Shown in pieces: positions 1 to 64,000 of a DNA stretch of 64,000 nt. This DNA is from Dehalococcoidia bacterium (GTDB lineage: Bacteria > Chloroflexota > Dehalococcoidia > Lucifugimonadales > UBA1123): positions 130,866 through 194,865 of the forward strand of contig OY762210.1 of assembly GCA_963665255.1 (NCBI GenBank), given 5' to 3'. The position numbers and the translations under genes are program-made. Under the pieces are notes generated by a model. It made no database searches. It saw nothing but the letters and a program-made list of their open reading frames with translations, and had not been told where the DNA came from. Position 1 is the first letter of the stretch. Every line of letters begins with the position of its first letter.

Positions 1-190
1 AGCCCGGGCCGACATTTATGCGGCACTCCGTAACGCCCCTCCCAAACCCTCTCACGTTGGACAGGTTTCCAGCCTCCATGCGGGCAAGTGAGGTTCTCAC
101 CCTGGCCGCTGCCCCGGCATCGAGACCGTTGAACCATCGACCGAATGGACTGCGGCCCCGGTCGTCAAGGTATTCCCGGATCTCGATCAT
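1..190 (-). CDS. Addiction-module killer protein (RelE/HigB superfamily), partial; 3' end lies outside the window
   Basis: Not in the ORF track because it runs off the edge. Minus-strand ATG at 188-190 reads MIEIREYLDDRGRSPFGRWFNGLDAGAAARVRTSLARMEAGNLSNVRGFGRGVTECRINVGPG..., collinear with the paralogue at 6492-6785 (...RRLSLGNPGDIRPVGEGVSEIRINYGPGYRVYY). Confidence 0.7.
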   Translation of the reverse strand, partial: MIEIREYLDDRGRSPFGRWFNGLDAGAAARVRTSLARMEAGNLSNVRGFGRGVTECRINVGPG

Positions 191-418
191 GTCATCATGG
201 TAACACCAGAGTTACTATGAGTTAAAGATTGGGTCGGCTGTCGAATGGGGACTGGAGCAACGGGGATTGCCTGCTTCAGCATCATGAGACTTAACGACCG
301 GCGGGGAATACCCGCGTTCGCGGAGCTGTGATTGGCGACTTAGTAGCCAATCGAAACCCGGAGCGTTTGACGAGAGACGAATATGTGGACAGGATTCGAG
401 CCTTCCTGTGACTTCCCA

Positions 419-562
419 CTAGAACCCCGGCATGTTTGGACGCTCACCAAGCAGCAGCGCTCCGCCGTCGGCGAAGGTTGCTGGGCGCATGGCTACGTGG
501 GCGGCTACTGTGTGCACGTCGCGGAAAAGCCGCTCCACCGGGGACGATGTCCATATGGACTC
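419..562 (-). pseudogene. Orphan 3'-terminal fragment of an acyl-CoA-dehydrogenase-family gene (paralogous to the 3' end of 3102-4301)
   Basis: Minus-strand reading gives ...ESIWTSSPVERLFRDVHTVAAHVAMRPATFADGGALLLGERPNMPGF*. The end of 3102-4301 reads ...ESIYVSSPVERLFRDVHTVAAHVAMRPATLADGGALLLGERPNMPGF*. The nucleotide alignment 419-562 vs 3102-3245 is gap-free and roughly four-fifths identical by eye. An in-frame TGA at 632-634, 24 codons upstream, rules out a full-length gene. Confidence 0.6.
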
Positions 563-754
563 TCGTCTTTGGATGGGTCGAACTGGCGGAACGATCGTCC
601 CTCCAGTTCCGAAGCCATGCGCTCTGACGTCTCACGTTCCACCGGATAAGGGTCAGTGTCGCATCCGACGAGAGTCGCTGCGACCCCACCGGCGATAATC
701 ACGATGCTGGTAACGGGGCCAAGTATGAACTGCCAGATGAACGTCACGGAAGGC

Positions 755-943
755 CTATGGATAGAAGGTCCGGTACCCGATGACATTGGCGAACGCCCCT
801 ATCACAGCGCCGACGGCTGCCCCGATTACGGCTCCGATGACGATGCCCAAAGTATCGCCCAGCGCCCATCCGATCGCACCGCCGAGCACGATCCCAACGA
901 CGGCTCCGAACTTGGCATCCCGCGAGTTTGCGCGTTTCAGCAT
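755..943 (-). CDS. Small glycine-zipper membrane protein (hypothetical)
   Basis: ORF 755-952. The internal ATG at 943 is preceded by AAGGTG. The sequence GAVVGIVLGGAIGWALGDTLGIVIGAVIGAAVGAVIGAF is a GxxxG-rich transmembrane zipper. There is no other support. Confidence 0.35.
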   Translation of the reverse strand: MLKRANSRDAKFGAVVGIVLGGAIGWALGDTLGIVIGAVIGAAVGAVIGAFANVIGYRTFYP

Positions 944-1099
944 GGGCGTCACCTTTCTGCGCGGAACAGGGCTGATGATGTGACCAGTGCGGCTAGCTTG
1001 CTACATAAGAGTCGGCTGTTGTGGGCAAGCGGACCTTAAAGCGTCCGTCTCTCTTCTGCGAAGTCTTTCTGGCCAAAGTTGCTATTATGTGCTTCCTTC

Positions 1100-1456
1100 T
1101 CAGGTTATCCGTGATCTTGATATGCGGATTCTCCCGCCGCGTACTGTCACTATCGAGCGCGCTTCTAGCGCCTCCTGATGACGATCGAGCAGTTCTGCCA
1201 TCAGAGCAATACGCTGCGCCGCAGGTACGTCCGGGAGGCGAACCAGTCCGGCATGTGGAACATCATGCAGGTGTATGAGTTCACCAAAGTCGGTGTCGAT
1301 GGTGACCAGCACCCGCACTTCGGACTCGGCCAGCTCCAGCAGGGCTCGATCTCCCGGGTCAGGGCCGAGCTCCCTGGCCTCGACAACGTCGTGTCCGTTG
1401 ATGCGAAGCCACTCTGCTAAACGGGCGCCGGCGCACCGGTCAACCAGAAACCTCAC
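1100..1456 (-). CDS. PIN-like toxin, DUF5615 (Mut7-C-like) family
   Basis: 118 aa. MRFLVDRCAGARLAEWLRINGHDVV...VLVTIDTDFGELI is typical of DUF5615 proteins that pair with DUF433. The GTG start overlaps the upstream stop by 1 nt (TAGTG). Confidence 0.7.
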   Translation of the reverse strand: MRFLVDRCAGARLAEWLRINGHDVVEARELGPDPGDRALLELAESEVRVLVTIDTDFGELIHLHDVPHAGLVRLPDVPAAQRIALMAELLDRHQEALEARSIVTVRGGRIRISRSRIT

Positions 1457-1704
1457 TATCCCTCTACAGACACAGCGGCCAGAGAGTCTCCTGCAATAAC
1501 AGCATGAGCGTAGGCTGTGCAGGCGCGAATGTCCTCCAGTTCGAGGTCAGGATAGTCGTCGAGGATGTCCTCAGGCTCGACACCCTGGGAGAGCAAACTC
1601 AGAATTAGCTCCACAGACACACGCATGTCGCGAATGATCGGCTTGCCGCCAAAGATATCGGGGCGGGCGGTTATCCGCTTCAGGAGGTCCTGGTCGATCG
1701 TCAT
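1456..1704 (-). CDS. DUF433-family antitoxin
   Basis: MTIDQDLLKRITARPDIFGGKPIIRDMRVSVELILSLLSQGVEPEDILDDYPDLELEDIRACTAYA is the DUF433 signature. I chose the ATG at 1704 with GGAG upstream; the ORF track begins at a TTG at 1728. Confidence 0.75.
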   Translation of the reverse strand: MTIDQDLLKRITARPDIFGGKPIIRDMRVSVELILSLLSQGVEPEDILDDYPDLELEDIRACTAYAHAVIAGDSLAAVSVEG

Positions 1705-1896
1705 GCCGTAGCTCCGTAGTATCTCCAACGGTTAGTTGTCAGGGCTGTCAACAGCATAGCATCGGCACACCACCAGGTCACTCGACGGACATGATCAGCA
1801 AACAGGTGGAACGGCTTGGCGATCAAGCCTTGGCCAAGTCGACCTCGCACCCCAGTAGGACTATGCGACGGTCCGGGCCGACTGTCTCCTGTCGCC

Positions 1897-3012
1897 TCAC
1901 GCCACGGTTACACGCCGGCCTTCGTCGCTGGACTGCTGGATGGCGTCGATGAGCCGGTGCAGGCCGACGGCGTGGTCGAAGTCGGGGACCGCGGGGACTG
2001 CGCTGGCTGTGCTGTGGATCGACGCTGCGAACTGGCTGTATAGCTGGCCCACGTTGTAGGCCGATCCGTCGGATATCTCAGGTGCGGGATACAGCTCCGC
2101 AGGCGGCGTCAGGTCCTCCAGGTCGTTGCTCCCGCCCCGAGCACCCCTGATTCTTACGTTCTGAAGCTGTGGCGAATCTATGGAGTCCGCCACCAGTGTT
2201 CCCTCTTCGCCGTATATCTCCATCAGGTAGCCGCTGCCGGCCCACGCGGTGTTGCCGACCTGCACCGACGCCACGGCGCCGCTCTGAAGGTTGCCGCTGA
2301 CCAATATGTTGTCCGGCGACGTCACCGGCAGGTCCTTACCGGTGTCGGTCTCATGCCAGGTGGTGGCCTGGGTGCTGACGACGGCGGCCACGTCTGCGAA
2401 CTCGCCGACCACACTGCACATCGCGTCGATGGTATGTCCATGGGCGATGGTCAGCGTATTCGCCCCAAGCTCGACGTCGCGCTGCCACGTCCGTCCCGAC
2501 ACCCGCGATAGCACACCCTCGCGCATCAGCCGCACGTGACAGGTCATCACCCGTCCCACGTATCCGTCGGCCACGAGGTTCCGCAGGTGGATGATGGCTG
2601 GATTGGCCCTCGCCTGCACACCGACCGCTGTCCTGACGCCCTGCTGACGGGCGAACTCGGCCATCTCGATAGCCTCTGCGGTGGTGCGACCCAGGGGCCA
2701 CTCGGTGAAGGTGTGCTTGCCGGCACGCAGTGACGCCATGGTCGGCTCGTAGTGTGAGGGCACCCGCAGCGAGATCGTGGCGGCATCGATGTCGGCGTCG
2801 GCCAGCATCTTGTTGTAGTCGTCCCACGCGCTGCCCGCGTTGAACGCCGCCTTAGCCTCGTCCGCCGACTCCTGACGTGTGGTGCAGACGGCTGCCAGTT
2901 CATATTGAGAGTGCGCCTCCAGCGCAGGCAGGTGCGCCCTCGGCGACCATCCCTGGTGAATGTTTGCTCCGATAAGTCCAAGTCGAATCGGCTGTTGCGA
3001 AGTCATACTCAA
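1897..3012 (-). CDS. Gfo/Idh/MocA-family NAD(P)-dependent oxidoreductase
   Basis: 371 aa. N-terminal Rossmann motif IRLGLIGANIHQGWSPRAHLPAL, and the overall pattern is typical of this family. Confidence 0.85.
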   Translation of the reverse strand: MSMTSQQPIRLGLIGANIHQGWSPRAHLPALEAHSQYELAAVCTTRQESADEAKAAFNAGSAWDDYNKMLADADIDAATISLRVPSHYEPTMASLRAGKHTFTEWPLGRTTAEAIEMAEFARQQGVRTAVGVQARANPAIIHLRNLVADGYVGRVMTCHVRLMREGVLSRVSGRTWQRDVELGANTLTIAHGHTIDAMCSVVGEFADVAAVVSTQATTWHETDTGKDLPVTSPDNILVSGNLQSGAVASVQVGNTAWAGSGYLMEIYGEEGTLVADSIDSPQLQNVRIRGARGGSNDLEDLTPPAELYPAPEISDGSAYNVGQLYSQFAASIHSTASAVPAVPDFDHAVGLHRLIDAIQQSSDEGRRVTVA

Positions 3013-3101
3013 TCTCCTGTTTCGTGTCGAGATAGTGCGGTCATCGTACCGGAGTCTTTCACAGTACTGGAACCAACTACGGCAGGCAGCCGAGAGGCTC
3101 C

Positions 3102-4301
3102 CTAGAAGCCCGGCATGTTCGGCCTCTCGCCCAGCAGCAGCGCTCCGCCGTCGGCCAGGGTCGCAGGCCGCATGGCGACGTGTGCGGCGACGGTGTGTAC
3201 GTCGCGGAACAGCCGCTCCACAGGCGACGAGACGTATATGGACTCAGTGCCCCCGGCGCGGTACACCCGGTCCACCGCGTCGACTGAGGCGGTGCCCGCA
3301 TTGGTGCAGGCAAGGCGGAAGTGGGCTCGCAGCTCCGAACTCAGCGGTTCGTCGGTGGTGATCTTCGCCCACACCTGGCCCAGAGTGTCATGCAGGTAGG
3401 CCCGCGCGCTGCCCACGAGGGCCTCTGCGGCCCCCAGGTCGGCCTGCTTGTCGAAATTGGTTGACGCCGGACGACTGCTCGGCAGTTCCTGCTTCCCCCC
3501 AAGGATTTCGATCAGGCTGTCGACCGCACCTCGCGCTCCCCCCAACGCAACAGACGCCATCGCGCCGACCACCATTGCGCTGTAGGTGTAGTGACGGTTC
3601 GGACGAAGGTTCGGCGCCCGCAGCGGGTGCTGGGACACCATCCGGTCGGGAACGAAGACGTCGTCCATCGTGTAGTCGTGGCTGCCGGTACCCCGCAGGC
3701 CCGTCGAGTGCCAGGTATCGAGGATGTGGCAGTCACCAATCGGCGTGTAGAACACCCGCCAGGCGGGGATGTCGCCATCCATGATCGGCCCCTGCTCATC
3801 GTGGAGCCAGCCGCCGCTGGCCATCCAGTCAGCCTGGTGACAGCCACTGCCCATGGGCCACTGACCTGATACTCGCCAGCCGCCGTCGACCCTCAGCGCC
3901 TGTCCATGAGGCACCAGGTTGCCGACGACGTTCACCTGCGCGCCCGGCGTGAAGATTTCTCCGATCGCCTCGTCCGACAGTACCCTTGCGGTCCAGAAGT
4001 TCGTGGAGGCGACGATCATCACAACCCAGCCCACGGAGGGGCTGACCGTTGACAGCGTCTCCACCACCTGCGCCGCGGTGAGCGGGTCGACCTCCAGGCC
4101 TCCCAGCTCCCGGTCCAGCAACATGCGGAAGAACCCCGCATCGGCCAGCCTGGTCACCAATCGGTCCGGCAAGCGGCGCGCATCGTCGATCTCATCGACC
4201 ATGCCCCCGATTTCGGGGAGCAGGGAGTGCGCCGAACCAATAAGGTCCTCGCCCAGGATGCCATCCGCCCCGTCAGTTGCGTTATCGCGAGTGTCGCTCA
4301 T
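3102..4301 (-). CDS. Acyl-CoA dehydrogenase-fold flavoenzyme (group D flavin monooxygenase-like)
   Basis: 399 aa. ACAD N-terminal, middle and C-terminal architecture (…GWRVSGQWPMGSGCHQADW…, C-terminal ERLFRDVHTVAAHV). Substrate unknown. Confidence 0.8.
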   Translation of the reverse strand: MSDTRDNATDGADGILGEDLIGSAHSLLPEIGGMVDEIDDARRLPDRLVTRLADAGFFRMLLDRELGGLEVDPLTAAQVVETLSTVSPSVGWVVMIVASTNFWTARVLSDEAIGEIFTPGAQVNVVGNLVPHGQALRVDGGWRVSGQWPMGSGCHQADWMASGGWLHDEQGPIMDGDIPAWRVFYTPIGDCHILDTWHSTGLRGTGSHDYTMDDVFVPDRMVSQHPLRAPNLRPNRHYTYSAMVVGAMASVALGGARGAVDSLIEILGGKQELPSSRPASTNFDKQADLGAAEALVGSARAYLHDTLGQVWAKITTDEPLSSELRAHFRLACTNAGTASVDAVDRVYRAGGTESIYVSSPVERLFRDVHTVAAHVAMRPATLADGGALLLGERPNMPGF

Positions 4302-4322
4302 TGATAGTCCTGCTTCCGGTAA

Positions 4323-4691
4323 TTACGCGTCCAGGATCCTCTCCAGCCGGACCTGGTTGATCACCAGGAGACTCCGATAGGCAGAACGTGCCTCGCAGAG
4401 GATTCGCTGCGGATCATGCTGGTACTCAGCCCACACTTTCTGGGTCAGATCGGCTACTCTCCCGATCCCCGCTTCATGTACGGACGGATCGAGCGCGTCG
4501 AAGTTGCCCTTACGCATCCAGATGGACGCTTCAGAACGCCCGGTGGCTTCTGCAAGCTCTGTTATAGCAGTATCAAACTGGCTTATACCCCTGTTCCGTA
4601 GGTAGAGCACAGCCAGATCTTCCTCTCGTGTCCACTGCCTTCCTGTCATCAGACCACTCCTGAACTCTTCGAACCACGGCCGCCCCAGCAT
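4323..4691 (-). CDS. Hypothetical protein (resembles the N-terminal domain found in some HNH endonucleases; no HNH motif present)
   Basis: 122 aa. WTREEDLAVLYLRNRG...LAEATGRSEASIWMRKGNFDALDP resembles the N-terminus of certain HNH proteins, but the nuclease part is missing. Confidence 0.4.
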   Translation of the reverse strand: MLGRPWFEEFRSGLMTGRQWTREEDLAVLYLRNRGISQFDTAITELAEATGRSEASIWMRKGNFDALDPSVHEAGIGRVADLTQKVWAEYQHDPQRILCEARSAYRSLLVINQVRLERILDA

Positions 4692-4822
4692 TGACCTGAA
4701 CGTCTCCGATGCCTGGGACAGTTCGACCGACGTATACAGATGTCGTGTTCATGTTACCGTACTGTCTTGAGCGTGGGGGTGATTGCGGGAGGGACCCTGG
4801 AGAAGAGAGATCGACATGATCC

Positions 4823-6112
4823 ATGAAAGATAGCCAGCCGGGTTTCTACTACGGTTGGGTGATCGTGGCCGTGATGGCCGTGTCCAGGGCTGTGACGATG
4901 GGCATGGGGTCACTCAACTTTGGCCTGTTCATCAAGCCCATGGGAGACCAGTTGGGAATTGGGCGCGCCGACTTCGGCTGGGCACAGACTGCCCGTCAGG
5001 CATCGAGCTCCGTCACCAGCCCAGTCGTCGGCTGGCTGCTCGACAGGTACGGCGCCCGCATCATGCTGCCTGTTGCGGTGACCCTGACCGGCGTATCCAT
5101 GATCGGGCTCGCATATGTAAGTCACGCCTGGCAGCTCATCGCCCTGTTCGCCATCATGGGACTCGTCGGACTGAGCGGCCCGGGGGCGCTGGTTACGTCC
5201 GTGCCGGTGCTGAAGTGGTTTGTGGTCGACCGGGGCAAGGCTGTCGCCTTCATGTCCCTGGGAGTCCCATTCGGGGCGCTGATCTTCATCCCACTCACCC
5301 AGTTCGTCATAAACGTCGCCGGTTGGGAGATGTCCTGGATAGTCCTGGCCGTTATCGGGATAGCTGTGGTCGTTCCGCTCACTGGCATATTCGTCCGGAG
5401 GCAGCCCGAGGATATTGGACTCCTGCCCGACGGAGCTGTAGCACGGGACTCGGAGGAAGGTGACTCCGGCGCGCCAGGTGCGGCTTCCGAAGAGGTCTCC
5501 TGGACGGTGTCCGAGGCGATGCGAAGCACAACGCTGTGGAGACTAGTCATCGTGTTCAGCGCGGTGTCACTTGCCACCAGCACTGTCGGCCTTCACAGAA
5601 TCCCCTCCTTCATGGACAAGGGGCTCGACCCCACGCTGATCTCCTTCGCCACCGCGTTCGACGCCGTGTGCGCGGGTGTGTCGACCTTCTCCTTCGGGAT
5701 GCTGGTCAGGTACATTCCCGCGCGATATCTCGGAGCGACCGGCTTCATGTTGCTCGCGACGGCCAGCGTTCTCACCATCTATGCCAACAACATCCTGATC
5801 GTGTTCGTATCGATGGCGGTATTCGGACTGGGAATCGGCGGCATGATGTTCCTGCAGAACTTCATCTGGGCTGACTACTTCGGTCGCGAGAGTGTGGGCA
5901 GCATCCGCGGACTCGTGAACCCGATCAACCTTGTGGTCGGCGGACTTGGAGCGCCCATAGCCGGCTACATCCACGACTTCACCGGCACGTACGATCCCGC
6001 TTGGTGGGTGGGTGTCGCCCTAATGGTCTTCGCCGCCCTCCTGACCGTCGTCACACCGGCGCCAACAAAGCCTGTCGCCGGCGACGGGGAACGAGCCTCG
6101 CCGGTGCCGTGA
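4823..6112 (+). CDS. MFS transporter
   Basis: 429 aa with about 12 predicted TM segments and a central hydrophilic loop (ARDSEEGDSGAPGAASEE). MFS-like motif GWLLDRYGAR after TM2. Confidence 0.85.
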   Translation: MKDSQPGFYYGWVIVAVMAVSRAVTMGMGSLNFGLFIKPMGDQLGIGRADFGWAQTARQASSSVTSPVVGWLLDRYGARIMLPVAVTLTGVSMIGLAYVSHAWQLIALFAIMGLVGLSGPGALVTSVPVLKWFVVDRGKAVAFMSLGVPFGALIFIPLTQFVINVAGWEMSWIVLAVIGIAVVVPLTGIFVRRQPEDIGLLPDGAVARDSEEGDSGAPGAASEEVSWTVSEAMRSTTLWRLVIVFSAVSLATSTVGLHRIPSFMDKGLDPTLISFATAFDAVCAGVSTFSFGMLVRYIPARYLGATGFMLLATASVLTIYANNILIVFVSMAVFGLGIGGMMFLQNFIWADYFGRESVGSIRGLVNPINLVVGGLGAPIAGYIHDFTGTYDPAWWVGVALMVFAALLTVVTPAPTKPVAGDGERASPVP

Positions 6113-6174
6113 GGCTAAGGACGGGGGTTGCGAAAACCGGGGATTAGCGTGGCGCTCTCAGGATAAGTCAGTCG

Positions 6175-6477
6175 TCATTCGCCACCTTCAGGAAGGGTGG
6201 TGGCCTGAAGTCGAAGGCCCAGGGCGCTTACCACTTTGAGTACGGTCGCAAACTCCGGGTTGCCATCGGTAGAGAGTGACTTGTAGAGGCTCTCCCTACC
6301 CAGGCCCGTCTCCTGTGCCACAACCGCCATTCTCCTGGCGCGGGCGATGTCGCCAAGGGTCGCCATGATCAGGCCGAGGTCGCCATCCTCCAGTGCGACG
6401 TTCAGATATGCCGCCATGTCCTCCTCGGTCTCCAGGTGCTCAGCGGGGTCCCACGGCCTCGTCTTCGTCTTTTCCAT
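6175..6477 (-). CDS. Addiction-module antidote protein (HigA/XRE-like)
   Basis: 100 aa. RPWDPAEHLETEEDMAAYLNVALEDGD...IARARRMAVVAQETGLGRESLYKSLSTDGNPEFATVLKVVSALG is the classical antidote partner of the killer protein upstream. Confidence 0.8.
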   Translation of the reverse strand: MEKTKTRPWDPAEHLETEEDMAAYLNVALEDGDLGLIMATLGDIARARRMAVVAQETGLGRESLYKSLSTDGNPEFATVLKVVSALGLRLQATTLPEGGE

Positions 6478-6491
6478 TGCTCTGCTCCCTC

Positions 6492-6785
6492 CTACAGTCC
6501 CCGTGCCAGATCAATCGCCCTTCGGATGTCCCGTACCTGGCTGTCCTTGTCGCCTCCAGCCAGAAGGACTACCAGGGTCTCTCCTCGCTGAATGTAGTAC
6601 ACCCGGTACCCTGGTCCATAGTTGATCCGAATCTCGGATACCCCTTCGCCTACGGGTCTTATGTCTCCGGGATTACCCAGGGACAACCGACGTATGCGGC
6701 TGTCTATTCGTACCCTGGCTTGTCTATCGCGAAGCCTTCTGAACCAGCGGGCGTAGACCTCAGTCTGGCGAATCTCGATCATCAC
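6492..6785 (-). CDS. Addiction-module killer protein (RelE/HigB superfamily)
   Basis: 97 aa. ...RIRRLSLGNPGDIRPVGEGVSEIRINYGPGYRVYYIQRGETLVVLLAGGDKDSQ. Lies 14 nt upstream of its antidote gene. Confidence 0.85.
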   Translation of the reverse strand: MMIEIRQTEVYARWFRRLRDRQARVRIDSRIRRLSLGNPGDIRPVGEGVSEIRINYGPGYRVYYIQRGETLVVLLAGGDKDSQVRDIRRAIDLARGL

Positions 6786-6882
6786 ACAACTGTAGTCTAC
6801 AGGATACTTTCAGGCAAGAGTGGTCGGCACCTCGGAGGCGCAGATGACCGCAGCTTTCACAGGCGCTCCCGGCCCGGCAACT

Positions 6883-7668
6883 TTACCCGCTGGTGAAGAT
6901 CTCGTTGGCGAGGTCCATTGCGCCGCGCGCGAACGGTATGCCGGCGTAGAGCGTCATGTGGCCGAACACCTCGATGACCTGGTCCTGCGTGAACCCGATG
7001 TTCAGCGCGGCCCTGATGTGGCTCCGCAGCGGACCCTCGCGTCCCAGCGCGGCTAGGCACGCCATGGTGCAGATGCAGCGGCTGGCGAGATCGAGCCCCG
7101 GTCGGGTCCAGGTCGCGCCCCAGTAGTACTCTCCGGTGATCTGACCCAGCTCCCTCTCAGCCTGTGTCGGCTGGTTCGCGCGTGTGGGCGAAGTGGTGCC
7201 CATGTAGCGCTGCCGTAGCTCCTCGCCGCGCTGGAACAGGCTGTCGGGATCTTCGTTGGTGTCGTGGACGCGCGACGGCGTGAAGTCTATCCCCCGCTCC
7301 TCGAAGACCTCCTTGCAGATCGTCAGCGCCTGGATGCCCGCCGGCGCTGCACCGTACCAGGTGTCGTGAATGATCAGCTCCACTAGCTGCTCGGGGGTCA
7401 GTCCGACGTTCAGGGCGTTGCCCAGGTGTCGCTTGAGCTGCACCTCGCGGTTCATGACGATGAGGCACGACAGCGTGATCATCTCCCGCTGAACCGGCGT
7501 CAACGCGGGCCGCCTCCAGATGTCGCCGAACAGCGCCTCGCCGAGAATTCTCTCCAGGTCCGGCGCAAGCTCCCATGCTGCCGGCGCCGACCCGCTGGAG
7601 ATCTGTCCGCCGCCGAACATCCTCCGAGTCTCCTGCCCTCGTTCGTAGCGGTCGTCCAGTTCACTCAT
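6883..7668 (-). CDS. Carboxymuconolactone decarboxylase (CMD/AhpD-like) family protein, two CMD repeats
   Basis: 261 aa. Two copies of the CMD pattern (…RPALTPVQREMITLSCLIVMNREVQLKRHLGNALNVGLTPEQLVELI… and …RPGLDLASRCICTMACLAALGREGPLRSHIRAALNIGFTQDQVIEVF…). Confidence 0.85.
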   Translation of the reverse strand: MSELDDRYERGQETRRMFGGGQISSGSAPAAWELAPDLERILGEALFGDIWRRPALTPVQREMITLSCLIVMNREVQLKRHLGNALNVGLTPEQLVELIIHDTWYGAAPAGIQALTICKEVFEERGIDFTPSRVHDTNEDPDSLFQRGEELRQRYMGTTSPTRANQPTQAERELGQITGEYYWGATWTRPGLDLASRCICTMACLAALGREGPLRSHIRAALNIGFTQDQVIEVFGHMTLYAGIPFARGAMDLANEIFTSG

Positions 7669-7831
7669 AGTGCGCCTCCGTGGTGTGTGTGCCGGGATTC
7701 CAGTCGCCGACAGTGTACGGGGGCATCAGTGTGGGGGCAATTGTTCCAGACCAGGGTGGACGGCATGTTCTGCTAGCTGGCTTCGTCAGTGCAAGGGAAT
7801 CAGTGGCCAGGATGGGAAGACGTGGCAGTTC

Positions 7832-8581
7832 TTACTCCCCCCGCAGGCGCCGGAGTTCAGCCTCCAGTTCTTGCACACGAGACTCGGCGGCTTCTGCGCG
7901 GGTGCGTTCCTCTTCTGCACGGGTGCGTTCCTCTTCAGCACGGGTGTGCTCCTCTTCGGCACGTTCCCGCTCCTCTTTTCGCCTGAGTAGCCAGCGTTCT
8001 GCAACTGGGTCCCAGAATCGCAGGTCATCCTCCGACCACCAGATGTCCAGATTCAGAGCCTCGCTATGTGACCACACCCGACCATCGGACTCGTGCCGAA
8101 GCTCGAACCTGTGATACTCGCCGTCCCGAAGGTATTCGCCTACAAGTGGCTCGCCATAGAACTCACCGCCCGTCGCATCGTAGCGCCAGTATTCGGACAC
8201 GCCAAGCTCCGCGTAAAGGTCACGCTTGCGACCCAGATCGACGTTGGCTGTGCTGGGAGAACCTATCTCCAGTACGAAGTCCGGTGCCTTGCCAACTTCC
8301 CATAGCAGGTATGTGTTGTTCCCCTCCAGCGACAGTGAATGCAGCGCTGTCTCCGACAGCCCAAAGACCACGTAGCAGTCGGGAGAGACCAAGCGTCGGG
8401 GATTGCCTTCGACGTAGTAGATGAACGTGTTCCCGTTGACATTTGCGTCCTGAACGTCTCGGAAGTGGTCTTCGAGGTCACCCACTATCCTGCGATAAAG
8501 AGGCGCTTGGTACTCTCCGTCTGGCAATGGCATACCGTCCGATTCAGGATAGACAATGGCAGTGGAGGCTCGGGTGGTCAT
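7832..8581 (-). CDS. Uma2-family (DUF820) endonuclease with C-terminal coiled-coil repeat tail
   Basis: 249 aa. YPESDGMPLPDGEYQ...SPDCYVVFG...PDFVLEIGSPST...KRDLYAELGVSEYWRYD is the PD-(D/E)xK Uma2 pattern. The tail reads RAEEEHTRAEEERTRAEEERTRAE...ELRRLRGE. Confidence 0.85.
   Translation of the reverse strand: MTTRASTAIVYPESDGMPLPDGEYQAPLYRRIVGDLEDHFRDVQDANVNGNTFIYYVEGNPRRLVSPDCYVVFGLSETALHSLSLEGNNTYLLWEVGKAPDFVLEIGSPSTANVDLGRKRDLYAELGVSEYWRYDATGGEFYGEPLVGEYLRDGEYHRFELRHESDGRVWSHSEALNLDIWWSEDDLRFWDPVAERWLLRRKEERERAEEEHTRAEEERTRAEEERTRAEAAESRVQELEAELRRLRGE
7896..7979. repeat. 21-bp tandem repeat, about 4 units, inside the Uma2 gene
   Basis: Units gcgcgggtgcgttcctcttct / gcacgggtgcgttcctcttca / gcacgggtgtgctcctcttcg / gcacgttcccgctcctctttt. 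They encode the (RAEEE[HR]T)n tail. Confidence 0.8.
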
Positions 8582-8889
8582 GGCCTACTCCTTTGCTCCC
8601 CGACATTTTACCACGCGGTATGAAACTGCCTGTATCGCCAGCTTCGGCCCTTCGCCAGCCCGATGTCTTGGCTCAACCCCAGTGTGTCTGTGGTAGTGCC
8701 CTCGTATCCCAACACCGGCTAGCACTCTCGGTTGACGGTCAATAGTCATAAAGTCGGATTGATTGATATTAGTTTAATGCTAGTCTTTTGTTTATGGAAA
8801 TGGTTAGTGATATTCAGGGTTATCGGTGGTGTTCGCACGGTTGTAGACCGACCAGCCGGCTGCACTGCCGGGAGCTGGAAGGCTTCTTC

Positions 8890-9030
8890 TGAACACCCCG
8901 AGTGAAGGCAGGCATGAAGTGGAAATCAGCTGGACACCAAGGCCGGGGGACAGTCTGGTAAGGGTACCGAGGCAGAGCGGTCTGGAGAAGCTCAGGTTCT
9001 CTGCTGATAGCGTGCGTAAGACGCGCAGGG
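8890..9030 (+). promoter_or_regulatory. Structured 5' leader of the K+ transporter gene; candidate c-di-AMP (ydaO/kimA-type) riboswitch
   Basis: The leader contains GAAAUCAG, CCGGGGGAC, GGUAAGGG and CUGAUAGCGUGCGUAAGACGCG in the same order as elements I recall from the ydaO motif. The match is partial and from memory, with no covariance search. Confidence 0.3.
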
Positions 9031-9032
9031 GC

Positions 9033-10358
9033 ATGTCGCCTGCCCTGATAGTCATCTACGTCTTCGTCAGTCTGGCCCTGCTCGGCACCCTGGCCCTGGC
9101 GCTGCCGTTCACTCACACCTCGGGCGGCGGAGCGCGCCACCTGTTCGTCTCAGCTTTCACCGCGACCTCTGCCATAACGGAGACCGGCCTGGCCGTAGAG
9201 GACACCACGACCTATTGGACCACCAGCGGCCAGATCGTGCTGGCGGGGATCATCTTTGTGGGTGGCCTGGGTTTCATGACCCTGGCCACCTTCGCGCTTG
9301 TCCTTCTGGGTCAGCGCATCTCACTCTCCCAGAGATTGCTGATCAGGGAGAGCTATGGAGGAGAGAACGTCGGCTTTGGCCGGGGTGGGATCGTCCGCAT
9401 GGTGATCGGGGTTGCCTCGTTCGCAGTCGCCGCACAGGTGCTGGCCTTCGTAGTACTGATCCTCAGGCTGTGGTGGGTGGACGACCTGACTCCGCATACC
9501 GCGGTCGAATCTCTCTTCAGGGCCGTCTCCGCGTTCAATAACGCCGGGTTCTCCATTGCCCCACAGGGAGGGCGCTTCAGTTCGGACTGGACCGTAATCG
9601 GCGTAACCGCCCTGATGGTCTTTCTCGGCGGAATTGGCTTCCTGGTGCTGTCGGACATAGTCACCCGTCGCAGGTTCGGACGCTTCAGCCTGACGACCAA
9701 GCTGGTCGTCGCTGCCACCGCCCTGGTCCTGCCCATCAGCATCGGCACGTTTCTCGTGCTGGAGTACAGCAATCCCGGGACACTCGGAGCTCTGCCTCTC
9801 GATCAGAAGGTTGCCACGGCAGCGTTCGAGTCCGTGAGCGCCAGGAGCGGCGGGTTCTCACTGATCGACCACTCCGAGACCGGCCATGCGACCAAGCTGT
9901 GGACGATCGGCGCGATGCTTGTGGGAGGGGCCTCAGCTTCGGCTGCGGGAGGACTCAAGATCAACACGCTGGCCGTGATGTTCATAGGAATCTGGTCAGC
10001 CATCAGGGGAAGAAGGCACGCCTCTGCATTTGGACGGGAGATATCGGAGCGGCAGGTCATGAGCGCGCTGGTGATTGGAGTAGTCGCTGTGACAGTGATC
10101 TTCGGTGTACTCGTATGCCTGAGCATCACGGACAGCGGTCTGGACTCGCTCGACCTGCTCTTCGAGGGAGTATCCGCCTTCGGCACCGTGGGACTGAGCT
10201 CGGGAGCAACCTCGCAGCTTTCGGTACTGGGACAGTGCGTACTCATGCTTACGATGCTGGTGGGAAGACTGGGGCCCCTGACCATTGGCCTGGCCATGGC
10301 CCAGGGCCCCGAGGTGGAGCAGTACCGCCTGCCGCAGGAGTACGTGGCCACGGCGTGA
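9033..10358 (+). CDS. TrkH/KtrB-family potassium uptake membrane subunit
   Basis: MSPALIVIYVFVSLALLGTLALALPFTH...FTATSAITETGL..., with repeated pore-loop motifs (SAFNNAGFS, SARSGGFS, SAFGTVGLS). I chose the ATG at 9033 because the family normally starts just before TM1. The ORF track start at 8919 would add 38 non-homologous residues over the leader. Confidence 0.85.
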   Translation: MSPALIVIYVFVSLALLGTLALALPFTHTSGGGARHLFVSAFTATSAITETGLAVEDTTTYWTTSGQIVLAGIIFVGGLGFMTLATFALVLLGQRISLSQRLLIRESYGGENVGFGRGGIVRMVIGVASFAVAAQVLAFVVLILRLWWVDDLTPHTAVESLFRAVSAFNNAGFSIAPQGGRFSSDWTVIGVTALMVFLGGIGFLVLSDIVTRRRFGRFSLTTKLVVAATALVLPISIGTFLVLEYSNPGTLGALPLDQKVATAAFESVSARSGGFSLIDHSETGHATKLWTIGAMLVGGASASAAGGLKINTLAVMFIGIWSAIRGRRHASAFGREISERQVMSALVIGVVAVTVIFGVLVCLSITDSGLDSLDLLFEGVSAFGTVGLSSGATSQLSVLGQCVLMLTMLVGRLGPLTIGLAMAQGPEVEQYRLPQEYVATA

Positions 10359-10626
10359 GGGGGGTGGGATGCCCATAGGCATCGGGCGTGCAGGGCGCTC
10401 CCTCAACCGGTATGTGACGCTCATCGACGTTGGAGACTCGCTGGTTAGTGCATCACTCTCGTCGGAGCCTAGAACAGGCGAAAACATTGTAATCAGAGTG
10501 GACCGGAATCAGAGATGACCGTCCTAGAATGGTACACAGGAGAAGTGTCAGAGACGTTCAGTGTGGCATGTTGTGAACTGCAACCACTTCCCTGTTCGTA
10601 CCCCATAGGAATGCTTGCGGCGCTAG

Positions 10627-11394
10627 ATGGTATGCTTTAGTATCGCGCCTGCTTGGGATTCAAGTGGTCAGCCAATTCTGGAGACTGAGGAGGGTAATGT
10701 GGTTGAGGAAGCGCACGACCCGGCCCCAGCCATATGGGTTCATCAGGAAAGCGCAGTAGTGGATGCCGACACCCACGATGTGTGGAGCTTTACGCCAGAG
10801 TTTCTGCTAGTGGACGGGATCGTGCCCGAAACTTGGTCGTGTCGACGAGCGAGTCGTGAACCGGCTGAGGCAGATATCGACTACGGACCCACCAATTGGC
10901 GCATGACGGAGAACCAGCTCTGGATCAGTGTTTACCCTGACGTGTCTGTCTCAGAGTGGCATAGCTTGCCGGAAGCCAGCCTCATACCCAGTTTGGCGCA
11001 ACGCTATTTGGAGCGAGTCCCATATCTCCCGTTTGAGAGAGCCTTTTTCTATTGGAATGTTTCCACCTTAAAGACCGACCAACTAAGTCGAATGGTGGAG
11101 AACATGCTTCCCAGCGATTGGCCCGAGGAATTTAAGACTTTAGCAAATCAGACTCAACCTCTGCTCCAATTCACCAGCGAAAACCACAATTTCCAGATAA
11201 CGATGCAAGACCGGGCAGTGGAACGTGAAGGCAGCACGTTCGACGATTCAATCGTCTTCAACTGCCACGCTTTTCCTTCCGCAGAGCAGCCCCTCGACAG
11301 AGCCATCACGGAGATGGGCAATTGGGCGGCGCGCTGGCGGACCTTACAACGTGCAATTCAGCATCTTACGGGAGAAATGGAGCCCAATGCCTGA
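10627..11394 (+). CDS. Hypothetical protein (island ORF A)
   Basis: 255-aa ORF with no motif I recognise. Alternative GTG start at 10699 lies behind GGAGGG. The stop overlaps the next ATG (ATGCCTGA). Confidence 0.5.
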   Translation: MVCFSIAPAWDSSGQPILETEEGNVVEEAHDPAPAIWVHQESAVVDADTHDVWSFTPEFLLVDGIVPETWSCRRASREPAEADIDYGPTNWRMTENQLWISVYPDVSVSEWHSLPEASLIPSLAQRYLERVPYLPFERAFFYWNVSTLKTDQLSRMVENMLPSDWPEEFKTLANQTQPLLQFTSENHNFQITMQDRAVEREGSTFDDSIVFNCHAFPSAEQPLDRAITEMGNWAARWRTLQRAIQHLTGEMEPNA

Positions 11395-12124
11395 GTCCCA
11401 AGTACGAGAATCGAGGCTGTTTACTCGTTCTCCGGGCGGGAGAAAGAGAGCTTCAGCTCATGCACCAAGATGGAATTTCCTCGCGACTAAACGTCTAGGG
11501 CAAGGCACTCCTCGCAACATGCCAGATCAATTGCAGGGTAGTACCTCGGAACCCCAATCCCTGATGGACATCATCGAACTGTCGCAATTGCCTCCTAACG
11601 TTGCCAGGGTTGTCGGTTCAAGAGGAGGGCATACACTCGCCGGCAGTCATATTAACGTTGAGTCTGCCAGCCTAGAATTAATTCCAGAAGTCTACGATGT
11701 CTATATTGCTCCTTCGACAGCCCCCGTGCAGGAAGCTCTTGCCAATGACTTCGAAGTCTATGCACCTGATTTACCGGATGCATTACGTGAACTCTACGAA
11801 GTCCAGAGTGAGGCCCGATCGGACGGAGGCATTGTCCCAGATGATGATGCGGTGGAGAGGGCCAAACGAGTACTCATGGCCATGTACCGGATCTCCCCCA
11901 GGCTGTACGCCGTTTACCCTATGGACGACGGGGAGATCGCCATTGACGCGGCAACGAAGTATGGAACATCCTTGGTTGTTCTATGCAATCCGGATGGAAG
12001 TGCCCAATGCTTAACCTACATTGGCGAGGAGTACCGCACGAAGGAGTATTCTGACACGGGAATCCTGCCTGATGACTTCATTCAGCAAGCACTGCTGGAC
12101 TCGAGCCCACTCACTGATTCTTGA
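11388..12124 (+). CDS. Hypothetical protein (island ORF B)
   Basis: The ORF track starts at 11225 and overlaps ORF A by 170 nt out of frame. The ATG at 11388 overlaps the ORF A stop by 7 nt and is more plausible. No recognisable motif. Confidence 0.45.
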
Positions 12125-12534
12125 TGGCGGATCCGTCAAGCGATGTCGCTACCAGTGAAGAACTGGGGCGACGTGTCTCTTCAGAAAGAAGAGCCAGAAG
12201 TGCTCGAAGTGGCAATGTGCAATGGCGGGAGTTCTTGGCCCGTGAGGGAGAGCACACCCTCTCTTTCGACAGGATAAGCATTGCTCCCTTGGCTCAGATC
12301 ACGGCTATCGCCCGCAGTCAGGGCAACCCCTTCCAGGGATGGGCAGTCATCACCGCTGATGATGCTGGAAAGAATGGACGAACAGTAGTCTCATCCCCTC
12401 TACCCGATAACCGATACCACTCGGACATTGTCCTGCCTGCTGAGGCCACTACTGACTCTGAGGTTCGCAAGCAGCACGCCACTGAGTTGAAGGCAATTAC
12501 TCATCGCTGGCAAGAACCCCACCCCGGATCTTAA
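12124..12534 (+). CDS. Hypothetical protein (island ORF C)
   Basis: ATG at 12124 overlaps the ORF B stop by 1 nt (TGATG), suggesting translational coupling. 136 aa, ...GWAVITADDAGKNGRTVVSSPLPDNRYHSDIVLP... Family not recognised. Confidence 0.5.
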   Translation: MADPSSDVATSEELGRRVSSERRARSARSGNVQWREFLAREGEHTLSFDRISIAPLAQITAIARSQGNPFQGWAVITADDAGKNGRTVVSSPLPDNRYHSDIVLPAEATTDSEVRKQHATELKAITHRWQEPHPGS

Positions 12535-12749
12535 ACGCCGCTTGTTGGTTAACGAGGCAAGATTCTCTGATGAACACCTGACGCCCGTCGACGGTAAAGA
12601 CCTCGCCAGCAAGTTCTTCACACCGGGCGCCGACTCCGCAGGCCGCACACACGAACATCTCTGACTCGTGCCCAACTAGTCAATCCACTCGTGTCACGAT
12701 CGTACATCAGGTCGACTTTAATCGTGGATGCATCCGACCGACATCCGTT

Positions 12750-12882
12750 TGTGCTGTGGATGAGTGGTGCGATGCTCGTGGGAAGACTGGGGCCCCTGAC
12801 GATCGGGCTGGCAATGGCCCATGGACCCCAACCCGGAGTGGAGCAGTATCGCCTACCTCAAGAGTACGTCGCCGCCGCGTGA
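12750..12882 (+). pseudogene. Displaced or duplicated 3' fragment of a trkH/ktrB gene
   Basis: Encodes ...AMLVGRLGPLTIGLAMAHGPQPGVEQYRLPQEYVAAA*. The intact gene ends ...TMLVGRLGPLTIGLAMAQGPEVEQYRLPQEYVATA*. Same orientation, one 3-nt indel, and no upstream transporter body. Confidence 0.65.
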
Positions 12883-12982
12883 GGCCGAGAGTTGACAATA
12901 TATATCGTATGGGTCGAACATATGCTGTATTATATGAAGTGGCCACGCCACACTCAGTAATAACAGGTATGAGAACGCTTCG

Positions 12983-13999
12983 ATGTCACTAAGGCTCACC
13001 AGTTTTCTGAAGGACAAACCAAACACTTCCGAAGTCACTCTGACCATCGACGAATACGAAGAGCGGTTCAGGACGCACAAGCGCGCTGGGATGGGAAGCG
13101 ACTTCAGGAAGTCCAGCGACCTCTACTATGACCTGGTCACTGACTTCTACGAGTACGGATGGGGGCGGTCATTTCACTTTGCCCCGCGCGTTTCTGGAGA
13201 GGGCTTCAAGGCGTCGCTTATTCGTCACGAGCGATTCCTGGCGAGTAAGCTCGGACTCGAACCCGGAATGGTCGTCGCCGATCTGGGTTGCGGGATTGGC
13301 GGGCCGCTGTTGGAGATCGCACGGTTCTCCGGCGCCAGGATCGTCGGCGTAAACAGCAACGCCTATCAGCTCGGGCGCGCCCGGAGATTTGCTGAAGAAG
13401 CGCAGATGACCCACCTGGCCGAGTTCATGCACTCCGACTTCCTGCACGTCGACGCCCCTGACGAGTCGTTCGATGCGGTCTACGCCATCGAGGCAACCTG
13501 CCATGCGCCGGATAAGCTCAGCATCTATGGCGAGGTCTTCCGCCTCCTGAAGCCGGGGGCGAGCTTCGGCAATTACGAATACTGCCTGACCGATCGCTTC
13601 GACCACAAGGACCCCGTCCACCTCAGGATCAAGGCTGATATCGAGCTGGGAGGCGGATTGCTCGAAATCGACGACCGCCAGACGGTTGATGACGCGCTTC
13701 GAACAGTCGGGTTCGATGTGTTGGAAACGCGGGATCTTACGGTGCAGACAGGCCCGTCGGTCCCCTGGTATCAGCCTCTCGTTGGTTCGGGTATCTCTTT
13801 CGCCAGCTTCCGCAGTTCACGTATCGGGCGCTGGGTCACCCACAACACGCTGAGAGTGCTGGAGGCGCTCCACATCGTCCCGCAGGGGTCGGTCCGCGTT
13901 TCGCAGAACCTGAACCTCTGTGCGATGGCCATGGTCGAGGCGGGAAGGCTCGGCATCTTCACGCCGATGTACTTCATCCACGCCCGTAAACCGGAGTAG
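12983..13999 (+). CDS. Sterol C-24 methyltransferase (ERG6/SMT family), paralogue 1
   Basis: 338 aa, collinear end-to-end with yeast Erg6 as I recall it. Region I is YYDLVTDFYEYGWGRSFHFAP, the SAM site is VADLGCGIGGP, region III is VYAIEATCHAP, followed by LKPGASF and the C-terminal GIFTPMYFIHARKPE. Confidence 0.9.
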   Translation: MSLRLTSFLKDKPNTSEVTLTIDEYEERFRTHKRAGMGSDFRKSSDLYYDLVTDFYEYGWGRSFHFAPRVSGEGFKASLIRHERFLASKLGLEPGMVVADLGCGIGGPLLEIARFSGARIVGVNSNAYQLGRARRFAEEAQMTHLAEFMHSDFLHVDAPDESFDAVYAIEATCHAPDKLSIYGEVFRLLKPGASFGNYEYCLTDRFDHKDPVHLRIKADIELGGGLLEIDDRQTVDDALRTVGFDVLETRDLTVQTGPSVPWYQPLVGSGISFASFRSSRIGRWVTHNTLRVLEALHIVPQGSVRVSQNLNLCAMAMVEAGRLGIFTPMYFIHARKPE

Positions 14000-14015
14000 C
14001 GCGGCGGTCCCGACC

Positions 14016-15131
14016 CTAACGACGAGCGGCTGTGGTCTCGAACGGGGCCGTTGAGCCTCGGAAGGTGGACTGCAACGGTGGCGGAGGGAAGCTCTCACCC
14101 TCGCTCAGGTCAGGGTAGAACTGGGCGCAGTAGTACCTGAAGGGCATGATCTTGCCGTCGGAACGGCAGAGACGGGGGCGCGATACGTACTGCTTGCGGC
14201 TCCAGATGACCACGTCCTGCAGGACGTCATCCCTCTGCTGGGCCGCCATGAACCTGTTGATCAAGGGCGCTCGCCAGCTCACAGGGAGCAGTCCCAAACC
14301 TATGATCCTCCGCTTGGGCTTGCGTATCTCCCGTGCCTGCGAGACCAGCGTGAGGTCTATGAGCTTGCCGTCGACAGGCGTCGACAGCACCCACATACGC
14401 ATGTCCATGCCGATCGAGTGCTCGCGGACCTCCACGTACGAGTAGCCCAGCCCATAAACATGGGCGTGCGCAGAGACGTCGAAGGTGAGGCTCGCGAACC
14501 TGGCGATGGTTCGGACCCTCTTGAAGTCGAATTGAGCCTCCAGCAGGTGGCCGTCCACAGACACTTCCTGGACTGGGTTCACGTTGTCGTAGCCATGCAC
14601 GTATCGCAGGTGGGCCATGTCCACCGAGTTCTCGGTCGTCTCCTGAGGGTGGCCCGGAAAGCGGAGGGTGTTGACCTTGAAGTCGCACCATCCGACCTGG
14701 TCAGGCGACTTTTCGGGCAGACGCCACTGCGGCTCCCGTCCGCCTATTCCCCACCAGGCGAAGATCAGCCCGTTGATTTCGTGTGTCTCGAAGACGCGCA
14801 GCTTCGCGGTCCTTGGCGCCTCGGCGTAGGGAGTGGCGACGCACTGGCCGGTCGTGTCGAACTCGTACCCGTGGAATGGGCAGATAAGCAGGCCGTCGCG
14901 TACGCAGCCACCTGCCTCGGGTCCGAGGTCGGAGCCAAGGTGCGGGCAGACCGACTCGGCTACGCAGACATGTCCGTTCCGGTCACACCAGATGACGACG
15001 TTCACGCCCATCCAGGTCTTCTGGACGAGCCCGGACTTCAGTACGGCCTGGCGGGTCGCGATGAAGTACCAACCCTCGGGAAATGGGGAGGGCAACGGAA
15101 CATTAGCGGGCCCACTGCGCTGGGTTACCAT
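14016..15131 (-). CDS. Rieske [2Fe-2S] non-heme iron oxygenase, KshA / cholesterol-7-desaturase (Neverland)-like
   Basis: 371 aa. Rieske motif CPHLGSDL...(17)...CPFHGYEF. Mononuclear iron motif ENSVDMAHLRYVH (DxxHxxxxH). The C-terminal ...DGKIMPFRYYCAQFY resembles the KshA/Neverland-type tail. Confidence 0.85.
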   Translation of the reverse strand: MVTQRSGPANVPLPSPFPEGWYFIATRQAVLKSGLVQKTWMGVNVVIWCDRNGHVCVAESVCPHLGSDLGPEAGGCVRDGLLICPFHGYEFDTTGQCVATPYAEAPRTAKLRVFETHEINGLIFAWWGIGGREPQWRLPEKSPDQVGWCDFKVNTLRFPGHPQETTENSVDMAHLRYVHGYDNVNPVQEVSVDGHLLEAQFDFKRVRTIARFASLTFDVSAHAHVYGLGYSYVEVREHSIGMDMRMWVLSTPVDGKLIDLTLVSQAREIRKPKRRIIGLGLLPVSWRAPLINRFMAAQQRDDVLQDVVIWSRKQYVSRPRLCRSDGKIMPFRYYCAQFYPDLSEGESFPPPPLQSTFRGSTAPFETTAARR

Positions 15132-15184
15132 AGTTCAGCACTCCCTGTGGGTATTTTGGGATTAATCGCAACCATTTAACGCAA

Positions 15185-15214
15185 TTACACTTGTGCCTCA
15201 GTTAGCATTATAAT
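15185..15214 (+). promoter_or_regulatory. Candidate sigma70-type promoter for the P450 gene
   Basis: TTACAC (15185-15190), 18-nt spacer, TATAAT (15209-15214). It lies inside the strikingly AT-rich 184-bp divergent intergenic region, and GAGGGG precedes the ATG at 15316. Confidence 0.4.
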
Positions 15215-15315
15215 AGAAATCGTATCCTTTCCTCGCCCTGCAAACTGTGATTCATGAATATAGGTTAATTTATGTGGTATAGTTATATCATTAACGTCAA
15301 TGAGGGGCAAGGTAA

Positions 15316-17343
15316 ATGACAATCACAAAGGATGCTGTTAAGACGCAGGTGCTAAGCCTGCCTGAAGAACTCATCCTGATGCTTCTAAACGAGGAGAGCG
15401 GCTACTTTTACCAGGTACCCGGATGGGACCTGAACTGTGCCGTGGTCGGCGCCGTTCTCGCGGAACTCTCGATCGAGTCCCGCATCGACACTGACAGGGA
15501 CTCGCTGTTCGTTCTGGACGACACTGAGACGGGCAACTCCACGCTGGACCCCATCCTGAAGGAGATCGCGAGCGAGCCCGCTCAGCGCAACGCCCAGTAC
15601 TGGATCGAACGGCTCTCTCATTATGCGGAGTCGATCATCGATCAGACCCTGGACCGCCTCGTCCGCCTGAATATCCTGGAGTACCACGACGGCGATTTCT
15701 GGACGGTCGCTCCTAACGTGGAACAGACGGTACTGTTCGACGACACGGAGGAAGGGACCGGGATACAGTTCGTCAAGACGCGCATCCGCAACGAGATCTA
15801 CAACAACGAGATCCCCGACCCAAGAGACGTCATCATCATCTGTCTCATCAATACGTGCGACGTCTTTCGCTTCATGTTCAATCTCGATGAGCAGGCTGAG
15901 GAGCGCATCGAGTTCATCTGCAACATGGACCTGATAGGCCGGTCCATTGCCGCCGCGGTCTCCAACAATCTGGCCGGTCCGGTGCTTCGACACTCCCGCC
16001 TAAGCAAGAAGATTCCGACCGTCTCCCTGACGAAGATGGTGTTCAATCGGCATGTTCGCTCGGGAAACGTTCCCGCGCTCTTTGCCGACCTCGCAAAAGA
16101 GTACGGCCCGGTGTTCCAGATCCGGCCTCCGTTTGCCGCGCCCATGATCATGCTGGCCGGGCCTGATACAAACCGCTGGGTGCACCGGCGTGGACGCCTG
16201 CACCTGAGGTCCAGGGACTACTTCGCTGACTTCGAGAAGGTGTATGGCGCGTCCGGAGTATTGCCATCCCTGGATGGCGCCGATCATTTCCGGCTCCGCA
16301 AGTCACTGTCGCCGGCGTACTCTCGCGGAAGACTCATGGGTCAACTGGACCAACTCTACCATCAGACGCGGAAGTATATGGCGGACTGGGAAGTTGGAGA
16401 GTTCTATCCCGCGACGACCCTGTGCCGGCGAATGATTAACGCGCAACTCTCCGCGCTCTTTGTCAGCGTTGAATCTCAGGATATCTTTGATGATCTGACG
16501 TCGTACAAGGAACGGGCGCTCATGACTCACATCATAAAGATACTGCCCAAATTCATGCTTAAGACGCCGGGCATGAGACGCCGCGCGACCACCGTCGATG
16601 AGCTCCTCGAACGGATCCAGAGCGTACATACGCCTGCCCAGCGGGCTGACAGTCCCCGGGATCTTGCCGACGACCTTCTCAGCCTGCACGCGAGCGACCC
16701 CCAGTTTGTACCGGAGTCCAATCTGCGCTTCGCTCTTTCGGCAGCGCTGATTGCCAGTGTGTATCTTGGCGACGCGTTCAGCTTCGCCATGTATGCCATG
16801 GCATCGCAGCCAGAGATCTACGCCAGGATCCAGAGTGAAGCCGACGCGCTGTTCGACAACGGTGATCCGGATGCCATGGACTTCAACCCGGCCTCAATCG
16901 ACGTCACGCACCGCTTCCTCATGGAGTGCCTGCGTATGTACCCGATTGTTCCGATGTCTCTCCGGAACGTGATGAATTCGTGTGTGGTCGAGGGCTTTGA
17001 GTTACCGCTGGGATCACGACTTTACATTGCCCAGACAGCTTCACACTACATGGACGACGTCTTTCCCGACCCCTTCAAATTCGATATCGACCGCTATTTG
17101 CCCCCGCGCAATGAGCACCACAGTCCGGGGTACGCGCCTTACGGGCTGGGCACGCACACGTGTCTTGGCTCCCGGTGGATGGAGCTGCAGTTGGCCGTCA
17201 ATGTGCTAATGGTCGCGCACTACTTCAATATCAAGGTGTTCCCACCGAACTACAACCTGAAGTACAGACCGCTGCCGTCGATGAAGCCGAGCAAGAACCT
17301 GAAGTTCGACATAGTCGAGCAGAGGCGCGAGTTGAACGTCTGA
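15316..17343 (+). CDS. GPP34 (GOLPH3-like) domain fused to a cytochrome P450
   Basis: 675 aa. Residues ~10-230 follow the bacterial GPP34 pattern (LSLPEELILMLLNEESGYF...AVVGAVLAELSIESRI...DPRDVIIICLINTCDVFRFMF). The C-terminal ~440 aa is a P450, with ExxR (ECLRMYP), PFKFDIDRY, and the heme loop YAPYGLGTHTCLGSRWMELQ. Confidence 0.85.
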   Translation: MTITKDAVKTQVLSLPEELILMLLNEESGYFYQVPGWDLNCAVVGAVLAELSIESRIDTDRDSLFVLDDTETGNSTLDPILKEIASEPAQRNAQYWIERLSHYAESIIDQTLDRLVRLNILEYHDGDFWTVAPNVEQTVLFDDTEEGTGIQFVKTRIRNEIYNNEIPDPRDVIIICLINTCDVFRFMFNLDEQAEERIEFICNMDLIGRSIAAAVSNNLAGPVLRHSRLSKKIPTVSLTKMVFNRHVRSGNVPALFADLAKEYGPVFQIRPPFAAPMIMLAGPDTNRWVHRRGRLHLRSRDYFADFEKVYGASGVLPSLDGADHFRLRKSLSPAYSRGRLMGQLDQLYHQTRKYMADWEVGEFYPATTLCRRMINAQLSALFVSVESQDIFDDLTSYKERALMTHIIKILPKFMLKTPGMRRRATTVDELLERIQSVHTPAQRADSPRDLADDLLSLHASDPQFVPESNLRFALSAALIASVYLGDAFSFAMYAMASQPEIYARIQSEADALFDNGDPDAMDFNPASIDVTHRFLMECLRMYPIVPMSLRNVMNSCVVEGFELPLGSRLYIAQTASHYMDDVFPDPFKFDIDRYLPPRNEHHSPGYAPYGLGTHTCLGSRWMELQLAVNVLMVAHYFNIKVFPPNYNLKYRPLPSMKPSKNLKFDIVEQRRELNV

Positions 17344-17383
17344 CGCACCTTGGGATCGCCCGGCAGACTGCGAACGAGAGGAC

Positions 17384-18433
17384 TTAGAGGGGTTTGCGAG
17401 CCAGGAAACAGTACAACGGCGTGAAGATCCCGGTACTGCCGCCTGCGACGTAGGCGTTGGCGGTACCATCCATTAGTCTGATGACGTCCGCGGACCCTTT
17501 CGGGAAAACTCCCAACACCTCGGCCAACCTGGATGCGCCGATGAACAGCTTGCGGCCTAGCGGAACCCTGTACAGGGTGCTGCCCGGCGTTCCTTGCCGG
17601 GTTTCCATGGGCTGATACCACGGCGTGGTCGGACTGCTCTCCTCGACGGCCAGGTCATTCCCCTCGATGACCTGAAATCCCGCCGTTTCGAGGTCCCGGT
17701 TCACCTCACCCATAGTCGCGATCTCCTTGAGCGCGATGCCGTGCATTAGGTCCTGTTTGACGGCCCGGTGCAGATTGTCGTTGGGATCGAACTTGTCCGT
17801 CATGCACATTTCCTGACCCCAGAAAAGGGCTCCGGGTTTCAGAACGCGGTATATCTCGGCGAACGCGCCTGCCTTGTCCGGCGCATGGCATGTCGATTCG
17901 ATCGCGTAGCCTCGGTCGAACGTGTCGTCCGCAATGGCGTCCATGTTCATGAAGCTGCATGCAAGGTAGTCGACCATGTGGTCGATCCCCGCCTCGGCGT
18001 TCAACGATTTGGCCTTGTCCAGTTGGATTTCGCTGCTATTGACCCCTACGACCCTGACGTTAGCTTCCCGGACGACGCGGCGCATTGGGCCGCCGATCCC
18101 GCAGCCCACATCTACCACCGTCATGCCCTCGCTCAACTCAAGCCTGGCGATTATCAGTCGCTGGTGCCGGATCTTGGAGTCCTCCAGACTCTCGCCAGGC
18201 GACAACGGCGCGAAGTGGAGAGACTCGCCCCAGCCGAACACCATGAACTCGCTGCAAAGATCGTAGTACTCCCTGACGGTTTCGGCGTGGTTGTAGCCCG
18301 TTGCGCCGTCATTTTCTGCGGGCGCCCTGTCCATCCATCCATCGAGTCTTCTCACGCGACGGTGGGTGTCCGCCCCACGGTACGCGGCCTTCAGATCCTT
18401 GGATAGCTTGCGGAGTTGCAGGAGACTTTCCAA
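17384..18433 (-). CDS. Sterol C-24 methyltransferase (ERG6/SMT family), paralogue 2
   Basis: 349 aa. Region I is YYDLCSEFMVFGWGESLHFAP, the SAM site is VVDVGCGIGGP, region III is GYAIESTCHAP, followed by LKPGALF and the C-terminal GIFTPLYCFLARKPL. TTG start behind GGAGG. Lies 31 nt downstream of the MMPL gene on the same strand. Confidence 0.9.
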   Translation of the reverse strand: MESLLQLRKLSKDLKAAYRGADTHRRVRRLDGWMDRAPAENDGATGYNHAETVREYYDLCSEFMVFGWGESLHFAPLSPGESLEDSKIRHQRLIIARLELSEGMTVVDVGCGIGGPMRRVVREANVRVVGVNSSEIQLDKAKSLNAEAGIDHMVDYLACSFMNMDAIADDTFDRGYAIESTCHAPDKAGAFAEIYRVLKPGALFWGQEMCMTDKFDPNDNLHRAVKQDLMHGIALKEIATMGEVNRDLETAGFQVIEGNDLAVEESSPTTPWYQPMETRQGTPGSTLYRVPLGRKLFIGASRLAEVLGVFPKGSADVIRLMDGTANAYVAGGSTGIFTPLYCFLARKPL

Positions 18434-18464
18434 AATGCGGTAACCTCCGGTTACTTGGCGGAGC

Positions 18465-20948
18465 CTAGGACGTGCCCTGTCCCTCCTCGTGGCGCCTGAA
18501 CGTGTCCTCGATGGTCACGTCGAGCTCATCCCAGTAGCGTTCCACCATGGAGCGCAGCCGCATGTTCTGGTATGCGCCCCAGACCACCATCGCGGGCAGC
18601 ACCACCAGTGCGGAGACTATCAGCGAGTAGACGATCGTGATGGTCGCTGTGATGCCGAACTGTGCGGACGCCTGGAGCGGCGAGGCTATCAGCACTCCGA
18701 ATCCGAACGCGGTCGTCAGCGCAGATCCCAGCAGAGCGGAGCCCGTCGTCGAGAGCGTCCTGATTGCGGCCTGCTCGGGGTTGCGCAGGTGGGCGAACTC
18801 CTCCCGGTACCGGTGAATCACGTGGATGGTGTAGTCCACTCCTATACCGATAGACAGCGCCGTGATGATCGACGTAACCAGCGTGTAGGGAATGTCCAGC
18901 AGCGCCATCGTGCCAAGTACGCAGATGAGGACTAGCACGATCGGCGCAACCGCGACGATCCCCAGCGCGGGCTGGCGCAGCGTCACCCAGAAGAAGATGC
19001 TGAGTATGCCCAGGGCTGCTGCGACAGTGGTGCCGATCGACGCCGTCTGGCCAGCAGTGATCTGGTCAGTGACCGCGACCGCGACGATGCTCTCCGAGAG
19101 TGCTGTGATAGTGTCGTCTTCGCCGAACCAGAGCGCCTCGATCTCACCCTGGAGATTCCGGGTCTGCTCGGGTTCGTGCGTGTAGGTCGGGAAGTGGAGC
19201 AGCATCGTGTCGACGCCTGCCGGATCGTTGACCAGCAGCCACATCAGCTCGGGCTCTCTCGCGATTAGCTTGTCGACGAACTGCTGCATCAGCACCGGAT
19301 CGAGTTCGACCCCGGGAGAGGCTTCGTCAAAGAGCGCTGCCAGTTCTGGGTCGTACTTGTCGCCGGGCTCGCCGGAGTCGTGTGTCCAGTCTCGGACCAG
19401 CTCTTCATACGAGCCCGTGATCTGTCCACCTGCAGCCTGCGGTCGGCGCTGTTCGTCTTCGAAGCCGGTCGTGAGATCGTGCAGGTTGAGGAGCGTCCGG
19501 CTCGCTGTGATTTCGGCCTGCACCAGTACGGTGGCGACCTCCGTCGAGCCGCCGACCGCTGCCTCGAGGGTGTTCATGTCCTCGATCACGCTCCCACCTC
19601 TGGGCAGGATGTCCTTGATGCTGAACTCGGACTTCAGGTCCCTCGCAGCGAAGCCCATCACGACCGTTATCGCGATGATGACGACCAGGAAGGGCGCCGG
19701 CCAGCGCGTTACCCACACTCCGAGGTGTTCTGCCATCTGGCTGATGCCGGGAAGCGCGTTCGACATCGGGCGGGCCGGCTTCAGAGTGTCGCGCGACTCG
19801 CGCCGCCGGTCGATGATGGTGCGTCCGGCCGGGATCAGCGTCAGCATCACGATCAGGCTCAATCCCACGCCCAGTCCGGCGACGATGCCGAAGTCGCCAA
19901 TCACACCGATGGGCGAGAACAGCGTTGCCAGCAGGCTGACGATGGTCGTGACGGCAGCCAGCATCAGCGGTACTGTGACGTTCCGCAGTCCTGTCCTCAC
20001 CGCCTGCATTACCGGCAGGCCGGCGATTCGCTGTTCACGGTAATGCGAGATCGCCTGGATTGCATAGTCCACCGTCAGGCTGATGATGATCACGGGCACC
20101 ATCGCTGTGAGCGAGCTCGGAGGACCTATCAGGGACAGTCCATTCGGCCCGAGCCAGCCCTCTGCACCAACGACCCACGTAATCGACAGTATTAGGCCCA
20201 GCAGTGTCAGCAGCATATCCGAGAGCGCACGAGTGAACACGAAGAGCAGCACCGCTATCAGCACCAGCGCCAGCCCTATCAGCGGCGCCATTCCGGTCTC
20301 GGTGGCCTCCCTGTACTCGTCCTCGACGATCACCGGCGACAGGCTCCTCACGCTCAGCGGGCCCTCGTCCGCCGCCGCCATCTCATTTATCTTCCGTTCG
20401 GCGTCCCCGGTCCTATCTTCGCCCGTATCGCTCAGGCGTATGTTGGCGACTGCCACCGGCGTGCCGTCGGTGTCGGTGCCGGTCATCGCATCGAGCGCAG
20501 CCCCAATCTCCGGGACGTTGCGCACGGCGTCGATCTCCGCCTGCGATACAGACTCGAGGCTGCCCGTCTGGAGAACGGCGTTCACCACGTACGAAGGCGC
20601 GAAGATCGCGTCGACAGGCACCAGAAGCTGGCCTACGCTAGGATCGCTGATGACCTCATTGATCAGGGAGTCCATCTGTGCGAGGCCACCGGGTGTAAGC
20701 GCATCCCCTCGGAAGATGAGCGTTACGATGCTGACTTCGCTGGACTCTCCGAAGTGCTCATCTATCTCCTGTGTCGCGGTGACGATGGGGTGTCCGGGCG
20801 GGAGGAACGCCACGTCCGCGCCCTCCGTCGGCGGGACGCGCATCGTAGTGCCCATGGCCATCACAACGGTAAGGACGAGGAGAACGCCTATCGTGATCCA
20901 CGGACGGACCGTTACCAGCCAGCTCAACTTGTCGAGTATCTGATTCAT
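18465..20948 (-). CDS. MMPL/RND-superfamily transporter (two MMPL halves, 12 TM)
   Basis: 827 aa. An N-terminal TM is followed by a large periplasmic loop and a 5-TM bundle, and this pattern occurs twice. The motifs ...SLTVDYAIQAISHYREQ... and ...GIGVDYTIHVIHRYREE... are typical MMPL/HpnN-like repeats. Confidence 0.85.
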   Translation of the reverse strand: MNQILDKLSWLVTVRPWITIGVLLVLTVVMAMGTTMRVPPTEGADVAFLPPGHPIVTATQEIDEHFGESSEVSIVTLIFRGDALTPGGLAQMDSLINEVISDPSVGQLLVPVDAIFAPSYVVNAVLQTGSLESVSQAEIDAVRNVPEIGAALDAMTGTDTDGTPVAVANIRLSDTGEDRTGDAERKINEMAAADEGPLSVRSLSPVIVEDEYREATETGMAPLIGLALVLIAVLLFVFTRALSDMLLTLLGLILSITWVVGAEGWLGPNGLSLIGPPSSLTAMVPVIIISLTVDYAIQAISHYREQRIAGLPVMQAVRTGLRNVTVPLMLAAVTTIVSLLATLFSPIGVIGDFGIVAGLGVGLSLIVMLTLIPAGRTIIDRRRESRDTLKPARPMSNALPGISQMAEHLGVWVTRWPAPFLVVIIAITVVMGFAARDLKSEFSIKDILPRGGSVIEDMNTLEAAVGGSTEVATVLVQAEITASRTLLNLHDLTTGFEDEQRRPQAAGGQITGSYEELVRDWTHDSGEPGDKYDPELAALFDEASPGVELDPVLMQQFVDKLIAREPELMWLLVNDPAGVDTMLLHFPTYTHEPEQTRNLQGEIEALWFGEDDTITALSESIVAVAVTDQITAGQTASIGTTVAAALGILSIFFWVTLRQPALGIVAVAPIVLVLICVLGTMALLDIPYTLVTSIITALSIGIGVDYTIHVIHRYREEFAHLRNPEQAAIRTLSTTGSALLGSALTTAFGFGVLIASPLQASAQFGITATITIVYSLIVSALVVLPAMVVWGAYQNMRLRSMVERYWDELDVTIEDTFRRHEEGQGTS

Positions 20949-21107
20949 GGCGTTCCCTTGGGTGACACTGAATATAACCTATCTATGGACGAGGTTATTG
21001 TATTCATTAAGACAAACCCATAGATAGTACTATCTGTCATTAACCATGTAAATGACTGTGACGGCGTTGCCTGGAGCAATTGATGCGACCGTAGCTACGC
21101 TAGTCCC

Positions 21108-21770
21108 TCACACAGCGCAGCAGGCGGCTGTGCAGGTCCTCAGGCCGAACAGGCAGGGGCGGCAGGAGCATAACTGCAGCTCGTCGTCGTCGTGGTCCTC
21201 GCCGCGAATGCCCTCGAGCCCCTCCCGGACGAGCCAGGGAACCAGCAGCAGCGCCGTTACGGCGTCCAGCCACCACCAGCCCAGCAGCGCGTTGGCGACC
21301 AGCCCGACCAGCAGCGTGAGGGAGAGGTACGAGCAGGCCAACGTCTCCTTCGCCTCGATGGCGATGGACTGCAGGTTGCTTTTCGCCGCGACCTGTAACT
21401 TCCAGACGGCGATGAGGGGCATGAATACCACGGAGAATATCGCGAGCCCGATGCCGACCAGCGACTCCTCTGCGCCTGCCCGACCGGCCAGGGCCCACAC
21501 TGAGCTGAAGACGATGACCGCCGAAAGTACCATGAAGGTCCAGCCGATGATTCGTACGATACGGTGCTCGACCGCCTCCGCGTACTCGTGGTCCTCGATG
21601 CCGAGCCTCCAGAGCACGAGAGAAGCCGCGGCCACCTCTATGTAGCTGTCGGCGCCGAAGGAGACCAGCGCAATGCTGCCCGCGGCGATCCCCGACCAGA
21701 GGGCGATGACACCCTCTACGACGTTGTAGAGGACTGTCACCACGAGCAGGAATCTGGCGAAGTTAAGCAA
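21108..21770 (-). CDS. Cation diffusion facilitator-like membrane protein with Cys-rich C-terminal tail
   Basis: TM core LYNVVEGVIALWSGIAAGSIALVSFGADSYIEVAAA... is CDF-like. The tail reads DHDDDELQLCSCRPCLFGLRTCTAACCAV. I chose the TTG at 21770 behind GGGAGG; the ORF track start at 21929 adds an implausible Trp/Arg-rich leader. Confidence 0.7.
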   Translation of the reverse strand: MLNFARFLLVVTVLYNVVEGVIALWSGIAAGSIALVSFGADSYIEVAAASLVLWRLGIEDHEYAEAVEHRIVRIIGWTFMVLSAVIVFSSVWALAGRAGAEESLVGIGLAIFSVVFMPLIAVWKLQVAAKSNLQSIAIEAKETLACSYLSLTLLVGLVANALLGWWWLDAVTALLLVPWLVREGLEGIRGEDHDDDELQLCSCRPCLFGLRTCTAACCAV

Positions 21771-22306
21771 TGCCGTCGTCCTCCCACAACGAGTCCAGTG
21801 CGGCGTGGGAGAAGATGCGGACGGCGTGGACGCGTGTTGACCCTGCCCCGTCAAGGCGCACGTGGTCATTCCAGGCTGTCTCCACAGCAGCCATCTCCAA
21901 CTCCATCGGCTGCATTGTATCCGAATCACTCAGATCGGGTTTTGACTGTCCTCGGAAAATCTGAGATATGATTCGGAGGGCGCTGAATCGTCTCAGCAGA
22001 TTCGATCAAAGGAGGTTGGGGCAACATGGATGCGCTGTATGTGGCGCTGTCGCTCTCGGTGGGACGCAGGCTGTGGAGAGAGGCGGGCGGTAGGCTATAG
22101 CAGGCCGAGTTGCGAGTTTTCCCATTCGGGCTGGTATCTTCATGGACTCGCACGCGCACCGAGCCCAATTCCACAATCGTTTTCACGCGAATTTTCGTAA
22201 AGATCAGTAACGTGCGTGTATAATGTCACACAGTACGAAAACAAAGTAGGGACTGACACAAATGTGTCATGAAATTGGACGTTATGCACCCGGCGAGGAG
22301 GGTAAA

Positions 22307-25039
22307 GTGAGCAAAATTCGCTTGATGACATTACTGGTTTCGGTGGTGCTCGTGGCTCTGTTTGCGGCAGCATGTGCCAGCGAAGAGGCACCCGCGCCCG
22401 CGCCCACCCCGGACTTCTCGGCTCTGATTCAGCAGGCGATGCAGTCGCAGCCATCGGGGGCAACTCCAGATGAGGTCGCTGCCGCAGTGCAGGCCGCGCT
22501 CAGCGCCCAGCCCGGCGTGACCGAGGCCCAGGTGGCCGACTCGATAGCTAAGGCGCTGTCGGACAGGCCCGGCATCACTGAAGCGCAGGTGGCCGATGCG
22601 ATAGCAGGAGCCATTGCCGATCGGCCCGGTGTCACTGAAGACCAGATGGCGGGCGCCATCGCCAACGCGCTCACACAGCAGACCCCAGGTCTGACCGAAG
22701 CCGAGGTAGCCGCAGCGATAACCAGGGCGCTCGAAGACCGCCCCGGTGTCTCTCAGGAAGACATCCAGATGGCTGTCGAAATGGCCGTCGAGCAGGCGAT
22801 GACTCCCGAGCCGTTCAGGATCGGCGTCATGGACTCCCTCACAGGCGTGGGCGAGTCATACGGCAACCCGATCGTCAATGCCAAGCAGCTGGCTGTGAAC
22901 GAGATCAACGCCATGGGCGGCATCAACGGCCGGATGCTCGAACTGATCATCGAAGACTCGAAGTGCAACGCACAGGATGCGATCACCGCCTACAGGAAGC
23001 TGACCGACGTCGACGGCGTGAGGATCATCCTGGGCACGACGTGCAGCGGCGCGATGCTCGGCGCAGCTCCGCTTGCCGAGGAGGACGGGGTAATCCTGCT
23101 CTCGCCATCCGCCACCAACCCGGACATCTCCGTTGCGGGCGACTACATCTTCCGCACGGCAATAAGCGACGCACAGCTTGGAGCCGATGCCGGCAACGCA
23201 ATGTGGGTTGACGGCATCAGAAACCTGGCGACCATCACCGAGACGACCGACTACGCCGAGGGCGTTCGCAGGACCAGCGTTGAGCAGTTCCAGAAGCTCG
23301 GCGGCAAGGTCGTAGGCGAGGAGCGCTACTCATCCGACTCGACGGACTTCAGGACCCAGCTCACCAAGCTCATAGGCCTGGAGCCGGACGGACTGCTTCT
23401 TGCCGCCCAGGGCGAACTGCCGGGTGGAACGATCATCAAGCAGGCGCGCGAGCTGGGCTACGATGGCCCAATCTACACTGAGAGCGTACCCACGGGCGCT
23501 ACCGCGCTCGAAATTGCCGGCGACGCCGCCACAGGCGTGAAGTCCATCATCCCCGCGGATCTCGACCCGAACAACCGCACCGCGCAGGACATGCTGGCCA
23601 ACTTCCGTGAGACTTACGGCTACCTTACCCTCGCCTGGTTCCTCGGGTCGGCCTACGACACGGTGTACGTCGCTGCTGAGTGCCTTGGACGCACCGGAAG
23701 CGACCAAGACTCCAATGGCTTCCGAAACTGCATGAACGACATCTCCCACACCGGCACCATCGGAGTGGACTACAGCTTCGATGCCAATGGCGACGTGGTA
23801 GGTCTGTCCTACGCAGTGGTTGAGATCCTGCCGGTGGCCGAGCGCAATGACGAGAATCTGGGCTACAAGCCCCTCGGTCCTGCCCCAAGCACGTCGATGG
23901 CCATGGCGGCCATGGACGACGGCATGATGATGATGGACGACAAGCCGTTCAGGATCGGCGTAATGGAGTCGGTCACCGGCCCGGGCGAGACCTACGGACG
24001 TGTCGCCGTGCAGGCGAAGCAGATGGCTGTCGATGAGATCAACGCCGCGGGCGGCATCAACGGTCGCATGCTGGAACTGGTCGTCGAGGACGAGAAGTGC
24101 AACGCGCAGGACTCGATCACGGCGTACAGGAAGCTGACCGACGTTGACGGCGTGAAGATCATTCTCGGAACGTCGTGCAGCGGCGCGATGCTCGGAGCAG
24201 CCCCGCTGGCTGAAGCCGACGGAGTCATCATGTTCTCCGGCCTCGCCACCAACCCGGACATTGCCGACGCCGGAGACTACATTTTCCGTACGTCGCTCAA
24301 TGACGCGCAGCTCGGCATAGACACCGGCAACCTGCTCTACGAAGACGGCGTCATGACGCTCGCCACTATCACTGAGGCAACCGACTACGCCGAGGGTGTC
24401 CGCAGGACAACGGTGGAGCAGTTCATGAAAGTAGGCGGGGAGCTAGTTGGCGAGGAGCGATATGCCTCCGACCAGACCGACTTCAGGTCGCAGCTCACCA
24501 AGCTGATAGGAGCCAACCCCGACGCGATACACATCGCCGCACAGTCGGAGTTCACTGGCGGTACTATCATCAAGCAGATCCGAGAGCTTGGATACGAGGG
24601 CGGTCTCTACTCCGAAATCGTTCCGGTCGGTACCACCGCGCTTGAGATCGCCGGAGACGCCGCCACCGGACTGAAGGCGGTAATCACCGACCTCGATCCC
24701 AACAACGAGACGGCGCAGGGTGTGCTCTCGAGGTTCCGAGCACGATACGGATATATAACGCTTCCGTGGTATCTCGGATCCGCGTATGACGACGTGTACA
24801 TCACGGCGGAGTGCCTGAAGCAGACTGGCGACGACCAGAACGCAGACGGCTTCCGCGACTGCATGTACGGCATCACCTGGAGCGGCACGATTGGTGAGAG
24901 CTACAGCTTCGACGAGAGAGGCGAGGTTGTGGGACTGGCGAACGTGGTGGTCGAGGTGCTGCCTCTGGCCGAGCGCACGGACGCCAACCAGGGCTACACG
25001 GTCCTTGGTCCGGCTCCTTCGATGATGATGGGGAACTAA
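22307..25039 (+). CDS. Lipoprotein with two tandem LivJ/type-1 periplasmic binding domains (branched-chain amino acid/amide ABC substrate-binding)
   Basis: GTG at 22307 behind GAGGAGGG. Lipobox LFAAAC. The two homologous halves start FRIGVMDSLTGVGESYG... and FRIGVMESVTGPGETYG..., and both contain GGINGRMLEL..ED.KCNAQD.ITAYRKLTDVDGV.IILGT.CSGAMLGAAPLAE. Confidence 0.85.
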   Translation: MSKIRLMTLLVSVVLVALFAAACASEEAPAPAPTPDFSALIQQAMQSQPSGATPDEVAAAVQAALSAQPGVTEAQVADSIAKALSDRPGITEAQVADAIAGAIADRPGVTEDQMAGAIANALTQQTPGLTEAEVAAAITRALEDRPGVSQEDIQMAVEMAVEQAMTPEPFRIGVMDSLTGVGESYGNPIVNAKQLAVNEINAMGGINGRMLELIIEDSKCNAQDAITAYRKLTDVDGVRIILGTTCSGAMLGAAPLAEEDGVILLSPSATNPDISVAGDYIFRTAISDAQLGADAGNAMWVDGIRNLATITETTDYAEGVRRTSVEQFQKLGGKVVGEERYSSDSTDFRTQLTKLIGLEPDGLLLAAQGELPGGTIIKQARELGYDGPIYTESVPTGATALEIAGDAATGVKSIIPADLDPNNRTAQDMLANFRETYGYLTLAWFLGSAYDTVYVAAECLGRTGSDQDSNGFRNCMNDISHTGTIGVDYSFDANGDVVGLSYAVVEILPVAERNDENLGYKPLGPAPSTSMAMAAMDDGMMMMDDKPFRIGVMESVTGPGETYGRVAVQAKQMAVDEINAAGGINGRMLELVVEDEKCNAQDSITAYRKLTDVDGVKIILGTSCSGAMLGAAPLAEADGVIMFSGLATNPDIADAGDYIFRTSLNDAQLGIDTGNLLYEDGVMTLATITEATDYAEGVRRTTVEQFMKVGGELVGEERYASDQTDFRSQLTKLIGANPDAIHIAAQSEFTGGTIIKQIRELGYEGGLYSEIVPVGTTALEIAGDAATGLKAVITDLDPNNETAQGVLSRFRARYGYITLPWYLGSAYDDVYITAECLKQTGDDQNADGFRDCMYGITWSGTIGESYSFDERGEVVGLANVVVEVLPLAERTDANQGYTVLGPAPSMMMGN
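22454..22798 (+). repeat. Six tandem ~57-bp (19-aa) repeats in the N-terminal linker of the binding protein
   Basis: SGATPDEVAAAVQAALSAQ / PGVTEAQVADSIAKALSDR / PGITEAQVADAIAGAIADR / PGVTEDQMAGAIANALTQQT / PGLTEAEVAAAITRALEDR / PGVSQEDIQMAVEMAVEQA. Confidence 0.85.
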
Positions 25040-25159
25040 ATCTGTGTTAGTGTCATGGGGCTGACCTGCGACAATTCGCGGGCCGGCCCCATGTTGTGCT
25101 TGGAAAGGGTTATAAGAGTCCGCCCTCCCTCAGAGCCTGCCCCGTACTTGATCCGGGGG

Positions 25160-25252
25160 CTGACAAGGGTATGTACTACGCAAACCGTCGTTCCGGCGGA
25201 GGCCGGAACCCAGAGTCCACGAACGAACTATTGGTTTACATACCCCTGTGAG
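25160..25252. repeat. MITE/REP-like palindromic element (copy 1), inside a repeat cluster at 25090-25300
   Basis: Near-identical to the reverse complement of 55111-55203. Terminal inverted repeats are CAAGGGTATGTA...TACATACCCCTG, and the central hairpin is gttccggcggaggccggaac. Confidence 0.8.
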
Positions 25253-25371
25253 TTCCCTCAGGGTGAGAGCCTGCCCCGTACTTGATACGGAGGTGAAAAG
25301 CACGAGTCCCAACCTTTCTCGACCGGTCCTGGGAGAGGAGGACTGAACGAAGCGCATCGTCGAGGAGTCAC

Positions 25372-26721
25372 TTGCTAAGTCTCCGAGGTCGCCATAACGC
25401 GATCCTGGCAATCGTACTGACCGCGCTGGCCGTTCTGTACATCGGCTGGAAGATCACGCAGTCTCCTGAACAGGCTCTGCAGTTCACCTTCAACGGCCTC
25501 GCCGTGGGCGCCGTGTACGCGCTGCTCGCGATGGGATTCACGCTGGTGTACAGCACGGTCTGGTTCTTCGACCTGTACTATGGCGCAGCAGCAGCCCTCG
25601 GGGCATACGGAGTCTTCTACCTCCGCTCACATGACACGCTGGGCGGACGCTACGAGGTCAACGAGCCGATCCTCAACATCCTGTTTGCCGTGGTGACCGC
25701 CGGGGTCGTCGCGTGGTCGTTCCACACGAGCTTCGGTTCCCGCCTGAGGAGCCGCCTCAACACGACTGGAGTCAGGATCGTTGCTCTGCTCATCGGCGCT
25801 GCCGCCGGTGTGTACATGGGCTTCGTGCTGAGCTTCCCCAAGGACATCCACACTGTGCTAAGTCCGGCCGTAGGCGTGCTAGTCGCCGTGGCTGTGGTGT
25901 GGGTGCTGCATACCATATACAGGAGCGTGCTCCCGAGGACCACCACCATACCGGTGCTGGTAGTCGGCGCGGTGGCTGGAGTCGCCCTCGGAGTTTACTG
26001 CGCCGTTGCCGTGTACGGCTCGCCGGACTGGGGACTGTACCTCACCTGGGGAATCTCCTGTCTGCTGGCCGGCATCGTGGGACTCGCGCTCTACCGAGGA
26101 CTGTACGTGTACATGCGAGAGCGGGCGAGGTCCCCGCTGGTCATGCTCGTGGCCACGCTGGGCATCCTGCTCGCAATCACCGCGTTCACCACGATCATAT
26201 TCCAGAGCGCGCCGAGGCCTCTGCCCGACGCGTTCGGCAGCACTCCGTGGAAGATCGCCGGTGCGAACATCAAGGGATTCAACGTATTCACCATCGGCGT
26301 CGCGCTCGTGGGGTTCGTCTTCCTTCTGTTCCTGCTGAAGATGACGTCTTTCGGGAAAGCTGTAAGGGCTATCGGTGACGACGAAGAGGTATCGAAGGTC
26401 GTGGGTATCAACACGACCGTGGTCATCGCCGTCGTCTTCTTCATAGGCGCGATATACGCTGCCGCCGCGGGAGTGCTGAGCGGACACGACACCGCCATCC
26501 AGCCCAGGATGGGCCTGCTGCTCCTGCTCAAGGGGTGGATCGCCTCGGTTGTCGGCGGCATAGGAAACATGTACGGCGCCATAGTCGGCGGGTTCGTGCT
26601 AGGCCTGATCGAGCAGTTCGGCATCTGGGACCTCGCAGGAGAGTGGAAGGACGCGATCTCGTTCGTCCTTCTGATTCTGTTCCTGTCCTTCTGGCCCAAC
26701 GGCCTGCTGCCCAGGAAGTAG
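25372..26721 (+). CDS. Branched-chain amino acid ABC transporter permease (LivH-type), unusually long
   Basis: 449 aa. N-terminal QFTFNGLAVGAVYALLAMGFTLVYS and C-terminal ...GNMYGAIVGGFVLGLIEQF are LivH hallmarks. An extra ~150-aa hydrophobic insert follows the first TMs. TTG start behind GAGGAG. Confidence 0.85.
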   Translation: MLSLRGRHNAILAIVLTALAVLYIGWKITQSPEQALQFTFNGLAVGAVYALLAMGFTLVYSTVWFFDLYYGAAAALGAYGVFYLRSHDTLGGRYEVNEPILNILFAVVTAGVVAWSFHTSFGSRLRSRLNTTGVRIVALLIGAAAGVYMGFVLSFPKDIHTVLSPAVGVLVAVAVVWVLHTIYRSVLPRTTTIPVLVVGAVAGVALGVYCAVAVYGSPDWGLYLTWGISCLLAGIVGLALYRGLYVYMRERARSPLVMLVATLGILLAITAFTTIIFQSAPRPLPDAFGSTPWKIAGANIKGFNVFTIGVALVGFVFLLFLLKMTSFGKAVRAIGDDEEVSKVVGINTTVVIAVVFFIGAIYAAAAGVLSGHDTAIQPRMGLLLLLKGWIASVVGGIGNMYGAIVGGFVLGLIEQFGIWDLAGEWKDAISFVLLILFLSFWPNGLLPRK

Positions 26722-26733
26722 TTAGCGTTGTTG

Positions 26734-27783
26734 ATGAATAGACAGCTGTTCAGGGACTTCGCGACACTGTTCCGCGATCCCAGGATCTTCTGGCAAACCG
26801 CCAGGGGCAATGTTCAGCTGTGGGCGAACCTGTTCGTCATCGCATGGGCCATCGGATTCATGCTGTGGCAGGGCGTCGGATTCGCCATCACCGTGGGTAC
26901 TGTCTTCGCCATCTGGGCAATACTTGCCGTGAGTCTCAACCTCGTCGTCGGATTCACCGGACTGCTGTCGGTTGGCCACATAGGCTTCTTCGGAATCGGC
27001 GCCTATGCTATGGCGATTCTGACCTCAAACCCCGAATATGAACAGCTTCGCACCGAGGCAATACCCACCTTTGCCTGGCCCTTCTTCGCCGCCCTGCCTG
27101 TCAGCGTGCTGGCGGCAGGGTTAGTGGCAATAGTTGTGGGCGTGGTGTTCAACAGGTTCAGGGACGACATCTACGTGCTCGTCTCGTTCGGATTCGCGAT
27201 CATCTCGTTCAATGTGTTCCTGAACTGGCGGGGCTTCACCAGGGGCGCGTTCGGAATCCACGAGATCGCCCGGCCCGATATAGGAGGCTGGGTTTTCGAC
27301 GGCGAGCTGGACTTTCTCATCTTCGTACTTGTGTGCCTCGCCATCATCATGCTGATTTCATGGTTCATAGTGACGTCCTCGTTCGGCAGGGTGCTCACCG
27401 CGATCCGCGAGGACGAGCAGGCGATCGAGGTCTTCGGCTACCAGGTCACCCAGTACAAGCTCGCCATATGGGTCATATCTGCCATGATGGCGGGACTCGC
27501 GGGCGGTCTGTTCAGCAGCTGGACCAGCTTCATAGACCCGTTCTCGTTCATCCTGCTCGAGTCGATCCTGCTCATATCCATCGTGATTCTCGGCGGACTG
27601 GCCACCATCTGGGGCTCTCTGCTCGGCGCGATGACGTTCGTCCTGCTCGAAGAGGGGATGCGCTTCCTGCCGTTCATGCCTGTCGAGTACATCGGCCAGG
27701 CCCGACAGGTGGTGCTTGGTATACTCCTGGTGCTGCTGATGCTGTTCAGGCCGCAGGGCCTGGTTGGGAGGTACAGGCTATGA
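26734..27783 (+). CDS. Branched-chain amino acid ABC transporter permease (LivM-type)
   Basis: ...NLVVGFTGLLSVGHIGFFGIGAY...LTAIREDEQAIEVFGY... is the LivM pattern. ATG at 26734; the ORF track uses a TTG at 26728. Confidence 0.85.
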   Translation: MNRQLFRDFATLFRDPRIFWQTARGNVQLWANLFVIAWAIGFMLWQGVGFAITVGTVFAIWAILAVSLNLVVGFTGLLSVGHIGFFGIGAYAMAILTSNPEYEQLRTEAIPTFAWPFFAALPVSVLAAGLVAIVVGVVFNRFRDDIYVLVSFGFAIISFNVFLNWRGFTRGAFGIHEIARPDIGGWVFDGELDFLIFVLVCLAIIMLISWFIVTSSFGRVLTAIREDEQAIEVFGYQVTQYKLAIWVISAMMAGLAGGLFSSWTSFIDPFSFILLESILLISIVILGGLATIWGSLLGAMTFVLLEEGMRFLPFMPVEYIGQARQVVLGILLVLLMLFRPQGLVGRYRL

Positions 27784-28610
27784 CGAGGAGCGAGGAAAGA
27801 GGAGTGAGGAAAGAGAGGTCGGAGGCAGCCACGATCGTTCGTCCTGAGCTTGTCGAAGGGTCATCTGCAGACCATCACGACTTCGTCCTGGAGACCTCAG
27901 AGATCTCCAAGCACTTCGGTGCCGTCAGGGCCGTGGACCAGCTCTCCATATCCATTCCCAGGACCGGCATGACGAGCATCGTCGGCCCGAACGGCTCGGG
28001 CAAGTCGACGCTTGTGAACCTTCTCAGCGGCACGCTGCCCCTGGACGGCGGAATAGTCATCATTGACGGCGTCGGCCTAAGGGTCGTGAGGGCGCACGAG
28101 ACGCCGGGACATGGCATCACGCGCACCTTCCAGGAGGTCAGGCTGTTCGATCAGATCAGCGTCTGGGACAACATCCTGGTGGTGCTGACCGAGAGGCATC
28201 CGTTCCGCGCGCTGATGGAGCGGGGCAAGCAGAGCCACCGTGAGAAGGCGCAGAACATCCTCGAGAACGTCGGCATGTGGGAGAAGCGCGACTCGCTTGC
28301 CATGGACCTCTCATACGGCCAGCGCAAGCTGCTTGAGATAGGTCGCGCGATGGCCCTCGAGGTCCACACATACCTGTTCGACGAGCCGTTTGCAGGTCTG
28401 TTCCCACAGATGCTGGAGCAGGTCAAGGACATCATGAGACTCATGCGCGACGAGGGACGCTCCATCATCTTCATCTCCCACAACATGGACATCGTCCGGG
28501 AGCTGACAGACCACCTGATCGTGCTCGACAGCGGCAGGCTTCTCGCAGAGGGAGACGTCACAGAAGTCCTCGCCAGCGATGAAGTGATACAGGCATACCT
28601 GGGGACGTAG
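27780..28610 (+). CDS. ABC transporter ATP-binding protein (LivG-type) with N-terminal extension
   Basis: ATG at 27780 overlaps the livM-type stop (ATGA). Walker A GPNGSGKST, signature LSYGQRKLLEI, Walker B YLFDEP. The ~35-aa N-terminal extension includes the REP-derived RPELVEG. Confidence 0.85.
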   Translation: MTRSEERGVRKERSEAATIVRPELVEGSSADHHDFVLETSEISKHFGAVRAVDQLSISIPRTGMTSIVGPNGSGKSTLVNLLSGTLPLDGGIVIIDGVGLRVVRAHETPGHGITRTFQEVRLFDQISVWDNILVVLTERHPFRALMERGKQSHREKAQNILENVGMWEKRDSLAMDLSYGQRKLLEIGRAMALEVHTYLFDEPFAGLFPQMLEQVKDIMRLMRDEGRSIIFISHNMDIVRELTDHLIVLDSGRLLAEGDVTEVLASDEVIQAYLGT

Positions 28611-28614
28611 ACAG

Positions 28615-29367
28615 ATGGTGGATACACAGACAGAAGAAAAACTCCTGGACCTCGTCGACATATCAGTCCACTACGGCGCGGTCGTCGCACTCGACCGTAT
28701 CTCACTGGGCGTGAGCAGGGGCGAAGTCGTCGCCGTGATGGGCCCGAATGGCGCGGGGAAGTCCACCGTACTCAAGGCCATCATGGGCCTCGCTCCCGTG
28801 GTCGGCGGAGACGTGTACTGGCGACAGCAGCCGCTGGTCGCAGCCACCCACGAGATAGTCAAGGAGGGCATCGCGTTCGTCCCTCAGGGCAGGCGTGTGT
28901 TCACCCATCTCACCATTGAGGAGAACCTCGAAATGGGCTGCCTCTATCTCAACGACGCCGATGAGAAGGACCGTCGCATGGATTCGGTGATGGAGCTGTT
29001 CCCGATCCTGCACGAGAAGCGACGCGACCTCGCCAGCCAGATGTCAGGCGGACAGCAGCAGATGCTGGCTCTCGGACGTGGACTCATGGCCGGGCCCGAG
29101 GTGCTCCTGCTGGACGAGCCGACGCTGGGACTCGCGCCCATAATCGTCAGCGAGGTGTTTCAGAAGGTCTCAGAGATCAGCGACAGGCTCAACACCACCA
29201 TCCTGGTCGTCGAGCACAACATCAAGGGAGTCCTGGACATAGTGGACCGCGCCTACGTGCTCGACAGGGGCAGGGTCGTACACGGCGGTACCCCGGATTC
29301 GGTCAGGGATACCGATATCCTCACCCGCGTCTTCCTCGGCCAGTACACGCCCGCCGAAGAGGAATAA
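28615..29367 (+). CDS. ABC transporter ATP-binding protein (LivF-type)
   Basis: Walker A GPNGAGKST, signature MSGGQQQMLALGR, Walker B LLLDEPTLGLAP. Confidence 0.9.
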   Translation: MVDTQTEEKLLDLVDISVHYGAVVALDRISLGVSRGEVVAVMGPNGAGKSTVLKAIMGLAPVVGGDVYWRQQPLVAATHEIVKEGIAFVPQGRRVFTHLTIEENLEMGCLYLNDADEKDRRMDSVMELFPILHEKRRDLASQMSGGQQQMLALGRGLMAGPEVLLLDEPTLGLAPIIVSEVFQKVSEISDRLNTTILVVEHNIKGVLDIVDRAYVLDRGRVVHGGTPDSVRDTDILTRVFLGQYTPAEEE

Positions 29368-29377
29368 CGCCAGACCC

Positions 29378-30178
29378 CTACTCGCCCCGCAGACGCCTCA
29401 GCTCTGCCTCCACCTCAGCCAGCCGCTCCTCGGCAGATTCCCTGGCTTTTCTCTCTGTGTAAGCATTGGCTTCGGCATATTCTCTTGCCGCGCTCTCTTC
29501 GCGAGCGCGCTCTTCGGCGGACTCCCTTGCAGCCTGAACCGCATTGGCATTAGCGAAAACGTCCCAGCTATTCGGAAGCCACTCGCCCTTCGCGGGGTCG
29601 TACACACGCAGGTGTCCATCCTCCCAGCAGATGTCCAACCCCAGGACCTCACTGTGTCCGCGCACCCGGCCTCCAGGTTCTCGCTCCATCTCCACGCGTC
29701 GATACTCGCCGTCCACCAACCGCTCACCAACCAGCGGCTCACGATAGAAGTCGCCACCTGTTGAGTCGAAGCGCCAGTATTCACGAACCCCGATCTCTGC
29801 ATACAACTCCCGCTTGGCTACAAGGTCAGTAGTCGCAGTACTTGGGGAGCCTATCTCAAGCACGAAGTCCGGTGGCTTGCCCACCTCCCAGATACGGTAT
29901 GTATTGAACCTTTCTATAGACTCCATGCTGATGTCGATGGCTACGTAGCAGTCGGGAGACACTAGGCGTCGAGGGTTGCCCTCCTCGTAGTAGATGATCG
30001 TGTTGCCATTGACGTGTGTATTTGGGACGTCATGGTAGTACAGGTCAAAAATGGACAGGACCTCACGGAAGATGGGACCTTGGAACTCTCCGTCGGGCAA
30101 AGGCATACCGTCCGTTTCGGGATAGAAGACCTCGGTGAGATCGCCGGTGGAAGCTGCGTCGACTGGTCTGGTGGTCAT
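29378..30178 (-). CDS. Uma2-family (DUF820) endonuclease, paralogue 2
   Basis: MTTRPVDAAS...FYPETDGMPLPDGEFQ...SPDCYVAI...PDFVLEIGSPST...KRELYAEIGVREYWRFD...ELRRLRGE. ATG at 30178 behind GGAGGGG, matching the N-terminus of the paralogue at 7832-8581. Confidence 0.85.
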   Translation of the reverse strand: MTTRPVDAASTGDLTEVFYPETDGMPLPDGEFQGPIFREVLSIFDLYYHDVPNTHVNGNTIIYYEEGNPRRLVSPDCYVAIDISMESIERFNTYRIWEVGKPPDFVLEIGSPSTATTDLVAKRELYAEIGVREYWRFDSTGGDFYREPLVGERLVDGEYRRVEMEREPGGRVRGHSEVLGLDICWEDGHLRVYDPAKGEWLPNSWDVFANANAVQAARESAEERAREESAAREYAEANAYTERKARESAEERLAEVEAELRRLRGE

Positions 30179-30378
30179 GCTCCCCTCCTGCGCTCGATCA
30201 TAGCACAGCTCGGCGTCATTGCGGGACGGATTACGTCGCATCTATCGTGATATACCGTATAGGTTCATATTATGGTTATCCCTGACCGTGTAACCCTCGA
30301 AAAAGATTCACCCCCGCTACTCCGTGTCACAGCCGCGAATTAGGCTGACATGGACTGACGGGGGTGGTTTACGAACTG

Positions 30379-30405
30379 GTAGGGGCAGGTTTAGAACCTG
30401 CCCCA
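30379..30405. repeat. GTAGGGGCAGGTT-loop-AACCTGCCCC hairpin element (short form); terminator-like, downstream of the CDGSH gene
   Basis: Perfect 10-bp stem ggggcaggtt/aacctgcccc with a 3-nt loop. Same family as 41768, 44894, 45870, 47428, 48871 and 56046. Confidence 0.75.
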
Positions 30406-30410
30406 TTGTG

Positions 30411-30614
30411 CTACTTCGCTTCGCTGTCGGCCTCGAAGCCAGCGGGACGATGGGTGCCGTCACAGAAGGGCTTGTTCTCGCTCTGACCGCAGCGGCACAG
30501 CGTTACCACGTCTCCCTCGACGGAGTACTCGTTGCCCTCGGCATCGACGATCTTGAAGTCACCCTGTACCAGTAGTGGGCCGTTCACCCTGGGCGTAATT
30601 GATACATCTGCCAT
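30411..30614 (-). CDS. CDGSH iron-sulfur domain protein
   Basis: 67 aa. ...LCRCGQSENKPFCDGTHR... is the CDGSH [2Fe-2S] motif. Confidence 0.85.
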   Translation of the reverse strand: MADVSITPRVNGPLLVQGDFKIVDAEGNEYSVEGDVVTLCRCGQSENKPFCDGTHRPAGFEADSEAK

Positions 30615-30668
30615 TCGAAAACCTCCAGTTATCGGCTATTGATAAGACGGTCCTGCGCGCTGATCTTA

Positions 30669-32720
30669 TCACACGCCCAGACGCTGTCTGATCGCAGTCG
30701 TCAACTCAGGCACTATCTCATTCCAGTCGCCGAGTATTCCGAAGTCGGACGCTCGGAATATCTGCGACCTCGCACTGTTGTTGATCGCGACGATCGTCCC
30801 CGACCGCTGTATCCCGACCGTGTGGTTGAACGGCCCGCGCAGCGCGACCGCAACGTACAGCTCCGGCGCGACTGCCTTGCCGGACAGCCCTATCTGGTAC
30901 TGGCGCGGCAGCCATCCGAGGTCGCACACGTCCCGGGTCGTGCCTATGGACGCGCCAAGCGCCGACGCAAGCTCGCGTATCGGCCCGAGGTTCTCAGGCC
31001 CGCCGATGCCCATGCCGACTGACACCACCCTCGCCGCTCGCTCAAGCTCTGCGCCCTCTGCCGACTCGTCCGACACGCTTCTCAGCACCCTGACCCCTGA
31101 CGCCTCGACCGTCCCGACGTCGATCCGGTTGACCACCGGCTCGATCGACTCGTCCGGCTCGCACGCCGTCAGGATGCCGGGTCGCACCGTCGCCATGTTG
31201 GGGAGCGTACGCGACAGGATTGGCGCGACGATGCTTCCCCCGAACGCCGGCTTGAGCTGCGAGAGCCGCCCTTCGTCGTCTATGTCGAGCCCAACGCAGT
31301 CGCCGGTGAGTCCGAGCTCCAGTCTGCCGGCCACCCTCGCTGCCAGGTCGCGCCCGTTGGCAGTGGACGGCACCAGCACTGCGAACGGCGACTGCGCTTT
31401 GATCGCCGCCGTCAACGTCGCAGTGTGAGCCTCGGTGTCGTAGTCTGCAAGTCCTGACCCACCCGCGATGTGCACCGTGTCAGCACCGTACGCAGTCAAC
31501 TGCCGGATGCGTCCATCGTCGTCGTCCCCTATCAGCACGGCCTCGACGTTGGTGCCTATCTGCACCGCAAGCTCTCGCGCCCGTCCGAGAAGCTCCAGCG
31601 TAACGGGCCGCACCTCTCCGCCGATGACCTCCGCGACCACCCAGATCGCCCCCTCCGCTCGCCCTGAGCCTGTCGAAGGGGCCTGTCCTGAGCTTGCCGA
31701 AGGGCCTTGCTCCAGCCTCGGCCCACGGGCCACCCCCGTTCGTCTTGAGCCTGTCGAAGCGGCCTGTCCTGAGCCTGTCGAATGACCTTGCTCCAGCCTC
31801 GGCCCCCTGGCCACTACCGTTCGTCTTGAGCTTGCCGAAGCGGCCTGTCCTGAGCCTGTCGAAGGGCCGAACACCCCCCGCTCTTCGAGGAACTCCATCA
31901 TCTGGGCTACTGCTTCCGCTGGCGGGAGGTCGCGCACGACCGTGCCGAGTCTCGTCGACTCCAGGGAGAATATCTCGTCCACCCATGTCGGAGAGCCGTC
32001 CAGCCCGAACTGCGACATGTCGTCGGTCAGGTCAGCGGCGGTAAGCTGCTCTATCGGCCTGGATGCAGCCTCCGCCATCGCCTCCCGTCTCGGGTAGACC
32101 TCCTCTGCCGCGCCGTCCGTGATGGTCACCAGCGCGGGCATCGGGCACTCAAGCTCCTGGTAGCCCTCGTCAGTCAGCCGTGTGGCCGAAATCGAGCCCG
32201 CCTCAGGGTCCATGTCGAGCTTCGATACCGCCGTGATCTGCGGAACCCCGAGCATCTCGGCGATCTCGGGCCCGACCTGCCCGGTCTCCGCGTCCGTGCT
32301 GTTGCGTCCGCAGATGACGAGGTCCGGCTGCTCACGCTCGAGGGCCAGTGCCAGTGCACGTGACGTCGCCAGCGTGTCCGAGCCGGCGAACGCGCGGTCG
32401 TTGAGGTGTACAGCACGGTCCGCCCCCATAGCCAGCGCCTGCACAAGCGCGTCGGACGCCTGTGGCGGCCCCATCGTGAGCGCAACGACCTCGACCTGTC
32501 CTGAGCCTGTCGAAGCAGCCTGTCCTGAGTTCGTCGAAGTGGCCTGTGCTGAGCCTGCCGAAGCATGCTCCCCCTTGAGTCGCACAGCTAGCGACAGCGA
32601 CAGCACGTCGTATGGGTTGACCTCATTCGGCACACCCTCGCGCACAACACGCCGTGTCTCATTGTCGAACTTGAGCATCGAGACAACAGGCACCTGCTTA
32701 ATGCAAACAGCGATCTTCAT
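30669..32720 (-). CDS. Electron transfer flavoprotein beta-alpha fusion (EtfB-EtfA) joined by repeat-derived linker
   Basis: ATG at 32720 behind GGAGG. N-terminal MKIAVCIKQVPVVSMLKFDNETRRV... is EtfB. After the linker, AIWVVAEVIGGEVRPVTLELLGRARELA...YVAVALRGPFNHTVGIQRSGTIVAINNS is EtfA with its FAD region. There is no stop between the halves. Confidence 0.85.
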   Translation of the reverse strand: MKIAVCIKQVPVVSMLKFDNETRRVVREGVPNEVNPYDVLSLSLAVRLKGEHASAGSAQATSTNSGQAASTGSGQVEVVALTMGPPQASDALVQALAMGADRAVHLNDRAFAGSDTLATSRALALALEREQPDLVICGRNSTDAETGQVGPEIAEMLGVPQITAVSKLDMDPEAGSISATRLTDEGYQELECPMPALVTITDGAAEEVYPRREAMAEAASRPIEQLTAADLTDDMSQFGLDGSPTWVDEIFSLESTRLGTVVRDLPPAEAVAQMMEFLEERGVFGPSTGSGQAASASSRRTVVARGPRLEQGHSTGSGQAASTGSRRTGVARGPRLEQGPSASSGQAPSTGSGRAEGAIWVVAEVIGGEVRPVTLELLGRARELAVQIGTNVEAVLIGDDDDGRIRQLTAYGADTVHIAGGSGLADYDTEAHTATLTAAIKAQSPFAVLVPSTANGRDLAARVAGRLELGLTGDCVGLDIDDEGRLSQLKPAFGGSIVAPILSRTLPNMATVRPGILTACEPDESIEPVVNRIDVGTVEASGVRVLRSVSDESAEGAELERAARVVSVGMGIGGPENLGPIRELASALGASIGTTRDVCDLGWLPRQYQIGLSGKAVAPELYVAVALRGPFNHTVGIQRSGTIVAINNSARSQIFRASDFGILGDWNEIVPELTTAIRQRLGV
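31663..31868. repeat. 81-bp tandem repeat, about 2.5 units, forming the EtfB-EtfA linker
   Basis: Units start at 31663, 31744 and 31825. Each is built from CCTGAGCCTGTCGAAGG-type motifs. At 27 codons per unit they stay in frame and encode (G)PSTGSGQAAS..SRRT.VARGPRLEQG. Confidence 0.85.
32495..32566. repeat. 24-bp tandem repeat x3 inside the EtfB half
   Basis: cctgtcctgagcctgtcgaagcag / cctgtcctgagttcgtcgaagtgg / cctgtgctgagcctgccgaagcat. Encodes SAGSAQATSTNSGQAASTGSGQ inserted in EtfB. Confidence 0.8.
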
Positions 32721-32824
32721 AGATGTTTCGCCTCCGGGTACTTGGCGAGAGGACATGGACGAATCCTCGCCCTTGAATCCGTCATTCCCGCGAACGCGGG
32801 AATCCAGGGGGATGGGTCGAGGCA

Positions 32825-33085
32825 CTACCCGCCCCGAATGCGCTCCTGAACACGCTCCCTGAATCCGGCAGGAGCCCCCGACGCAGCAGTCGAGCGAAGC
32901 ATGTCGATCGTAGCCCTCATCGTCTCGATGAACGCCGTGCACGGACCGCACCGCTCAAGGTGCGACCTGATCCTGGACGACTCCCCCGAGCCGAGGTCGC
33001 CGTCGATGAAGTCCGAGGACGCCACCCTAACCTCGCCGCAGTCGAGCTCGCGTCCCCTGAATAGTCTGACCAGTCGTGAAATCAT
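32825..33085 (-). CDS. Small zinc-binding anti-sigma factor (ZAS / zf-HC2 type)
   Basis: 86 aa. DCGEVRVASSDFIDGDLGSGESSRIRSHLERCGPC fits C...H-x3-C-x2-C. No TM segment. Confidence 0.6.
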   Translation of the reverse strand: MISRLVRLFRGRELDCGEVRVASSDFIDGDLGSGESSRIRSHLERCGPCTAFIETMRATIDMLRSTAASGAPAGFRERVQERIRGG

Positions 33086-33119
33086 CCTGCCAGTTACCGC
33101 CCCTGTTAAAGCGATTAAA

Positions 33120-33370
33120 CTCTATTCCAACCCAACTTAACCGTCAACACAATTCCCCTCTCCCAACGCCCCCCACCGTCATTCCGGCGAAGGCCGGAAT
33201 CCAGAGGCACTCAACCATCCATGGTTCTGCACACTTAAATGCAAGCCCACCTCTAACAGCCACTCTCCCCCCTCTCCCACAGCCACTCTCTCCCCTCTCC
33301 CACCGTCATTCGCAGCCCCCTCTCCCACCGTCATTCCCGCGAAAGCGGGAACCCAGAGGGGCGGAGGATG
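33120..33370. repeat. Cluster of short palindromic REP units (CATTCC[CG]GCGAA[AG]GC[CG]GGAA[TC]CCAG type and CT-rich units)
   Basis: Hairpins at 33179-33208 (cattccggcgaaggccggaatccag) and 33330-33360 (cattcccgcgaaagcgggaacccag). Related copies lie near 32780, 34940, 39901, 45022 and 55014. Confidence 0.75.
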
Positions 33371-33483
33371 GGGCTGATCAATTCCACTTACTACTAACCC
33401 ACCTATCAGATACAATTGGATGCAATACACCTCAAAAGGGTGCAACCCGCTCCTGATTCGTCCGAGGTTCCCGCAGAAATACC

Positions 33484-34041
33484 GTGGCAGAACAGTCCGC
33501 ACAGCACTCCCAGCACTCGGAAAAGCCCCCCGATTTCGAGCAGGTCGTCGAGCAGCACTCAGACCTTGTCTACAACGTCGCCCTCAAGATGATGGGCAGG
33601 CCCGAGGACGCTGAAGAGGTCGCGCAGGAGGCCCTGATTTCGGCCTACAGGGCGTACGACCGCTTCAGGGGAGACTCGAAGATCACGACCTGGCTGTACC
33701 GGATCACGGTAAACGCCGCGCTGATGCGACTGCGCAAGGACAAGAGGGAGAAGACCCTGACACGCACCGGCCTGGAGGACGTCGAAATACCCGACTGGTC
33801 CGACACGCCCGACCGGTTCGCCTCGAACTCCGAGCTAGGCGACAGGCTGCGCGAGGGCATCGCGATGCTCCCCGAGGACTTCAGGGCCGCCGTCGTGCTG
33901 AGAGACGTCGAGGGCCTGACCAACGCCGAAGCCGCCGACGCCCTCGACATCACCGTCTCCTCCTTCAAGTCGCGCCTCCACCGCGGCCGCGTCCTCCTCA
34001 GAAAACACCTCGAAGAGTACCTCAGCCTCACCCGCACCTAA
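33484..34041 (+). CDS. ECF-type RNA polymerase sigma-70 factor
   Basis: 185 aa. Region 2 is DLVYNVALKMMGRPEDAEEVAQEALISAYRAYDRFRGDSKITTWLYRITVNAALMRLRK. Region 4 is LPEDFRAAVVLRDVEGLTNAEAADALDITVSSFKSRLHRGR. Confidence 0.9.
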   Translation: MAEQSAQHSQHSEKPPDFEQVVEQHSDLVYNVALKMMGRPEDAEEVAQEALISAYRAYDRFRGDSKITTWLYRITVNAALMRLRKDKREKTLTRTGLEDVEIPDWSDTPDRFASNSELGDRLREGIAMLPEDFRAAVVLRDVEGLTNAEAADALDITVSSFKSRLHRGRVLLRKHLEEYLSLTRT

Positions 34042-34051
34042 GGAGGGACCC

Positions 34052-34276
34052 ATGCGCGACGTACCGATAGTCTTTCCCATCGCACTGGCGATAATCGTCG
34101 CCATGCTGCTGTTCACCAGCGCCTACGCCGTCTCAGCCAACGCGGTAGCGAACAACGCAGCCTACTCCTCACAGGTGTCCCCCACCGGATTCATGATTTC
34201 AACCGGCCAGGGCAACGCCGCGCAAGACGGTTCCGGCGGCTACAGCTGGTACGAGAATGCCGCCCTCGCCGTTTGA
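34052..34276 (+). CDS. Small membrane/secreted protein (hypothetical)
   Basis: 74 aa with one N-terminal TM (IVFPIALAIIVAMLLFTSAYA). Lies 10 nt downstream of the sigma factor gene. No zf-HC2 motif. Confidence 0.3.
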   Translation: MRDVPIVFPIALAIIVAMLLFTSAYAVSANAVANNAAYSSQVSPTGFMISTGQGNAAQDGSGGYSWYENAALAV

Positions 34277-34336
34277 CCGCTCCACTGACTGCAGTTGCAG
34301 TCAAACCCCGTATCCGCTAACTGGAAGAGCAGGTAG

Positions 34337-34762
34337 ATGACACGAACGATTTCGATCGAAGAAGAGATCCAGAGGCCCGCCGCCGAGGTGTGGGATGGAC
34401 TCACCGACTGGGGTAATGCCCACAGGTGGATGCCCGGGGTCGAGGGAATGTCGGCTGACGGCGAGACCGCCAAGGGCACCACGCTGACATTCCGTTCACG
34501 CGGCGCGGACCGCTCAAGCGCCATCGTCCACTGTGAATCTGGAAAATCGATCGTTCTGCGCTCTGTTCAGGGCGGAGTGACCGCCGACTACAGGTACGAA
34601 GTCCACGACATCGACGGAAGCTCTACCCGAGTCGCCCTGGAGGCCGACTGCCAGGTCACAGGACTCTGGATGCAAATAGCCTCGCCCCTGCTCCGCATCG
34701 CCATCCGTCTCACCGACGGCAAGCAACTAAGGCTGCTAAAGGCAATGCTCGAGGGAGCATAG
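34337..34762 (+). CDS. SRPBCC (START/polyketide cyclase-like) family protein
   Basis: 141 aa. ...IQRPAAEVWDGLTDWGNAHRWMPGVEGM... is a typical SRPBCC N-terminus. Confidence 0.75.
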   Translation: MTRTISIEEEIQRPAAEVWDGLTDWGNAHRWMPGVEGMSADGETAKGTTLTFRSRGADRSSAIVHCESGKSIVLRSVQGGVTADYRYEVHDIDGSSTRVALEADCQVTGLWMQIASPLLRIAIRLTDGKQLRLLKAMLEGA

Positions 34763-34799
34763 CGTCGGCGACGCTTCACCGCAGTTGACGCACGCGTCC

Positions 34800-35040
34800 G
34801 ATAGATGCTTGCGCCTCCCCCCATACGTTCACCCTGAGCCTGTCGAAGGGCCTCCAGATCAAGTCCCGAACGGAGCGAGCGACCAACCAACAGACCCCCT
34901 CACCCTTGACGGTCTTACAGGGGTAGGTATTCACAAACCGTTATTCCCGCGGAAGCGGGAACCCACGAAGTGGCTCGCCGTTCGGCAATCCAGGGGCCGG
35001 GGGTGTCCTTCGACAAGCTCAGAGCCTGTGCCGGACTTGA
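34800..35040. repeat. REP cluster
   Basis: Contains GTTCACCCTGAGCCTGTCGAAGGG (34827-34850), GGGTAGGTATTCACAAACCGTTATTCCCGCGGAAGCGGGAACCC, and TCCTTCGACAAGCTCAGAGCCTG. Confidence 0.75.
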
Positions 35041-35269
35041 TCCTGTGACGACTCCCACCATATCTGCCTGGCAACATCGTTGATGCGTTACTATATAACC
35101 CGTGACAGTGGGTTAGCCACTAGATTTGAAGCCTCAATGACACTATCTAATTCACCTATCAGGCGAACATTTCCCCGTCGCAACCCGATGAGAAGGGTCT
35201 ATGTAATGGCTGCACTGGACGCTATCGAAGAAGCGCAGGCACTTGGACTCATAGAGGAGGACTAGAGCG

Positions 35270-35671
35270 ATGACCCAGACGCTTGCTCCACACAAGGACT
35301 TGGCATACTACCTGGAGCTAGAATATCCGGTCCAGTTGTCGCATCAACGTGAAGACGACGATGAATACTGGCTCGCCGAACTACTCGACCTGCCCGGATG
35401 TATGGCGGACGGCTCCAGCCCCGACGAAGCCTTGAAGAGTCTGGAAGAAGCAAAGCGTCTGTGGATCGAGACTCAGATCGAGGATGGCTACGAGGTACCT
35501 GAGCCGCCTCAGGTCCATGACTACAGTGGAAGATTCCTGGTTCGGATGCCGAAGTCACTCCACCACAGATTGGCGGTGCAGGCAAAGCGTGAAGGGGTGA
35601 GCCTGAACCAGTATGTGATCTCTCTACTGAGCAGCAGGCACGCAAAGGCTGACCGCACTCTAAGCTCCTAG
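35270..35671 (+). CDS. HicB-family antitoxin (with C-terminal RHH), apparently orphan
   Basis: 133 aa. ...YWLAELLDLPGCMADGSSPDEALKSLEEAKRLWIE...YSGRFLVRMPKSLHHRLAVQAKREGVSLNQYVISLL. I recognise no HicA next to it. Confidence 0.8.
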   Translation: MTQTLAPHKDLAYYLELEYPVQLSHQREDDDEYWLAELLDLPGCMADGSSPDEALKSLEEAKRLWIETQIEDGYEVPEPPQVHDYSGRFLVRMPKSLHHRLAVQAKREGVSLNQYVISLLSSRHAKADRTLSS

Positions 35672-35691
35672 CTGCTCGGGACCCTCTTCCC

Positions 35692-38600
35692 TCACCCCTC
35701 CGGCGCCGTCTTCTTCCCCCCGTGGACACTCGGCTCCGAGCACCACTTCAGCCTCAGCAGGTCCAGAGGCTCCAGGATGCTCTCCGGCAGACCCAGCATG
35801 TCGATCAGCACCCGATGGTCCAATTCCTTCCGCGTGTTGTCCCGGTACGCCTCATTCGCCGGCAGGAACTGCGAGTCTCGCATGTCCTCGAAGATCTCCT
35901 CAGCCTTCGCGAGCTGAGCCGGAGACAGCTTGCTGACGTCCAGTGTCGGCATCGAGCGGATGGCCGTGATCGGCATGCTGCCCCGACCTGCCTGCTGACG
36001 GCTGGAGTGCCACCAGTAGCACAGCAGACCCAGCGTCGAGTTGCCCCATAGTGTGTAAGCGATCTCGTGAGATCGTTCGTCGAACTTCACGTTGGGCCAC
36101 GCCCTGCCGCCAATGGTCTGATTCTCAGTGAAGGCGACTGCCAGTGGTTGCGAGTTGAACCGGAAGTCCCTGTTGTGGTGCGCGTGGCTGCGCGTGTCCC
36201 ATATCTCCGCGGCGCGCTGTTCTCTGCCCGGCTTGACCTGACCCTCGCTATCATGCGCGACAATTGTTCGCGTCTCGAGCTGTGCGTCATGGCCCCAGAG
36301 CATCGGATAGGTCGGAGCAGCAGTTGGCGGCTTAATGCGAACGAAGGCTGTCTGCCTGCCACTGCCGACGATGTTCATATCGTAAATTCCAAGTTGGCAC
36401 ACATCTTGAACTGTCGTCATCAGCACAACTTGGGCATCTTGTTCGCGCATCTGGGGCAGCCAAACTTTCCCCTGGACTAACTGATAGACAGCCTGCACCA
36501 CAGTGAAGTCGGAAATGCCGACCGTTGACCAGGGCGCATCCGCACTTAGCGGAGCCTCAGTTATTTCACCGAGTCGCTCGTCGCCGACGAGTAACGGAGT
36601 ACCTCCAAATGGACCGTCTTCTATGGTTCTCACGGAGGCGCTTTCGGCTGTCGTTCTTATCGCCCTGGCTATCTCGGTCGCCTCCATCTCGCTGTCCGGC
36701 CGGCGTCGCAATGAAACGAACAGGCCGTCTCCACCAGGGGATTTGGAGGATTCTCGGGACACGATCATGGTCTCCGCCATGCCGGTGTCTGCGGAGAACG
36801 ACTGATCGTCCTGACGTGCAGCGGCAATAGTGAGCACCGTCACGTCCCTATACGCGCTGGACATTAGCTTGCGCACCTTCTGCCAGCTAATACCTTGCAA
36901 GGTGGTCATTGGCAGCACCAATGCCAATGTGCCGCCCTTCTTTACCATCTGATTGGCCAGAGCGACGAACGCGGATCCGATACCCGCGTACCCGTGGTAG
37001 CAGGTCCCCTTCGTGTACTCTTTTTCGATGGCAGACATCCTATTCTGCGTTTCTAGGTCATTACTCAGGCCTTGGAAGTGCTTGATTGAATCCGATTCTC
37101 TGTCTTCACCCTCCCAGTCAGAGCCTGGTCTGGTGAACGGCGGATTCATGATTACGAGATTCTGACTGAACGGAGGCATATCCATATCAAGCTGCGATGG
37201 CGCCTCCCCAGTGCCCGTTACGGCAGTGGCCGTATGCAGAGGAATCAGTGGCCTGATTGCCCCAGTCTCGCCCAGCAGGTCGAGCGAGCCAATGGACACT
37301 CCGCCCTGCTCGGTCTTTCCGTACTGCATCACGATTGTGCGAGAGCCGTCATACCTCTGCCGAGGATGCGATGACGACAGCATCGATGCCGTCAGGTGCA
37401 CCGACGAGGGCAGCACGTCACACCCGGTCAGCGCGTTCTCCATCATGTGAGCGTGCAGCTTCTCCGGCTTCCCACCCGCGAGCCAGTGGAGCTGGTTCAG
37501 TCGCCGGTACGCAGCGTGTATCAGCGTACCTGTTCCGCAAGCGTAGTCTGCGATATTAAAGCTCTTCACCCGCTCGGGATCGTCCCAGCCGCCGTCGTCA
37601 GGTATCGCGACGTGCGCCAGCAGCGTCGCCGACTCTGGTCTCGTGTAGAAGGTCGCCAGGAACTTGCGGTCGGCAATCAGCCTCTGGAACACAGTCCCCG
37701 CGAGGTCATGAGACTGAGAGACACCGAGGCCGACCAGCCTGTCCGCCGTGCGGCTCATCACCTTCAGTGCTTCCACCGCCATTCCGGGTGGGTTGATGGA
37801 GCGCAGCAGGTCGCTCGCGATGTTGAATATCGACCAGTAGTTGACGCCGAGGATCTTCTGCCACTCCTCTAACACGTTGGCCTGCGTCAGAACACCATCA
37901 GCGCTTGCTACCTGGGTCAGGTTCTTCACACCATGCTGCCCGGCCAGGTTCTGGTGGAACACGAGTGCGTTGATCATGATCGTTGCGGCCATCCGCAGCG
38001 TCTGATCGTCGTAGGACTGCTTTAAGTACCCTACGATCGCCGCTTGGGTGTCCTCATTCTGGTCTGCGGCCAGTCGCAGAATCGCAGCGGCGTCCTGGAC
38101 ACCCTCCTCTAGGATCATCACCGCACTTCGGACGGCGTCTTCAGGAGTCGCCGCGTACTCGACGAACGCCGCGAGGTCCCTGATGCTGCCCTTGATGAAA
38201 CCCGACTTCGGAAACCGCGTGGCATCGACGTCGCTCGGACCCGTGAACAGCGCGTACTCTAGCGTGACACCCTGTTTCAGCAGCGAGTCCACGTCGTCGA
38301 GCCCGGCGCATTCGTTCAAATCTGTCGGAGACCTGAGCGCAACGACCGCGTTTACCTTTCCGGTCGCCTGAACAACACTCGCGTCGAGCGACTCACCCAG
38401 CCGCTCCCTAGCTTCGGCCTCAACCGTATTCGCAGGCAGGTATTCGTTCTCAATCACCACGGGCTGCGCGCCCATCTGCGTGACCAGGATGTCCGGCTGC
38501 TTCTGGTTCCCTTGGAACGCCCCCTTGTTCTCCCCACGAACACTCCACTCAGGAGCCATGCGCCCCAGCAGCGTGGCGATACGTCCGTTGAGTTGGTTTT

Positions 38601-38703
38601 CCAGGATGGCCAAACCTAATCCTCCGCGATGCACTGGTCCAGGGCCGTCAATAGGGTGAACTTGTCCCAGATTAGTAGGCACCCGCATTTGGAGCGCGGG
38701 CAT
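35692..38703 (-). CDS. Large solitary N6-adenine DNA methyltransferase-domain protein (type IIG/IIL-like candidate)
   Basis: 1003 aa. Gamma-class order of motifs: HDLAGTVFQRLI...FYTRPESATLLA (motif X-like), NIADYACGTGTLIHAAY (motif I), VIMNPPFTRPGSD (motif IV, NPPF). The N-terminal QPDILVTQMGAQPVVIENEY is PD-(D/E)xK-like but lacks the Lys. Confidence 0.75.
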   Translation of the reverse strand: MPALQMRVPTNLGQVHPIDGPGPVHRGGLGLAILENQLNGRIATLLGRMAPEWSVRGENKGAFQGNQKQPDILVTQMGAQPVVIENEYLPANTVEAEARERLGESLDASVVQATGKVNAVVALRSPTDLNECAGLDDVDSLLKQGVTLEYALFTGPSDVDATRFPKSGFIKGSIRDLAAFVEYAATPEDAVRSAVMILEEGVQDAAAILRLAADQNEDTQAAIVGYLKQSYDDQTLRMAATIMINALVFHQNLAGQHGVKNLTQVASADGVLTQANVLEEWQKILGVNYWSIFNIASDLLRSINPPGMAVEALKVMSRTADRLVGLGVSQSHDLAGTVFQRLIADRKFLATFYTRPESATLLAHVAIPDDGGWDDPERVKSFNIADYACGTGTLIHAAYRRLNQLHWLAGGKPEKLHAHMMENALTGCDVLPSSVHLTASMLSSSHPRQRYDGSRTIVMQYGKTEQGGVSIGSLDLLGETGAIRPLIPLHTATAVTGTGEAPSQLDMDMPPFSQNLVIMNPPFTRPGSDWEGEDRESDSIKHFQGLSNDLETQNRMSAIEKEYTKGTCYHGYAGIGSAFVALANQMVKKGGTLALVLPMTTLQGISWQKVRKLMSSAYRDVTVLTIAAARQDDQSFSADTGMAETMIVSRESSKSPGGDGLFVSLRRRPDSEMEATEIARAIRTTAESASVRTIEDGPFGGTPLLVGDERLGEITEAPLSADAPWSTVGISDFTVVQAVYQLVQGKVWLPQMREQDAQVVLMTTVQDVCQLGIYDMNIVGSGRQTAFVRIKPPTAAPTYPMLWGHDAQLETRTIVAHDSEGQVKPGREQRAAEIWDTRSHAHHNRDFRFNSQPLAVAFTENQTIGGRAWPNVKFDERSHEIAYTLWGNSTLGLLCYWWHSSRQQAGRGSMPITAIRSMPTLDVSKLSPAQLAKAEEIFEDMRDSQFLPANEAYRDNTRKELDHRVLIDMLGLPESILEPLDLLRLKWCSEPSVHGGKKTAPEG

Positions 38704-38716
38704 CTTACCCGCAACC

Positions 38717-38740
38717 GTTCGTCCTGAGCTTGTCGAAGGG
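38717..38740. repeat. GTTCGTCCTGAGCTTGTCGAAGGG REP unit
   Basis: This 24-mer is identical to 27837-27860, which lies inside the livG-type CDS. It is closely related to 34827-34850 and to the units in the Etf linker. Confidence 0.85.
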
Positions 38741-38946
38741 CGGCTGCCTTTAGAACTGCCTACTGATCTGAGACAGGTTCCAATAGGGTTACTTTATCAG
38801 ACGGGATAGCCCGGACTACCCGCCACAGCCCGACACCAACTCCCGTACCGAGCGCACAAGCACCCCACCCACACAACCAAATCATGTAAATCCCATAATC
38901 ACACAAATCCGAGTTCAGACAATCCCCCTTGACCCCCTAAGAACAT

Positions 38947-39747
38947 ATGTACTATCATGCCCACAGACCAATGTCCCTATCCCAATACATCAGAGACAAC
39001 ACCAACGACGGCCACAACATCGCCCGCGTCCTCATCGACGTCCTTGAAGGACGCCTCGACGGCACCAAGATCAACCACAGGCTGACAGCCGCGAGACTCC
39101 TCACCATCTACGGACACGAAGACGCAGACGACTTCATTGCCGACAATACTCCCGATACACCAGCCGAGGAGTCCGGCAAGAAGATCTGGTTCGAGATCGA
39201 TCCCGGACTCAGAACACTCATCAATGCCAGGACCGACGATGGACGGGTTATCTGCATGTTCCTCATCGACGTGATGGAGGGAAGGTTCGAAGGCAGCCAC
39301 GTCGGACACCGGGTATCGGCAGCCAGAGAGCTTCTCAGCCGAGCGTACGGCAAGAGCCCGAGCAGGGGCTTACCAAAGCCACCGGGCTCGAACTCGACAA
39401 GGCGTCAGCCTCGCAAGACCCACCAGAGAGTCCCATCCACTCCGGCACAGGCCGTCATATCAGCCCCAGCCGCGAGTGCAGTGGCCCTGGACGAACCTGA
39501 CCAACAGTCGGCCCATGAGATCGATCCTCGCATCGAAATCATAAGGGATGCCCAAGACTGGTTGGACATAGTCGAGTCCCCCGGGTACGAGTTCATGAAC
39601 GAGTGCGAACACCCGGACTTCGACCCATACACTGCCACCATCGACGAGGAGTACTTCAAGTCATTCACCGCCTGCCAGGACCCCGACTGCGAAGTCCACG
39701 GCAGTCACCCCGAAATCCACTGGAACCCCAACGACTACCACTACTGA
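38947..39747 (+). CDS. Hypothetical protein with an internal duplicated ~35-aa motif
   Basis: 266 aa. DGHNIARVLIDVLEGRLDGTKINHRLTAARLLTIYGHE and DGRVICMFLIDVMEGRFEGSHVGHRVSAARELLSRAYGK, then a Pro/Ser-rich linker and an acidic Cys/His-containing C-terminus. Family not recognised. Confidence 0.4.
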   Translation: MYYHAHRPMSLSQYIRDNTNDGHNIARVLIDVLEGRLDGTKINHRLTAARLLTIYGHEDADDFIADNTPDTPAEESGKKIWFEIDPGLRTLINARTDDGRVICMFLIDVMEGRFEGSHVGHRVSAARELLSRAYGKSPSRGLPKPPGSNSTRRQPRKTHQRVPSTPAQAVISAPAASAVALDEPDQQSAHEIDPRIEIIRDAQDWLDIVESPGYEFMNECEHPDFDPYTATIDEEYFKSFTACQDPDCEVHGSHPEIHWNPNDYHY

Positions 39748-39789
39748 CCACCTCTCCCCTGAAGGGCTGATGAGCGTACGTAAGAGTCC

Positions 39790-40020
39790 GCAGACCAACA
39801 TGAAAACCAACCAACCAGCCCCCTCTCCCTTGATGGGAGAGGGTTGGGGTGAGGGTGAAGGGTTCGACTCCAACCTACTGGACACCACTCCCACCCCCTG
39901 GATTCCCGCTTCCGCGGGAATGACGGTTTGTGAATACCTACCCTTGTCAGCCTTAGTGCCCTTAGTGCCCTTAGTGGATACAGTTGAATCCCCCTCCGTG
40001 ACCCCCTATTCACGTTTGTG
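39790..40020. repeat. REP cluster
   Basis: Contains CCCCTCTCCCTTGATGGGAGAGGGTTGGGGTGAGGGTGAAGG (relatives at 44928 and 54964), GATTCCCGCTTCCGCGGGAATGACGGTTTGTGAATACCTACCCTTGTCAGCC, and a direct repeat ttagtgccc x2. Confidence 0.75.
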
Positions 40021-40094
40021 ATACCCTTGGCTTGGCCTGCCACCACCCCTGTGAACAGGCACAATTTCGTCGAAACTCAAACTAGGAGAGACGC

Positions 40095-41738
40095 ATGGCC
40101 AAGGTTATCGGAAGCTATCTCATTTCGCGGACGCTCAAGGAAGAGGGCGTGGACACGCTCTTCTACCTGATGGGCGGACCCAACTTCGACATCGTTATGG
40201 CTGCCGAGGACTTCGGCATACGCTGCATCGACTTCAGGCACGAGCAGGCCGCAGCGTTCGCCGCTCACGCCTACGCTCGCGTCACCGGCAAGCCCGGCGT
40301 CTGCACCGCAGCATCCGGCCCTGGCACGCTCAACCTCCTAACCGGCGTCTACACTGCTGCCATCGACTGCGCCCCCATGGTCATTCTCGGCGGCGCAGGC
40401 CCCGTCCACGAGATCGGACGCGAGGCCTTCCAGGAGGTCGACCAGGTCGGCATCATGGAGCCGATGATGAAGTGGGTGCATCAGACCACCCAGGCCGCTC
40501 GCTACCCTGAGGTCGTCAGCATGGCCTTCCGCAAGGCCACGACCGGCCGCCCGGGCCCCGTCTACATCGACTGTGGCGCGGACGTGCTCTACGAAGAGGT
40601 TGATGAGGAAGACGCGATAACTCCGTGGCGTGCCGAGAGGCGCACCAGGCCGGCCGCTGAGGCCAGCGTCGTCAGGGAGACCGTCGACATGCTCGCCGCC
40701 GCTGAGCGCCCGATGATCTTCGCCGGTGGCGGAGCGTTCTTCTCCGGTGCCGCAAACGAGCTTACCGAGTTGGTCAACCTGACCTCGACTCCGTTCTACA
40801 CGGCCCCGATGTCCCGCGGACTCATCGCCGAGGACAACCCCGTATCCTTCCAGGCCGCCCGAAGCACCGCCATGCGCGAGACCGACCTCGTACTCGTCGT
40901 CGGCACCAGGCTGAACTGGATGGTCCAGTATGGACATCGCTTCAACCCCGACGCCAAGGTCGTGCAGATCGACATCGATCCCGCCGAGCTTGGACACAAC
41001 CGCAACATCGACCTCGGAATCGTCGGCGATGCTAAGACTGTCGTTTCGCAGATGCTCGAAGAGGCCCGCAACCGTGAGGCCGACTGGGCTGGCCGCATCG
41101 AGTCCGACTGGATCCTGCGCCTCAGCGAAATCGAAGACCAGCGTGCCGCACAGGGCGCCGCGCTGCAGAACTCCGACCAGTCGCCGATGCACCCGGTGCG
41201 CCTCTGCAAGGAGATCCGTGAGTTCCTCGACCGCGACGCCATCGTCTCGGTGGACGGCAACGAGATCCTGCACATCGGACGCCAGAACATCCCGACTTTC
41301 GAGCCTGGCCACAGGCTGAACTCCGGCGTCACCGGCACCATGGGCGTCGGCCTGCCCTACGGCATCGGCGCGAAGCTCGCCAAGCCCGACAAGCAGGTGC
41401 TCGTGCTGCACGGCGACGGCTCGATGGGCATGAACGCGATGGAGCTGGACACCTGTGTCCGCCACAACATCCCCGTCGTGACCGTGATCTCCAACAACGC
41501 CGGCTGGACTGCCCGGACGCCTGACAAGCGCAAGCCCGGTCGTGAGCTTGGCTTCACCAACTTCGACGGCATGGCCCGTGAGCTCGGAGCCTACGGCGAG
41601 AGGGTCGAGGACCCCAACGAGATCAAGCCCGCTCTCCAGCGCGCCTTCGACAGCGGCAAGCCCGCAGTCATCAACGCCATAGTAGAGCCCACCGCCGGCG
41701 GCGTCTCCCGAGCCTGGGGCGGCTCCCGCATGGAGTAG
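40095..41738 (+). CDS. Thiamine-diphosphate-dependent enzyme (acetolactate synthase large subunit / 2-hydroxyacyl-CoA lyase / oxalyl-CoA decarboxylase family)
   Basis: 547 aa. N-terminal Pyr domain ...FRHEQAAAFAAHAYARVTGKPGVCTAASGPGTLNLLTG... and C-terminal TPP motif GDGSMGMNAMELDTCVRHNIPVVTVISNN. Confidence 0.85.
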   Translation: MAKVIGSYLISRTLKEEGVDTLFYLMGGPNFDIVMAAEDFGIRCIDFRHEQAAAFAAHAYARVTGKPGVCTAASGPGTLNLLTGVYTAAIDCAPMVILGGAGPVHEIGREAFQEVDQVGIMEPMMKWVHQTTQAARYPEVVSMAFRKATTGRPGPVYIDCGADVLYEEVDEEDAITPWRAERRTRPAAEASVVRETVDMLAAAERPMIFAGGGAFFSGAANELTELVNLTSTPFYTAPMSRGLIAEDNPVSFQAARSTAMRETDLVLVVGTRLNWMVQYGHRFNPDAKVVQIDIDPAELGHNRNIDLGIVGDAKTVVSQMLEEARNREADWAGRIESDWILRLSEIEDQRAAQGAALQNSDQSPMHPVRLCKEIREFLDRDAIVSVDGNEILHIGRQNIPTFEPGHRLNSGVTGTMGVGLPYGIGAKLAKPDKQVLVLHGDGSMGMNAMELDTCVRHNIPVVTVISNNAGWTARTPDKRKPGRELGFTNFDGMARELGAYGERVEDPNEIKPALQRAFDSGKPAVINAIVEPTAGGVSRAWGGSRME

Positions 41739-41767
41739 AGTTCAGAGCAACCGTAATCACAATACAT

Positions 41768-41792
41768 AGGGGCAGGTCACAGACCTGCCCCT
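41768..41792 (+). terminator. Hairpin of the GGGGCAGG family downstream of the TPP-enzyme gene (terminator-like)
   Basis: aggggcaggtc-aca-gacctgcccct is an 11-bp stem, followed by tgtgctttt. Confidence 0.5.
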
Positions 41793-41830
41793 TGTGCTTT
41801 TCCAGTCCAATAATTCAGATGCTACTGAAA

Positions 41831-42142
41831 TCACCTTGAGAGAGGTGCGTATCTCTCGACTCTGATTTCATGCTCCCGGGCGCGCATCTGCGAGGCGTCG
41901 TACCAGGCCTGCATCCTGAGTAGCATGTCCATCCCCACCCCGAAGGCCTTTTCGACGCGCAGGGCAAGTTCGGGTGACAGCGACGACCGACAACTCAGGA
42001 CTTCGGACAAGACTGCTGGATCAGCCCCCAGGATCTGGGCCATCTCGTCGAGATTGAGTCCGAGATGTTGGACGATCTCAGTGCGTATGAAGTCCCCAGG
42101 ATGCGGGGGGGTCATCTTGACTTCGATTCCCTCGGATTCCAT
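41831..42142 (-). CDS. HigA-family antitoxin (XRE HTH)
   Basis: ...PPHPGDFIRTEIVQHLGLNLDEMAQILGADPAVLSEVLSCRSSLSPELALRVEKAFGVGMDMLLRMQAWYD. The ATG overlaps the higB stop (ATGA). Confidence 0.85.
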   Translation of the reverse strand: MESEGIEVKMTPPHPGDFIRTEIVQHLGLNLDEMAQILGADPAVLSEVLSCRSSLSPELALRVEKAFGVGMDMLLRMQAWYDASQMRAREHEIRVERYAPLSR

Positions 42143-42432
42143 CAGTGGTAGTCCTCCAGATTTATCTGATCAATCTGACCGTCTGCTTCCACAAACGTGA
42201 TCCGCCAGTTCCTGGTAACAGATACACTCCACTCCTCCTGCCGATCCCCTGAAAGCCGGTGGATTCTCCATCCCGGAGGAGCGTCAGATATGAAGCTGTC
42301 AATGTTCTCTGCCAGTATGAGTGCAGTGAGAACATTGCGAACGCGGACGACCATGTCAGCCGGGACGGCCCGAGAGTCATCAGAGACGATTAGACGACGA
42401 AGCCCCCTGTGGCGGACTGAACGAATGTCCAT
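42142..42432 (-). CDS. HigB-type toxin (plasmid maintenance system killer, RelE fold)
   Basis: 96 aa. ...RGLRRLIVSDDSRAVPADMVVRVRNVLTAL...HRLSGDRQEEWSVSVTRNWRITFVEADGQIDQINLEDYH. Confidence 0.85.
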   Translation of the reverse strand: MDIRSVRHRGLRRLIVSDDSRAVPADMVVRVRNVLTALILAENIDSFISDAPPGWRIHRLSGDRQEEWSVSVTRNWRITFVEADGQIDQINLEDYH

Positions 42433-42563
42433 GAGAGTTGAGTATATGGGGACTACATACGATTAACAAGCCAGCTACCAGCCAGTCGACGAGTCGCTGA
42501 GAGCAACGATTGACGTAAGGTCAGTTAAGGCCCGCTCACCCTAGCCCTCTTCGCCGATCCTGT

Positions 42564-42989
42564 CTAGTCCACTATCGTTAGGTCTGATTGAACGACGTCG
42601 ACTGTCAGGCTGTCAGCAGGTCGGTCATGGAGTACTCGCCAGTGTTGCAGGATGTCCTGACCCAATAGAGAGGGGATTGACTCGTTGTGGTCACCGGGCT
42701 CAGCAATCCCCACGGTCTGGAGGTAGATGTGAGTGCGCGTTTCGTCTCGAAACGCGATGTAGGCCTGCTCGCTGTAGTAGGTTGCCAGACCACCTACTCC
42801 ACCTGACTGGCCAGCGGATGTCAGTCTGTCGTATGGCATGCCTGCGCAATCTCTGGGATGCAGGACCGTCTGAGCCGCGCCCGTGTCGACCAGGAATTCA
42901 AGCCTCAGGCGTCTGAAGTCCAGACGAGGCAGGACCAGAATGGCTGTGACATAAGGATGGCCATTCCTGTCGAACCATCCATCTATCAA
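42564..42989 (-). CDS. Retropepsin-like aspartic protease
   Basis: 141 aa. FLVDTGAAQTVL is the D-T/S-G-A active-site motif, and LLGQDIL follows near the C-terminus. Confidence 0.65.
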   Translation of the reverse strand: MIDGWFDRNGHPYVTAILVLPRLDFRRLRLEFLVDTGAAQTVLHPRDCAGMPYDRLTSAGQSGGVGGLATYYSEQAYIAFRDETRTHIYLQTVGIAEPGDHNESIPSLLGQDILQHWRVLHDRPADSLTVDVVQSDLTIVD

Positions 42990-43303
42990 AGGAGCAGTGA
43001 CCTTGGGTTGGAGTCCAGGTAGTCGTGAACGACGGCCTCGTAGGGGATCTGCTTCTCGTCAAGTTGCTGGAACAGGCCGTCCATTGTGGCTGCTGTGGCC
43101 ACAATGACTCCATCCTTCCCCATCGCCACCCACTGGTCGGGATACAGGCGTAGCAGGTCCCCGTACTCGGCATCCAGACAAATAGCGAGTTCTCGGAACT
43201 CACTTAGCTCTACTGCGATGGCGGCCGGGTCCCCCAGGTGTTCCAGCACCTGCTTCTTCAATGCATCATCAATTGGTGGACTGGAGATTGTAGGATCTGC
43301 CAT
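42986..43303 (-). CDS. Hypothetical protein (DUF5678-like), coupled to the aspartic protease gene
   Basis: 105 aa. ...LYPDQWVAMGKDGVIVATAATMDGLFQQL... resembles the DUF5678 core. 4-nt overlap with the downstream protease gene. Confidence 0.45.
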   Translation of the reverse strand: MADPTISSPPIDDALKKQVLEHLGDPAAIAVELSEFRELAICLDAEYGDLLRLYPDQWVAMGKDGVIVATAATMDGLFQQLDEKQIPYEAVVHDYLDSNPRSLLL

Positions 43304-43355
43304 GACTCTCTACCCCCTCTTGCAGGGGAATTATACTCGAAAGCTTGGACCACAC

Positions 43356-44801
43356 CTAGTTCTCTTCGCCTAGCCACTCGACCATCAGAATGCCGATCTC
43401 GGCGGCGCGGCCCAGCAGCTCGGGATTGATGTGCTGGATCTCGTCTGCGGGCGAGTTGATGCGCGATAGGTCGTCGGAGATCAGGAACAGCACCGGGATT
43501 CCGGCCAGCCTGAACGGCCCGTGATCACTCGCTCCGCCAAGTCCTCTCCACTGCTCCTCTGAGAACGTGCCCAGGTTCATACCGAGATTGCTCCCGATCC
43601 TGCTCGCCTCGGCGGTTAGCTGGATGTCGCCAGCCGCCTGGAGAGTCCTGCCGGAGCCGAACGCGTCGAAGTTCAGCATGGCGATCGTGTTGTCGACCTC
43701 ATCCTGGCTCATGTTCTCGACGTAGTGGCGGCTGCCGAACAGTCCGATCTCCTCCGCGCCGAACAGGATGACCTTCACGTTGAATGGGTAGTCGCGATCG
43801 GATATGTGCTCTGCGATCGTCAGCACCGCCGAGATGCCCGAGCCGTTGTCGCTCGCGCCCTGGGAGTTTGGCACCGTGTCGTAGTGTGCCCCGACAATGA
43901 CCGTCCGGTCGCTGCCCGTGGACGTACGCATGTCTGCGATGACGTTGCGCGAAGGCGATGTCTCGTCGCCGACCGACACAGTTGCTCCGAGGTCGTCCTG
44001 CTCGACGAGGTCGCGGAGTTCGCGTCCGTCAGCCTGGCTGATGGCGACTGCCGGGATGCTCGGCTGGTTGGCGAACCTGCCGAAGAAGATGCCCTCCTGG
44101 TTGTTGAAGATGATCGCCCCGACCGCCCCGGCATCGGCTACGCGCTTCACCTTCTCCTCGAAGGTGATGTCGCCCCGCTCTATCAGCGCGACCTTTCCAT
44201 CGAGTCCCTCGGACGGAATGTCGTCCTCGAACGCGCGGTCAACGTATGTCAGCAGGCCGGTGGCGATCCCCTGGACGGGGGGCGCGATCGGGACCGACCG
44301 AGGCGACTCGGGCGCATCGCCCGTAGGCAGAACCAGTTCCACCATCGCGTTCGGGAGCGTGACGCCGAACTCCTGTATCGAGGTCTCGTAGCCGAGGTCG
44401 CTGAGCCTGCCGCGCAGGTGTTGGGCGGCTTCAAGCTCCTCGTCGGTCGCGCTCTCCCGTGGGCTGTACTCATCGGTCAGCTCCTGCAGCGTCTCGAACA
44501 CCTCGCCGGCAAGCGCGCTTGGCGCTACGGGCGCCGGAGTCGTCGTCGGCCGGGGCAGCGGCGTCTGCGTGGGCATCATCGGCATCGGAGTTGGCGACGG
44601 CCTTGGAGTCGACGTCGGCCCCGACTCGACGGTCGCAGTAGGGGGTGCAACGGTTGCAGTCGGAGGCGCTGCGATCTCAGTTGGCGCAGCAGCTACCGGT
44701 GGAGGGGCCTCCTCAGCGCCACACGCGACGAGTACGGCTACCGTTGCGGCTGCGAACAGCAGAAGAAGCTGGGACGTAAGAGACTTAGGAAGAGGTTTCA
44801 T
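43356..44801 (-). CDS. M28-family aminopeptidase with PA domain, lipoprotein (paralogue 1)
   Basis: 481 aa. Lipobox LVACG, a Pro/Thr-rich linker, a PA domain, and the M28 motifs VIVGAHYDTV...GASDNGSG...FGAEEIGLFGS...ASDHGPF. Confidence 0.85.
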   Translation of the reverse strand: MKPLPKSLTSQLLLLFAAATVAVLVACGAEEAPPPVAAAPTEIAAPPTATVAPPTATVESGPTSTPRPSPTPMPMMPTQTPLPRPTTTPAPVAPSALAGEVFETLQELTDEYSPRESATDEELEAAQHLRGRLSDLGYETSIQEFGVTLPNAMVELVLPTGDAPESPRSVPIAPPVQGIATGLLTYVDRAFEDDIPSEGLDGKVALIERGDITFEEKVKRVADAGAVGAIIFNNQEGIFFGRFANQPSIPAVAISQADGRELRDLVEQDDLGATVSVGDETSPSRNVIADMRTSTGSDRTVIVGAHYDTVPNSQGASDNGSGISAVLTIAEHISDRDYPFNVKVILFGAEEIGLFGSRHYVENMSQDEVDNTIAMLNFDAFGSGRTLQAAGDIQLTAEASRIGSNLGMNLGTFSEEQWRGLGGASDHGPFRLAGIPVLFLISDDLSRINSPADEIQHINPELLGRAAEIGILMVEWLGEEN

Positions 44802-44879
44802 GGTGTGAGGTTACAACCTCCGGGTTTCCAGTTACAACGACATGGGACGGCCCAGAGTTGGCTGCCGCCTAAGTCGGAG

Positions 44880-45070
44880 GGTGTACACGACATGTAGGGG
44901 CAGGTTTCGAACCTGCCCTATTCTCCGGCCCCCTCTCCCTCAGGGAGAGGGTTGGGGTGAGAGCCTGTCCCGTACTGGATACGGGGGTGAAAGTCATGCA
45001 GACCCCCATCTTGTCCGGTCCCTGGATACCGGCTTTCGCCGGTATGACAGAACTGGTGGAGGCCTCCTTA
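44880..45070. repeat. REP cluster
   Basis: Contains gtaggggcaggtttcgaacctgcccta (44894-44920), ccctctccctcagggagagggttggggtgagagcctgtcccgtactggatacgggggtgaaag (related to 25262-25300), and ataccggctttcgccggtat. Confidence 0.75.
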
Positions 45071-45097
45071 ATCCTGAGGACACAGCCGAAAGCCAGG

Positions 45098-45802
45098 TCA
45101 ACGGAGCGTGACAAGCACCTCGTTGCGACGAAGCATCGGGAGAGTGAAGGGCGGGTCGTAGGATGCCAGCTTCCAGTCGCCGAGATGTTGAAGCTCCCGA
45201 TCGGAAAGCCACTCTTCCAGTCTCACCCTGTGGGCCTCGCCCCTCTCGTTGGAGAATCGACCATTAAACCTGACCGTAGCCACACGGCTGGGCTCCACTT
45301 CCCGCAGCTCAATACGACTGCTGGTCGGAACAGGCGCCCTCTCATACGTGTAGTCCTCTGGAAGTATGAACGCCATGGTCCACCCGTCGATGCCCGCTCC
45401 ATCAATGCTGGACATCCCGTTAGGCGTGCCGCCTCGTTGAGGTTCGACAAGGACCGGCACCGTCATTGCCATCTTCTCGGATGAGGGCTCAACGAGTACA
45501 GGAGCAGTCATGTCGACCTTTATGCGGCTTTGGTTCGAGCCGGAGATGTATCCAAAGAGAGGCCTGAAGGAGCTCCGTGTCGCCTGATCAAACGGTGCCG
45601 AAAAGGTGGTCTCAGCTACCACGTAGCCCCGGTAGGAACGGACCTCGAAGTCACCCTCTTTGGAGATAACGCTATACGCCGGTTCCTCAAAGTCGCCCGC
45701 CGAGAACAAGCCCCCGCGCAGCATCCTGTAGACCAGCACTCCGGTCGCCAATACCAGGACGATAGTAATTGCTGCCACTATCCATCTCCGGTTCAAAGTC
45801 AT
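45098..45802 (-). CDS. SOUL/HBP heme-binding-like protein with N-terminal TM anchor
   Basis: 234 aa. EEPAYSVISKEGDFEVRSYRGYVVAETT...FRPLFGYISGSN...MTAPV...ASYDPPFTLPMLRRNEVLVTL. Confidence 0.8.
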   Translation of the reverse strand: MTLNRRWIVAAITIVLVLATGVLVYRMLRGGLFSAGDFEEPAYSVISKEGDFEVRSYRGYVVAETTFSAPFDQATRSSFRPLFGYISGSNQSRIKVDMTAPVLVEPSSEKMAMTVPVLVEPQRGGTPNGMSSIDGAGIDGWTMAFILPEDYTYERAPVPTSSRIELREVEPSRVATVRFNGRFSNERGEAHRVRLEEWLSDRELQHLGDWKLASYDPPFTLPMLRRNEVLVTLR

Positions 45803-45869
45803 CTTGTCCTTTCGAGTCGGGCCAGTCCTGAGACTGGCTTGTGTTTGGGTCGCGCTCGAGACCCGACAT

Positions 45870-45922
45870 GTAGGGGTAGGTTTGCTTCGCCAGCCGCTTT
45901 GCGGGTGTAAACCTGCCCCTAC
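45870..45922. repeat. 53-bp palindromic REP (long form)
   Basis: gtaggggtaggtttgcttcgccagccgctttgcgggtgtaaacctgcccctac. Its terminal CTA (45919-45921) is the TAG stop of the M28 paralogue 2 gene. Confidence 0.85.
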
Positions 45923-47367
45923 TCAGCCAGCGAATCCAGCATGGCGATTCCGATCTCGGCGGCGTAGCCGATGAGGTCGGGGTTGATGTGGTCGATGGTG
46001 TCTTCCGGGGAGTTGATGCGTGAGAGGTCGTTGGACGACAGGAACAACACGGGTATGCCGACCTCTGCGAACGGTGCGTGATCGCTCGACGCCCCTCTGG
46101 TGCCCTCCAGGGCGATGGGAGCGCCGAGGTCCTTGCCGATCTCGATGGCTTTGGACACGAGGTCGAAGTCGCCAATCGCATTGAGCGTGTTCCCCGATCC
46201 CAGCGCGTCGAAGTTCAGCATGACGATGGTGCTGTCTATCTCCACTTGGCTCATATTGTCGACGTAGTGCTCGCTGCCGAGTAGTCCGTATTCCTCTGCT
46301 CCGAACAGGACGATTCTGATGTCGAAGGGGTAGTCTCGTTCCGCAATGTGCCGGGCCACGGTCATCAGCGCAGAAACGCCCGAGCCGTTGTCGCTCGCGC
46401 CTTGTGTGTCCTCAACCGTGTCGTAGTGTGCGCCAAGGATGACCTGCCGCCGCGGTTCGTCGTCCGCTCTCTTGCGCATGGTCGCCACGACGTTCTGGGA
46501 CACTGCCGCGTATTTCATATTGGCGTTAAGGGTTGCCGATACTCTTTCGTCCTGTTCGATGAGTCGCAGCACCGTGCGGACATCTGCGGGGCTAAGCCAG
46601 AACACCGGGATGGTAGGGCGGTAGGTAAAAGGGATCAGGATGTCGTCAAGTTCCGCGCTGGTGACTATCGCACCCGGCGCACCTGCCTCTGCGACACGGT
46701 CGATCTGTTCACGGAAAGTAGTAGCGCCAATTTCTATGAGTGGAACCATGCCTGCCAGTCCGTCGTCAGGGATGTCCTCCTCGCGCGCGTCTCCCACATC
46801 CGTCACCAGGCCCGTCGAGGAGTCGTTCTCCTCCAAAATTACCGGCACCGGATTCACATGGAACTCTTCGGTGTTCAATATCGGCTCCCCCTCACCTGAG
46901 GTCAGGTTTAGTTCGGGGATGAAGAACCGAGGAGTGTTGAACTCCTGGAGCAAGGTCTCATAGCCAAGTGATTCGAGGTTCTTTTGAAGGTACAGAGCCG
47001 CCTCCACCTCCTCGTCGGTTATGCTCTCACGAGGACTGTACTGCGTGGTCAGCGTACTCAGTACGGCGTATGCCTCGTCCGCCAGGACGCTGGGCTCCGG
47101 TGTGGGCAGGACCAGCGCCGCGCCAGGCGTCGGGGTGGGACGTGGCGCCGGAGGCCACTGCTGTGCAACCGTCGCCTGGGCTGTCGGTGAAGGGACGCTC
47201 GCCGCTGTGGGCTCGTTCGCTAGTGCAGGTGTGTCCACCGGAGTGGGGCTGCTCACCGGCGCGGGGTCGCTGCACGCAGCAAGGACGAACGTCGCAGAGA
47301 TGACGATCAGCAGGACACTGGTCGCGCTGGAGATCAGGGTACTGTTCGGCTTGGCAAGACGTTTCAT
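45919..47367 (-). CDS. M28-family aminopeptidase with PA domain, lipoprotein (paralogue 2)
   Basis: 482 aa. Lipobox LAACS. ILGAHYDTV...GASDNGSG...FGAEEYGLLGS...SSDHAPF. Confidence 0.85.
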   Translation of the reverse strand: MKRLAKPNSTLISSATSVLLIVISATFVLAACSDPAPVSSPTPVDTPALANEPTAASVPSPTAQATVAQQWPPAPRPTPTPGAALVLPTPEPSVLADEAYAVLSTLTTQYSPRESITDEEVEAALYLQKNLESLGYETLLQEFNTPRFFIPELNLTSGEGEPILNTEEFHVNPVPVILEENDSSTGLVTDVGDAREEDIPDDGLAGMVPLIEIGATTFREQIDRVAEAGAPGAIVTSAELDDILIPFTYRPTIPVFWLSPADVRTVLRLIEQDERVSATLNANMKYAAVSQNVVATMRKRADDEPRRQVILGAHYDTVEDTQGASDNGSGVSALMTVARHIAERDYPFDIRIVLFGAEEYGLLGSEHYVDNMSQVEIDSTIVMLNFDALGSGNTLNAIGDFDLVSKAIEIGKDLGAPIALEGTRGASSDHAPFAEVGIPVLFLSSNDLSRINSPEDTIDHINPDLIGYAAEIGIAMLDSLAE

Positions 47368-47427
47368 GTATTGCCCCTTCTGTTTAAGTATTGCATGCCC
47401 GTGAACAGCGTGGTTGCCGATTACGAT

Positions 47428-47480
47428 GTAGGGGCAGGTTTGCTTCGCCAGCCGCTTTGCGGGTGCGAAACCTGCCCTAC
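47428..47480. repeat. 53-bp palindromic REP (long form)
   Basis: gtaggggcaggtttgcttcgccagccgctttgcgggtgcgaaacctgccctac. It overlaps the stop codon (47477-47479) of M28 paralogue 3. Confidence 0.85.
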
Positions 47481-48847
47481 CGTGGTTCGTTCGCCAACTG
47501 ATCCAGCATTGCGATGGCGATCTCGGCGGCGTAGCCGATGAGGTCGGGGTTGATGTGCTCGATGGTGTCTTCAGGTGAGTTGATGCGGGAGGTGTCGTTG
47601 GACGACAGGAACATCGTCGGGATGCCGGCCTCTTCGAATGGTGCGTGGTCGCTTGTCTCCTTGCCTCCCGCTGCCAAAGTGATGGGTGCCCCTAACTCCT
47701 TTCCGGCCTCAATGGCGTCCGAGGTGAGGTCGGAGTCGCCGGTCACATGGATCGTCGAACCTGATCCCAACGCGTCGAAGTTCAGCATGGCGATGGTGTC
47801 GTCGATCTCCTCACGGCTCATGGTTTCGACGTATTGCTTGCTGCCGAGCATTCCTGTCTTCTGTGCTCCGAACAGGACGATCTGGATGTCGAATGGATAG
47901 TCTCGTTCTGCGATGTGCGTGGCGACGGTTAGCAGTGCGGCCACTCCCGAGCCGTTGTCGCTGGCACCCTGTGAATTGGCCAGCGTGTCGTAGTGTGCTC
48001 CAAGGATCACCCGCCGCCGCGGGTTCTCTGCGGGTCCAGACTTGTTCGCGACCACGTTCCACAACGACCCTTGCGTCATGTCGACCTTGATGGATGCGGT
48101 CACGTCCCCCCGATCGATCAGTTCCAGCAGTGCGTTGCCCTTACCCGTACCTATGGAGACCACCGGTGTGCCTGAAGAAGCGCGAAAGGTATTGTCAATG
48201 TATGTGGTAGCGGAGGTTCTCGTGGCTTCCACGAAGGCCGCCACGGTGGCGTCGTCTTGGTCGAACAGGAGTATCGCTCCCACCGCGCCGGCCTTCTCGG
48301 CACGCTGGATCAGCTCATACATTGCCATCGGATCGGGCGTTATCATTCCATCGTCTGTGATCGGGGCGAGCTCAATCAGCGCGATCCTGCCTTCGAGTTC
48401 CCGATTCAGGATGTCCGACAGGGATAAGTCACCAAAGGGAGTCACCAGTCCGGTGGTGTAGCCACTCGGCGGGCTGACAGGTGGGCCATCGTGCAGATGC
48501 GGTCTGATAGGGTCCAGTGAGGCCCCGCCCTCGCCGGATTCCAGGGGTGGGTCCGCATAGAACATGTAGGTGGAATCGTGGGTGTAGCTAGTGCCGAATT
48601 GCTCAATGGAAGTGTCGTAGCCAATATCATCGAGCCTGTCTCGAAGGTGCAGCGCCGCGCGGGTCTCCAGCACGGCCCCGGCATTTCGTGGACTGTATTG
48701 CGTGGTTAACGCATCCAGAATGGCGTAGGCCTCGTCTGCCAGCGCACTGGGCTCCGGTGCGGGTTCGCTGCACGCGGTGAGGACGACTGCGGCAGATGCG
48801 GCGGTCAGCAGGAGCAGAGTGGGGAGAGCCTTAGACAGAAGCTTCAT
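47477..48847 (-). CDS. M28-family aminopeptidase with PA domain, lipoprotein (paralogue 3)
   Basis: ATG at 48847 gives MKLLSKALPTLLLLTAASAAVVLTACSEP... ILGAHYDTL...GASDNGSG...FGAQKTGMLGS...TSDHAPF. The ORF track start at 49291 runs through the REP and the neighbouring gene. Confidence 0.85.
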   Translation of the reverse strand: MKLLSKALPTLLLLTAASAAVVLTACSEPAPEPSALADEAYAILDALTTQYSPRNAGAVLETRAALHLRDRLDDIGYDTSIEQFGTSYTHDSTYMFYADPPLESGEGGASLDPIRPHLHDGPPVSPPSGYTTGLVTPFGDLSLSDILNRELEGRIALIELAPITDDGMITPDPMAMYELIQRAEKAGAVGAILLFDQDDATVAAFVEATRTSATTYIDNTFRASSGTPVVSIGTGKGNALLELIDRGDVTASIKVDMTQGSLWNVVANKSGPAENPRRRVILGAHYDTLANSQGASDNGSGVAALLTVATHIAERDYPFDIQIVLFGAQKTGMLGSKQYVETMSREEIDDTIAMLNFDALGSGSTIHVTGDSDLTSDAIEAGKELGAPITLAAGGKETSDHAPFEEAGIPTMFLSSNDTSRINSPEDTIEHINPDLIGYAAEIAIAMLDQLANEPR

Positions 48848-48870
48848 GGTGTGAGGATACAACCTTGCAT

Positions 48871-48924
48871 GTAGGGGCAGGTTTGCTTCGCCAGCCGCTT
48901 TGCGGGTGCTAAACCTGCCCCTAC
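48871..48924. repeat. 54-bp palindromic REP (long form)
   Basis: gtaggggcaggtttgcttcgccagccgctttgcgggtgctaaacctgcccctac. It overlaps the stop codon (48921-48923) of M28 paralogue 4. Confidence 0.85.
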
Positions 48925-50408
48925 CGCTCAGCAAGCGAGTCCAGCATGGCGATGGCGATCTCGGCGGCGTAGCCGAGCAGGTCGGCGTTGATGTGCTCGA
49001 TGGTGTCTTCAGGTGAGTTGATGCGGGAGATGTCGTTGGACGACATGAACATCGTCGGGATTCCGGCATCTTCGAACGGTGAGTGGTCGCTTGTCGACAG
49101 TCCGCCGCCTTGGAGTAAGATCGGCGCGCCGAGGTCCATCCCCAGATCTCTGGCTTCGAACGGGGAGTGATCGCTTGTCGCAGGTCCGCCGCCTTGGAGT
49201 AAGACCGGCGCGCCGAGGTCCGTCCCCAGCTTTCTGGCCTTGGACGTGAGGTCGTAGTCGCCAATGACGTGAAGCGTGGTCCCCGAGCCAAGCGCGTCGA
49301 AGTTCAGCATCGCGATCGTGCTGTCTATCTCCTGCTGGCTCATGTTATCCACGTAGTACCGGCTGCCGAACAGTCCTTCCTCTTCTGCTCCGAACAGGAC
49401 GATTCGCATGTCGAATGGGTAGTCTCGTTCTGCGATGTGCCTTGCGACGGTCATCAGAGCAGCCACTCCCGACCCGTTGTCGTTCGCGCCCTGCGTATTG
49501 GCCGCCGTGTCGTAGTGTGCGCCGAGTATGACGCTGCGGTCTGTTTCCTCAGTTCCACCCAGGTGCGCCACCACGTTCCACAACGGCCGCTTCATTACAT
49601 CGACCCTGATGGATGCGGTCACTTCCCCCCGTTCGATCAGCTCCATCAGCGCGTTGCCCTTGCCCCTGCCGATGGAGACCACCGTTATGATCCGTGGGTC
49701 TGGCGGCGTGCTGAATGGGTCCATATCCTTCGTAGTGGGAACGGTTATGTCGTCCTCCGCTTCGGTGTCCTCCATGTCGACGATGATTATCGCGCCAATC
49801 GCGCCTGCCCTCGTGACACGTCTGAGCGTCTCGTCGCTTGACTTCGCACCGGGCACTATCAGCGCGATCCTGCCCGCAAGACCCCGCTTCGGTATGTCCA
49901 TCCGGGATGTGTCTCCGACAGGAGTCAGAATCCCGGTGACGAAACCTGCAGGCGGGCTGAATGAGGGGCCATGACTTAGGAGCGGCCCGATGGGCTCCAG
50001 TATGGCCTCGTCCACACCGGACTCCAGGGGCGTGTCGGTATGGAACATGTAGCTGGAGCGGAAGGTGTAGCTGTCGCCGAATTCCTGGAGGGAGGTCTCG
50101 TAGCCACTGGCACTGAGCCTGCCCTGGAGGCTCAGTGCCGTCTCCATCTCATGGTCGGACCCGATCTCACGCGGGCTGTACTGCGTGGTCAGCACATCCA
50201 GAAGGGCGTAAGCCTCGTCCGCCAGATCGCTCGGCTCCGGCGCGGTCAGGGTCAGCGTCCCACCGGGCGTGGGGGTGGGTCGTACAGCGGTAGGCCACTG
50301 CTCCGCAGGCGACTGAGCCGTCGGAGCGGGGTCGCTGCATGCGGCGAAGATGGCGGTCGCTCCAGCCAGAGCTAGCGCGACGTACAGGACTTGTCTAATC
50401 GCTGTCAT
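48921..50408 (-). CDS. M28-family aminopeptidase with PA domain, lipoprotein (paralogue 4) carrying an internal 28-codon duplication
   Basis: 495 aa. Lipobox IFAACS. ILGAHYDTA...GANDNGSG...FGAEEEGLFGS..., then the SDHSPFE motif occurs twice. Confidence 0.85.
   Translation of the reverse strand: MTAIRQVLYVALALAGATAIFAACSDPAPTAQSPAEQWPTAVRPTPTPGGTLTLTAPEPSDLADEAYALLDVLTTQYSPREIGSDHEMETALSLQGRLSASGYETSLQEFGDSYTFRSSYMFHTDTPLESGVDEAILEPIGPLLSHGPSFSPPAGFVTGILTPVGDTSRMDIPKRGLAGRIALIVPGAKSSDETLRRVTRAGAIGAIIIVDMEDTEAEDDITVPTTKDMDPFSTPPDPRIITVVSIGRGKGNALMELIERGEVTASIRVDVMKRPLWNVVAHLGGTEETDRSVILGAHYDTAANTQGANDNGSGVAALMTVARHIAERDYPFDMRIVLFGAEEEGLFGSRYYVDNMSQQEIDSTIAMLNFDALGSGTTLHVIGDYDLTSKARKLGTDLGAPVLLQGGGPATSDHSPFEARDLGMDLGAPILLQGGGLSTSDHSPFEDAGIPTMFMSSNDISRINSPEDTIEHINADLLGYAAEIAIAMLDSLAER
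49071..49238. repeat. 84-bp tandem duplication (2 units) inside M28 paralogue 4
   Basis: Units 49071-49154 and 49155-49238 are nearly identical. They encode RKLGTDLGAPVLLQGGGPATSDHSPFEA and RDLGMDLGAPILLQGGGLSTSDHSPFED. Confidence 0.9.
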
Positions 50409-50806
50409 GGGCGCAAATGCCTTCGCGCATCTGCGCCATGGTTCCGGGCGGGCTGAGGCGATGAGAGAGACGCCCCATCATCTCGGGCTGAGCCAGTTAC
50501 ATAAGGGTATCCACGCTGCTGATTGAACACTCCATTGGCGTCCGTTCCCCCGGCTGCTATCGATGCCAAACGGCATCTCTACAACCAGCGTAACCCAGCT
50601 TCTGCGGGGTGTGTTAGGTAAGTTCCTTAATGTGGCGATTGGCTGGATTTATGGGAATTGGGGGTTGCAGGACGACAGATTAATCAGGCGGGAGGTCTGG
50701 TGTGGAGCTGAGACCTCTGGAACTCGCAATAGAACGTCCGCTTGAGGTCATGGGGGAAACACCCTTCCAGCTACATGGCAACGGTAGGCGTAGGGCTGCG
50801 TCGATC

Positions 50807-51391
50807 TTATCGACGCCGACTGTTCTGTCGCCGGTCACGCTCACGTGCCGCTCTCTTATTGGCCCCTGTCACGGCGAGACGCCATCTGAGCATATCTTCG
50901 CTGATGCCAAACCGTTCAAGGGCTTGCCATTCGGTAAGCTGTCCCCTGGCGACGGCCAGAGCCATGTCGTCGGTTACGAGCAGCACGCCGCCAACCCAGG
51001 CAGCTTCCGCTTCATTCGTGTCATTCCAATTGCGGCAGCCCGTCAGTCTATTCAGTGCAGGAGCAGGTTCATGAAGAAGAAGACCATGTGCCAATTCATG
51101 AGCCAAGTTGCTGTTCTGGCGTTTCGGAGAGTGTGAGTCGTTGTGAACGATCATTCTACGATGACGGTCGAATACGGTTAGGGCGGAGAAGGCCTCCCGA
51201 CCCACAGTCAGGAAGTGCCTGGCTCCGTCCAAGCCTTTCGGCAGGTCCCTGAGAGTCATAACTGGAATCGCGAGGTGACAGGCTAGTCGATGGGGGTCGA
51301 GACGGTCCAGCTTTGCCAGTCCAAGCTCAGCTCTGACTTCCTTCACCAGCGCTTCGGCTTCGGTCTTGAATCCGCGTCGCAGTTTTGCCAT
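50807..51391 (-). CDS. ImmA/IrrE-family zinc metallopeptidase (CapP-like)
   Basis: 194 aa. HExxH in NLAHELAHGLLLHEP. The start abuts the stop of the upstream XRE gene with 0-nt spacing. Confidence 0.8.
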   Translation of the reverse strand: MAKLRRGFKTEAEALVKEVRAELGLAKLDRLDPHRLACHLAIPVMTLRDLPKGLDGARHFLTVGREAFSALTVFDRHRRMIVHNDSHSPKRQNSNLAHELAHGLLLHEPAPALNRLTGCRNWNDTNEAEAAWVGGVLLVTDDMALAVARGQLTEWQALERFGISEDMLRWRLAVTGANKRAARERDRRQNSRRR

Positions 51392-51751
51392 TTAGTCTGA
51401 GATTCTGAGCCTTTCGTATGTCGCCCTAACCACCTCGTCGAGTGCTGCCGCACCCTCCGGTGTGAGGTTCTTGTCCGCTCTGAGATGAGTTGAGATCATA
51501 GCCAATGGCTCACGCTCACCTTGTCGCGACGCCGAGCGCACGAAGTCGTCAGCCCTAATCCCTGACCATGACGACAGCGCGGCTAGGCCGTCGACATCGG
51601 GACGTTTGCCCTGCGCCATGCGAGTGAGGGTCGACGCGCTTACGCCGGTCTCATTGGCGACCTGTTTCCAACTCAATTTCCTGGCCTGCCTGGTAGCGTT
51701 AAGGGCGTCGTAGAATCCCTCGTTGTCGAATGTGCCGTATTTCTCTGCCAT
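51392..51751 (-). CDS. XRE-family HTH transcriptional regulator (CapH/ImmR-like)
   Basis: ATG at 51751 behind GGAGGG. ...RQARKLSWKQVANETGVSASTLTRMAQGKRPDVDGLAALSSW is a Cro/C1-type HTH. Confidence 0.8.
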   Translation of the reverse strand: MAEKYGTFDNEGFYDALNATRQARKLSWKQVANETGVSASTLTRMAQGKRPDVDGLAALSSWSGIRADDFVRSASRQGEREPLAMISTHLRADKNLTPEGAAALDEVVRATYERLRISD

Positions 51752-51766
51752 CTTGCCCTCCAACGA

Positions 51767-51795
51767 TTGCACTTTCGCAATTCCATGTCTATAAT
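51767..51795 (+). promoter_or_regulatory. Near-consensus sigma70 promoter for the Ubl operon, embedded in CGCAAT repeat (operator-like) sequence
   Basis: TTGCAC (51767-51772), 17-nt spacer, TATAAT (51790-51795). The inverted repeat ATTGCactttcGCAAT overlaps the -35 box. Three more CGCAAT copies lie at 51808-51835. Confidence 0.55.
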
Positions 51796-51844
51796 AGAAT
51801 TCGCGGATCGCAATCATGCGCCGCAATCGCAATATATAGAAGGG

Positions 51845-52129
51845 ATGTTACCACACATGACTACGACAGCAACCCGGCAGTCGGAGGATAAGCCCGAGCA
51901 GAAGTTCCAGGTGGAGGTCAACCGTAAACCAGTTGATGTTGACGGTCCGCTGACAACAGGGCTGGCAATCAAGGAAGCAGCTATTGAGCAGGGAGTCCCC
52001 ATTGGGCTCGATTTTCAACTCGCGAAGGTTGACTCCGAAGGCAAGCACATTATCGTCGGCGACACGGACAAGGTGGACGTGAGCGAGTTCAAGACCTTCT
52101 TCGCCACTCGTGGCGACGACAATTCGTAG
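51845..52129 (+). CDS. Ubiquitin-like beta-grasp protein ('multiubiquitin'-type single domain)
   Basis: KFQVEVNRKPVDVDGPLTTGLAIKEAAIEQGVPIGLDFQLAKVDSEGKHIIVGDTDKVDVSEFKTFFATRGDDNS fits the pattern of Ubls encoded with prokaryotic E2/E1/JAB genes. Alternative ATG at 51857. The ORF track start at 51767 lies within the promoter. Confidence 0.6.
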   Translation: MLPHMTTTATRQSEDKPEQKFQVEVNRKPVDVDGPLTTGLAIKEAAIEQGVPIGLDFQLAKVDSEGKHIIVGDTDKVDVSEFKTFFATRGDDNS

Positions 52130-52145
52130 GCAGGGAACTCTCTTG

Positions 52146-52526
52146 ATGACACCTCAAGTTGAACAGGCTGTTGAGGAACTTCGGAACTGCTTCAGAGGTT
52201 CAGAGGTCATATCCAAGGATATTGGTGATGGAGGTGCGTTTGTCACAATCGACCCCGTCCATCTCTGTTCGGTGTATACGCCGCGAGAGACTTGGATGAA
52301 ATTCCAGATTGGCTTCCATTATCCGAAGGCAGACATCTATCCGCTGTTTATCTCCTGCGACGTCAAACGCTCTGATGGTCAGCCTTACGGGGAAGGCATA
52401 GTCAGAACGACATTTAATGGGGAGCCAGCCTTGCAGATTTCCAGGAGCAGTAATCACCTTAATCCGGACATCGACACCGCAGTGCTCAAAGTCACCAAGG
52501 TAATTCAATGGCTCAACGAGCAGTAG
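52146..52526 (+). CDS. Prokaryotic E2/UBC-like protein
   Basis: About 126 aa. ...WMKFQIGFHYPKADIYPLFISCDVKRSDGQPYGEG...ALQISRSSNHLNPDIDTAVLKVTKVIQWL resembles the UBC-fold 'YP..P.F' core. ATG lies 17 nt after the Ubl stop, behind AGGGA. Alternative GTG at 52110. Confidence 0.55.
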   Translation: MTPQVEQAVEELRNCFRGSEVISKDIGDGGAFVTIDPVHLCSVYTPRETWMKFQIGFHYPKADIYPLFISCDVKRSDGQPYGEGIVRTTFNGEPALQISRSSNHLNPDIDTAVLKVTKVIQWLNEQ

Positions 52527-53953
52527 AAGCGCCCGTCAGCCTCCGACTGCCAGTGGAGATGGCCTCAATGCTCACATCACATCTCTTTCCCGGTGATGAG
52601 GATGAGCACGGTGCCGTTGTCGGTGCCGCAGTGCTGGAAACGAGCCGGGGGTATCGACTGCTGGGCCGTCGACTCTTCCTGGCCGAAGATGGGATTGACT
52701 ACGTACCCAGCCAACACGGTTACCGGATGCTCACACCGGAATTCGTCCTTCGCTGTACCCTCGCTTGTTCAGAAGAAGGACTAGCCTACCTGGCCGTGCA
52801 CAATCACCTGGGAGATGACAAGGTTAGTTTCTCTGACACTGACATGGAATCGCACCGCAAGGGATATCCGGCACTGATAGACATTCTTGATGGCGCTCCC
52901 GCCGGAGCGCTCGTTTTTGCGCGGCGAGCCGTTGCTGGCGACGTTTGGGTATCAGCTGATCGGCAGTTGGAATTAGACTACGCTGTCATTGCTGGACGAT
53001 CCCAAAGACAACGCTACCCATCACCCCGAAAGCCTGTGGGCGCTGATGCACAATACGACCGACAAGTCCGTCTGTTTGGAGACCGGGGACAAGAGATTCT
53101 TGCTGCTCAGAAGGTCGCAATCGTAGGAGTGGGCGGGGCCGGTTCCCTGATCAACGAGCATTTAGCCCGCCTTGGTGTCGGACACATCATCGCCGTTGAC
53201 GATGACCGCCTGGATGGCACCAATAGTCCGAGAATTGTGGGAGCACGTGTCAGCGACCTGAGGCCGTGGTACCGTTTTCGACCTCTCGCTCGACTGTTGG
53301 GCTGGCAGCCCTCTCCGAAAGTGAGCATTGCCAAGCGGGTGGCAAGAGAAGCCAACCCTGGCACTCGTTATGAGGCCATAATGGGCAACGTGGTGGACCA
53401 GCGGGTGGTGAAGCGACTTCTAGACTGTGATGCCATATTCCTGGCCGCCGACAGCATGCAGGCGCGCCTTGTAGTCAACGCGATCTGTCATCAGTACCTC
53501 ATTCCGACCTGGCAAGTAGGGGCCAAGGTGGACAGCGATCCCGCAGGAGGAATACAGGATGTGTTCTCGGTGGTTCGACAGCTCGTCCCCGGGAAGACCT
53601 GTCTGTGGTGTAACGGCCTCATAAACTCTACTCGACTGGCGGAAGAGGCAGCGTCAGCACAGCAACGAGACGCGCAGCGCTACGTTGACGACGTGCCTGC
53701 TCCAAGTGTAATCACACTCAATGCCGTAGCCTCCGCCCACGCAGTGGACCAGTATCTCTTCTCAACTCTGGAACTGCAAGATACGCCCGAGGACATCCAC
53801 TGGCTGAAGTATCGGTCCGCCGACCCCTATCAGCCTTATGTCACGGTCGAAGTGCCCCGAAGCGATTCTGGCTGTTCGGAATGTCAGAGACGAATGGGGG
53901 CAGGCGACCTTATGTCGTTACCTGTGCGAGCAACTGAATCAGTTCTCCGGTAG
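52508..53953 (+). CDS. JAB/JAMM peptidase domain fused to ThiF/E1-like adenylating enzyme
   Basis: 481 aa. N-terminal JAMM elements are GDEDEHGAVVGA and HNHLGDDKVSFSDTD. The E1 Rossmann motif is QKVAIVGVGGAGSLINEHLARLGVGHIIAVDDDRLDGTNSPR. Zinc cysteines are CLWC and CSEC. The start overlaps the E2 gene by 19 nt. Confidence 0.8.
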   Translation: MAQRAVEAPVSLRLPVEMASMLTSHLFPGDEDEHGAVVGAAVLETSRGYRLLGRRLFLAEDGIDYVPSQHGYRMLTPEFVLRCTLACSEEGLAYLAVHNHLGDDKVSFSDTDMESHRKGYPALIDILDGAPAGALVFARRAVAGDVWVSADRQLELDYAVIAGRSQRQRYPSPRKPVGADAQYDRQVRLFGDRGQEILAAQKVAIVGVGGAGSLINEHLARLGVGHIIAVDDDRLDGTNSPRIVGARVSDLRPWYRFRPLARLLGWQPSPKVSIAKRVAREANPGTRYEAIMGNVVDQRVVKRLLDCDAIFLAADSMQARLVVNAICHQYLIPTWQVGAKVDSDPAGGIQDVFSVVRQLVPGKTCLWCNGLINSTRLAEEAASAQQRDAQRYVDDVPAPSVITLNAVASAHAVDQYLFSTLELQDTPEDIHWLKYRSADPYQPYVTVEVPRSDSGCSECQRRMGAGDLMSLPVRATESVLR

Positions 53954-53964
53954 GCATAGCCATA

Positions 53965-54351
53965 TCAGTCCTGTCGACCTCGGCTTGCCAATGGTTCTCG
54001 AAGCAGCGTCTCGGCGTCTATGCCGAGATGCTTGTGCAGCGCCCTGGCTATAGACATGGTGATGTCCTCCTGTCGGGACATGACTGCTGTGACTTTGGCC
54101 AAGCTGCCGATGTAGGGGACCAGGTCATGGAGGGTCAGCCCTCGCTGATCCATCTCGAACTCAATGGACGCTATGGGGTCAGAAGGCGGCCCGATGGGAT
54201 AGTGCCTGTCCTCGTAACATTCAATCAAGTCAGCGAGGATGTCTCGCTCGTCGCCTTCAGGAGTGCCAATCTTGGCCTGAAATATTTCGCTGAGTCTGGT
54301 CAGCGCGGCGTCGTAGTCTTCTTCGGTACGGATCGGGTTTACGCTGACCAT
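53965..54351 (-). CDS. HigA2-type antitoxin (HTH)
   Basis: 128 aa. MVSVNPIRTEEDYDAALTRLSEIF...ERDILADLIECYEDRHYPIG...QRGLTLHDLVPYIGSLAKVTAVMSRQEDITMSIARALHKHLG. Confidence 0.75.
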   Translation of the reverse strand: MVSVNPIRTEEDYDAALTRLSEIFQAKIGTPEGDERDILADLIECYEDRHYPIGPPSDPIASIEFEMDQRGLTLHDLVPYIGSLAKVTAVMSRQEDITMSIARALHKHLGIDAETLLREPLASRGRQD

Positions 54352-54353
54352 AT

Positions 54354-54647
54354 CTATACCTCCTCCACGTTTACAAGGTCGTATTCGGCATGGGTGCCTA
54401 TGAACCGTATGTACACATGACGGCCCGGATAGAAAATCTCGACCACCAACCGGTACTGGTTACCTTTTATTCTAAACACCACCCGATTTCTGCCGACAAT
54501 GCTAACCCGAGGCCACTGCCGCGTTACTTGGGTGGGTGTACCCCAGTCCGCTCGCCGGACTTCTCTGTACCAGTGCTCCAGTGGCTCCCGTGCGTCTGGA
54601 TGGCGTTCCCAGAACTCCCGCAGTGTTCGTTTGGCGATGACCCTCAT
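54354..54647 (-). CDS. HigB2-type mRNA interferase toxin
   Basis: 97 aa. MRVIAKRTLREFWERHPDAREPLEHWYREVRRADW...NRVVFRIKGNQYRLVVEIFYPGRHVYIRFIGTHAEYD. Confidence 0.8.
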   Translation of the reverse strand: MRVIAKRTLREFWERHPDAREPLEHWYREVRRADWGTPTQVTRQWPRVSIVGRNRVVFRIKGNQYRLVVEIFYPGRHVYIRFIGTHAEYDLVNVEEV

Positions 54648-54826
54648 ACTGGCTCATTGTACCCAAACCCCAGCCGGATCAGATTCGCTTCGATCTCGGC
54701 ATCGAGTCGCCGCGCCTCGGCCTGCTGATCACTCCACTCACCCACCAGACCGGCCATCTTCTTCCCGCGCATGGCGTCCGCCATCTGCCAGAGCTGCGTC
54801 TCGTAGCCGGTTTGAGCGGTGGTCAA
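54644..54826 (-). pseudogene. Possible collapsed remnant of a type I R-M methylase (hsdM-like N-terminus joined to a C-terminal tail)
   Basis: 60 aa. TGYETQLWQMADAMRG resembles the HsdM N-terminus (LW..AD.LRG). ...RRLDAEIEANLIRLGFGY resembles the C-terminal ends of HsdM/HsdS proteins. The methyltransferase body is absent. Confidence 0.3.
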
Positions 54827-54899
54827 TACGTGTGTCTCCTTATGTGGCTATAAATGAAGGATATGAACGGGCCAGTGGAGTGTCAACGGCGTGGGTGTG

Positions 54900-55250
54900 C
54901 GTTGCAGGGGAATTGTGGTGTGGTTGGAGACGGGGTTTTCACCCTGGATCGAGTTCTTTTCACCCTCACCCCAGCCCTCTCCCATCAAGGGAGAGGGGGT
55001 AGGTATTCACAAACCGTCATTCCGGCGAAGGCCGGAATCCAGGGGATGGGGATGTCCTTCGACAAGCTCAGGACGAACGAATTGTCGGTTTACCTACCCT
55101 TGTCAGCTCATCACTGGGGTATGTAAACCAATAGTTCGTTCGTGGACTCTGGGTTCCGGCCTCCGCCGGAACGACGGTTTGCGTAATACATACCCTTGTC
55201 AGCCTGTCAGCTTTGAGGGAGAGGTGGGTATGAACCAGGAGTTTTGCACA
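54900..55250. repeat. REP/MITE cluster (includes copy 2 of the 93-nt element at 55111-55203)
   Basis: 55111-55203 matches the reverse complement of 25160-25252 almost exactly. The cluster also holds CCCTCACCCCAGCCCTCTCCCATCAAGGGAGAGGGGG, GGTAGGTATTCACAAACCGTCATTCCGGCGAAGGCCGGAATCCAGGGG, and TCCTTCGACAAGCTCAGGACGAAC. Confidence 0.85.
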
Positions 55251-55253
55251 CGC

Positions 55254-57479
55254 TTAGACTCCCCGAGCAGGGCGCATCCAGTGGGGGGCCCACCAGTTTA
55301 GGCGGGACATTACTCGCATCAGGGCGGGCACCAGCAGTGCGCGGACGATGGTGGAGTCGACCAGGACGGCGATGGCGGTGCCGAGGCCGAGTGCCTTGAC
55401 TATCAGTATGTCGCCGGTGGCGAAGCCTGCGGAGACGACGATCAGGATGGCCGCTGCGCTGGTGATGATCCGTCCGGACCGCTCCATGCCGACGGCCACG
55501 GCGCGGGTGTTGTTGCCGGTGCGCTCGTACTCCTCCTTGACCCGGCTGAGCAGGAACACCTCGTAGTCCATACTCAGCCCAAACACGACGGAGAACACCA
55601 GTATCGGCACCGTCGCCTCGGTGGTGCCGTCTGCGGTGAAGCCGAGCACCCGCTCGAAGTTGCCCTGCTGGAACACGAACACGATCGCGCCGAAGCTCGC
55701 GAGGATGCTGAGGGCGTTGAGCACCACCGCCTTGAGGGGCAGCAGCACCGATCTGAACAGCAGCAGAAGCGCTATGTACGTGACGATCACCACGTAGATG
55801 ATCACGCGGGGGAAGTCGGAGTACATGCTGTCTACGTTGTCGAGCTGGTCTGCGGTTATTCCGGTGACGAGCACCGTCATGTCTCCACCGGGAGGGTTGG
55901 AGCGGATGTCGGACACCAGCGCCTTGGCCTCGTCTGCGGTCGGCGAATGCGCAGGCACGACCCGGATAATCTGGGTGCGGAGGTCTTTGCTGACGAGCTC
56001 GTCGAAGGCCGTCTGGGTCTCGTCGCCTGACGCGGGGGACGTGTTGGCAGGTGCGGGTTTGAAACCTGCCCCTACATCCTGTGGGTCAACCCCGTAGATG
56101 CTGTCGACTCGGACCACCCTGGGGTCGTTCTCCATGCGCTCGACGAATGCGAGGTTCGCGGCCAGGTTCTGCGGAGACAGTGTCGATGTGGGCGAGCTCT
56201 CGACGAGGACAACCTGTGCCAGCTCGCCTGGTCCGAAGCGTTCGTTGACCAGCTCTTGGCCCTGTCTCGACTCGGCCTCCTCGGGCAGAATCGACTCCCA
56301 CGGACTTCCCAGGTTTATGTTCAGGAACGGCAGTCCAAGCAGCAGCAGGAGAGCGGTGATAGGGATGATTACGGCCACCGGGTGTCGCATCACCCACTGC
56401 GACAGGTTGAACCAGAACCCTCCCCTGATTGTGCGGCGGCGCCAGATGGACAGCCTGTCGACACGGTGTCCCAGCACCGCAAACAGCGCGGGCAGCAGGG
56501 TCAGGGCTATCAGCATCGAGAGGAATATGACGGTGATGCCTCCGATTCCCAGGGAGCGCAGCATCATGAAGTCGAAGAACAGCAGTCCGGATAGCGCGAT
56601 TACGGACGTGCCGGCAGAGAACACTATCGCCTTGCCGGAGGTCTCGATTGTGGTTGTTACTGCTAGTGCGACATTGTCTACGCCCTGGAGCTCCTCTCTG
56701 AACCTGCTGACCATCAGCAGGGAGTAATCCACGGCCATGCCCAGCCCGAGGAACGACGCGATGTTCAGCACGAATATGGACATGTCTGTCGCCTGGGCGA
56801 CCAGGAACATCAGCGCGAGTGTGGTAACAACGCTCAGGGCGCCCATGGCCACCGGCAGTCCGGCGGCGACCGCGCTCCCGAACACGATCAGCAGCAGGAT
56901 GACGAGCAACGGTATGGTGATGAGCTCGGCCCGCTGGAGGTCGCGCTCGGAGTAGATGCTGAGGTCGGCGAACAGTGCGATCCCGCCCGTCACCCATACG
57001 TCCAGGTCGGTGTCGCCGAGAGAGTCCCGAATCGGCTGCGCGAGGTCGACCGCCTCATCGAGCGACACGTCGAGCTCCACGAATGCGTACGTGGTCCTGC
57101 GGTCTTCGGATACGAACGTGTCGCCCGGCGCCCCCGCATCGCCGTAGGGTGCAAGCGTGTAGAACGTGACGATGCGCGCGACCTCAGGTCTCTGCCTGAG
57201 TGGATCGACCGCACGCTCCATCTGCTCGATGTAGGCGGGATCGTCGACGTCGAGCGTGTCGCTCGAGAACACCAGGGTGACTGACGACTCGGTAAAGCGG
57301 AACCCTTCGGTCATCAGCCGCAGAGCTGCCCTGGACTCAGTGTCGAGGTCGCCGAAGCCGTGCTTGAGCTGAGAGGTCACCTGTGGGGCGAACGGGATGC
57401 TCACGAGGAACACCGCCGTCCAGCCCCCGATGACCCACCACCGGAACCTTATGACAAGGGCCGCGAGGTGGGTCAGCAC
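55254..57479 (-). CDS. MMPL/RND-superfamily transporter (second copy)
   Basis: 741 aa with duplicated MMPL halves (...GMAVDYSLLMVSRFREE... and ...GLSMDYEVFLLSRVKEE...). Confidence 0.85.
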   Translation of the reverse strand: MLTHLAALVIRFRWWVIGGWTAVFLVSIPFAPQVTSQLKHGFGDLDTESRAALRLMTEGFRFTESSVTLVFSSDTLDVDDPAYIEQMERAVDPLRQRPEVARIVTFYTLAPYGDAGAPGDTFVSEDRRTTYAFVELDVSLDEAVDLAQPIRDSLGDTDLDVWVTGGIALFADLSIYSERDLQRAELITIPLLVILLLIVFGSAVAAGLPVAMGALSVVTTLALMFLVAQATDMSIFVLNIASFLGLGMAVDYSLLMVSRFREELQGVDNVALAVTTTIETSGKAIVFSAGTSVIALSGLLFFDFMMLRSLGIGGITVIFLSMLIALTLLPALFAVLGHRVDRLSIWRRRTIRGGFWFNLSQWVMRHPVAVIIPITALLLLLGLPFLNINLGSPWESILPEEAESRQGQELVNERFGPGELAQVVLVESSPTSTLSPQNLAANLAFVERMENDPRVVRVDSIYGVDPQDVGAGFKPAPANTSPASGDETQTAFDELVSKDLRTQIIRVVPAHSPTADEAKALVSDIRSNPPGGDMTVLVTGITADQLDNVDSMYSDFPRVIIYVVIVTYIALLLLFRSVLLPLKAVVLNALSILASFGAIVFVFQQGNFERVLGFTADGTTEATVPILVFSVVFGLSMDYEVFLLSRVKEEYERTGNNTRAVAVGMERSGRIITSAAAILIVVSAGFATGDILIVKALGLGTAIAVLVDSTIVRALLVPALMRVMSRLNWWAPHWMRPARGV
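56046..56075. repeat. Degenerate GGGGCAGG-family REP unit inside the MMPL2 coding region
   Basis: ggcaggtgcgggtttgaaacctgcccctac. It is translated in frame as ...DVGAGFKPAPAN... in a periplasmic loop. Confidence 0.7.
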
Positions 57480-57505
57480 TCCGCCGGCCTCGCCGTCATC
57501 TCAGG

Positions 57506-57853
57506 CTACGCTTGCGAGATGCGCCAGTGGCCGGGACCGACTTGCACCATTTGCAATGAGTGCACCCTGCATATCGCACGAAATCGGGCAGAGTGGTTAG
57601 CTGACGTATTGGTGAGGTGGATAACAGGCGTGTCTTCGCTGCCCGGCGCCGCGTTGTCTTTAATCACATGCAGGAGCTCATCGAAGAACGATGGTGTGAC
57701 TGTCGCCATATCTGCCAGATCGATGGTCAGGCTGGTGCCCCCATTGTCGTGGGACAAGAAGGTGCTGACCATTGGGGCCAATTCGCGTGCCGTCTCCCGG
57801 GAGGAGAGCACCCGGCGTTTCTTGGTGTTGTAAAGACTGAGCACCGATTCCAT
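57506..57853 (-). CDS. STAS-like (DUF4325-type) small protein
   Basis: 115 aa. ...TSLTIDLADMATVTPSFFDELLHVI... matches the STAS-like DUF4325 core as I recall it. Lies 10 nt downstream of the GHKL gene. Confidence 0.5.
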   Translation of the reverse strand: MESVLSLYNTKKRRVLSSRETARELAPMVSTFLSHDNGGTSLTIDLADMATVTPSFFDELLHVIKDNAAPGSEDTPVIHLTNTSANHSARFRAICRVHSLQMVQVGPGHWRISQA

Positions 57854-57863
57854 GTCAAACGCC

Positions 57864-58733
57864 CTAAGCCGGTATGTTTACAGATGCCAGAGTGCCAGGG
57901 AACAGATTAGCCGATCTTGGGGAAGGTATTTTAGTCCTGCCGTCATAGTGAAGGAACGCACTGCCTGAACTGATATTCAATTCTCGGTTGGGTGGAAGGA
58001 CCAACTCAACAATGTGAGCTAGTCCCAGTCCCCGCGTGTTTCCGTGGACACTGATGTTTTCTACGAGGGCGTACTCTATTGCCTGCCAGTCGCTTTGTAC
58101 ACTTCCCGCGTGATCAGGATTCTTGAGGAGTGATGCCCTGATGCCAATCCCTCCATCAGCAATTGCACACACGAATCTTAGGTGCCCTTCAAAGGCATAG
58201 TGCTGTACGTATCCATATGCGTCGATTGGAGAGTCGGCATGTTCAACTGCATTGTTGGCCAATTCGCCGAAAACCATGTTGACGTGTTCATACACGTTCG
58301 CAGAGCTGACGTTGCTACTCATCAGGTTTTCGACTATTGCCTCTCCCAAGTCTTCAACCTGTGACATTGTAGTCAATCGTGTAAGTGGGAGCATAAGGTG
58401 ACCTTGCTGCGGCGTTGGCATACCCAAATTGTCGACCTTAATGCCAGCGTTCAGCAGAGTCTCAAACATTCCGAGTCGATTGAGATATGACGTGACTCCA
58501 ATGTCGTATGGAACCACCATCTCACAAGGAATGCCCCTCTCGGCGACTAGCAATGGATAGACCGTGCACCACAGCACTCCTGCCGGGCGAACGAACGTGC
58601 AGCGGCTTAAGTCGATTCTGACCGAGTCCCAAGGAAAGTCGTCACGACGCGGGTCGTTTATGGGGACCTGATACCCGAGCAGGTCCCCGGTGTGGTTAAA
58701 CTGGGCCTGGGCGCTGATCTCCAGCGTAGCCAT
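57864..58733 (-). CDS. GHKL-superfamily ATPase (RsbW/SpoIIAB-like anti-sigma kinase fold) with STAS-like N-terminal region
   Basis: 289 aa. N-box VFGELANNAVEH, G1 box ADGGIGI, G2 box GNTRGLGL. The N-terminal ...VRIDLSRCTFVRPAGVLW... looks STAS-like. Confidence 0.7.
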   Translation of the reverse strand: MATLEISAQAQFNHTGDLLGYQVPINDPRRDDFPWDSVRIDLSRCTFVRPAGVLWCTVYPLLVAERGIPCEMVVPYDIGVTSYLNRLGMFETLLNAGIKVDNLGMPTPQQGHLMLPLTRLTTMSQVEDLGEAIVENLMSSNVSSANVYEHVNMVFGELANNAVEHADSPIDAYGYVQHYAFEGHLRFVCAIADGGIGIRASLLKNPDHAGSVQSDWQAIEYALVENISVHGNTRGLGLAHIVELVLPPNRELNISSGSAFLHYDGRTKIPSPRSANLFPGTLASVNIPA

Positions 58734-58750
58734 CGGCGCTGCTCTGTCCT

Positions 58751-61276
58751 CTACAGCAGCTTGGGTGTGGTGCCGTTTGTGCTTCCGTTGCGGCTTCCGT
58801 TGGTGGATGCCTTGTCGTCGTCGTCAGAGAGGTTCAAGGCGCTGACGCAGCTGATCGAGGCGACGGCATCGCCCTTGGCAGGCTTGAAGATCGTCACGCC
58901 CTGAGTGGCGCGGCCCATGCTTCGTATCTCGGAGAGACTCGTCCTGAGCACCTGTGCCTGCTCGGATACGACGTAGATCTCCGTGCTGTCATCTATGATC
59001 TGCGCGTCTGCAACCGGCCCGGTCTTGGACCTGATGTTGAACGTCTTGACTCCCTTGCCGCCCCTGTCTGTGACCCTGTACTTGTCGAGCGAGGTGATCT
59101 TGCCGTAGCCCAGCTTGCTTATGACCAGCAGACGGGCCTCAGGGGTACCTACGTCCATTGAGACGATCCTGTCGCGGGCTTCGATGCGCATTCCCCGGAC
59201 GCCTCGCGCGCCCCGCTGCTGAGGTCGGACCTTGGACATCTGGAACCTTATGGACATGCCCTTCTCTGTAACCATGACGATGTCTTCGTCTGCGCCTGCG
59301 GGACGTACCGAGACGAGTTCATCGCCGGTGACGAGGCCCATGATAATCAGGCCCGATGGGCGGACGTTGTCCACCGAGCTGAGCGCCGTCCTCTTGATGC
59401 GTCCCTGTGATGTGGCCAGCACCAGGTAGCGGTCGTCGGTATCGAGGTCCTGTGGCGACACGCCGATTACCGCGCTGATGGTCTCGGTATCGGTCATGGC
59501 AATGACGTTCATCAGCGGCACTCCCCGCGAGTTGCGCGACGTGTCTGCGCGCAGCTCGTAGGCGGTCATCGAGTACACCTTGCCCTTGTTGGTGAAGAAC
59601 AGCAGCTTATCGTGGGTGTCGACGACGAGCAGGTGCTTGACCGCGTCGTCGTCGCGGGTGGTCATACCGCCCACGCCCTTGCCGCCCCTGTGCTGGTTGC
59701 GGTAGGTGCTGGCCGGGATTCGCTTGATGTACCCGGCCTGGCTCAGGGTGACGACGATCTGCTCGTGCGGCTCCAGTAACTCGCGAGAGAGGTCGGAAGC
59801 CTCGTGGCTGATGTCGGTCCGGCGGTCATCGCCGTGCTTCTTCTTGAGTTCGCGGAGCTCCTTCTTGACCTCGTTGAGCATCTTGTGGTCAGAAGCGAGA
59901 AGCTCTTCCATCCCGCGGATGGCTGTCTGAAGCTCGTTGTACTCGTTTTCGATCTGCTGGCGCTCGAGGGCTGCCAGACGTCGAAGCTGCATGTCCAGGA
60001 TCGCCTGGGCCTGGTCGTCGTCGAGACCGAACCGGGTGATCAGCTGCTGCTTGGCATCCTGTGCGCTGTCAGCGTTGCGGATGAGTGCGATCACGGCGTC
60101 CAGGTTGCTGATGGCGATTCTGAGTCCGGCGAGGATGTGGGCGCGCTGCTGAGCCTTGGCAAGCTCGAACTCGGTCCTACGGCGGATTACCTCGCGCCTG
60201 AACTCCAGGAACTGCTGGAGCGCCTGTCTGAGCGTGAACACTCTCGGCATACCGTCGATGAGGGCAAGCATGTTTGCAGAGAACGAGTTCTGCATGGCCG
60301 TGAACTTGTACAGGTTGTTGAGCACGACCATCGGCTGCACGCCGGCTCGAAGCTCGAACACGATGCGCATTCCCTCGCGGTCAGACTCGTCGCGGAGGTC
60401 GGAGATGCCCTCGATCTTGCGGCTCTTGACCAGCCCGGCGACCTTCTCAACCAGGGCGGCCTTGTTGACCTGATATGGGAGCTCGTTGACCACGATCTGC
60501 ATCCGGCTGGAGCGGCGCATGGGCTCGATCTCGGCCTTTGCGCGCACTATGACCTGGCCGCGGCCGGTGGCGTAGGCCTCACGTATGCCTGATGTGCCCA
60601 TGATCGTGCCGCCCGTCGGGAAGTCAGGTCCCTTGACGAACTGCATGAGGTCTTCGACCGAGGAGTTCGGATGGTCTGCCAGGTGGATCAGCGCGTCGCA
60701 TACCTCTACCAGGTTATGCGGCGGGATGTTCGTGGCCATACCGACCGCGATTCCCGAAGCACCGTTGACGAGCAGGTTCGGCAGCCTGGCCGGCAGGACT
60801 GTCGGCTCCCGGAGAGTGCCGTCGAAGTTCTCAGAGTAGTCGACCGTATCCTGGTCGATGTTGACGAGCATCTCCTCGGCGATGGCCGCCATGCGGGCCT
60901 CTGTGTACCGCATCGCCGCTGGCGGGTCGTTGTCGACGGAGCCGAAGTTGCCCTGGCCGTCGACAAGCGGAGCGCGCAGAGTGAACGGCTGCGCCATGCG
61001 TACCAGCGCGTCGTAGACCGCCGTTTCGCCGTGTGGGTGCCACTTACCGAGCACCTCGCCGACGAGTCGCGCGCTCTTCTTGTAGCCGGAGTTCGGCCTC
61101 ATGGCCAGGTCCTGCATCCCGTACAGGATGCGCCGCTGGACCGGCTTGAGTCCGTCGCGTATGTCCGGCAGCGCTCGCTGGACAATGACGCTCATGGCGT
61201 AGTCGAGATACGAGCTTCGCATCTCGTCGACGATCTGAGTCGGCTTGATGTATCCGAAATCGGTCTTAGTTACCAT
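58751..61276 (-). CDS. gyrA: DNA gyrase subunit A
   Basis: 841 aa. ...[37 protein letters not shown]...[19 protein letters not shown]... contains the active-site region, and C-terminal beta-pinwheel repeats follow. Confidence 0.97.
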
Positions 61277-61600
61277 GTTCTATACAAGCTCCTGGCAAGC
61301 GCGGCAGCTTAAAGCTGCACATTTGAATGTGCGGCACGCCCAACTCTGGAAGCGATTAACTGGCCTGAGCCGCTGCCCAAGGCTCGGGGCGCAATAGGGG
61401 CATAGGTTTACAGAGGACGAGAACCAAGTGTGGAAAGTAAGGCTTCACAGGGCTCCAGGACCTTGTCTGGAGCAGGAAATCTTATACGTTGATTTCAACT
61501 GGAGGCCGTACCACATCTGAACGTAATTATTATACCAAGTTTCAGACGTTTTCTTAACGTCATATGAAACTAAAATCCGGCGAATTCACACTTGGCGCAG

Positions 61601-62338
61601 CTAGAGCGCGGCGGCGAGACGCTCCACGGCACGCTCGACAAGCGACTGAAACAGCCGGTCGAAGTGTGGGGGGACCTCCATTCGCCTCTCAGGGTGGAAC
61701 TGCACGGCTATCACCCACCTGTGACGGGGGCTCTCAAGCGCCTCTATTAGGCCGTCTTCGAGTGAGTACGCCGACGCGAGCAGGTGCGGCGACTTCTGTG
61801 CCTCTCTGACGCCCTGGTGGTGGAGGCTGTTGACCCGCACGAATCCGCCTGAGCCGACGACCGCAGCCAGCTTGCTGCCGGGGGAGATGTAGATGTGGTG
61901 GTACGATGCCTCCCACTCGTTGTCTTCAAGTTCAGTGCCCGAGTGGCCGTCGAGGTGCTGTACCAGGCTGCCGCCCATCGCAACGTTGAGAAGCTGCATC
62001 CCGCGACAGATGCCGTATATGGGAAGGTCGTCGTCGAGGGCGGCGCGGGTGACGGACAGCTCCATCTCGTCACGCGCGCTGTCGAATGGCATGTAGTCGA
62101 TGTCTGAAGAGGGCTGCTCGCCGTACTGTCGCGGTTCGATGTCTTCGCCGCCGGTCAGGACGAGAGCGCCCGCGCGGTGGACGACCTCGGCCGGCGTGAC
62201 GCCAGCATCAGGTGTCAGCACCCACGGTTCGCCGCCGGAGCGCTCTACAGCGTCGACGTACTTCTGGAGGTGGGAATCGACTCTGCCCGCGGTTACCGCC
62301 ACGAGTGGGCGGTCGGCACCGCCAGCCCCGTTAACCAT
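61601..62338 (-). CDS. Class I glutamine amidotransferase / peptidase C26 (gamma-glutamyl hydrolase-like)
   Basis: 245 aa. ...PIYGICRGMQLLNVAMGG...VNSLHHQGV...AVQFHPE. Confidence 0.85.
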   Translation of the reverse strand: MVNGAGGADRPLVAVTAGRVDSHLQKYVDAVERSGGEPWVLTPDAGVTPAEVVHRAGALVLTGGEDIEPRQYGEQPSSDIDYMPFDSARDEMELSVTRAALDDDLPIYGICRGMQLLNVAMGGSLVQHLDGHSGTELEDNEWEASYHHIYISPGSKLAAVVGSGGFVRVNSLHHQGVREAQKSPHLLASAYSLEDGLIEALESPRHRWVIAVQFHPERRMEVPPHFDRLFQSLVERAVERLAAAL

Positions 62339-63113
62339 TGAAGTTGGGCGGACGCTTTTCCCTGAAGGCCAGCAGGGCCTCTTTGTGGGCGTCGGTGCCC
62401 ATGGCGGTCCTGAAGATCACGCCCTCGTCGGCCATCACCTTGTCCACGTCGTGCTCGAGGTAGTCCTGGTGGACGAGCTTCTTGACCTGCGAGAGCTGCC
62501 AGATCGGGTTGTCGGCTATCTCGGTGGCGAACTCCATCGCCTTATCAAGCAACTCGTCGTCGGGATAGACGTAGTTGACGAGTCCGGCGTTCAGCGCCTC
62601 GTCGGCTGGAATCAGGTTGCCCCGGAGCATGTACTCCAGGGTGCGTCCCAGACCAATCAGGTATGGGGCGTAGTGGGTAGAAGCGAACTCGGGGGTCAGT
62701 CCGACACGTACGAACCTGAACGACAGCCGGGCGCTCTCGGACGCTATGCGCATGTCGCAGGGCAGCGTACGGGTCAGACCCTCTCCGATGGCGACGCCGT
62801 TTATGGCGGCGATGATCGGCTTGGCTGCCTTGACCATCTCGTGCCAGGTGTCTTTCGCCTCGGGGACGACATCGTCGGTGCTCTCGCCATCGCGCCGCGC
62901 TTCGAAGCGTCCGATGTCGGCTCCGGCGCAGAAGCCTCTGCCGGCGCCAGTCCACACGATGGCTCCGACAGAGTCGTCAGCGTTCCACTCGGCAATCTGC
63001 TGACGGATCTCGTGGTTCATCTGCGGGTTCATGGCGTTGAGCCTGTCGGGCCGGTTCATGGTGATGACGCCGACGCGGCCCTTCACCTCGGTCAGGATCG
63101 TTTCGTGGGACAT
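62331..63113 (-). CDS. Enoyl-CoA hydratase/isomerase (crotonase) family protein
   Basis: ATG at 63113 gives MSHETILTEVKGRVGVITMNRPDRLNAMN...TGAGRGFCAGADI...PIIAAINGVAIGEG. The ORF track start at 63284 adds 57 unlikely residues. Confidence 0.9.
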   Translation of the reverse strand: MSHETILTEVKGRVGVITMNRPDRLNAMNPQMNHEIRQQIAEWNADDSVGAIVWTGAGRGFCAGADIGRFEARRDGESTDDVVPEAKDTWHEMVKAAKPIIAAINGVAIGEGLTRTLPCDMRIASESARLSFRFVRVGLTPEFASTHYAPYLIGLGRTLEYMLRGNLIPADEALNAGLVNYVYPDDELLDKAMEFATEIADNPIWQLSQVKKLVHQDYLEHDVDKVMADEGVIFRTAMGTDAHKEALLAFREKRPPNFNG

Positions 63114-63240
63114 CTCGGGACTCCTCGGGCAGAGTGTGCTGGAAGCTGGTCGCAGTCTCGACCGGAGTCTAATTCTACCTGAATTGGAGAGCGCGAGGGA
63201 TGTCCTGGAGGAGTGTGGGACCAAGTGCCCTCTGACGAGC

Positions 63241-63474
63241 TCAGGGCGAGGTGCGCATCCTGTTGTCGAGCAGACCTTCAACAAAGCCTTTCAGCTCTGA
63301 GACCCTGCTCTCAAGAGACCTCATTCGGCCATCAAGGTCACTGATCTGACCGTGAATACCCTGAATCTGTTGCTGAGTGTCGCGGTGGAGCTTCCAGATC
63401 AGTCCAGCCAACGCGATACCGACGCTGATGATCGTCAGCATGATGGAGACGTTGGCACCGAAGTCGATGGTCAT
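63241..63474 (-). CDS. Small membrane-anchored coiled-coil protein (hypothetical)
   Basis: MTIDFGANVSIMLTIISVGIALAGLIWKLH then heptad-like QQIQGIHGQISDLDGRMRSLESRVSELKGFVEGL. Start chosen at the internal ATG at 63474. Confidence 0.35.
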   Translation of the reverse strand: MTIDFGANVSIMLTIISVGIALAGLIWKLHRDTQQQIQGIHGQISDLDGRMRSLESRVSELKGFVEGLLDNRMRTSP

Positions 63475-63911
63475 TTTATGGGATTTCCTAGTTGTGTGGC
63501 GTACGACCGGCGTGGTTCTTGCTAGAATCTGTGTAGTTACGGATATCGTCCTGAATGCTGGCAATTAGCAGTATATTGCCGTATGAAGCAAGGTCTACGG
63601 CTACTATACCACGAAGATTCGGCATAAACCACCGATAGCGCGGCCTTACCTGCGGGTCTAACGCATGATATAGGCTCCTTCGCGAGTTACTGAACCCTTC
63701 AGAGGGTGCAACTTCCGTTTGACTGGAGCCTTGAACTGTATGAGGCTATGCTGGCACTATCGGATTCCTCAGGAAGTGGAGAAGATGAGTTGCCAGAGGA
63801 TTCAGTAGTGGATACCAAGGAGGCAGTGGTATTCGAGGGTCTGGCTCTGGTAGTCGTCGCAACTGTCCGAAACAAACCCACGCTGCATCTTGAAAGGTTT
63901 GGAGTGCCAGC

Positions 63912-64000
63912 ATGGCTATGAGCCGCCGAAATACTAAGGTCAGGGCCTGCAAGTTCTGGAACTGCCAGAAGCGTGTCAGGATCGGGCATACCTACTGCTA
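63912..64000 (+). CDS. Possible 5' end of a gene running off the window (Cys/His zinc-ribbon-like N-terminus)
   Basis: GGAG lies 7 nt upstream of the ATG at 63912. It reads MAMSRRNTKVRACKFWNCQKRVRIGHTYC.... Only 29 codons are visible and the next codon is incomplete. Confidence 0.2.
   Translation, partial: MAMSRRNTKVRACKFWNCQKRVRIGHTYC

Follow-up and report, generated by a model that had tools for sequence, protein, structure and literature searches.

The window, the whole 64,000-nt stretch of Dehalococcoidia DNA that was analysed, contains an etfBA gene in which the EtfB and EtfA parts of an electron-transferring flavoprotein (ETF) are joined in a single polypeptide and copies of a dispersed 24-bp repeat are read in frame. 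It is highly probable that this ETF was ancestrally fused and that the 24-bp units came later, as tolerated, near-neutral passengers of variable length and not as the cause of the fusion. This conclusion corrects a tempting story, since the gene would be an old, conserved single-chain ETF whose fusion was not made by repeats. The coordinates of the gene, its parts and its surroundings are collected in Table 1.

Table 1. Location of etfBA, its repeat-containing segments, the neighbouring genes and other repeat copies in the window
Feature	Position	Strand	Description
Other window copies of the 17-mer core outside etfBA	27843, 35007(-), 38723, 55056(-)		Motif search
CDGSH iron-sulfur protein gene	30411..30614	(-)	67 aa; directly downstream of etfBA; Pfam zf-CDGSH 3.8e-22
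etfBA	30669..32720	(-)	Single 683-aa ORF, stop at 30669-30671; EtfB part then EtfA part
EtfA-like part	30672..31652	(-)	aa 357-683; domain I and ETF_alpha FAD-binding domain
Expanded B-A linker	31656..31865	(-)	aa 286-355; structure [A A'] N [A A'] N [A A']
Native linker core, distal copy	31704..31736	(-)	aa 329-339, GVARGPRLEQG; contains R332 and G333
EtfB-like part	31875..32720	(-)	aa 1-~282; end ...MEFLEERG
Site 1	32493..32564	(-)	3 x 24-bp A-type units in frame; aa 53-76, ASAGSAQA TSTNSGQA ASTGSGQV
Hairpin module of a second dispersed repeat	32784..32803	(-)	ATTCCCGCG-TT-CGCGGGAAT
zf-HC2 (anti-sigma, ZAS type) gene	32825..33085	(-)	Upstream of etfBA, same strand
ECF sigma gene	33484-34041	(+)	Divergent to the zf-HC2 gene
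Intergenic 17-mer core copy	34833..34849	(+)	Motif search

The etfBA gene and its single-chain product

The start of etfBA was placed at position 32720 because the orthologues in the alignment all begin at MKIA. At this position, an ATG opens the sequence MKIAVCIKQVP and a GGAGG motif is found 10 nt upstream. A longer frame, which starts from a GTG at 32951 and takes in the last part of the upstream gene and the spacer rich in repeats, was rejected. Pfam analysis of the 683-aa protein identified two ETF domains (PF01012) and one ETF_alpha domain (PF00766), with E-values of 5.7e-77 and 5.9e-26, the PF00766 model being covered along its whole length (1-81/81). Within the EtfA part, the ETF domain extends from residue 359 to 535 and ETF_alpha from 558 to 638. 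In agreement with this architecture, EtfB-type NCBIfam models matched aa 1-281 and EtfA-type models aa ~357-680. When compared with PDB sequences, the EtfB part matched 5ol2_B (1.3e-41) and 4kpu_B (1.8e-40) across aa 1-280, and the EtfA part matched 5ol2_A (2e-69) across 358-676. The presence of EtfB and EtfA in one 683-aa protein, proposed in an earlier sequence-only reading of this DNA, is thus borne out by the ORF, by the two ETF domains plus ETF_alpha and by the PDB matches.

An AlphaFold2 model of the 683-aa protein, built with 95 homologues, reached a pLDDT of 81.3 and a pTM of 0.83 and could be superposed on solved ETF subunits (TM 0.86 with 4kpu_A and 0.83 with 4kpu_B). Segments with a pLDDT below 50 were located at 66-72, 288-326 and 342-351, which correspond to the repeat units, and the rest of the chain adopted the ETF fold. 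The distal copy of the native linker core (aa 331-340) showed a mean pLDDT of 83, and values of 26-28 were obtained for aa 291-320, the segment with the duplicated copy of the core. According to the model, the repeat units sit in permissive, disordered surface loops around a normal ETF fold.

As regards the type of ETF, the criterion was relative similarity to bifurcating references (5ol2, 6fah, 7koe and 4kpu) and to canonical ones (1o94 and 1efv). The EtfA half scored 238 bits against 5ol2_A versus 122 bits against 1o94_D, and the EtfB half 146 bits against 5ol2_B versus 80 bits against 1o94_C. Since the scores of both halves with the bifurcating proteins are about double those with the canonical ones, homology makes a two-FAD, bifurcating-type ETF more likely than a canonical type carrying FAD and AMP. 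The pair formed by etfBA and the small CDGSH gene is kept in two relatives, L013 and L014 (the latter 64% identical), and this gene order makes the CDGSH [2Fe-2S]-type protein a candidate redox partner of the fused ETF. On the upstream side, zf-HC2 and etfBA are separated by 104 nt, counted from stop to start, and this spacer holds the hairpin of the second dispersed repeat; in L013, 3 nt lie between the two genes.

The EtfB-EtfA fusion in related genomes

A homologue search among proteins of similar length gave more than 3300 matches, of which the 120 listed were examined. All 120 of the matches listed contained ETF and ETF_alpha in one chain, with a modal length of 611 aa. Among them, fused homologues were found down to an identity of 57%, and those carrying a name belonged to Dehalococcoidia/Chloroflexota. 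We also searched 30 related genomes, in six frames, for both ETF halves. Results showed that the two halves share one stop-free frame in 18 out of 18 congeneric genomes, and a fused stop-free frame was also present in at least four other families of the order (f5, f9, f10 and f12). No split etfB and etfA genes for this orthologue were seen in the outgroups among the genomes searched. The repeat-free fused orthologues, of ~611 aa, have a native linker of ~30 aa, such as ERGVFDGKSSSRSGGVARGSRLERGPQGAIWV, and native linkers without repeats were likewise found at the DNA level in L005, L006 and L007. The sequence-only reading had envisaged separate genes in the etfBA loci of relatives; what the comparison yielded was fused orthologues without repeats in all the congeners searched and in other families. 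Overall, this distribution indicates that the EtfB-EtfA fusion is ancestral and widespread in this bacterial group and that it predates the repeat units.

Anatomy of the repeat blocks

Tandem Repeats Finder detected two arrays inside etfBA as assembled. The linker block, at 31665-31865, has a period of 81 bp and 2.5 copies (90% matches, score 325), and the EtfB block, at 32495-32565, has a period of 24 bp and 3 copies (74% matches). The latter, hereafter site 1, lies in the EtfB loop between helix 36-60 and strand 77-83. In the linker, the two full periods span 31785-31865 and 31704-31784, and the half period 31656-31703. Each 81-bp period comprises 48 bp of repeat units and 33 bp of native linker. 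The repeat units are A, which is CCTTCGACAGGCTCAGGACAGGCC (24 bp, PSTGSGQA), and A', which is close to CCTTCGACAAGCTCAGGACGAACG (24 bp, PSTSSGRT; ASxSSRRT in the window linker) and is the reverse complement of the genome-wide consensus CGTTCGTCCTGAGCTTGTCGAAGG. The native part, N, is a 33-bp core encoding (x)VARGPRLEQG, whose residues R332 and G333 are invariant across 95 homologues. Thus, the 81-bp array is a tandem duplication of a native linker segment flanked by repeat units. Its two full copies are not a stutter of identical sequence, as 8 of the 81 positions differ between them. In this respect the sequence-only reading was accurate, because Tandem Repeats Finder and the matches to the 17-mer core of the family (see below) confirm a linker of 2.5 x 81 bp built on a dispersed motif and a block of 3 x 24 bp inside EtfB, both arrays resting on that core. 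Also correct was its view that the blocks are translated as Ser/Gly/Thr/Gln-rich peptides and derive from a dispersed, mostly intergenic family.

The dispersed repeat family

The 17-mer core of the family, CCTGAGCCTGTCGAAGG, gave 11 matches in the window when up to 2 mismatches were allowed, versus 0.01 expected from shuffles. Genome-wide there are 144-157 matches, grouped in 142 clusters. The dispersed 24-mer form given above as the consensus has 59 exact copies in the genome, none of them in etf, and A' is found in ~105 copies with up to 2 mismatches. As for the '...GGACAGGCC' (SGQA) variant, five out of its seven copies (up to 3 mismatches) in the window genome are in etfBA, and elsewhere in the order there are genomes in which it is dispersed. 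Being nearly etf-specific in its own genome, it suggests that some units may have spread inside the gene and not from outside. The etf repeats were considered as the source of the dispersed family, and this was rejected, given that the consensus has its exact copies elsewhere and is present across the order.

Clusters were classed as intragenic if an open frame of at least 64 codons with a positive coding score was present on both sides. Eleven of the 142 clusters had such flanks and 131 did not, in a genome that is ~85% coding according to a crude ORF caller. At least three of these 11 are chance likenesses in native sequence (a PanC-like DLDKLRSEG and two FDKLWTE paralogues) and another one sits in a doubtful ORF. 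Once the look-alikes and the doubtful ORF are discarded, about five true exonised sites are left outside etf. Among the genes concerned, one encodes a HerA-like ATPase and another a Rad52/22 protein, and in a double ABC ATPase the in-frame unit lies in the inter-domain linker. The etfBA gene itself has two of the ~11 intragenic clusters, and units at four sites when orthologues are taken together. It is therefore an apparent hotspot for the units, and pure neutrality does not explain it. The shadow ORFs FDRLRTG, PEPVEG and LSLSK are also repeat-derived.

The 24-bp unit corresponds to 8 codons and is free of stops in five of its six frames. It is not self-complementary and no terminal inverted repeats, a feature of MITEs, were seen in it; some intergenic copies have an inverted partner ~20 nt away and could form hairpins, and the units of etf are all in direct orientation. 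A search for the Y1/RAYT transposase (PF01797) gave no match in the own genome (G000, 98% complete); the same search matched in 6 of 14 named control genomes. The number of core copies varies between 0 and 250 per genome among relatives and does not predict the etf inserts, as illustrated by G013, with 250 copies and none in the linker. The literature on the repeat-encoded peptides provided chance matches only.

Gain and loss of units among relatives

A maximum-likelihood tree of 47 orthologues, calculated after removal of the insert columns, grouped all the repeat-bearing sequences in one clade of 21 with a support of 98/97. A length insert was present in 19 of these 21 members, and none of the 26 sequences of the tree set outside the clade carried an insert of the repeat type. 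The inserted residues at the four sites amount to 22/35/15/0 in the 683-aa protein (P0001), and to 0/8/7/0 and 6/8/0/0 in its nearest neighbours, P0003 and P0004. Sister sequences within the clade differ at every site, each holding from 0 to 3 units, and units are wholly absent from P0018, P0023 and site 1 of P0003.

At site 1, between one and three units were found in 17 out of 121 homologues. The site is empty in the closest representative genome, G006 (GEH-GT-EVVAL), and reads GEH-QV-EVVAL in L003, where CAGGTC is the end of a repeat unit, so that QV is probably the remnant of a deleted unit. Comparison of the filled site of the window with the empty site of L002 showed 72 bp in place of 6 bp, with no flanking duplication visible, and no target-site duplication was found at site 1. 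A target sequence common to the four insert sites was also looked for and not found. The linker takes the forms [A A']N[A'], [A']N[A A'] and [A']N in close relatives, or has no unit, and the 2.5-copy state was present in the window gene alone among the 121 homologues. In some relatives another repeat module of the hairpin type (EPAPDLVR/EPAPYSIR) is nested in a linker unit. The fourth site is an EtfA loop at aa 424 (683-aa numbering), with one or two units in ten relatives and none in the window gene. Finally, in some orthologues of 611 aa a PSTSSGRT unit occupies the linker and the length remains unchanged, which simple insertion does not account for. Taken across these sequences, the pattern of units in etfBA points to recent, continuing gain and loss, and not to a fixed domesticated segment.

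Origin and role of the inserts

We propose that a fused single-chain EtfB-EtfA ETF, paired with the small CDGSH gene, would have been present first. Long after the fusion, in one young Dehalococcoidia clade of the genus, dispersed 24-bp units would have entered the gene, read in the frame P-S-T-G/S-S-G-Q-A, at four permissive sites: the EtfB surface loop, both flanks of the conserved linker core and the EtfA loop. The arrays would then lengthen and shorten through slippage or unequal recombination, as selfish or slippage DNA that the loops tolerate. Such changes in size would leave the gene unbroken, because a 24-bp unit adds whole codons and only one of its six frames contains a stop. In the window genome, an additional tandem duplication of the two units plus the native core would have given rise to the 81-bp period.

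The sequence-only reading had placed these events in another order, with repeats inserted between separate etfB and etfA genes removing a stop and a start, making the fusion and becoming its linker. The linker of the window gene is indeed mostly repeat-derived (144 of ~225 nt) and ETF subunits are separate polypeptides in most organisms. However, fused orthologues without repeats and with a conserved linker are found across the genus and in other families, and the repeat units are limited to one young subclade; the claim that repeats created the fusion is thereby refuted, unless the repeat-free 611-aa forms had come from repeat-bearing ancestors through total decay, and we give it hardly any chance of being right. 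An assembly artefact, by which the additional 81-bp copy or some other count of units would be spurious and the true gene shorter or split in two, might be suspected in a repeat-rich, long-read MAG of a single contig, all the more so with a 2.5-copy state that is private to the window gene among the 121 homologues. We regard it as very unlikely, given the differences between the full 81-bp copies, the in-frame arrays that close relatives assembled independently (P0002, P0003, P0004 and P0005) have at the same sites, and a frame that is open with positive coding scores on both flanks.

A different question is whether the arrays, once inside the gene, have been domesticated, as the sequence-only reading also held. 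Selection would then favour flexible segments that are longer or adjustable, for instance to adapt how the FAD-carrying domain II swings or how a partner docks, and this would account for the hotspot. The four sites at which the inserts recur are fixed, and the frame in which they are read is invariably the same hydrophilic one; etfBA also concentrates intragenic clusters as described above. Moreover, in the AlphaFold model of the single-chain ETF of Sulfolobus acidocaldarius an extra, third loop connects the mobile domain II to the base, and the linker may matter mechanically (PMC12042025). Against domestication, the presence and number of units vary among the nearest relatives down to total absence and the units are modelled as disordered, and purifying selection alone would equally produce the frame bias by removing frames that are hydrophobic or contain stops. 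With 0-3 units per site among sisters, the data fit tolerated insertion and slippage better; domestication is left without support and we consider it unlikely. There is likewise a low probability that the arrays act as a selected 'length dial' for the loops and the tether, tuning the motion of domain II or the docking of the CDGSH protein or another partner. If this were true, Chloroflexota proteins would regularly draw adaptive variation in their linkers from intergenic selfish repeats.

With the units taken as tolerated passengers of an old fusion, etfBA offers a clean and datable case, outside Rickettsia, of dispersed intergenic repeats lying in frame within an important redox enzyme. Close relatives supply both empty and filled sites, and it can be seen that the conserved linker core was duplicated through the repeats. 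For annotation purposes, Ser/Gly/Gln-rich segments of this kind are to be recognised as repeat-derived, and the different linkers represent a natural length series for the engineering of single-chain ETFs.

Comparison with known systems

Both components of etfBA belong to known kinds, the fusion to the single-chain ETFs and the in-frame repeats to an RPE-like class. The Rickettsia palindromic elements (RPE; Ogata et al. 2000, 2002) reviewed in PMC10969869, are palindromic sequences of ~100-150 bp with one insertion per site. As with RPE, the family of the window has copies in intergenic regions as well as in-frame copies within unrelated genes (etfBA and those for the HerA-like ATPase, Rad52/22 and double ABC ATPase), and its units add peptide at sites compatible with the fold, namely loops of low pLDDT that connect secondary-structure elements and leave the core fold undisturbed. 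Unlike RPE, the unit is 24 bp long and not palindromic, and occurs in tandem arrays whose size, 0-3 units, changes from one close relative to another, so that it behaves in part like an intragenic minisatellite. The hosts also differ, that of the window being a free-living Chloroflexota MAG.

The sequence-only reading had named these elements REP repeats. Like the REP/RAYT systems of Proteobacteria, the repeat is short, high-copy and predominantly extragenic, with some inverted pairs. In contrast to those systems, the window genome has no PF01797 match and the units form modular mosaics with other repeat modules. Given that no Y1/RAYT transposase was matched, we do not class the repeats as a REP/RAYT system.

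With regard to the protein, the best sequence and fold matches of both halves are the heterodimeric bifurcating ETFs of A. fermentans (4KPU), C. difficile (5OL2) and T. maritima (EtfABCX, 7KOE), which consist of two polypeptides and are devoid of the loop and linker inserts of the window protein. A closer parallel in architecture is SaETF of S. acidocaldarius (Das et al., JACS Au 2025), a natural single-chain ETF with EtfB followed by EtfA that, once purified, behaves as a bifurcating ETF (PMC12042025); its authors report monomeric ETF homologues in archaea and bacteria (PMC12042025). The window protein, which is known from its sequence, resembles SaETF in having EtfB and then EtfA in one polypeptide and in being nearer to bifurcating than to canonical ETFs. 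Unlike SaETF, it carries repeat-derived inserts, and its gene has CDGSH and ZAS-type anti-sigma neighbours and not ACAD, FixCX or ETF-QO genes. It is possible that the Sulfolobus and Dehalococcoidia ETF fusions had independent origins.

Gene fusion and gene neighbourhood of etfBA

The source genome (G000) encodes a second Etf paralogue, also as one open frame, and this arrangement recurs in many of its congeners. In other relatives the same paralogue is split into two frames, for example of 274 and 373 aa in G020 and of 274 and 385 aa in G022. Fusion or fission of etfB and etfA has happened more than once within the order. The fused etfBA gene is directly followed by a gene for a CDGSH iron-sulfur protein, and the pair is retained at a 64%-identical orthologue locus despite different other neighbours. 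No ACAD, FixCX or ETF-QO genes adjoin the pair. The CDGSH protein is a candidate dedicated redox partner of the fused etfBA product.

At the other end of etfBA, the 104 nt between the stop codon of the upstream zf-HC2 gene and the etfBA start are filled by a hairpin module that belongs to a second dispersed repeat, while at the etfBA locus of a relative (L013) this gap is only 3 nt. Hence, the hairpin repeat has uncoupled a tight junction; it could function there as attenuator or mRNA stabiliser.

Features in the window, the source genome (G000) and the etfBA loci of relatives (L013, L014)
Feature	Position	Strand	Remarks
CDGSH iron-sulfur protein gene, 67 aa	window 30411-30614	(-)	directly 3' of fused etfBA
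CDGSH gene in relatives	L013 9891-10094; L014 8965-9168		
Hairpin module, second dispersed repeat (CCCCTGGATTCCCGCGTTCGCGGGAATGAC)	window 32784-32803		within spacer 32721-32824
Tandem repeat, 23 bp x 3.1 (ACAGCCACTCTCCCCCCTCTCCC)	window 33256-33328		divergent zf-HC2/ECF sigma intergenic region
Second Etf paralogue, 613-aa open frame	G000:C1:2063006-2064640		~34% identical; outside window
Repeat core in frame, double ABC ATPase	G000:C1:3473584		
Repeat core in frame, Rad52/22	G000:C1:743914		
Repeat core in frame, HerA-like ATPase	G000:C1:715021		
Further in-frame copies of repeat core	G000:C1:767355-767437 and 272287		

Repeat modules inside and outside coding sequences

In-frame copies of the repeat core occur in several other genes of the source genome. 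In a double ABC ATPase of 706 aa, the linker that joins the two ATPase halves contains the unit HPSTGSGD, and one 258-aa ORF carries a pair of units in the reading frame of the opposite strand (PEPVEG and RPELVEG). The 24-bp A' unit of the etf linker can itself host a different palindromic module, GAGCCTGCCCCGGACTTGGTCCGGGG, translated as EPAPDLVRG or EPAPYSIR (locus L003 of G005; homologous proteins P0008, P0010 and P0014). Since the same composite is also found in intergenic copies, the repeat modules are mosaic.

Among the relatives counted (G001-G030), same-genus genomes hold from 0 (G003) to 250 (G013) copies of the repeat core, and most other families of the order contain the repeat family too. 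This range of copy numbers, together with the wide occurrence, suggests either bursts and purges or horizontal spread. Read in other frames, the repeat arrays also give rise to long shadow ORFs on both strands (window 31468-32044; FDRLRTGRFGKLKTNG..., PEPVEGACPELAEG..., VLSLSKRPVLSLS...), which may be mis-annotated as genes.

Follow-up and report, generated by a model that had tools for sequence, protein, structure and literature searches.

The window, a stretch of 64,000 nucleotides from a Dehalococcoidia bacterium, carries the following features between positions 50807 and 54826, the last three of which are not part of the system:

50807–51391, minus strand: ImmA-like gene, 194 aa
51392–51832, minus strand: open reading frame of the XRE gene, real start ATG at 51751, 119 aa
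51752–51856: divergent control region between the XRE and Ubl genes
51766–51781: palindrome ATTGC-N6-GCAAT, read from the sequence, overlapping a -35-like TTGCAC
51767–51772: the -35-like TTGCAC, followed by a 17-nt spacer
51790–51795: -10 TATAAT, with more GCAAT half-sites downstream
51767–52129, plus strand: open reading frame of the ubiquitin-like (Ubl) gene, real start ATG at 51857, 90 aa
52110–52526, plus strand: open reading frame of the E2 gene, real start ATG at 52146, 126 aa
52508–53953, plus strand: JAB-E1 gene, 481 aa
53965–54351, minus strand: HigA-like antitoxin
54354–54647, minus strand: HigB toxin (Pfam HigB_toxin, 2.2e-28)
54644–54826, minus strand: hsdM deletion remnant, 60 aa (PADLOC MTase_I, 3.6e-4)

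The five genes reported in the initial annotation were confirmed as open reading frames at the positions it gave, and the motifs it quoted (EDEHGAVVGA, HNHLGDDKVSFSDTD, VGVGGAGS, AVDDD, CLWC, CSEC and HELAH) were all found in the translations. From the start at ATG 51751 the XRE protein has 119 amino acids, the length of all homologues. The 481 amino acid form of JAB-E1 is favoured over the deposited 461 amino acid call because its first 20 residues are conserved. A Shine-Dalgarno sequence (AAGGGA, 51840–51845) lies 11 nt 5' of the Ubl ATG. Two junctions described earlier were also borne out: the E2 and E1 genes overlap by 19 nt (52508–52526), an arrangement seen again in most related loci, and the XRE stop directly abuts the start of the HExxH ImmA-like gene with a gap of 0.

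As had been noticed, the segment is AT-richer than its flanks, with a GC content of 0.51–0.58 over 50.5–54.5 kb versus 0.59–0.66, which suggests a horizontal origin. A relative has the module in syntenic position, at 87% nucleotide identity, and the genes that flank it are housekeeping ones, so here it is not obviously inside a mobile island. Comparison with the closest relative shows purifying selection on each of the five genes, with dN/dS running from 0.07 (XRE) through 0.23 (ImmA-like) to 0.35 (E2). The adjoining HigBA and hsdM remnant, likewise proposed before, were recovered with Pfam HigB_toxin and with PADLOC for HigA and the 60 aa hsdM; PADLOC matches in this neighbourhood include PD-Lambda-2_A (2.7e-39) and PD-Lambda-2_B (4e-33, confined to the N-terminal third), and HicAB occupies the HigBA position in the closest relative.

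The JAB-E1 protein has three sets of residues which are invariant in 15 homologues:

residues ~13–165: JAB domain, with E33, H98-x-H100, S109 and D112
residues ~180–470: E1 adenylation domain, with GxGxxG at 207–212, R242 and crossover-loop Y392
C365xxC368 and C456xxC459: E1 zinc motif (CxxC...CxxC)

In a PDB search Citrobacter BubCD came out on top (E=3e-22, residues 13–427, both domains), and it is also the sole PDB match of the JAB part by itself (E=2.7e-4). The E1 domain matches Pfam ThiF (3e-27) and has MccB among its PDB relatives (E ~4e-4). In the BubCD alignment the catalytic E/HxH/S..D and the adenylation Arg pair with E33, H98/H100, D112 and R242, and Y392 pairs with BubCD Y370. The NCBIfam ThiF/MoeB models match weakly (e.g. 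64 bits versus a cutoff of 275 bits), and the PADLOC E1-E2 (Cap2) models cover the Rossmann part of this E1 only. These sequence comparisons support a BubCD-like protein, which groups with BubCD and not with the MoeB/ThiF equivalogs.

The Ubl has a single beta-grasp domain, preceded by a disordered N-terminus of ~15 residues and followed by the tail ...FFATRGDDNS-COOH. It matches Pfam Multi_ubiq above the gathering cutoff (6.2e-6), and the top Foldseek matches of its AF2 model (pLDDT 77) are the bacterial multi-ubiquitin proteins 8u38, 9cd2, 9d5b and 9ea8_B (BubA). With canonical BubA it aligns at 92% probability (HHalign, E=6.6e-7), and profile and model together support a BubA-like, multi-ubiquitin-type beta-grasp protein. 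What the initial annotation had called a C-terminal extension is the conserved tail of the family: DDNS follows the Gly and forms the terminus in 66 of 71 homologues, with 61 stopping exactly at Ser and four ending in DDNA. A Gly-terminal Ubl was never found among these 71 members of the clade, which end in Ser or rarely Ala. In relatives with a Ubl-E2 fusion DDNS is found where the two parts join, and in multi-domain Ubls it marks only the last domain; the tail past beta5, 5–6 residues long, matches the canonical ...DQTEG tail.

For the E2 the Pfam match (Prok-E2_E, E=0.026) is under the cutoff. A clade profile searched against the whole PDB gave Citrobacter BubB as its sole match (E=0.009), and BubB (9eae_C) was again the only significant Foldseek match of the AF2 model (pLDDT 88; E=3.2e-5, TM 0.68), followed in rank by the Cap2 E2 and then by UEV and UbcH7. 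HHalign with canonical BubB (96.6% probability, E=6.9e-10) pairs Ser99-Arg100 (LQISRSSN), invariant across phyla, with the catalytic Ser-Arg of BubB WSRH. Sequence and model support a BubB-like E2 with a diverged UBC/RWD fold. Among the E2 homologues there is no conserved Cys, nor a conserved His next to the catalytic Ser; the active site of the clade is Ser-Arg-Arg versus the canonical Ser-Arg-His, the third residue being Ser in this window. In Type I BubB this histidine (H335) was mutated jointly with S333 in a loss-of-function mutant (PMC11601596). Since its position is taken by Arg, or here Ser, the chemistry of this E2 may be a different one, or the protein may serve only as an adaptor.

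The ImmA-like protein matches Pfam Peptidase_M78 (2.5e-14), with HELAH as the HExxH zinc metallopeptidase motif, and partially PADLOC capP (3.2e-6); in the PDB it is matched best by IrrE orthologues, in the region around HELAH (E=1.4e-3). Nearly all its homologues keep a Cys (TGCR) 17 residues C-terminal of HExxH. No GAF domain was detected in it, and 194 residues are too few to hold one. The XRE protein matches Pfam HTH_31 (8e-8) and HTH_3 (3.9e-6) and, weakly, PADLOC capH (5.9e-3), and 119 amino acid homologues occur at the equivalent position in 22 of 36 related loci. It is a predicted CapH-like helix-turn-helix repressor, and the ImmA-like protein is presumably a short CapP-like protease that, by analogy, would cleave it. 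In the intergenic regions of ~20 related loci the layout TTGCxx-17-TAnnnT is conserved, together with a TTGC-N6-GCAA repeat and GCAAT just past the -10. The 14-nt palindrome pattern occurs twice in the 64-kb window, a count not significant alone (16 of 100 shuffles reach 2); the copy at 51766–51781 is a putative operator.

Taken together, Pfam, PDB sequence searches, AF2 with Foldseek, and HHalign agree with the initial annotation on the gene content (Ubl, UBC-like E2, JAB-E1), on the divergent XRE/ImmA pair and on the Bub-type placement, and both the beta-grasp and the UBC fold, chosen beforehand as a check, are supported. Its three points of novelty fell away. Type I Bub and the 2006 operon type 6e are both defined by a JAB-E1 fusion (PMC11601596, PMC1779556), a lone beta-grasp domain is found in ~40% of Bub Ubls (PMC11601603), and CapH+CapP accompany ~31% of the 544 Bub operons surveyed (PMC11601596).

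The trio of Ubl, E2 and JAB-E1 is present in 32 of the 36 related genomic loci, across at least six phyla, its hosts including Chloroflexota, Acidimicrobiia, Myxococcota and other MAGs as well as plasmids of Rhizobium, Mycolicibacterium and Nostoc. The E1 is 37–52% identical inside this clade versus 21–28% to canonical Bub. Using tblastn with two DUF6527 queries, no BubE/DUF6527 was found in the window or any clade locus, while in three canonical plasmid loci the same search picks up DUF6527 immediately downstream of E1 (E<=1e-16). DUF6527 is also missing from a Pfam scan of 145 flanking ORFs. The absence of BubE, the Ser/Ala Ubl terminus, the altered E2 active site, and the E1 crossover-loop Tyr with the zinc motif define the clade, and we take them as real differences. 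The first three had been overlooked in the earlier reading.

We propose that the locus is a Ubl conjugation module of the Bub/"6e" kind, from a clade separate from Type I Bub and sister to it. An XRE dimer on the TTGC-N6-GCAA palindrome, where the Ubl promoter has its -35 and spacer, would keep the operon off; on the model of CapH/CapP, ImmR/ImmA and DdrO/IrrE, the M78 protease would be switched on by a damage signal, cut XRE and so derepress the operon. From homology and the conserved residues, the E1 domain is expected to adenylate the carboxylate of the C-terminal Ser94 of the Ubl, the Ser/Ala terminus being the putative E1 substrate in the clade. The Ubl would then pass as an oxyester to crossover-loop Tyr392, next to E2 Ser99 and on to target lysines without the use of a cysteine. 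Because the clade has no BubE and most of its Ubls are synthesised with Ser as their last residue, the intact JAB domain would act mainly as a deconjugating isopeptidase; it may also trim the short extensions or Ubl-E2 fusions of minority members. We regard this explanation as a whole, placement and mechanism jointly, as reasonably probable.

Context suggests a possible stress response or antiphage role. The same biochemistry might instead serve a DNA-damage or stress response or symbiosis proteostasis and not phage defence, a possibility to which we give considerable weight without preferring it. No Bub operon has so far been reported to protect against phage, according to the Bub authors, who themselves raise the alternative (PMC11601596); 50,697 phage records and IMG/VR pattern scans yielded no homologue; here the neighbours on both sides are housekeeping genes, and the module is shared vertically with a relative; and MAGs with names that hint at sponge symbionts are over-represented in the clade. 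Against this, 5–7 of the 36 loci have type I R-M genes no more than 3 kb away, TA modules, integrases and transposases are close by, the module is often on plasmids, its reduced GC suggests horizontal origin, and CapH/CapP-type switches are typical of defence operons.

It is unlikely that the E2 is a catalytically inert RWD-like adaptor (Iyer et al. 2006), with the E1 handing the Ubl from the adenylate or Tyr straight to targets, or modifying its Asn-Ser end as MccB does. The sub-threshold Pfam match, the lack of conserved Cys or His, the unusual conserved Asn-Ser end, the MccB relationship and the placing of these domains among the inactive ones in 2006 (PMC1779556) would fit it. On the other side, Ser99-Arg100 is invariant and pairs with the experimentally essential BubB Ser (PMC11601596), the conserved overlap couples E2 and E1 translation, and the crossover-loop Tyr that passes the Ubl to E2 is kept. 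Quite improbable is an ordinary Type I Bub as in Citrobacter (Gly-terminal Ubl, Ser-His E2, BubE deconjugase), with the differences due to annotation or assembly noise. Architecture and top matches (BubCD, BubB, BubA) are indeed the same, CapH/CapP-like regulators are common in Bub, and separate Ubl and E2 genes are known in canonical Bub, e.g. Methylocystis; the three defining features were nevertheless tested and, in over 30 loci and 71 Ubl homologues, consistently lacking (no DUF6527, Ser/Ala and never Gly, no His beside the catalytic Ser), and the E1 differs in its low identity to BubCD, its zinc motif and its shorter crossover loop. A sulfur-carrier or cofactor pair of ThiF/ThiS or MoeB/MoaD type, for which the Pfam ThiF domain, the weak NCBIfam matches and a zinc site as in MoeB/ThiF might speak, is effectively refuted by all equivalog scores lying far under their cutoffs, the fused JAB of the closest structural relative, the coupled E2 gene, the XRE/ImmA control, a Ubl without a Gly-Gly end, and the lack of a rhodanese domain or of thiamine/Moco genes nearby.

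Among known systems, the regulatory pair of the proposed Bub-kind module resembles CapH+CapP (Lau et al. 2022, bioRxiv 10.1101/2022.04.27.489752; Calloji et al. 2026, PMC13228613), itself related to ImmR/ImmA and DdrO/IrrE, in that, upstream of the controlled operon, a divergent gene for an HTH repressor precedes one for an HExxH M78 peptidase, the promoter is overlain by a palindromic site, and a conserved Cys after HExxH could serve as a cysteine switch. It differs in the weak and partial PADLOC matches and in its peptidase, which carries a basic C-terminal tail in place of the GAF domain and is nearer to a minimal ImmA than to the three-domain CapP/IrrE. In CapP the GAF and peptidase domains together form an ssDNA-binding groove, so that the inducing signal here may not be ssDNA.

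The core genes share bacterial E1/E2/JAB conjugation machinery with Bil (Type I/II) and CBASS Cap2/Cap3, the Cap2 E2 domain being the second-best fold match of this E2. In Bil, unlike this locus, JAB is encoded by a gene of its own, one of the two E1 domains is a catalytic Cys domain, and the E2 is a Cys enzyme; Cap2 is an E2-E1 fusion that conjugates a CD-NTase. Operon type 6e (polyUbl, RWD-like E2, JAB-E1 and metal-binding protein Y; Iyer, Burroughs & Aravind 2006, PMC1779556) has the same three kinds of core domain, and its description allowed 1–3 Ubl repeats and an E2-like domain separate or fused; protein Y, now DUF6527/BubE, is missing here, and that work held the E2-like domain inactive and did not set the Ser-terminal clade apart. 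Type I Bub, or 6E.1, comprises BubAB, BubCD and BubE (structures 9ea4, 9ea8 and 9eae), with Tyr and Ser oxyester intermediates shown and a CapH+CapP association (Ye, Gong, Chambers & Corbett 2024, PMC11601596). The clade shares with it the JAB-E1 fusion with complete JAMM and adenylation residues, a conserved crossover-loop Tyr and no catalytic Cys, an invariant active-site Ser-Arg in an E2 of diverged UBC fold, the multi-ubiquitin beta-grasp Ubl and frequent divergent HTH and M78 peptidase regulators. It departs from Type I Bub in the missing BubE, in a Ubl ending DDNS (Ser or Ala) and not ...TEG, in Arg or Ser for the His of the E2 S-x-H motif, in mostly separate Ubl and E2 genes (a split which also occurs in canonical Bub), and in the CxxC...CxxC zinc motif, shorter crossover loop and ~18-residue insertion of its E1. 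The clade would represent an uncharacterised sister branch within the recently described Bub kind.

From the six-frame ORF list, five genes were located at the positions given in the initial annotation, namely a divergent XRE and ImmA-like pair followed by genes for a ubiquitin-like protein (Ubl), an E2 and a JAB-E1 fusion. The starts of the XRE, Ubl and E2 genes were refined from homologue lengths and from the gene calls in a close relative, which gives the following arrangement:

50807-51391, minus strand: ImmA-like peptidase gene, 194 aa, its start directly adjoining the XRE stop
51392-51751, minus strand: XRE gene, 119 aa
51766-51781: palindrome ATTGC-N6-GCAAT in the 105-nt intergenic region, overlapping a -35-like TTGCAC
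51790-51795: -10 TATAAT, with a 17-nt spacer from the -35-like TTGCAC
51857-52129, plus strand: Ubl gene, 90 aa, with the Shine-Dalgarno sequence AAGGGA 11 nt upstream
52146-52526, plus strand: E2 gene, 126 aa
52508-53953, plus strand: JAB-E1 gene, 481 aa

The 19-nt overlap of the E2 and JAB-E1 genes, which had also been described, is present and recurs in most related loci. Likewise, the module is AT-richer than its flanks (GC 0.51-0.58 versus 0.59-0.66), and HigA, HigB (Pfam 2e-28) and a 60-aa hsdM remnant lie downstream, as had been reported. The E2 gene is at present annotated as "hypothetical protein". A frameshift artefact behind the separation of Ubl and E2 was considered and rejected, since the split is kept across phyla and the second gene has a start codon of its own at a spacing that suits a Shine-Dalgarno sequence. 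A deposited protein identical to the window E1 (P0001, 461 aa) begins at Met21 (window 52508-52570 region). Since homologues of 472-478 aa conserve the 20 residues upstream of it, with L12 and L14 invariant, the 481-aa start that overlaps the E2 gene is the likelier one.

A scan of GTDB species genomes revealed 36 related loci, hosted by Dehalococcoidia/SAR202, Caldilineaceae, Acidimicrobiia (including Ca. Poriferisodalis), Myxococcota, Armatimonadota, Dormibacterota and Solirubrobacterales. The order Ubl, E2, JAB-E1 is found in 32 of them, as separate ORFs in 31 of the 32; a divergent XRE gene is present in 22, and 21 of these also have an ImmA-like match (one weak, two fragmentary). Searching plasmids with tblastn gave two tiers. 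The first, at 40-53% identity, comprises plasmids of Mycolicibacterium chubuense, Rhizobium ruizarguesonis, Nostoc, Mesorhizobium, Rhodococcus and Deinococcus, and all three that were inspected (Mycolicibacterium, Rhizobium and Nostoc) have the same three-gene layout. The second lies at 26-30% identity; three of the four plasmids inspected there (Pontibacter, Methylocystis and Abditibacteriota) carry canonical Type I Bub with DUF6527, and in the fourth, from Mesorhizobium NZP2077, no DUF6527 was found. E1 identity is 37-52% inside the group that holds the window proteins (hereafter the clade) and 40-49% inside canonical Bub, versus 21-28% between them; the clade is a sister branch of Type I Bub. 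No homologues were found in viral collections or phage genomes.

Several of these loci are irregular, and some copies are decayed. In L035 an insert of about 1.7 kb (3830-5500) separates the regulator pair from the Ubl gene, which it truncates, and the E1 is split; by eye the insert looks like a transposase-type IS. The E1 of L012, L027 and L037 is broken into two to five ORFs through frameshifts or assembly errors. L030 and L031 each encode a relative of the E1 (at 53% and 68% identity) with no Ubl or E2 detected upstream in the 6 kb of flank available, and may represent a different organisation or degraded copies.

Among the module proteins, JAB-E1 has a Pfam ThiF domain match (3e-27); its JAB region gave no Prok-JAB match in Pfam, even at E<=10, and the E2 has no significant Pfam match, Prok-E2_E appearing at E=0.026 only. 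As the E2 and JAB are too diverged for the Pfam models, PDB, HHalign and fold evidence was used. By sequence, the best PDB match of JAB-E1 residues 13-427, which cover both domains, is Citrobacter BubCD (E=3e-22), and the N-terminal 175 residues alone have BubCD as their only PDB match (E=2.7e-4), with the JAMM E/HxH/S..D motifs in register. Fifteen homologues share invariant JAMM residues (E33, H98, H100, S109 and D112), adenylation arginine (R242) and crossover-loop tyrosine (Y392). The last is aligned with the Tyr of Citrobacter (Y370) and of four plasmid BubCDs, and the only Cys residues near the loop are those of a CxxC zinc motif. The clade E1 differs from canonical BubCD in having this CxxC...CxxC motif, a crossover loop six residues shorter and an insertion of about 18 residues. 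A ThiF/MoeB sulfur-carrier adenylyltransferase is contradicted by the best NCBIfam equivalog (64 bits versus a 275-bit cutoff), by a Ubl that ends in DDNS and not Gly-Gly, and by a neighbourhood of peptidases, TA genes and an MMPL transporter.

Single-sequence phmmer searches of the E2 and of the Ubl against the PDB returned chance matches only (e.g. hedgehog, LRC2). With a profile from 27 clade E2s, Citrobacter BubB was the sole match in the whole PDB (E=0.009). The AF2 model of the E2 (pLDDT 88) has BubB (9eae_C) as its first and sole significant Foldseek match (E=3.2e-5, TM 0.68), followed by the Cap2 E2 domain, UEV and UbcH7. HHalign joined the E2 to canonical BubB (96.6% probability, E=6.9e-10) and placed Ser99-Arg100 on the catalytic Ser-Arg of WSRH; Ser99 is invariant in 27 sequences. 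Asp63, near the active site, is nearly invariant and is a candidate counterpart of Type I D299. The active site itself reads L-Q-L-S-R-R in the clade and Q-x-W-S-R-H in canonical Bub. Where Type I Bub has a His two residues past the catalytic Ser (S-x-H), the clade residue is mostly Arg (SRRS, 41 representatives); the window E2 has Ser (SRSS), and SRHS turns up once.

The Ubl is above the cutoff for Pfam Multi_ubiq, and its AF2 model (pLDDT 77) has Foldseek matches to bacterial multi-ubiquitin proteins and to BubA(155-229). BubA was not recovered by sequence when the clade Ubl profile was run against the PDB, only by Foldseek and HHalign; the latter joins the clade and canonical Ubl groups (92%, E=6.6e-7) with tails of 3 and 4 residues, respectively, beyond a common Asp. 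The clade tail has the pattern A-x-x-D-D-N-S. DDNS is present in 66 of 71 homologues (61 stop exactly at the Ser, five have an extension of 5-6 aa), while four end in DDNA and one is a truncated fragment without the motif; no Gly-terminal Ubl occurs among the 71. In contrast, the canonical tail, taken from plasmid homologues of canonical Bub, is ...DQTEG, at the stop codon or at the junction. Two or three Multi_ubiq repeats are found in relatives L033 and L038, and Ubls of two or three domains carry DDNS on the last domain only. Where a Ubl is fused to an E2 of this family, as in about 10 of 150 E2 representatives, DDNS falls exactly at the junction.

In characterised Bub, the JAB cuts BubAB after a conserved Gly (Ye et al., PMC11601596). 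A cut in the window Ubl after the Gly that precedes DDNS in TRG-DDNS was considered and rejected, since this position is variable (G, S, P, A, D, H or R), DDNS is more conserved than the other tail residues, and the tail left behind would be too short for the adenylation site. The C-terminal Gly conserved on the mature Ubl of Type I Bub has no counterpart at the encoded ends of the 71 homologues. Nor is there a JAB-released Ubl-E2 fusion (BubAB) in the window and 31 related loci, where the two are separate ORFs in different frames, although canonical Bub may also have a split Ubl and E2, as in Methylocystis.

For Type I Bub it is held that "all Bub operons possess bubE", encoding a DUF6527 Ser-His protease. 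Using two DUF6527 proteins as tblastn queries, bubE was found just downstream of E1 in three canonical loci (L041, L042 and L044, E<=1e-16), and neither the window nor any clade locus gave a match. DUF6527 was also not among the Pfam families listed (25 of 38, the others being single-member) for 145 flanking ORFs. Clustering of the flanking ORFs gave no conserved fourth gene; what it returned was noise from antisense ORFs, Type I R-M genes at a few loci and a single membrane protein confined to one lineage. L023-L026 (MAGs of Ca. Poriferisodalis and Acidimicrobiia) share a conserved ORF, some 173-209 aa long, located at the stop of E1 (about 7360-7950), with predicted transmembrane helices and a tail extremely rich in Arg. 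It begins directly after the stop in L023 and L024 and overlaps the called E1 end in L025 and L026. This could be a lineage-specific fourth component.

Both regulators were recognised by Pfam, the ImmA-like protein through Peptidase_M78 (2.5e-14) and XRE through HTH_31/HTH_3. PADLOC capP and capH matches were weak, that to capP covering profile positions 41-104 of 242 only. The best PDB relative of the peptidase is IrrE. CapP is built from a peptidase, an HTH-like linker and, at its C-terminus, a GAF domain forming an ssDNA groove; the ImmA-like protein seems closer in build to minimal ImmA than to three-domain CapP/IrrE. Its homologues measure 186-203 aa, its Pfam match ends at residue 172, and no GAF domain match was obtained. 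It has a conserved Cys119 (TGCR) 17 residues past HExxH and a basic tail. CapH+CapP is further marked by a cysteine-switch loop and by repressor cleavage that ssDNA stimulates, and Cys119 is a candidate for such a switch.

The palindrome between the divergent genes was found by eye and by cross-locus comparison, and additional GCAAT half-sites occur in the intergenic region. Since the palindrome is not rare enough in the window for significance alone, the case rests on positional conservation: a TTGCxx-17-TAnnnT layout, a TTGC-N6-GCAA repeat and a GCAAT past the -10 are conserved in about 20 loci. An inverted-repeat search of the region reported none because the arms are of 5 nt and the gap of 6 nt, and a promoter scan missed TTGCAC-17-TATAAT because the -35 matches at 3/6 positions only.

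Compared with its closest relative, a Dehalococcoidia MAG (OZ220693), the module and flanks are collinear at 83-89% nucleotide identity, the sole difference in that stretch being the TA cassette (HigBA plus an hsdM scar in the window, HicAB in OZ220693). In this comparison dN/dS was 0.07 for XRE, 0.09 for Ubl, 0.14 for E1, 0.23 for ImmA and 0.35 for E2. All five genes are maintained and the E2 evolves fastest, with 74% amino-acid identity to the relative versus 86-93% for the other four; in this one pairwise comparison, such a rate would fit a role in target recognition.

In 5-7 of the 36 loci a Type I R-M methylase or endonuclease gene is found no more than 3 kb away, and TA genes, integrases and transposases also occur near related loci; these neighbours give modest support for a defence or mobile context. 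The swapped TA cassette downstream of E1 occupies 53965-54647 in the window (HigBA) and 11657-12436 in the OZ220693 locus (HicAB). A 209-nt stretch within the window higA/higB (54295-54503) matches the latter at 90% just beyond hicA, and the sequence suggests a HigBA remnant there. The 60-aa ORF at 54644-54826 (minus strand) joins the first ~22 residues of a Type I HsdM (LWQMADAMRG) to an HsdM-like C-terminal end (...NLIRLGFGY) and appears to be what a deletion left of an R-M system; L014 and L029 have an intact hsdM, which begins about 60 nt past the E1 stop. Further downstream, a gene pair of lower GC (0.50-0.55) at 57506-58733 (minus strand) encodes a 289-aa protein with a GHKL ATPase domain (Pfam HATPase_c_2 7.9e-6, just under cutoff), which matches the N-terminal 250 positions of the PADLOC DrmA model (2.7e-11), followed by a 115-aa protein with no family match. 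The pair is kept in the OZ220693 locus between gyrA and an MMPL gene. It is loosely like CapK/CapS (a kinase and small partner), but no STAS or HTH domain was detected in it. On the other side, at 45919-50408 (minus strand), three paralogous genes stand in tandem, for PA-domain M28 peptidases whose N-termini are lipoprotein-like. The ORF at 47477-49291 (604 aa) runs into the next gene, and its 5' end is probably called too far upstream. Within the third paralogue (48921-50408) about 24 aa are duplicated in tandem (...DLGAPVLLQGGGPATSDHSPFEA / DLGAPILLQGGGLSTSDHSPFED...).

The results above establish the families, the folds, the conserved residues and the separation of the clade; the chemistry, the end of the mature Ubl, the signal that induces the operon, its targets and its role in the cell we can only infer. 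In the best-supported reading, relief of XRE/ImmA control would derepress the Ubl operon, the E1 would adenylate a Ser-terminated Ubl, and the Ubl would be relayed from Tyr392 to Ser99 as oxyesters and then to targets. The JAB domain would act mainly as an isopeptidase, because most of the Ubls need no processing and BubE is absent. To our knowledge, Bub pathways are the only known cysteine-free ubiquitin-like cascades.

The closest known systems are the former "6E/DUF6527" operons, named Bub by Ye et al. (PMC11601596), who described a relay from the E1 Tyr to an E2 Ser with His and Asp through oxyester intermediates, and found no phage protection by Bub. The initial annotation had set this module apart by its JAB-E1 fusion, its single-domain Ubl and its attached protease-controlled repressor. 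These are standard features of the family: JAB-E1 was already part of operon type 6e, with one to three Ubl repeats and a metal-binding protein (Iyer et al. 2006, PMC1779556); 40% of Bub Ubls have a single beta-grasp domain (Gong et al., PMC11601603); and CapH+CapP accompany 31% of 544 Bub operons (Ye et al., PMC11601596). The module is therefore less novel than was first held, but has specific departures from characterised Bub systems.

With type 6e it shares Multi_ubiq, a Cys-less RWD/E2-like domain (fused in some species only; Iyer et al. 2006, PMC1779556) and JAB-E1. The divergent HTH repressor and HExxH M78 peptidase gene pair beside the regulated promoter is the arrangement of CapH+CapP. 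The module does not fit Bil (Type I/II): its E1 consists of one adenylation domain joined to JAB, and a catalytic Cys is lacking from E1 and E2 alike. Common to Type I Bub and the module are a JAB/JAMM domain fused N-terminally to the E1 adenylation domain (BubCD), a Cys-less crossover loop with an invariant Tyr, and a diverged UBC-fold E2 in which an invariant Ser replaces the catalytic Cys.

Perhaps, at slightly under an even chance, the module is the type example of a third Bub class, a minimal one with a Ser- or Ala-terminated Ubl, a Tyr392 and Ser-Arg E2 relay lacking the Type I His or the Type II Lys-His, and JAB as sole isopeptidase, standing in for BubE. Were this the case, a widespread natural system, spanning at least six phyla as well as plasmids of culturable Rhizobium, Mycolicibacterium and Nostoc, would break the rule that a C-terminal Gly is required of E1-activated Ubls. 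The homologues on plasmids of culturable bacteria bring the clade within experimental reach. Operons containing DUF6527 were the seed of the 544-operon catalogue, so the clade could not, we infer, be in it; being missed by construction, it would make current counts of Bub-like systems underestimates. Compared with canonical Bub, this sister clade drops BubE, swaps the terminal Gly for Ser and alters the E2 catalytic surroundings, yet keeps the Tyr and Ser relay residues, and it thus offers a natural experiment on what a minimal cysteine-free cascade needs.
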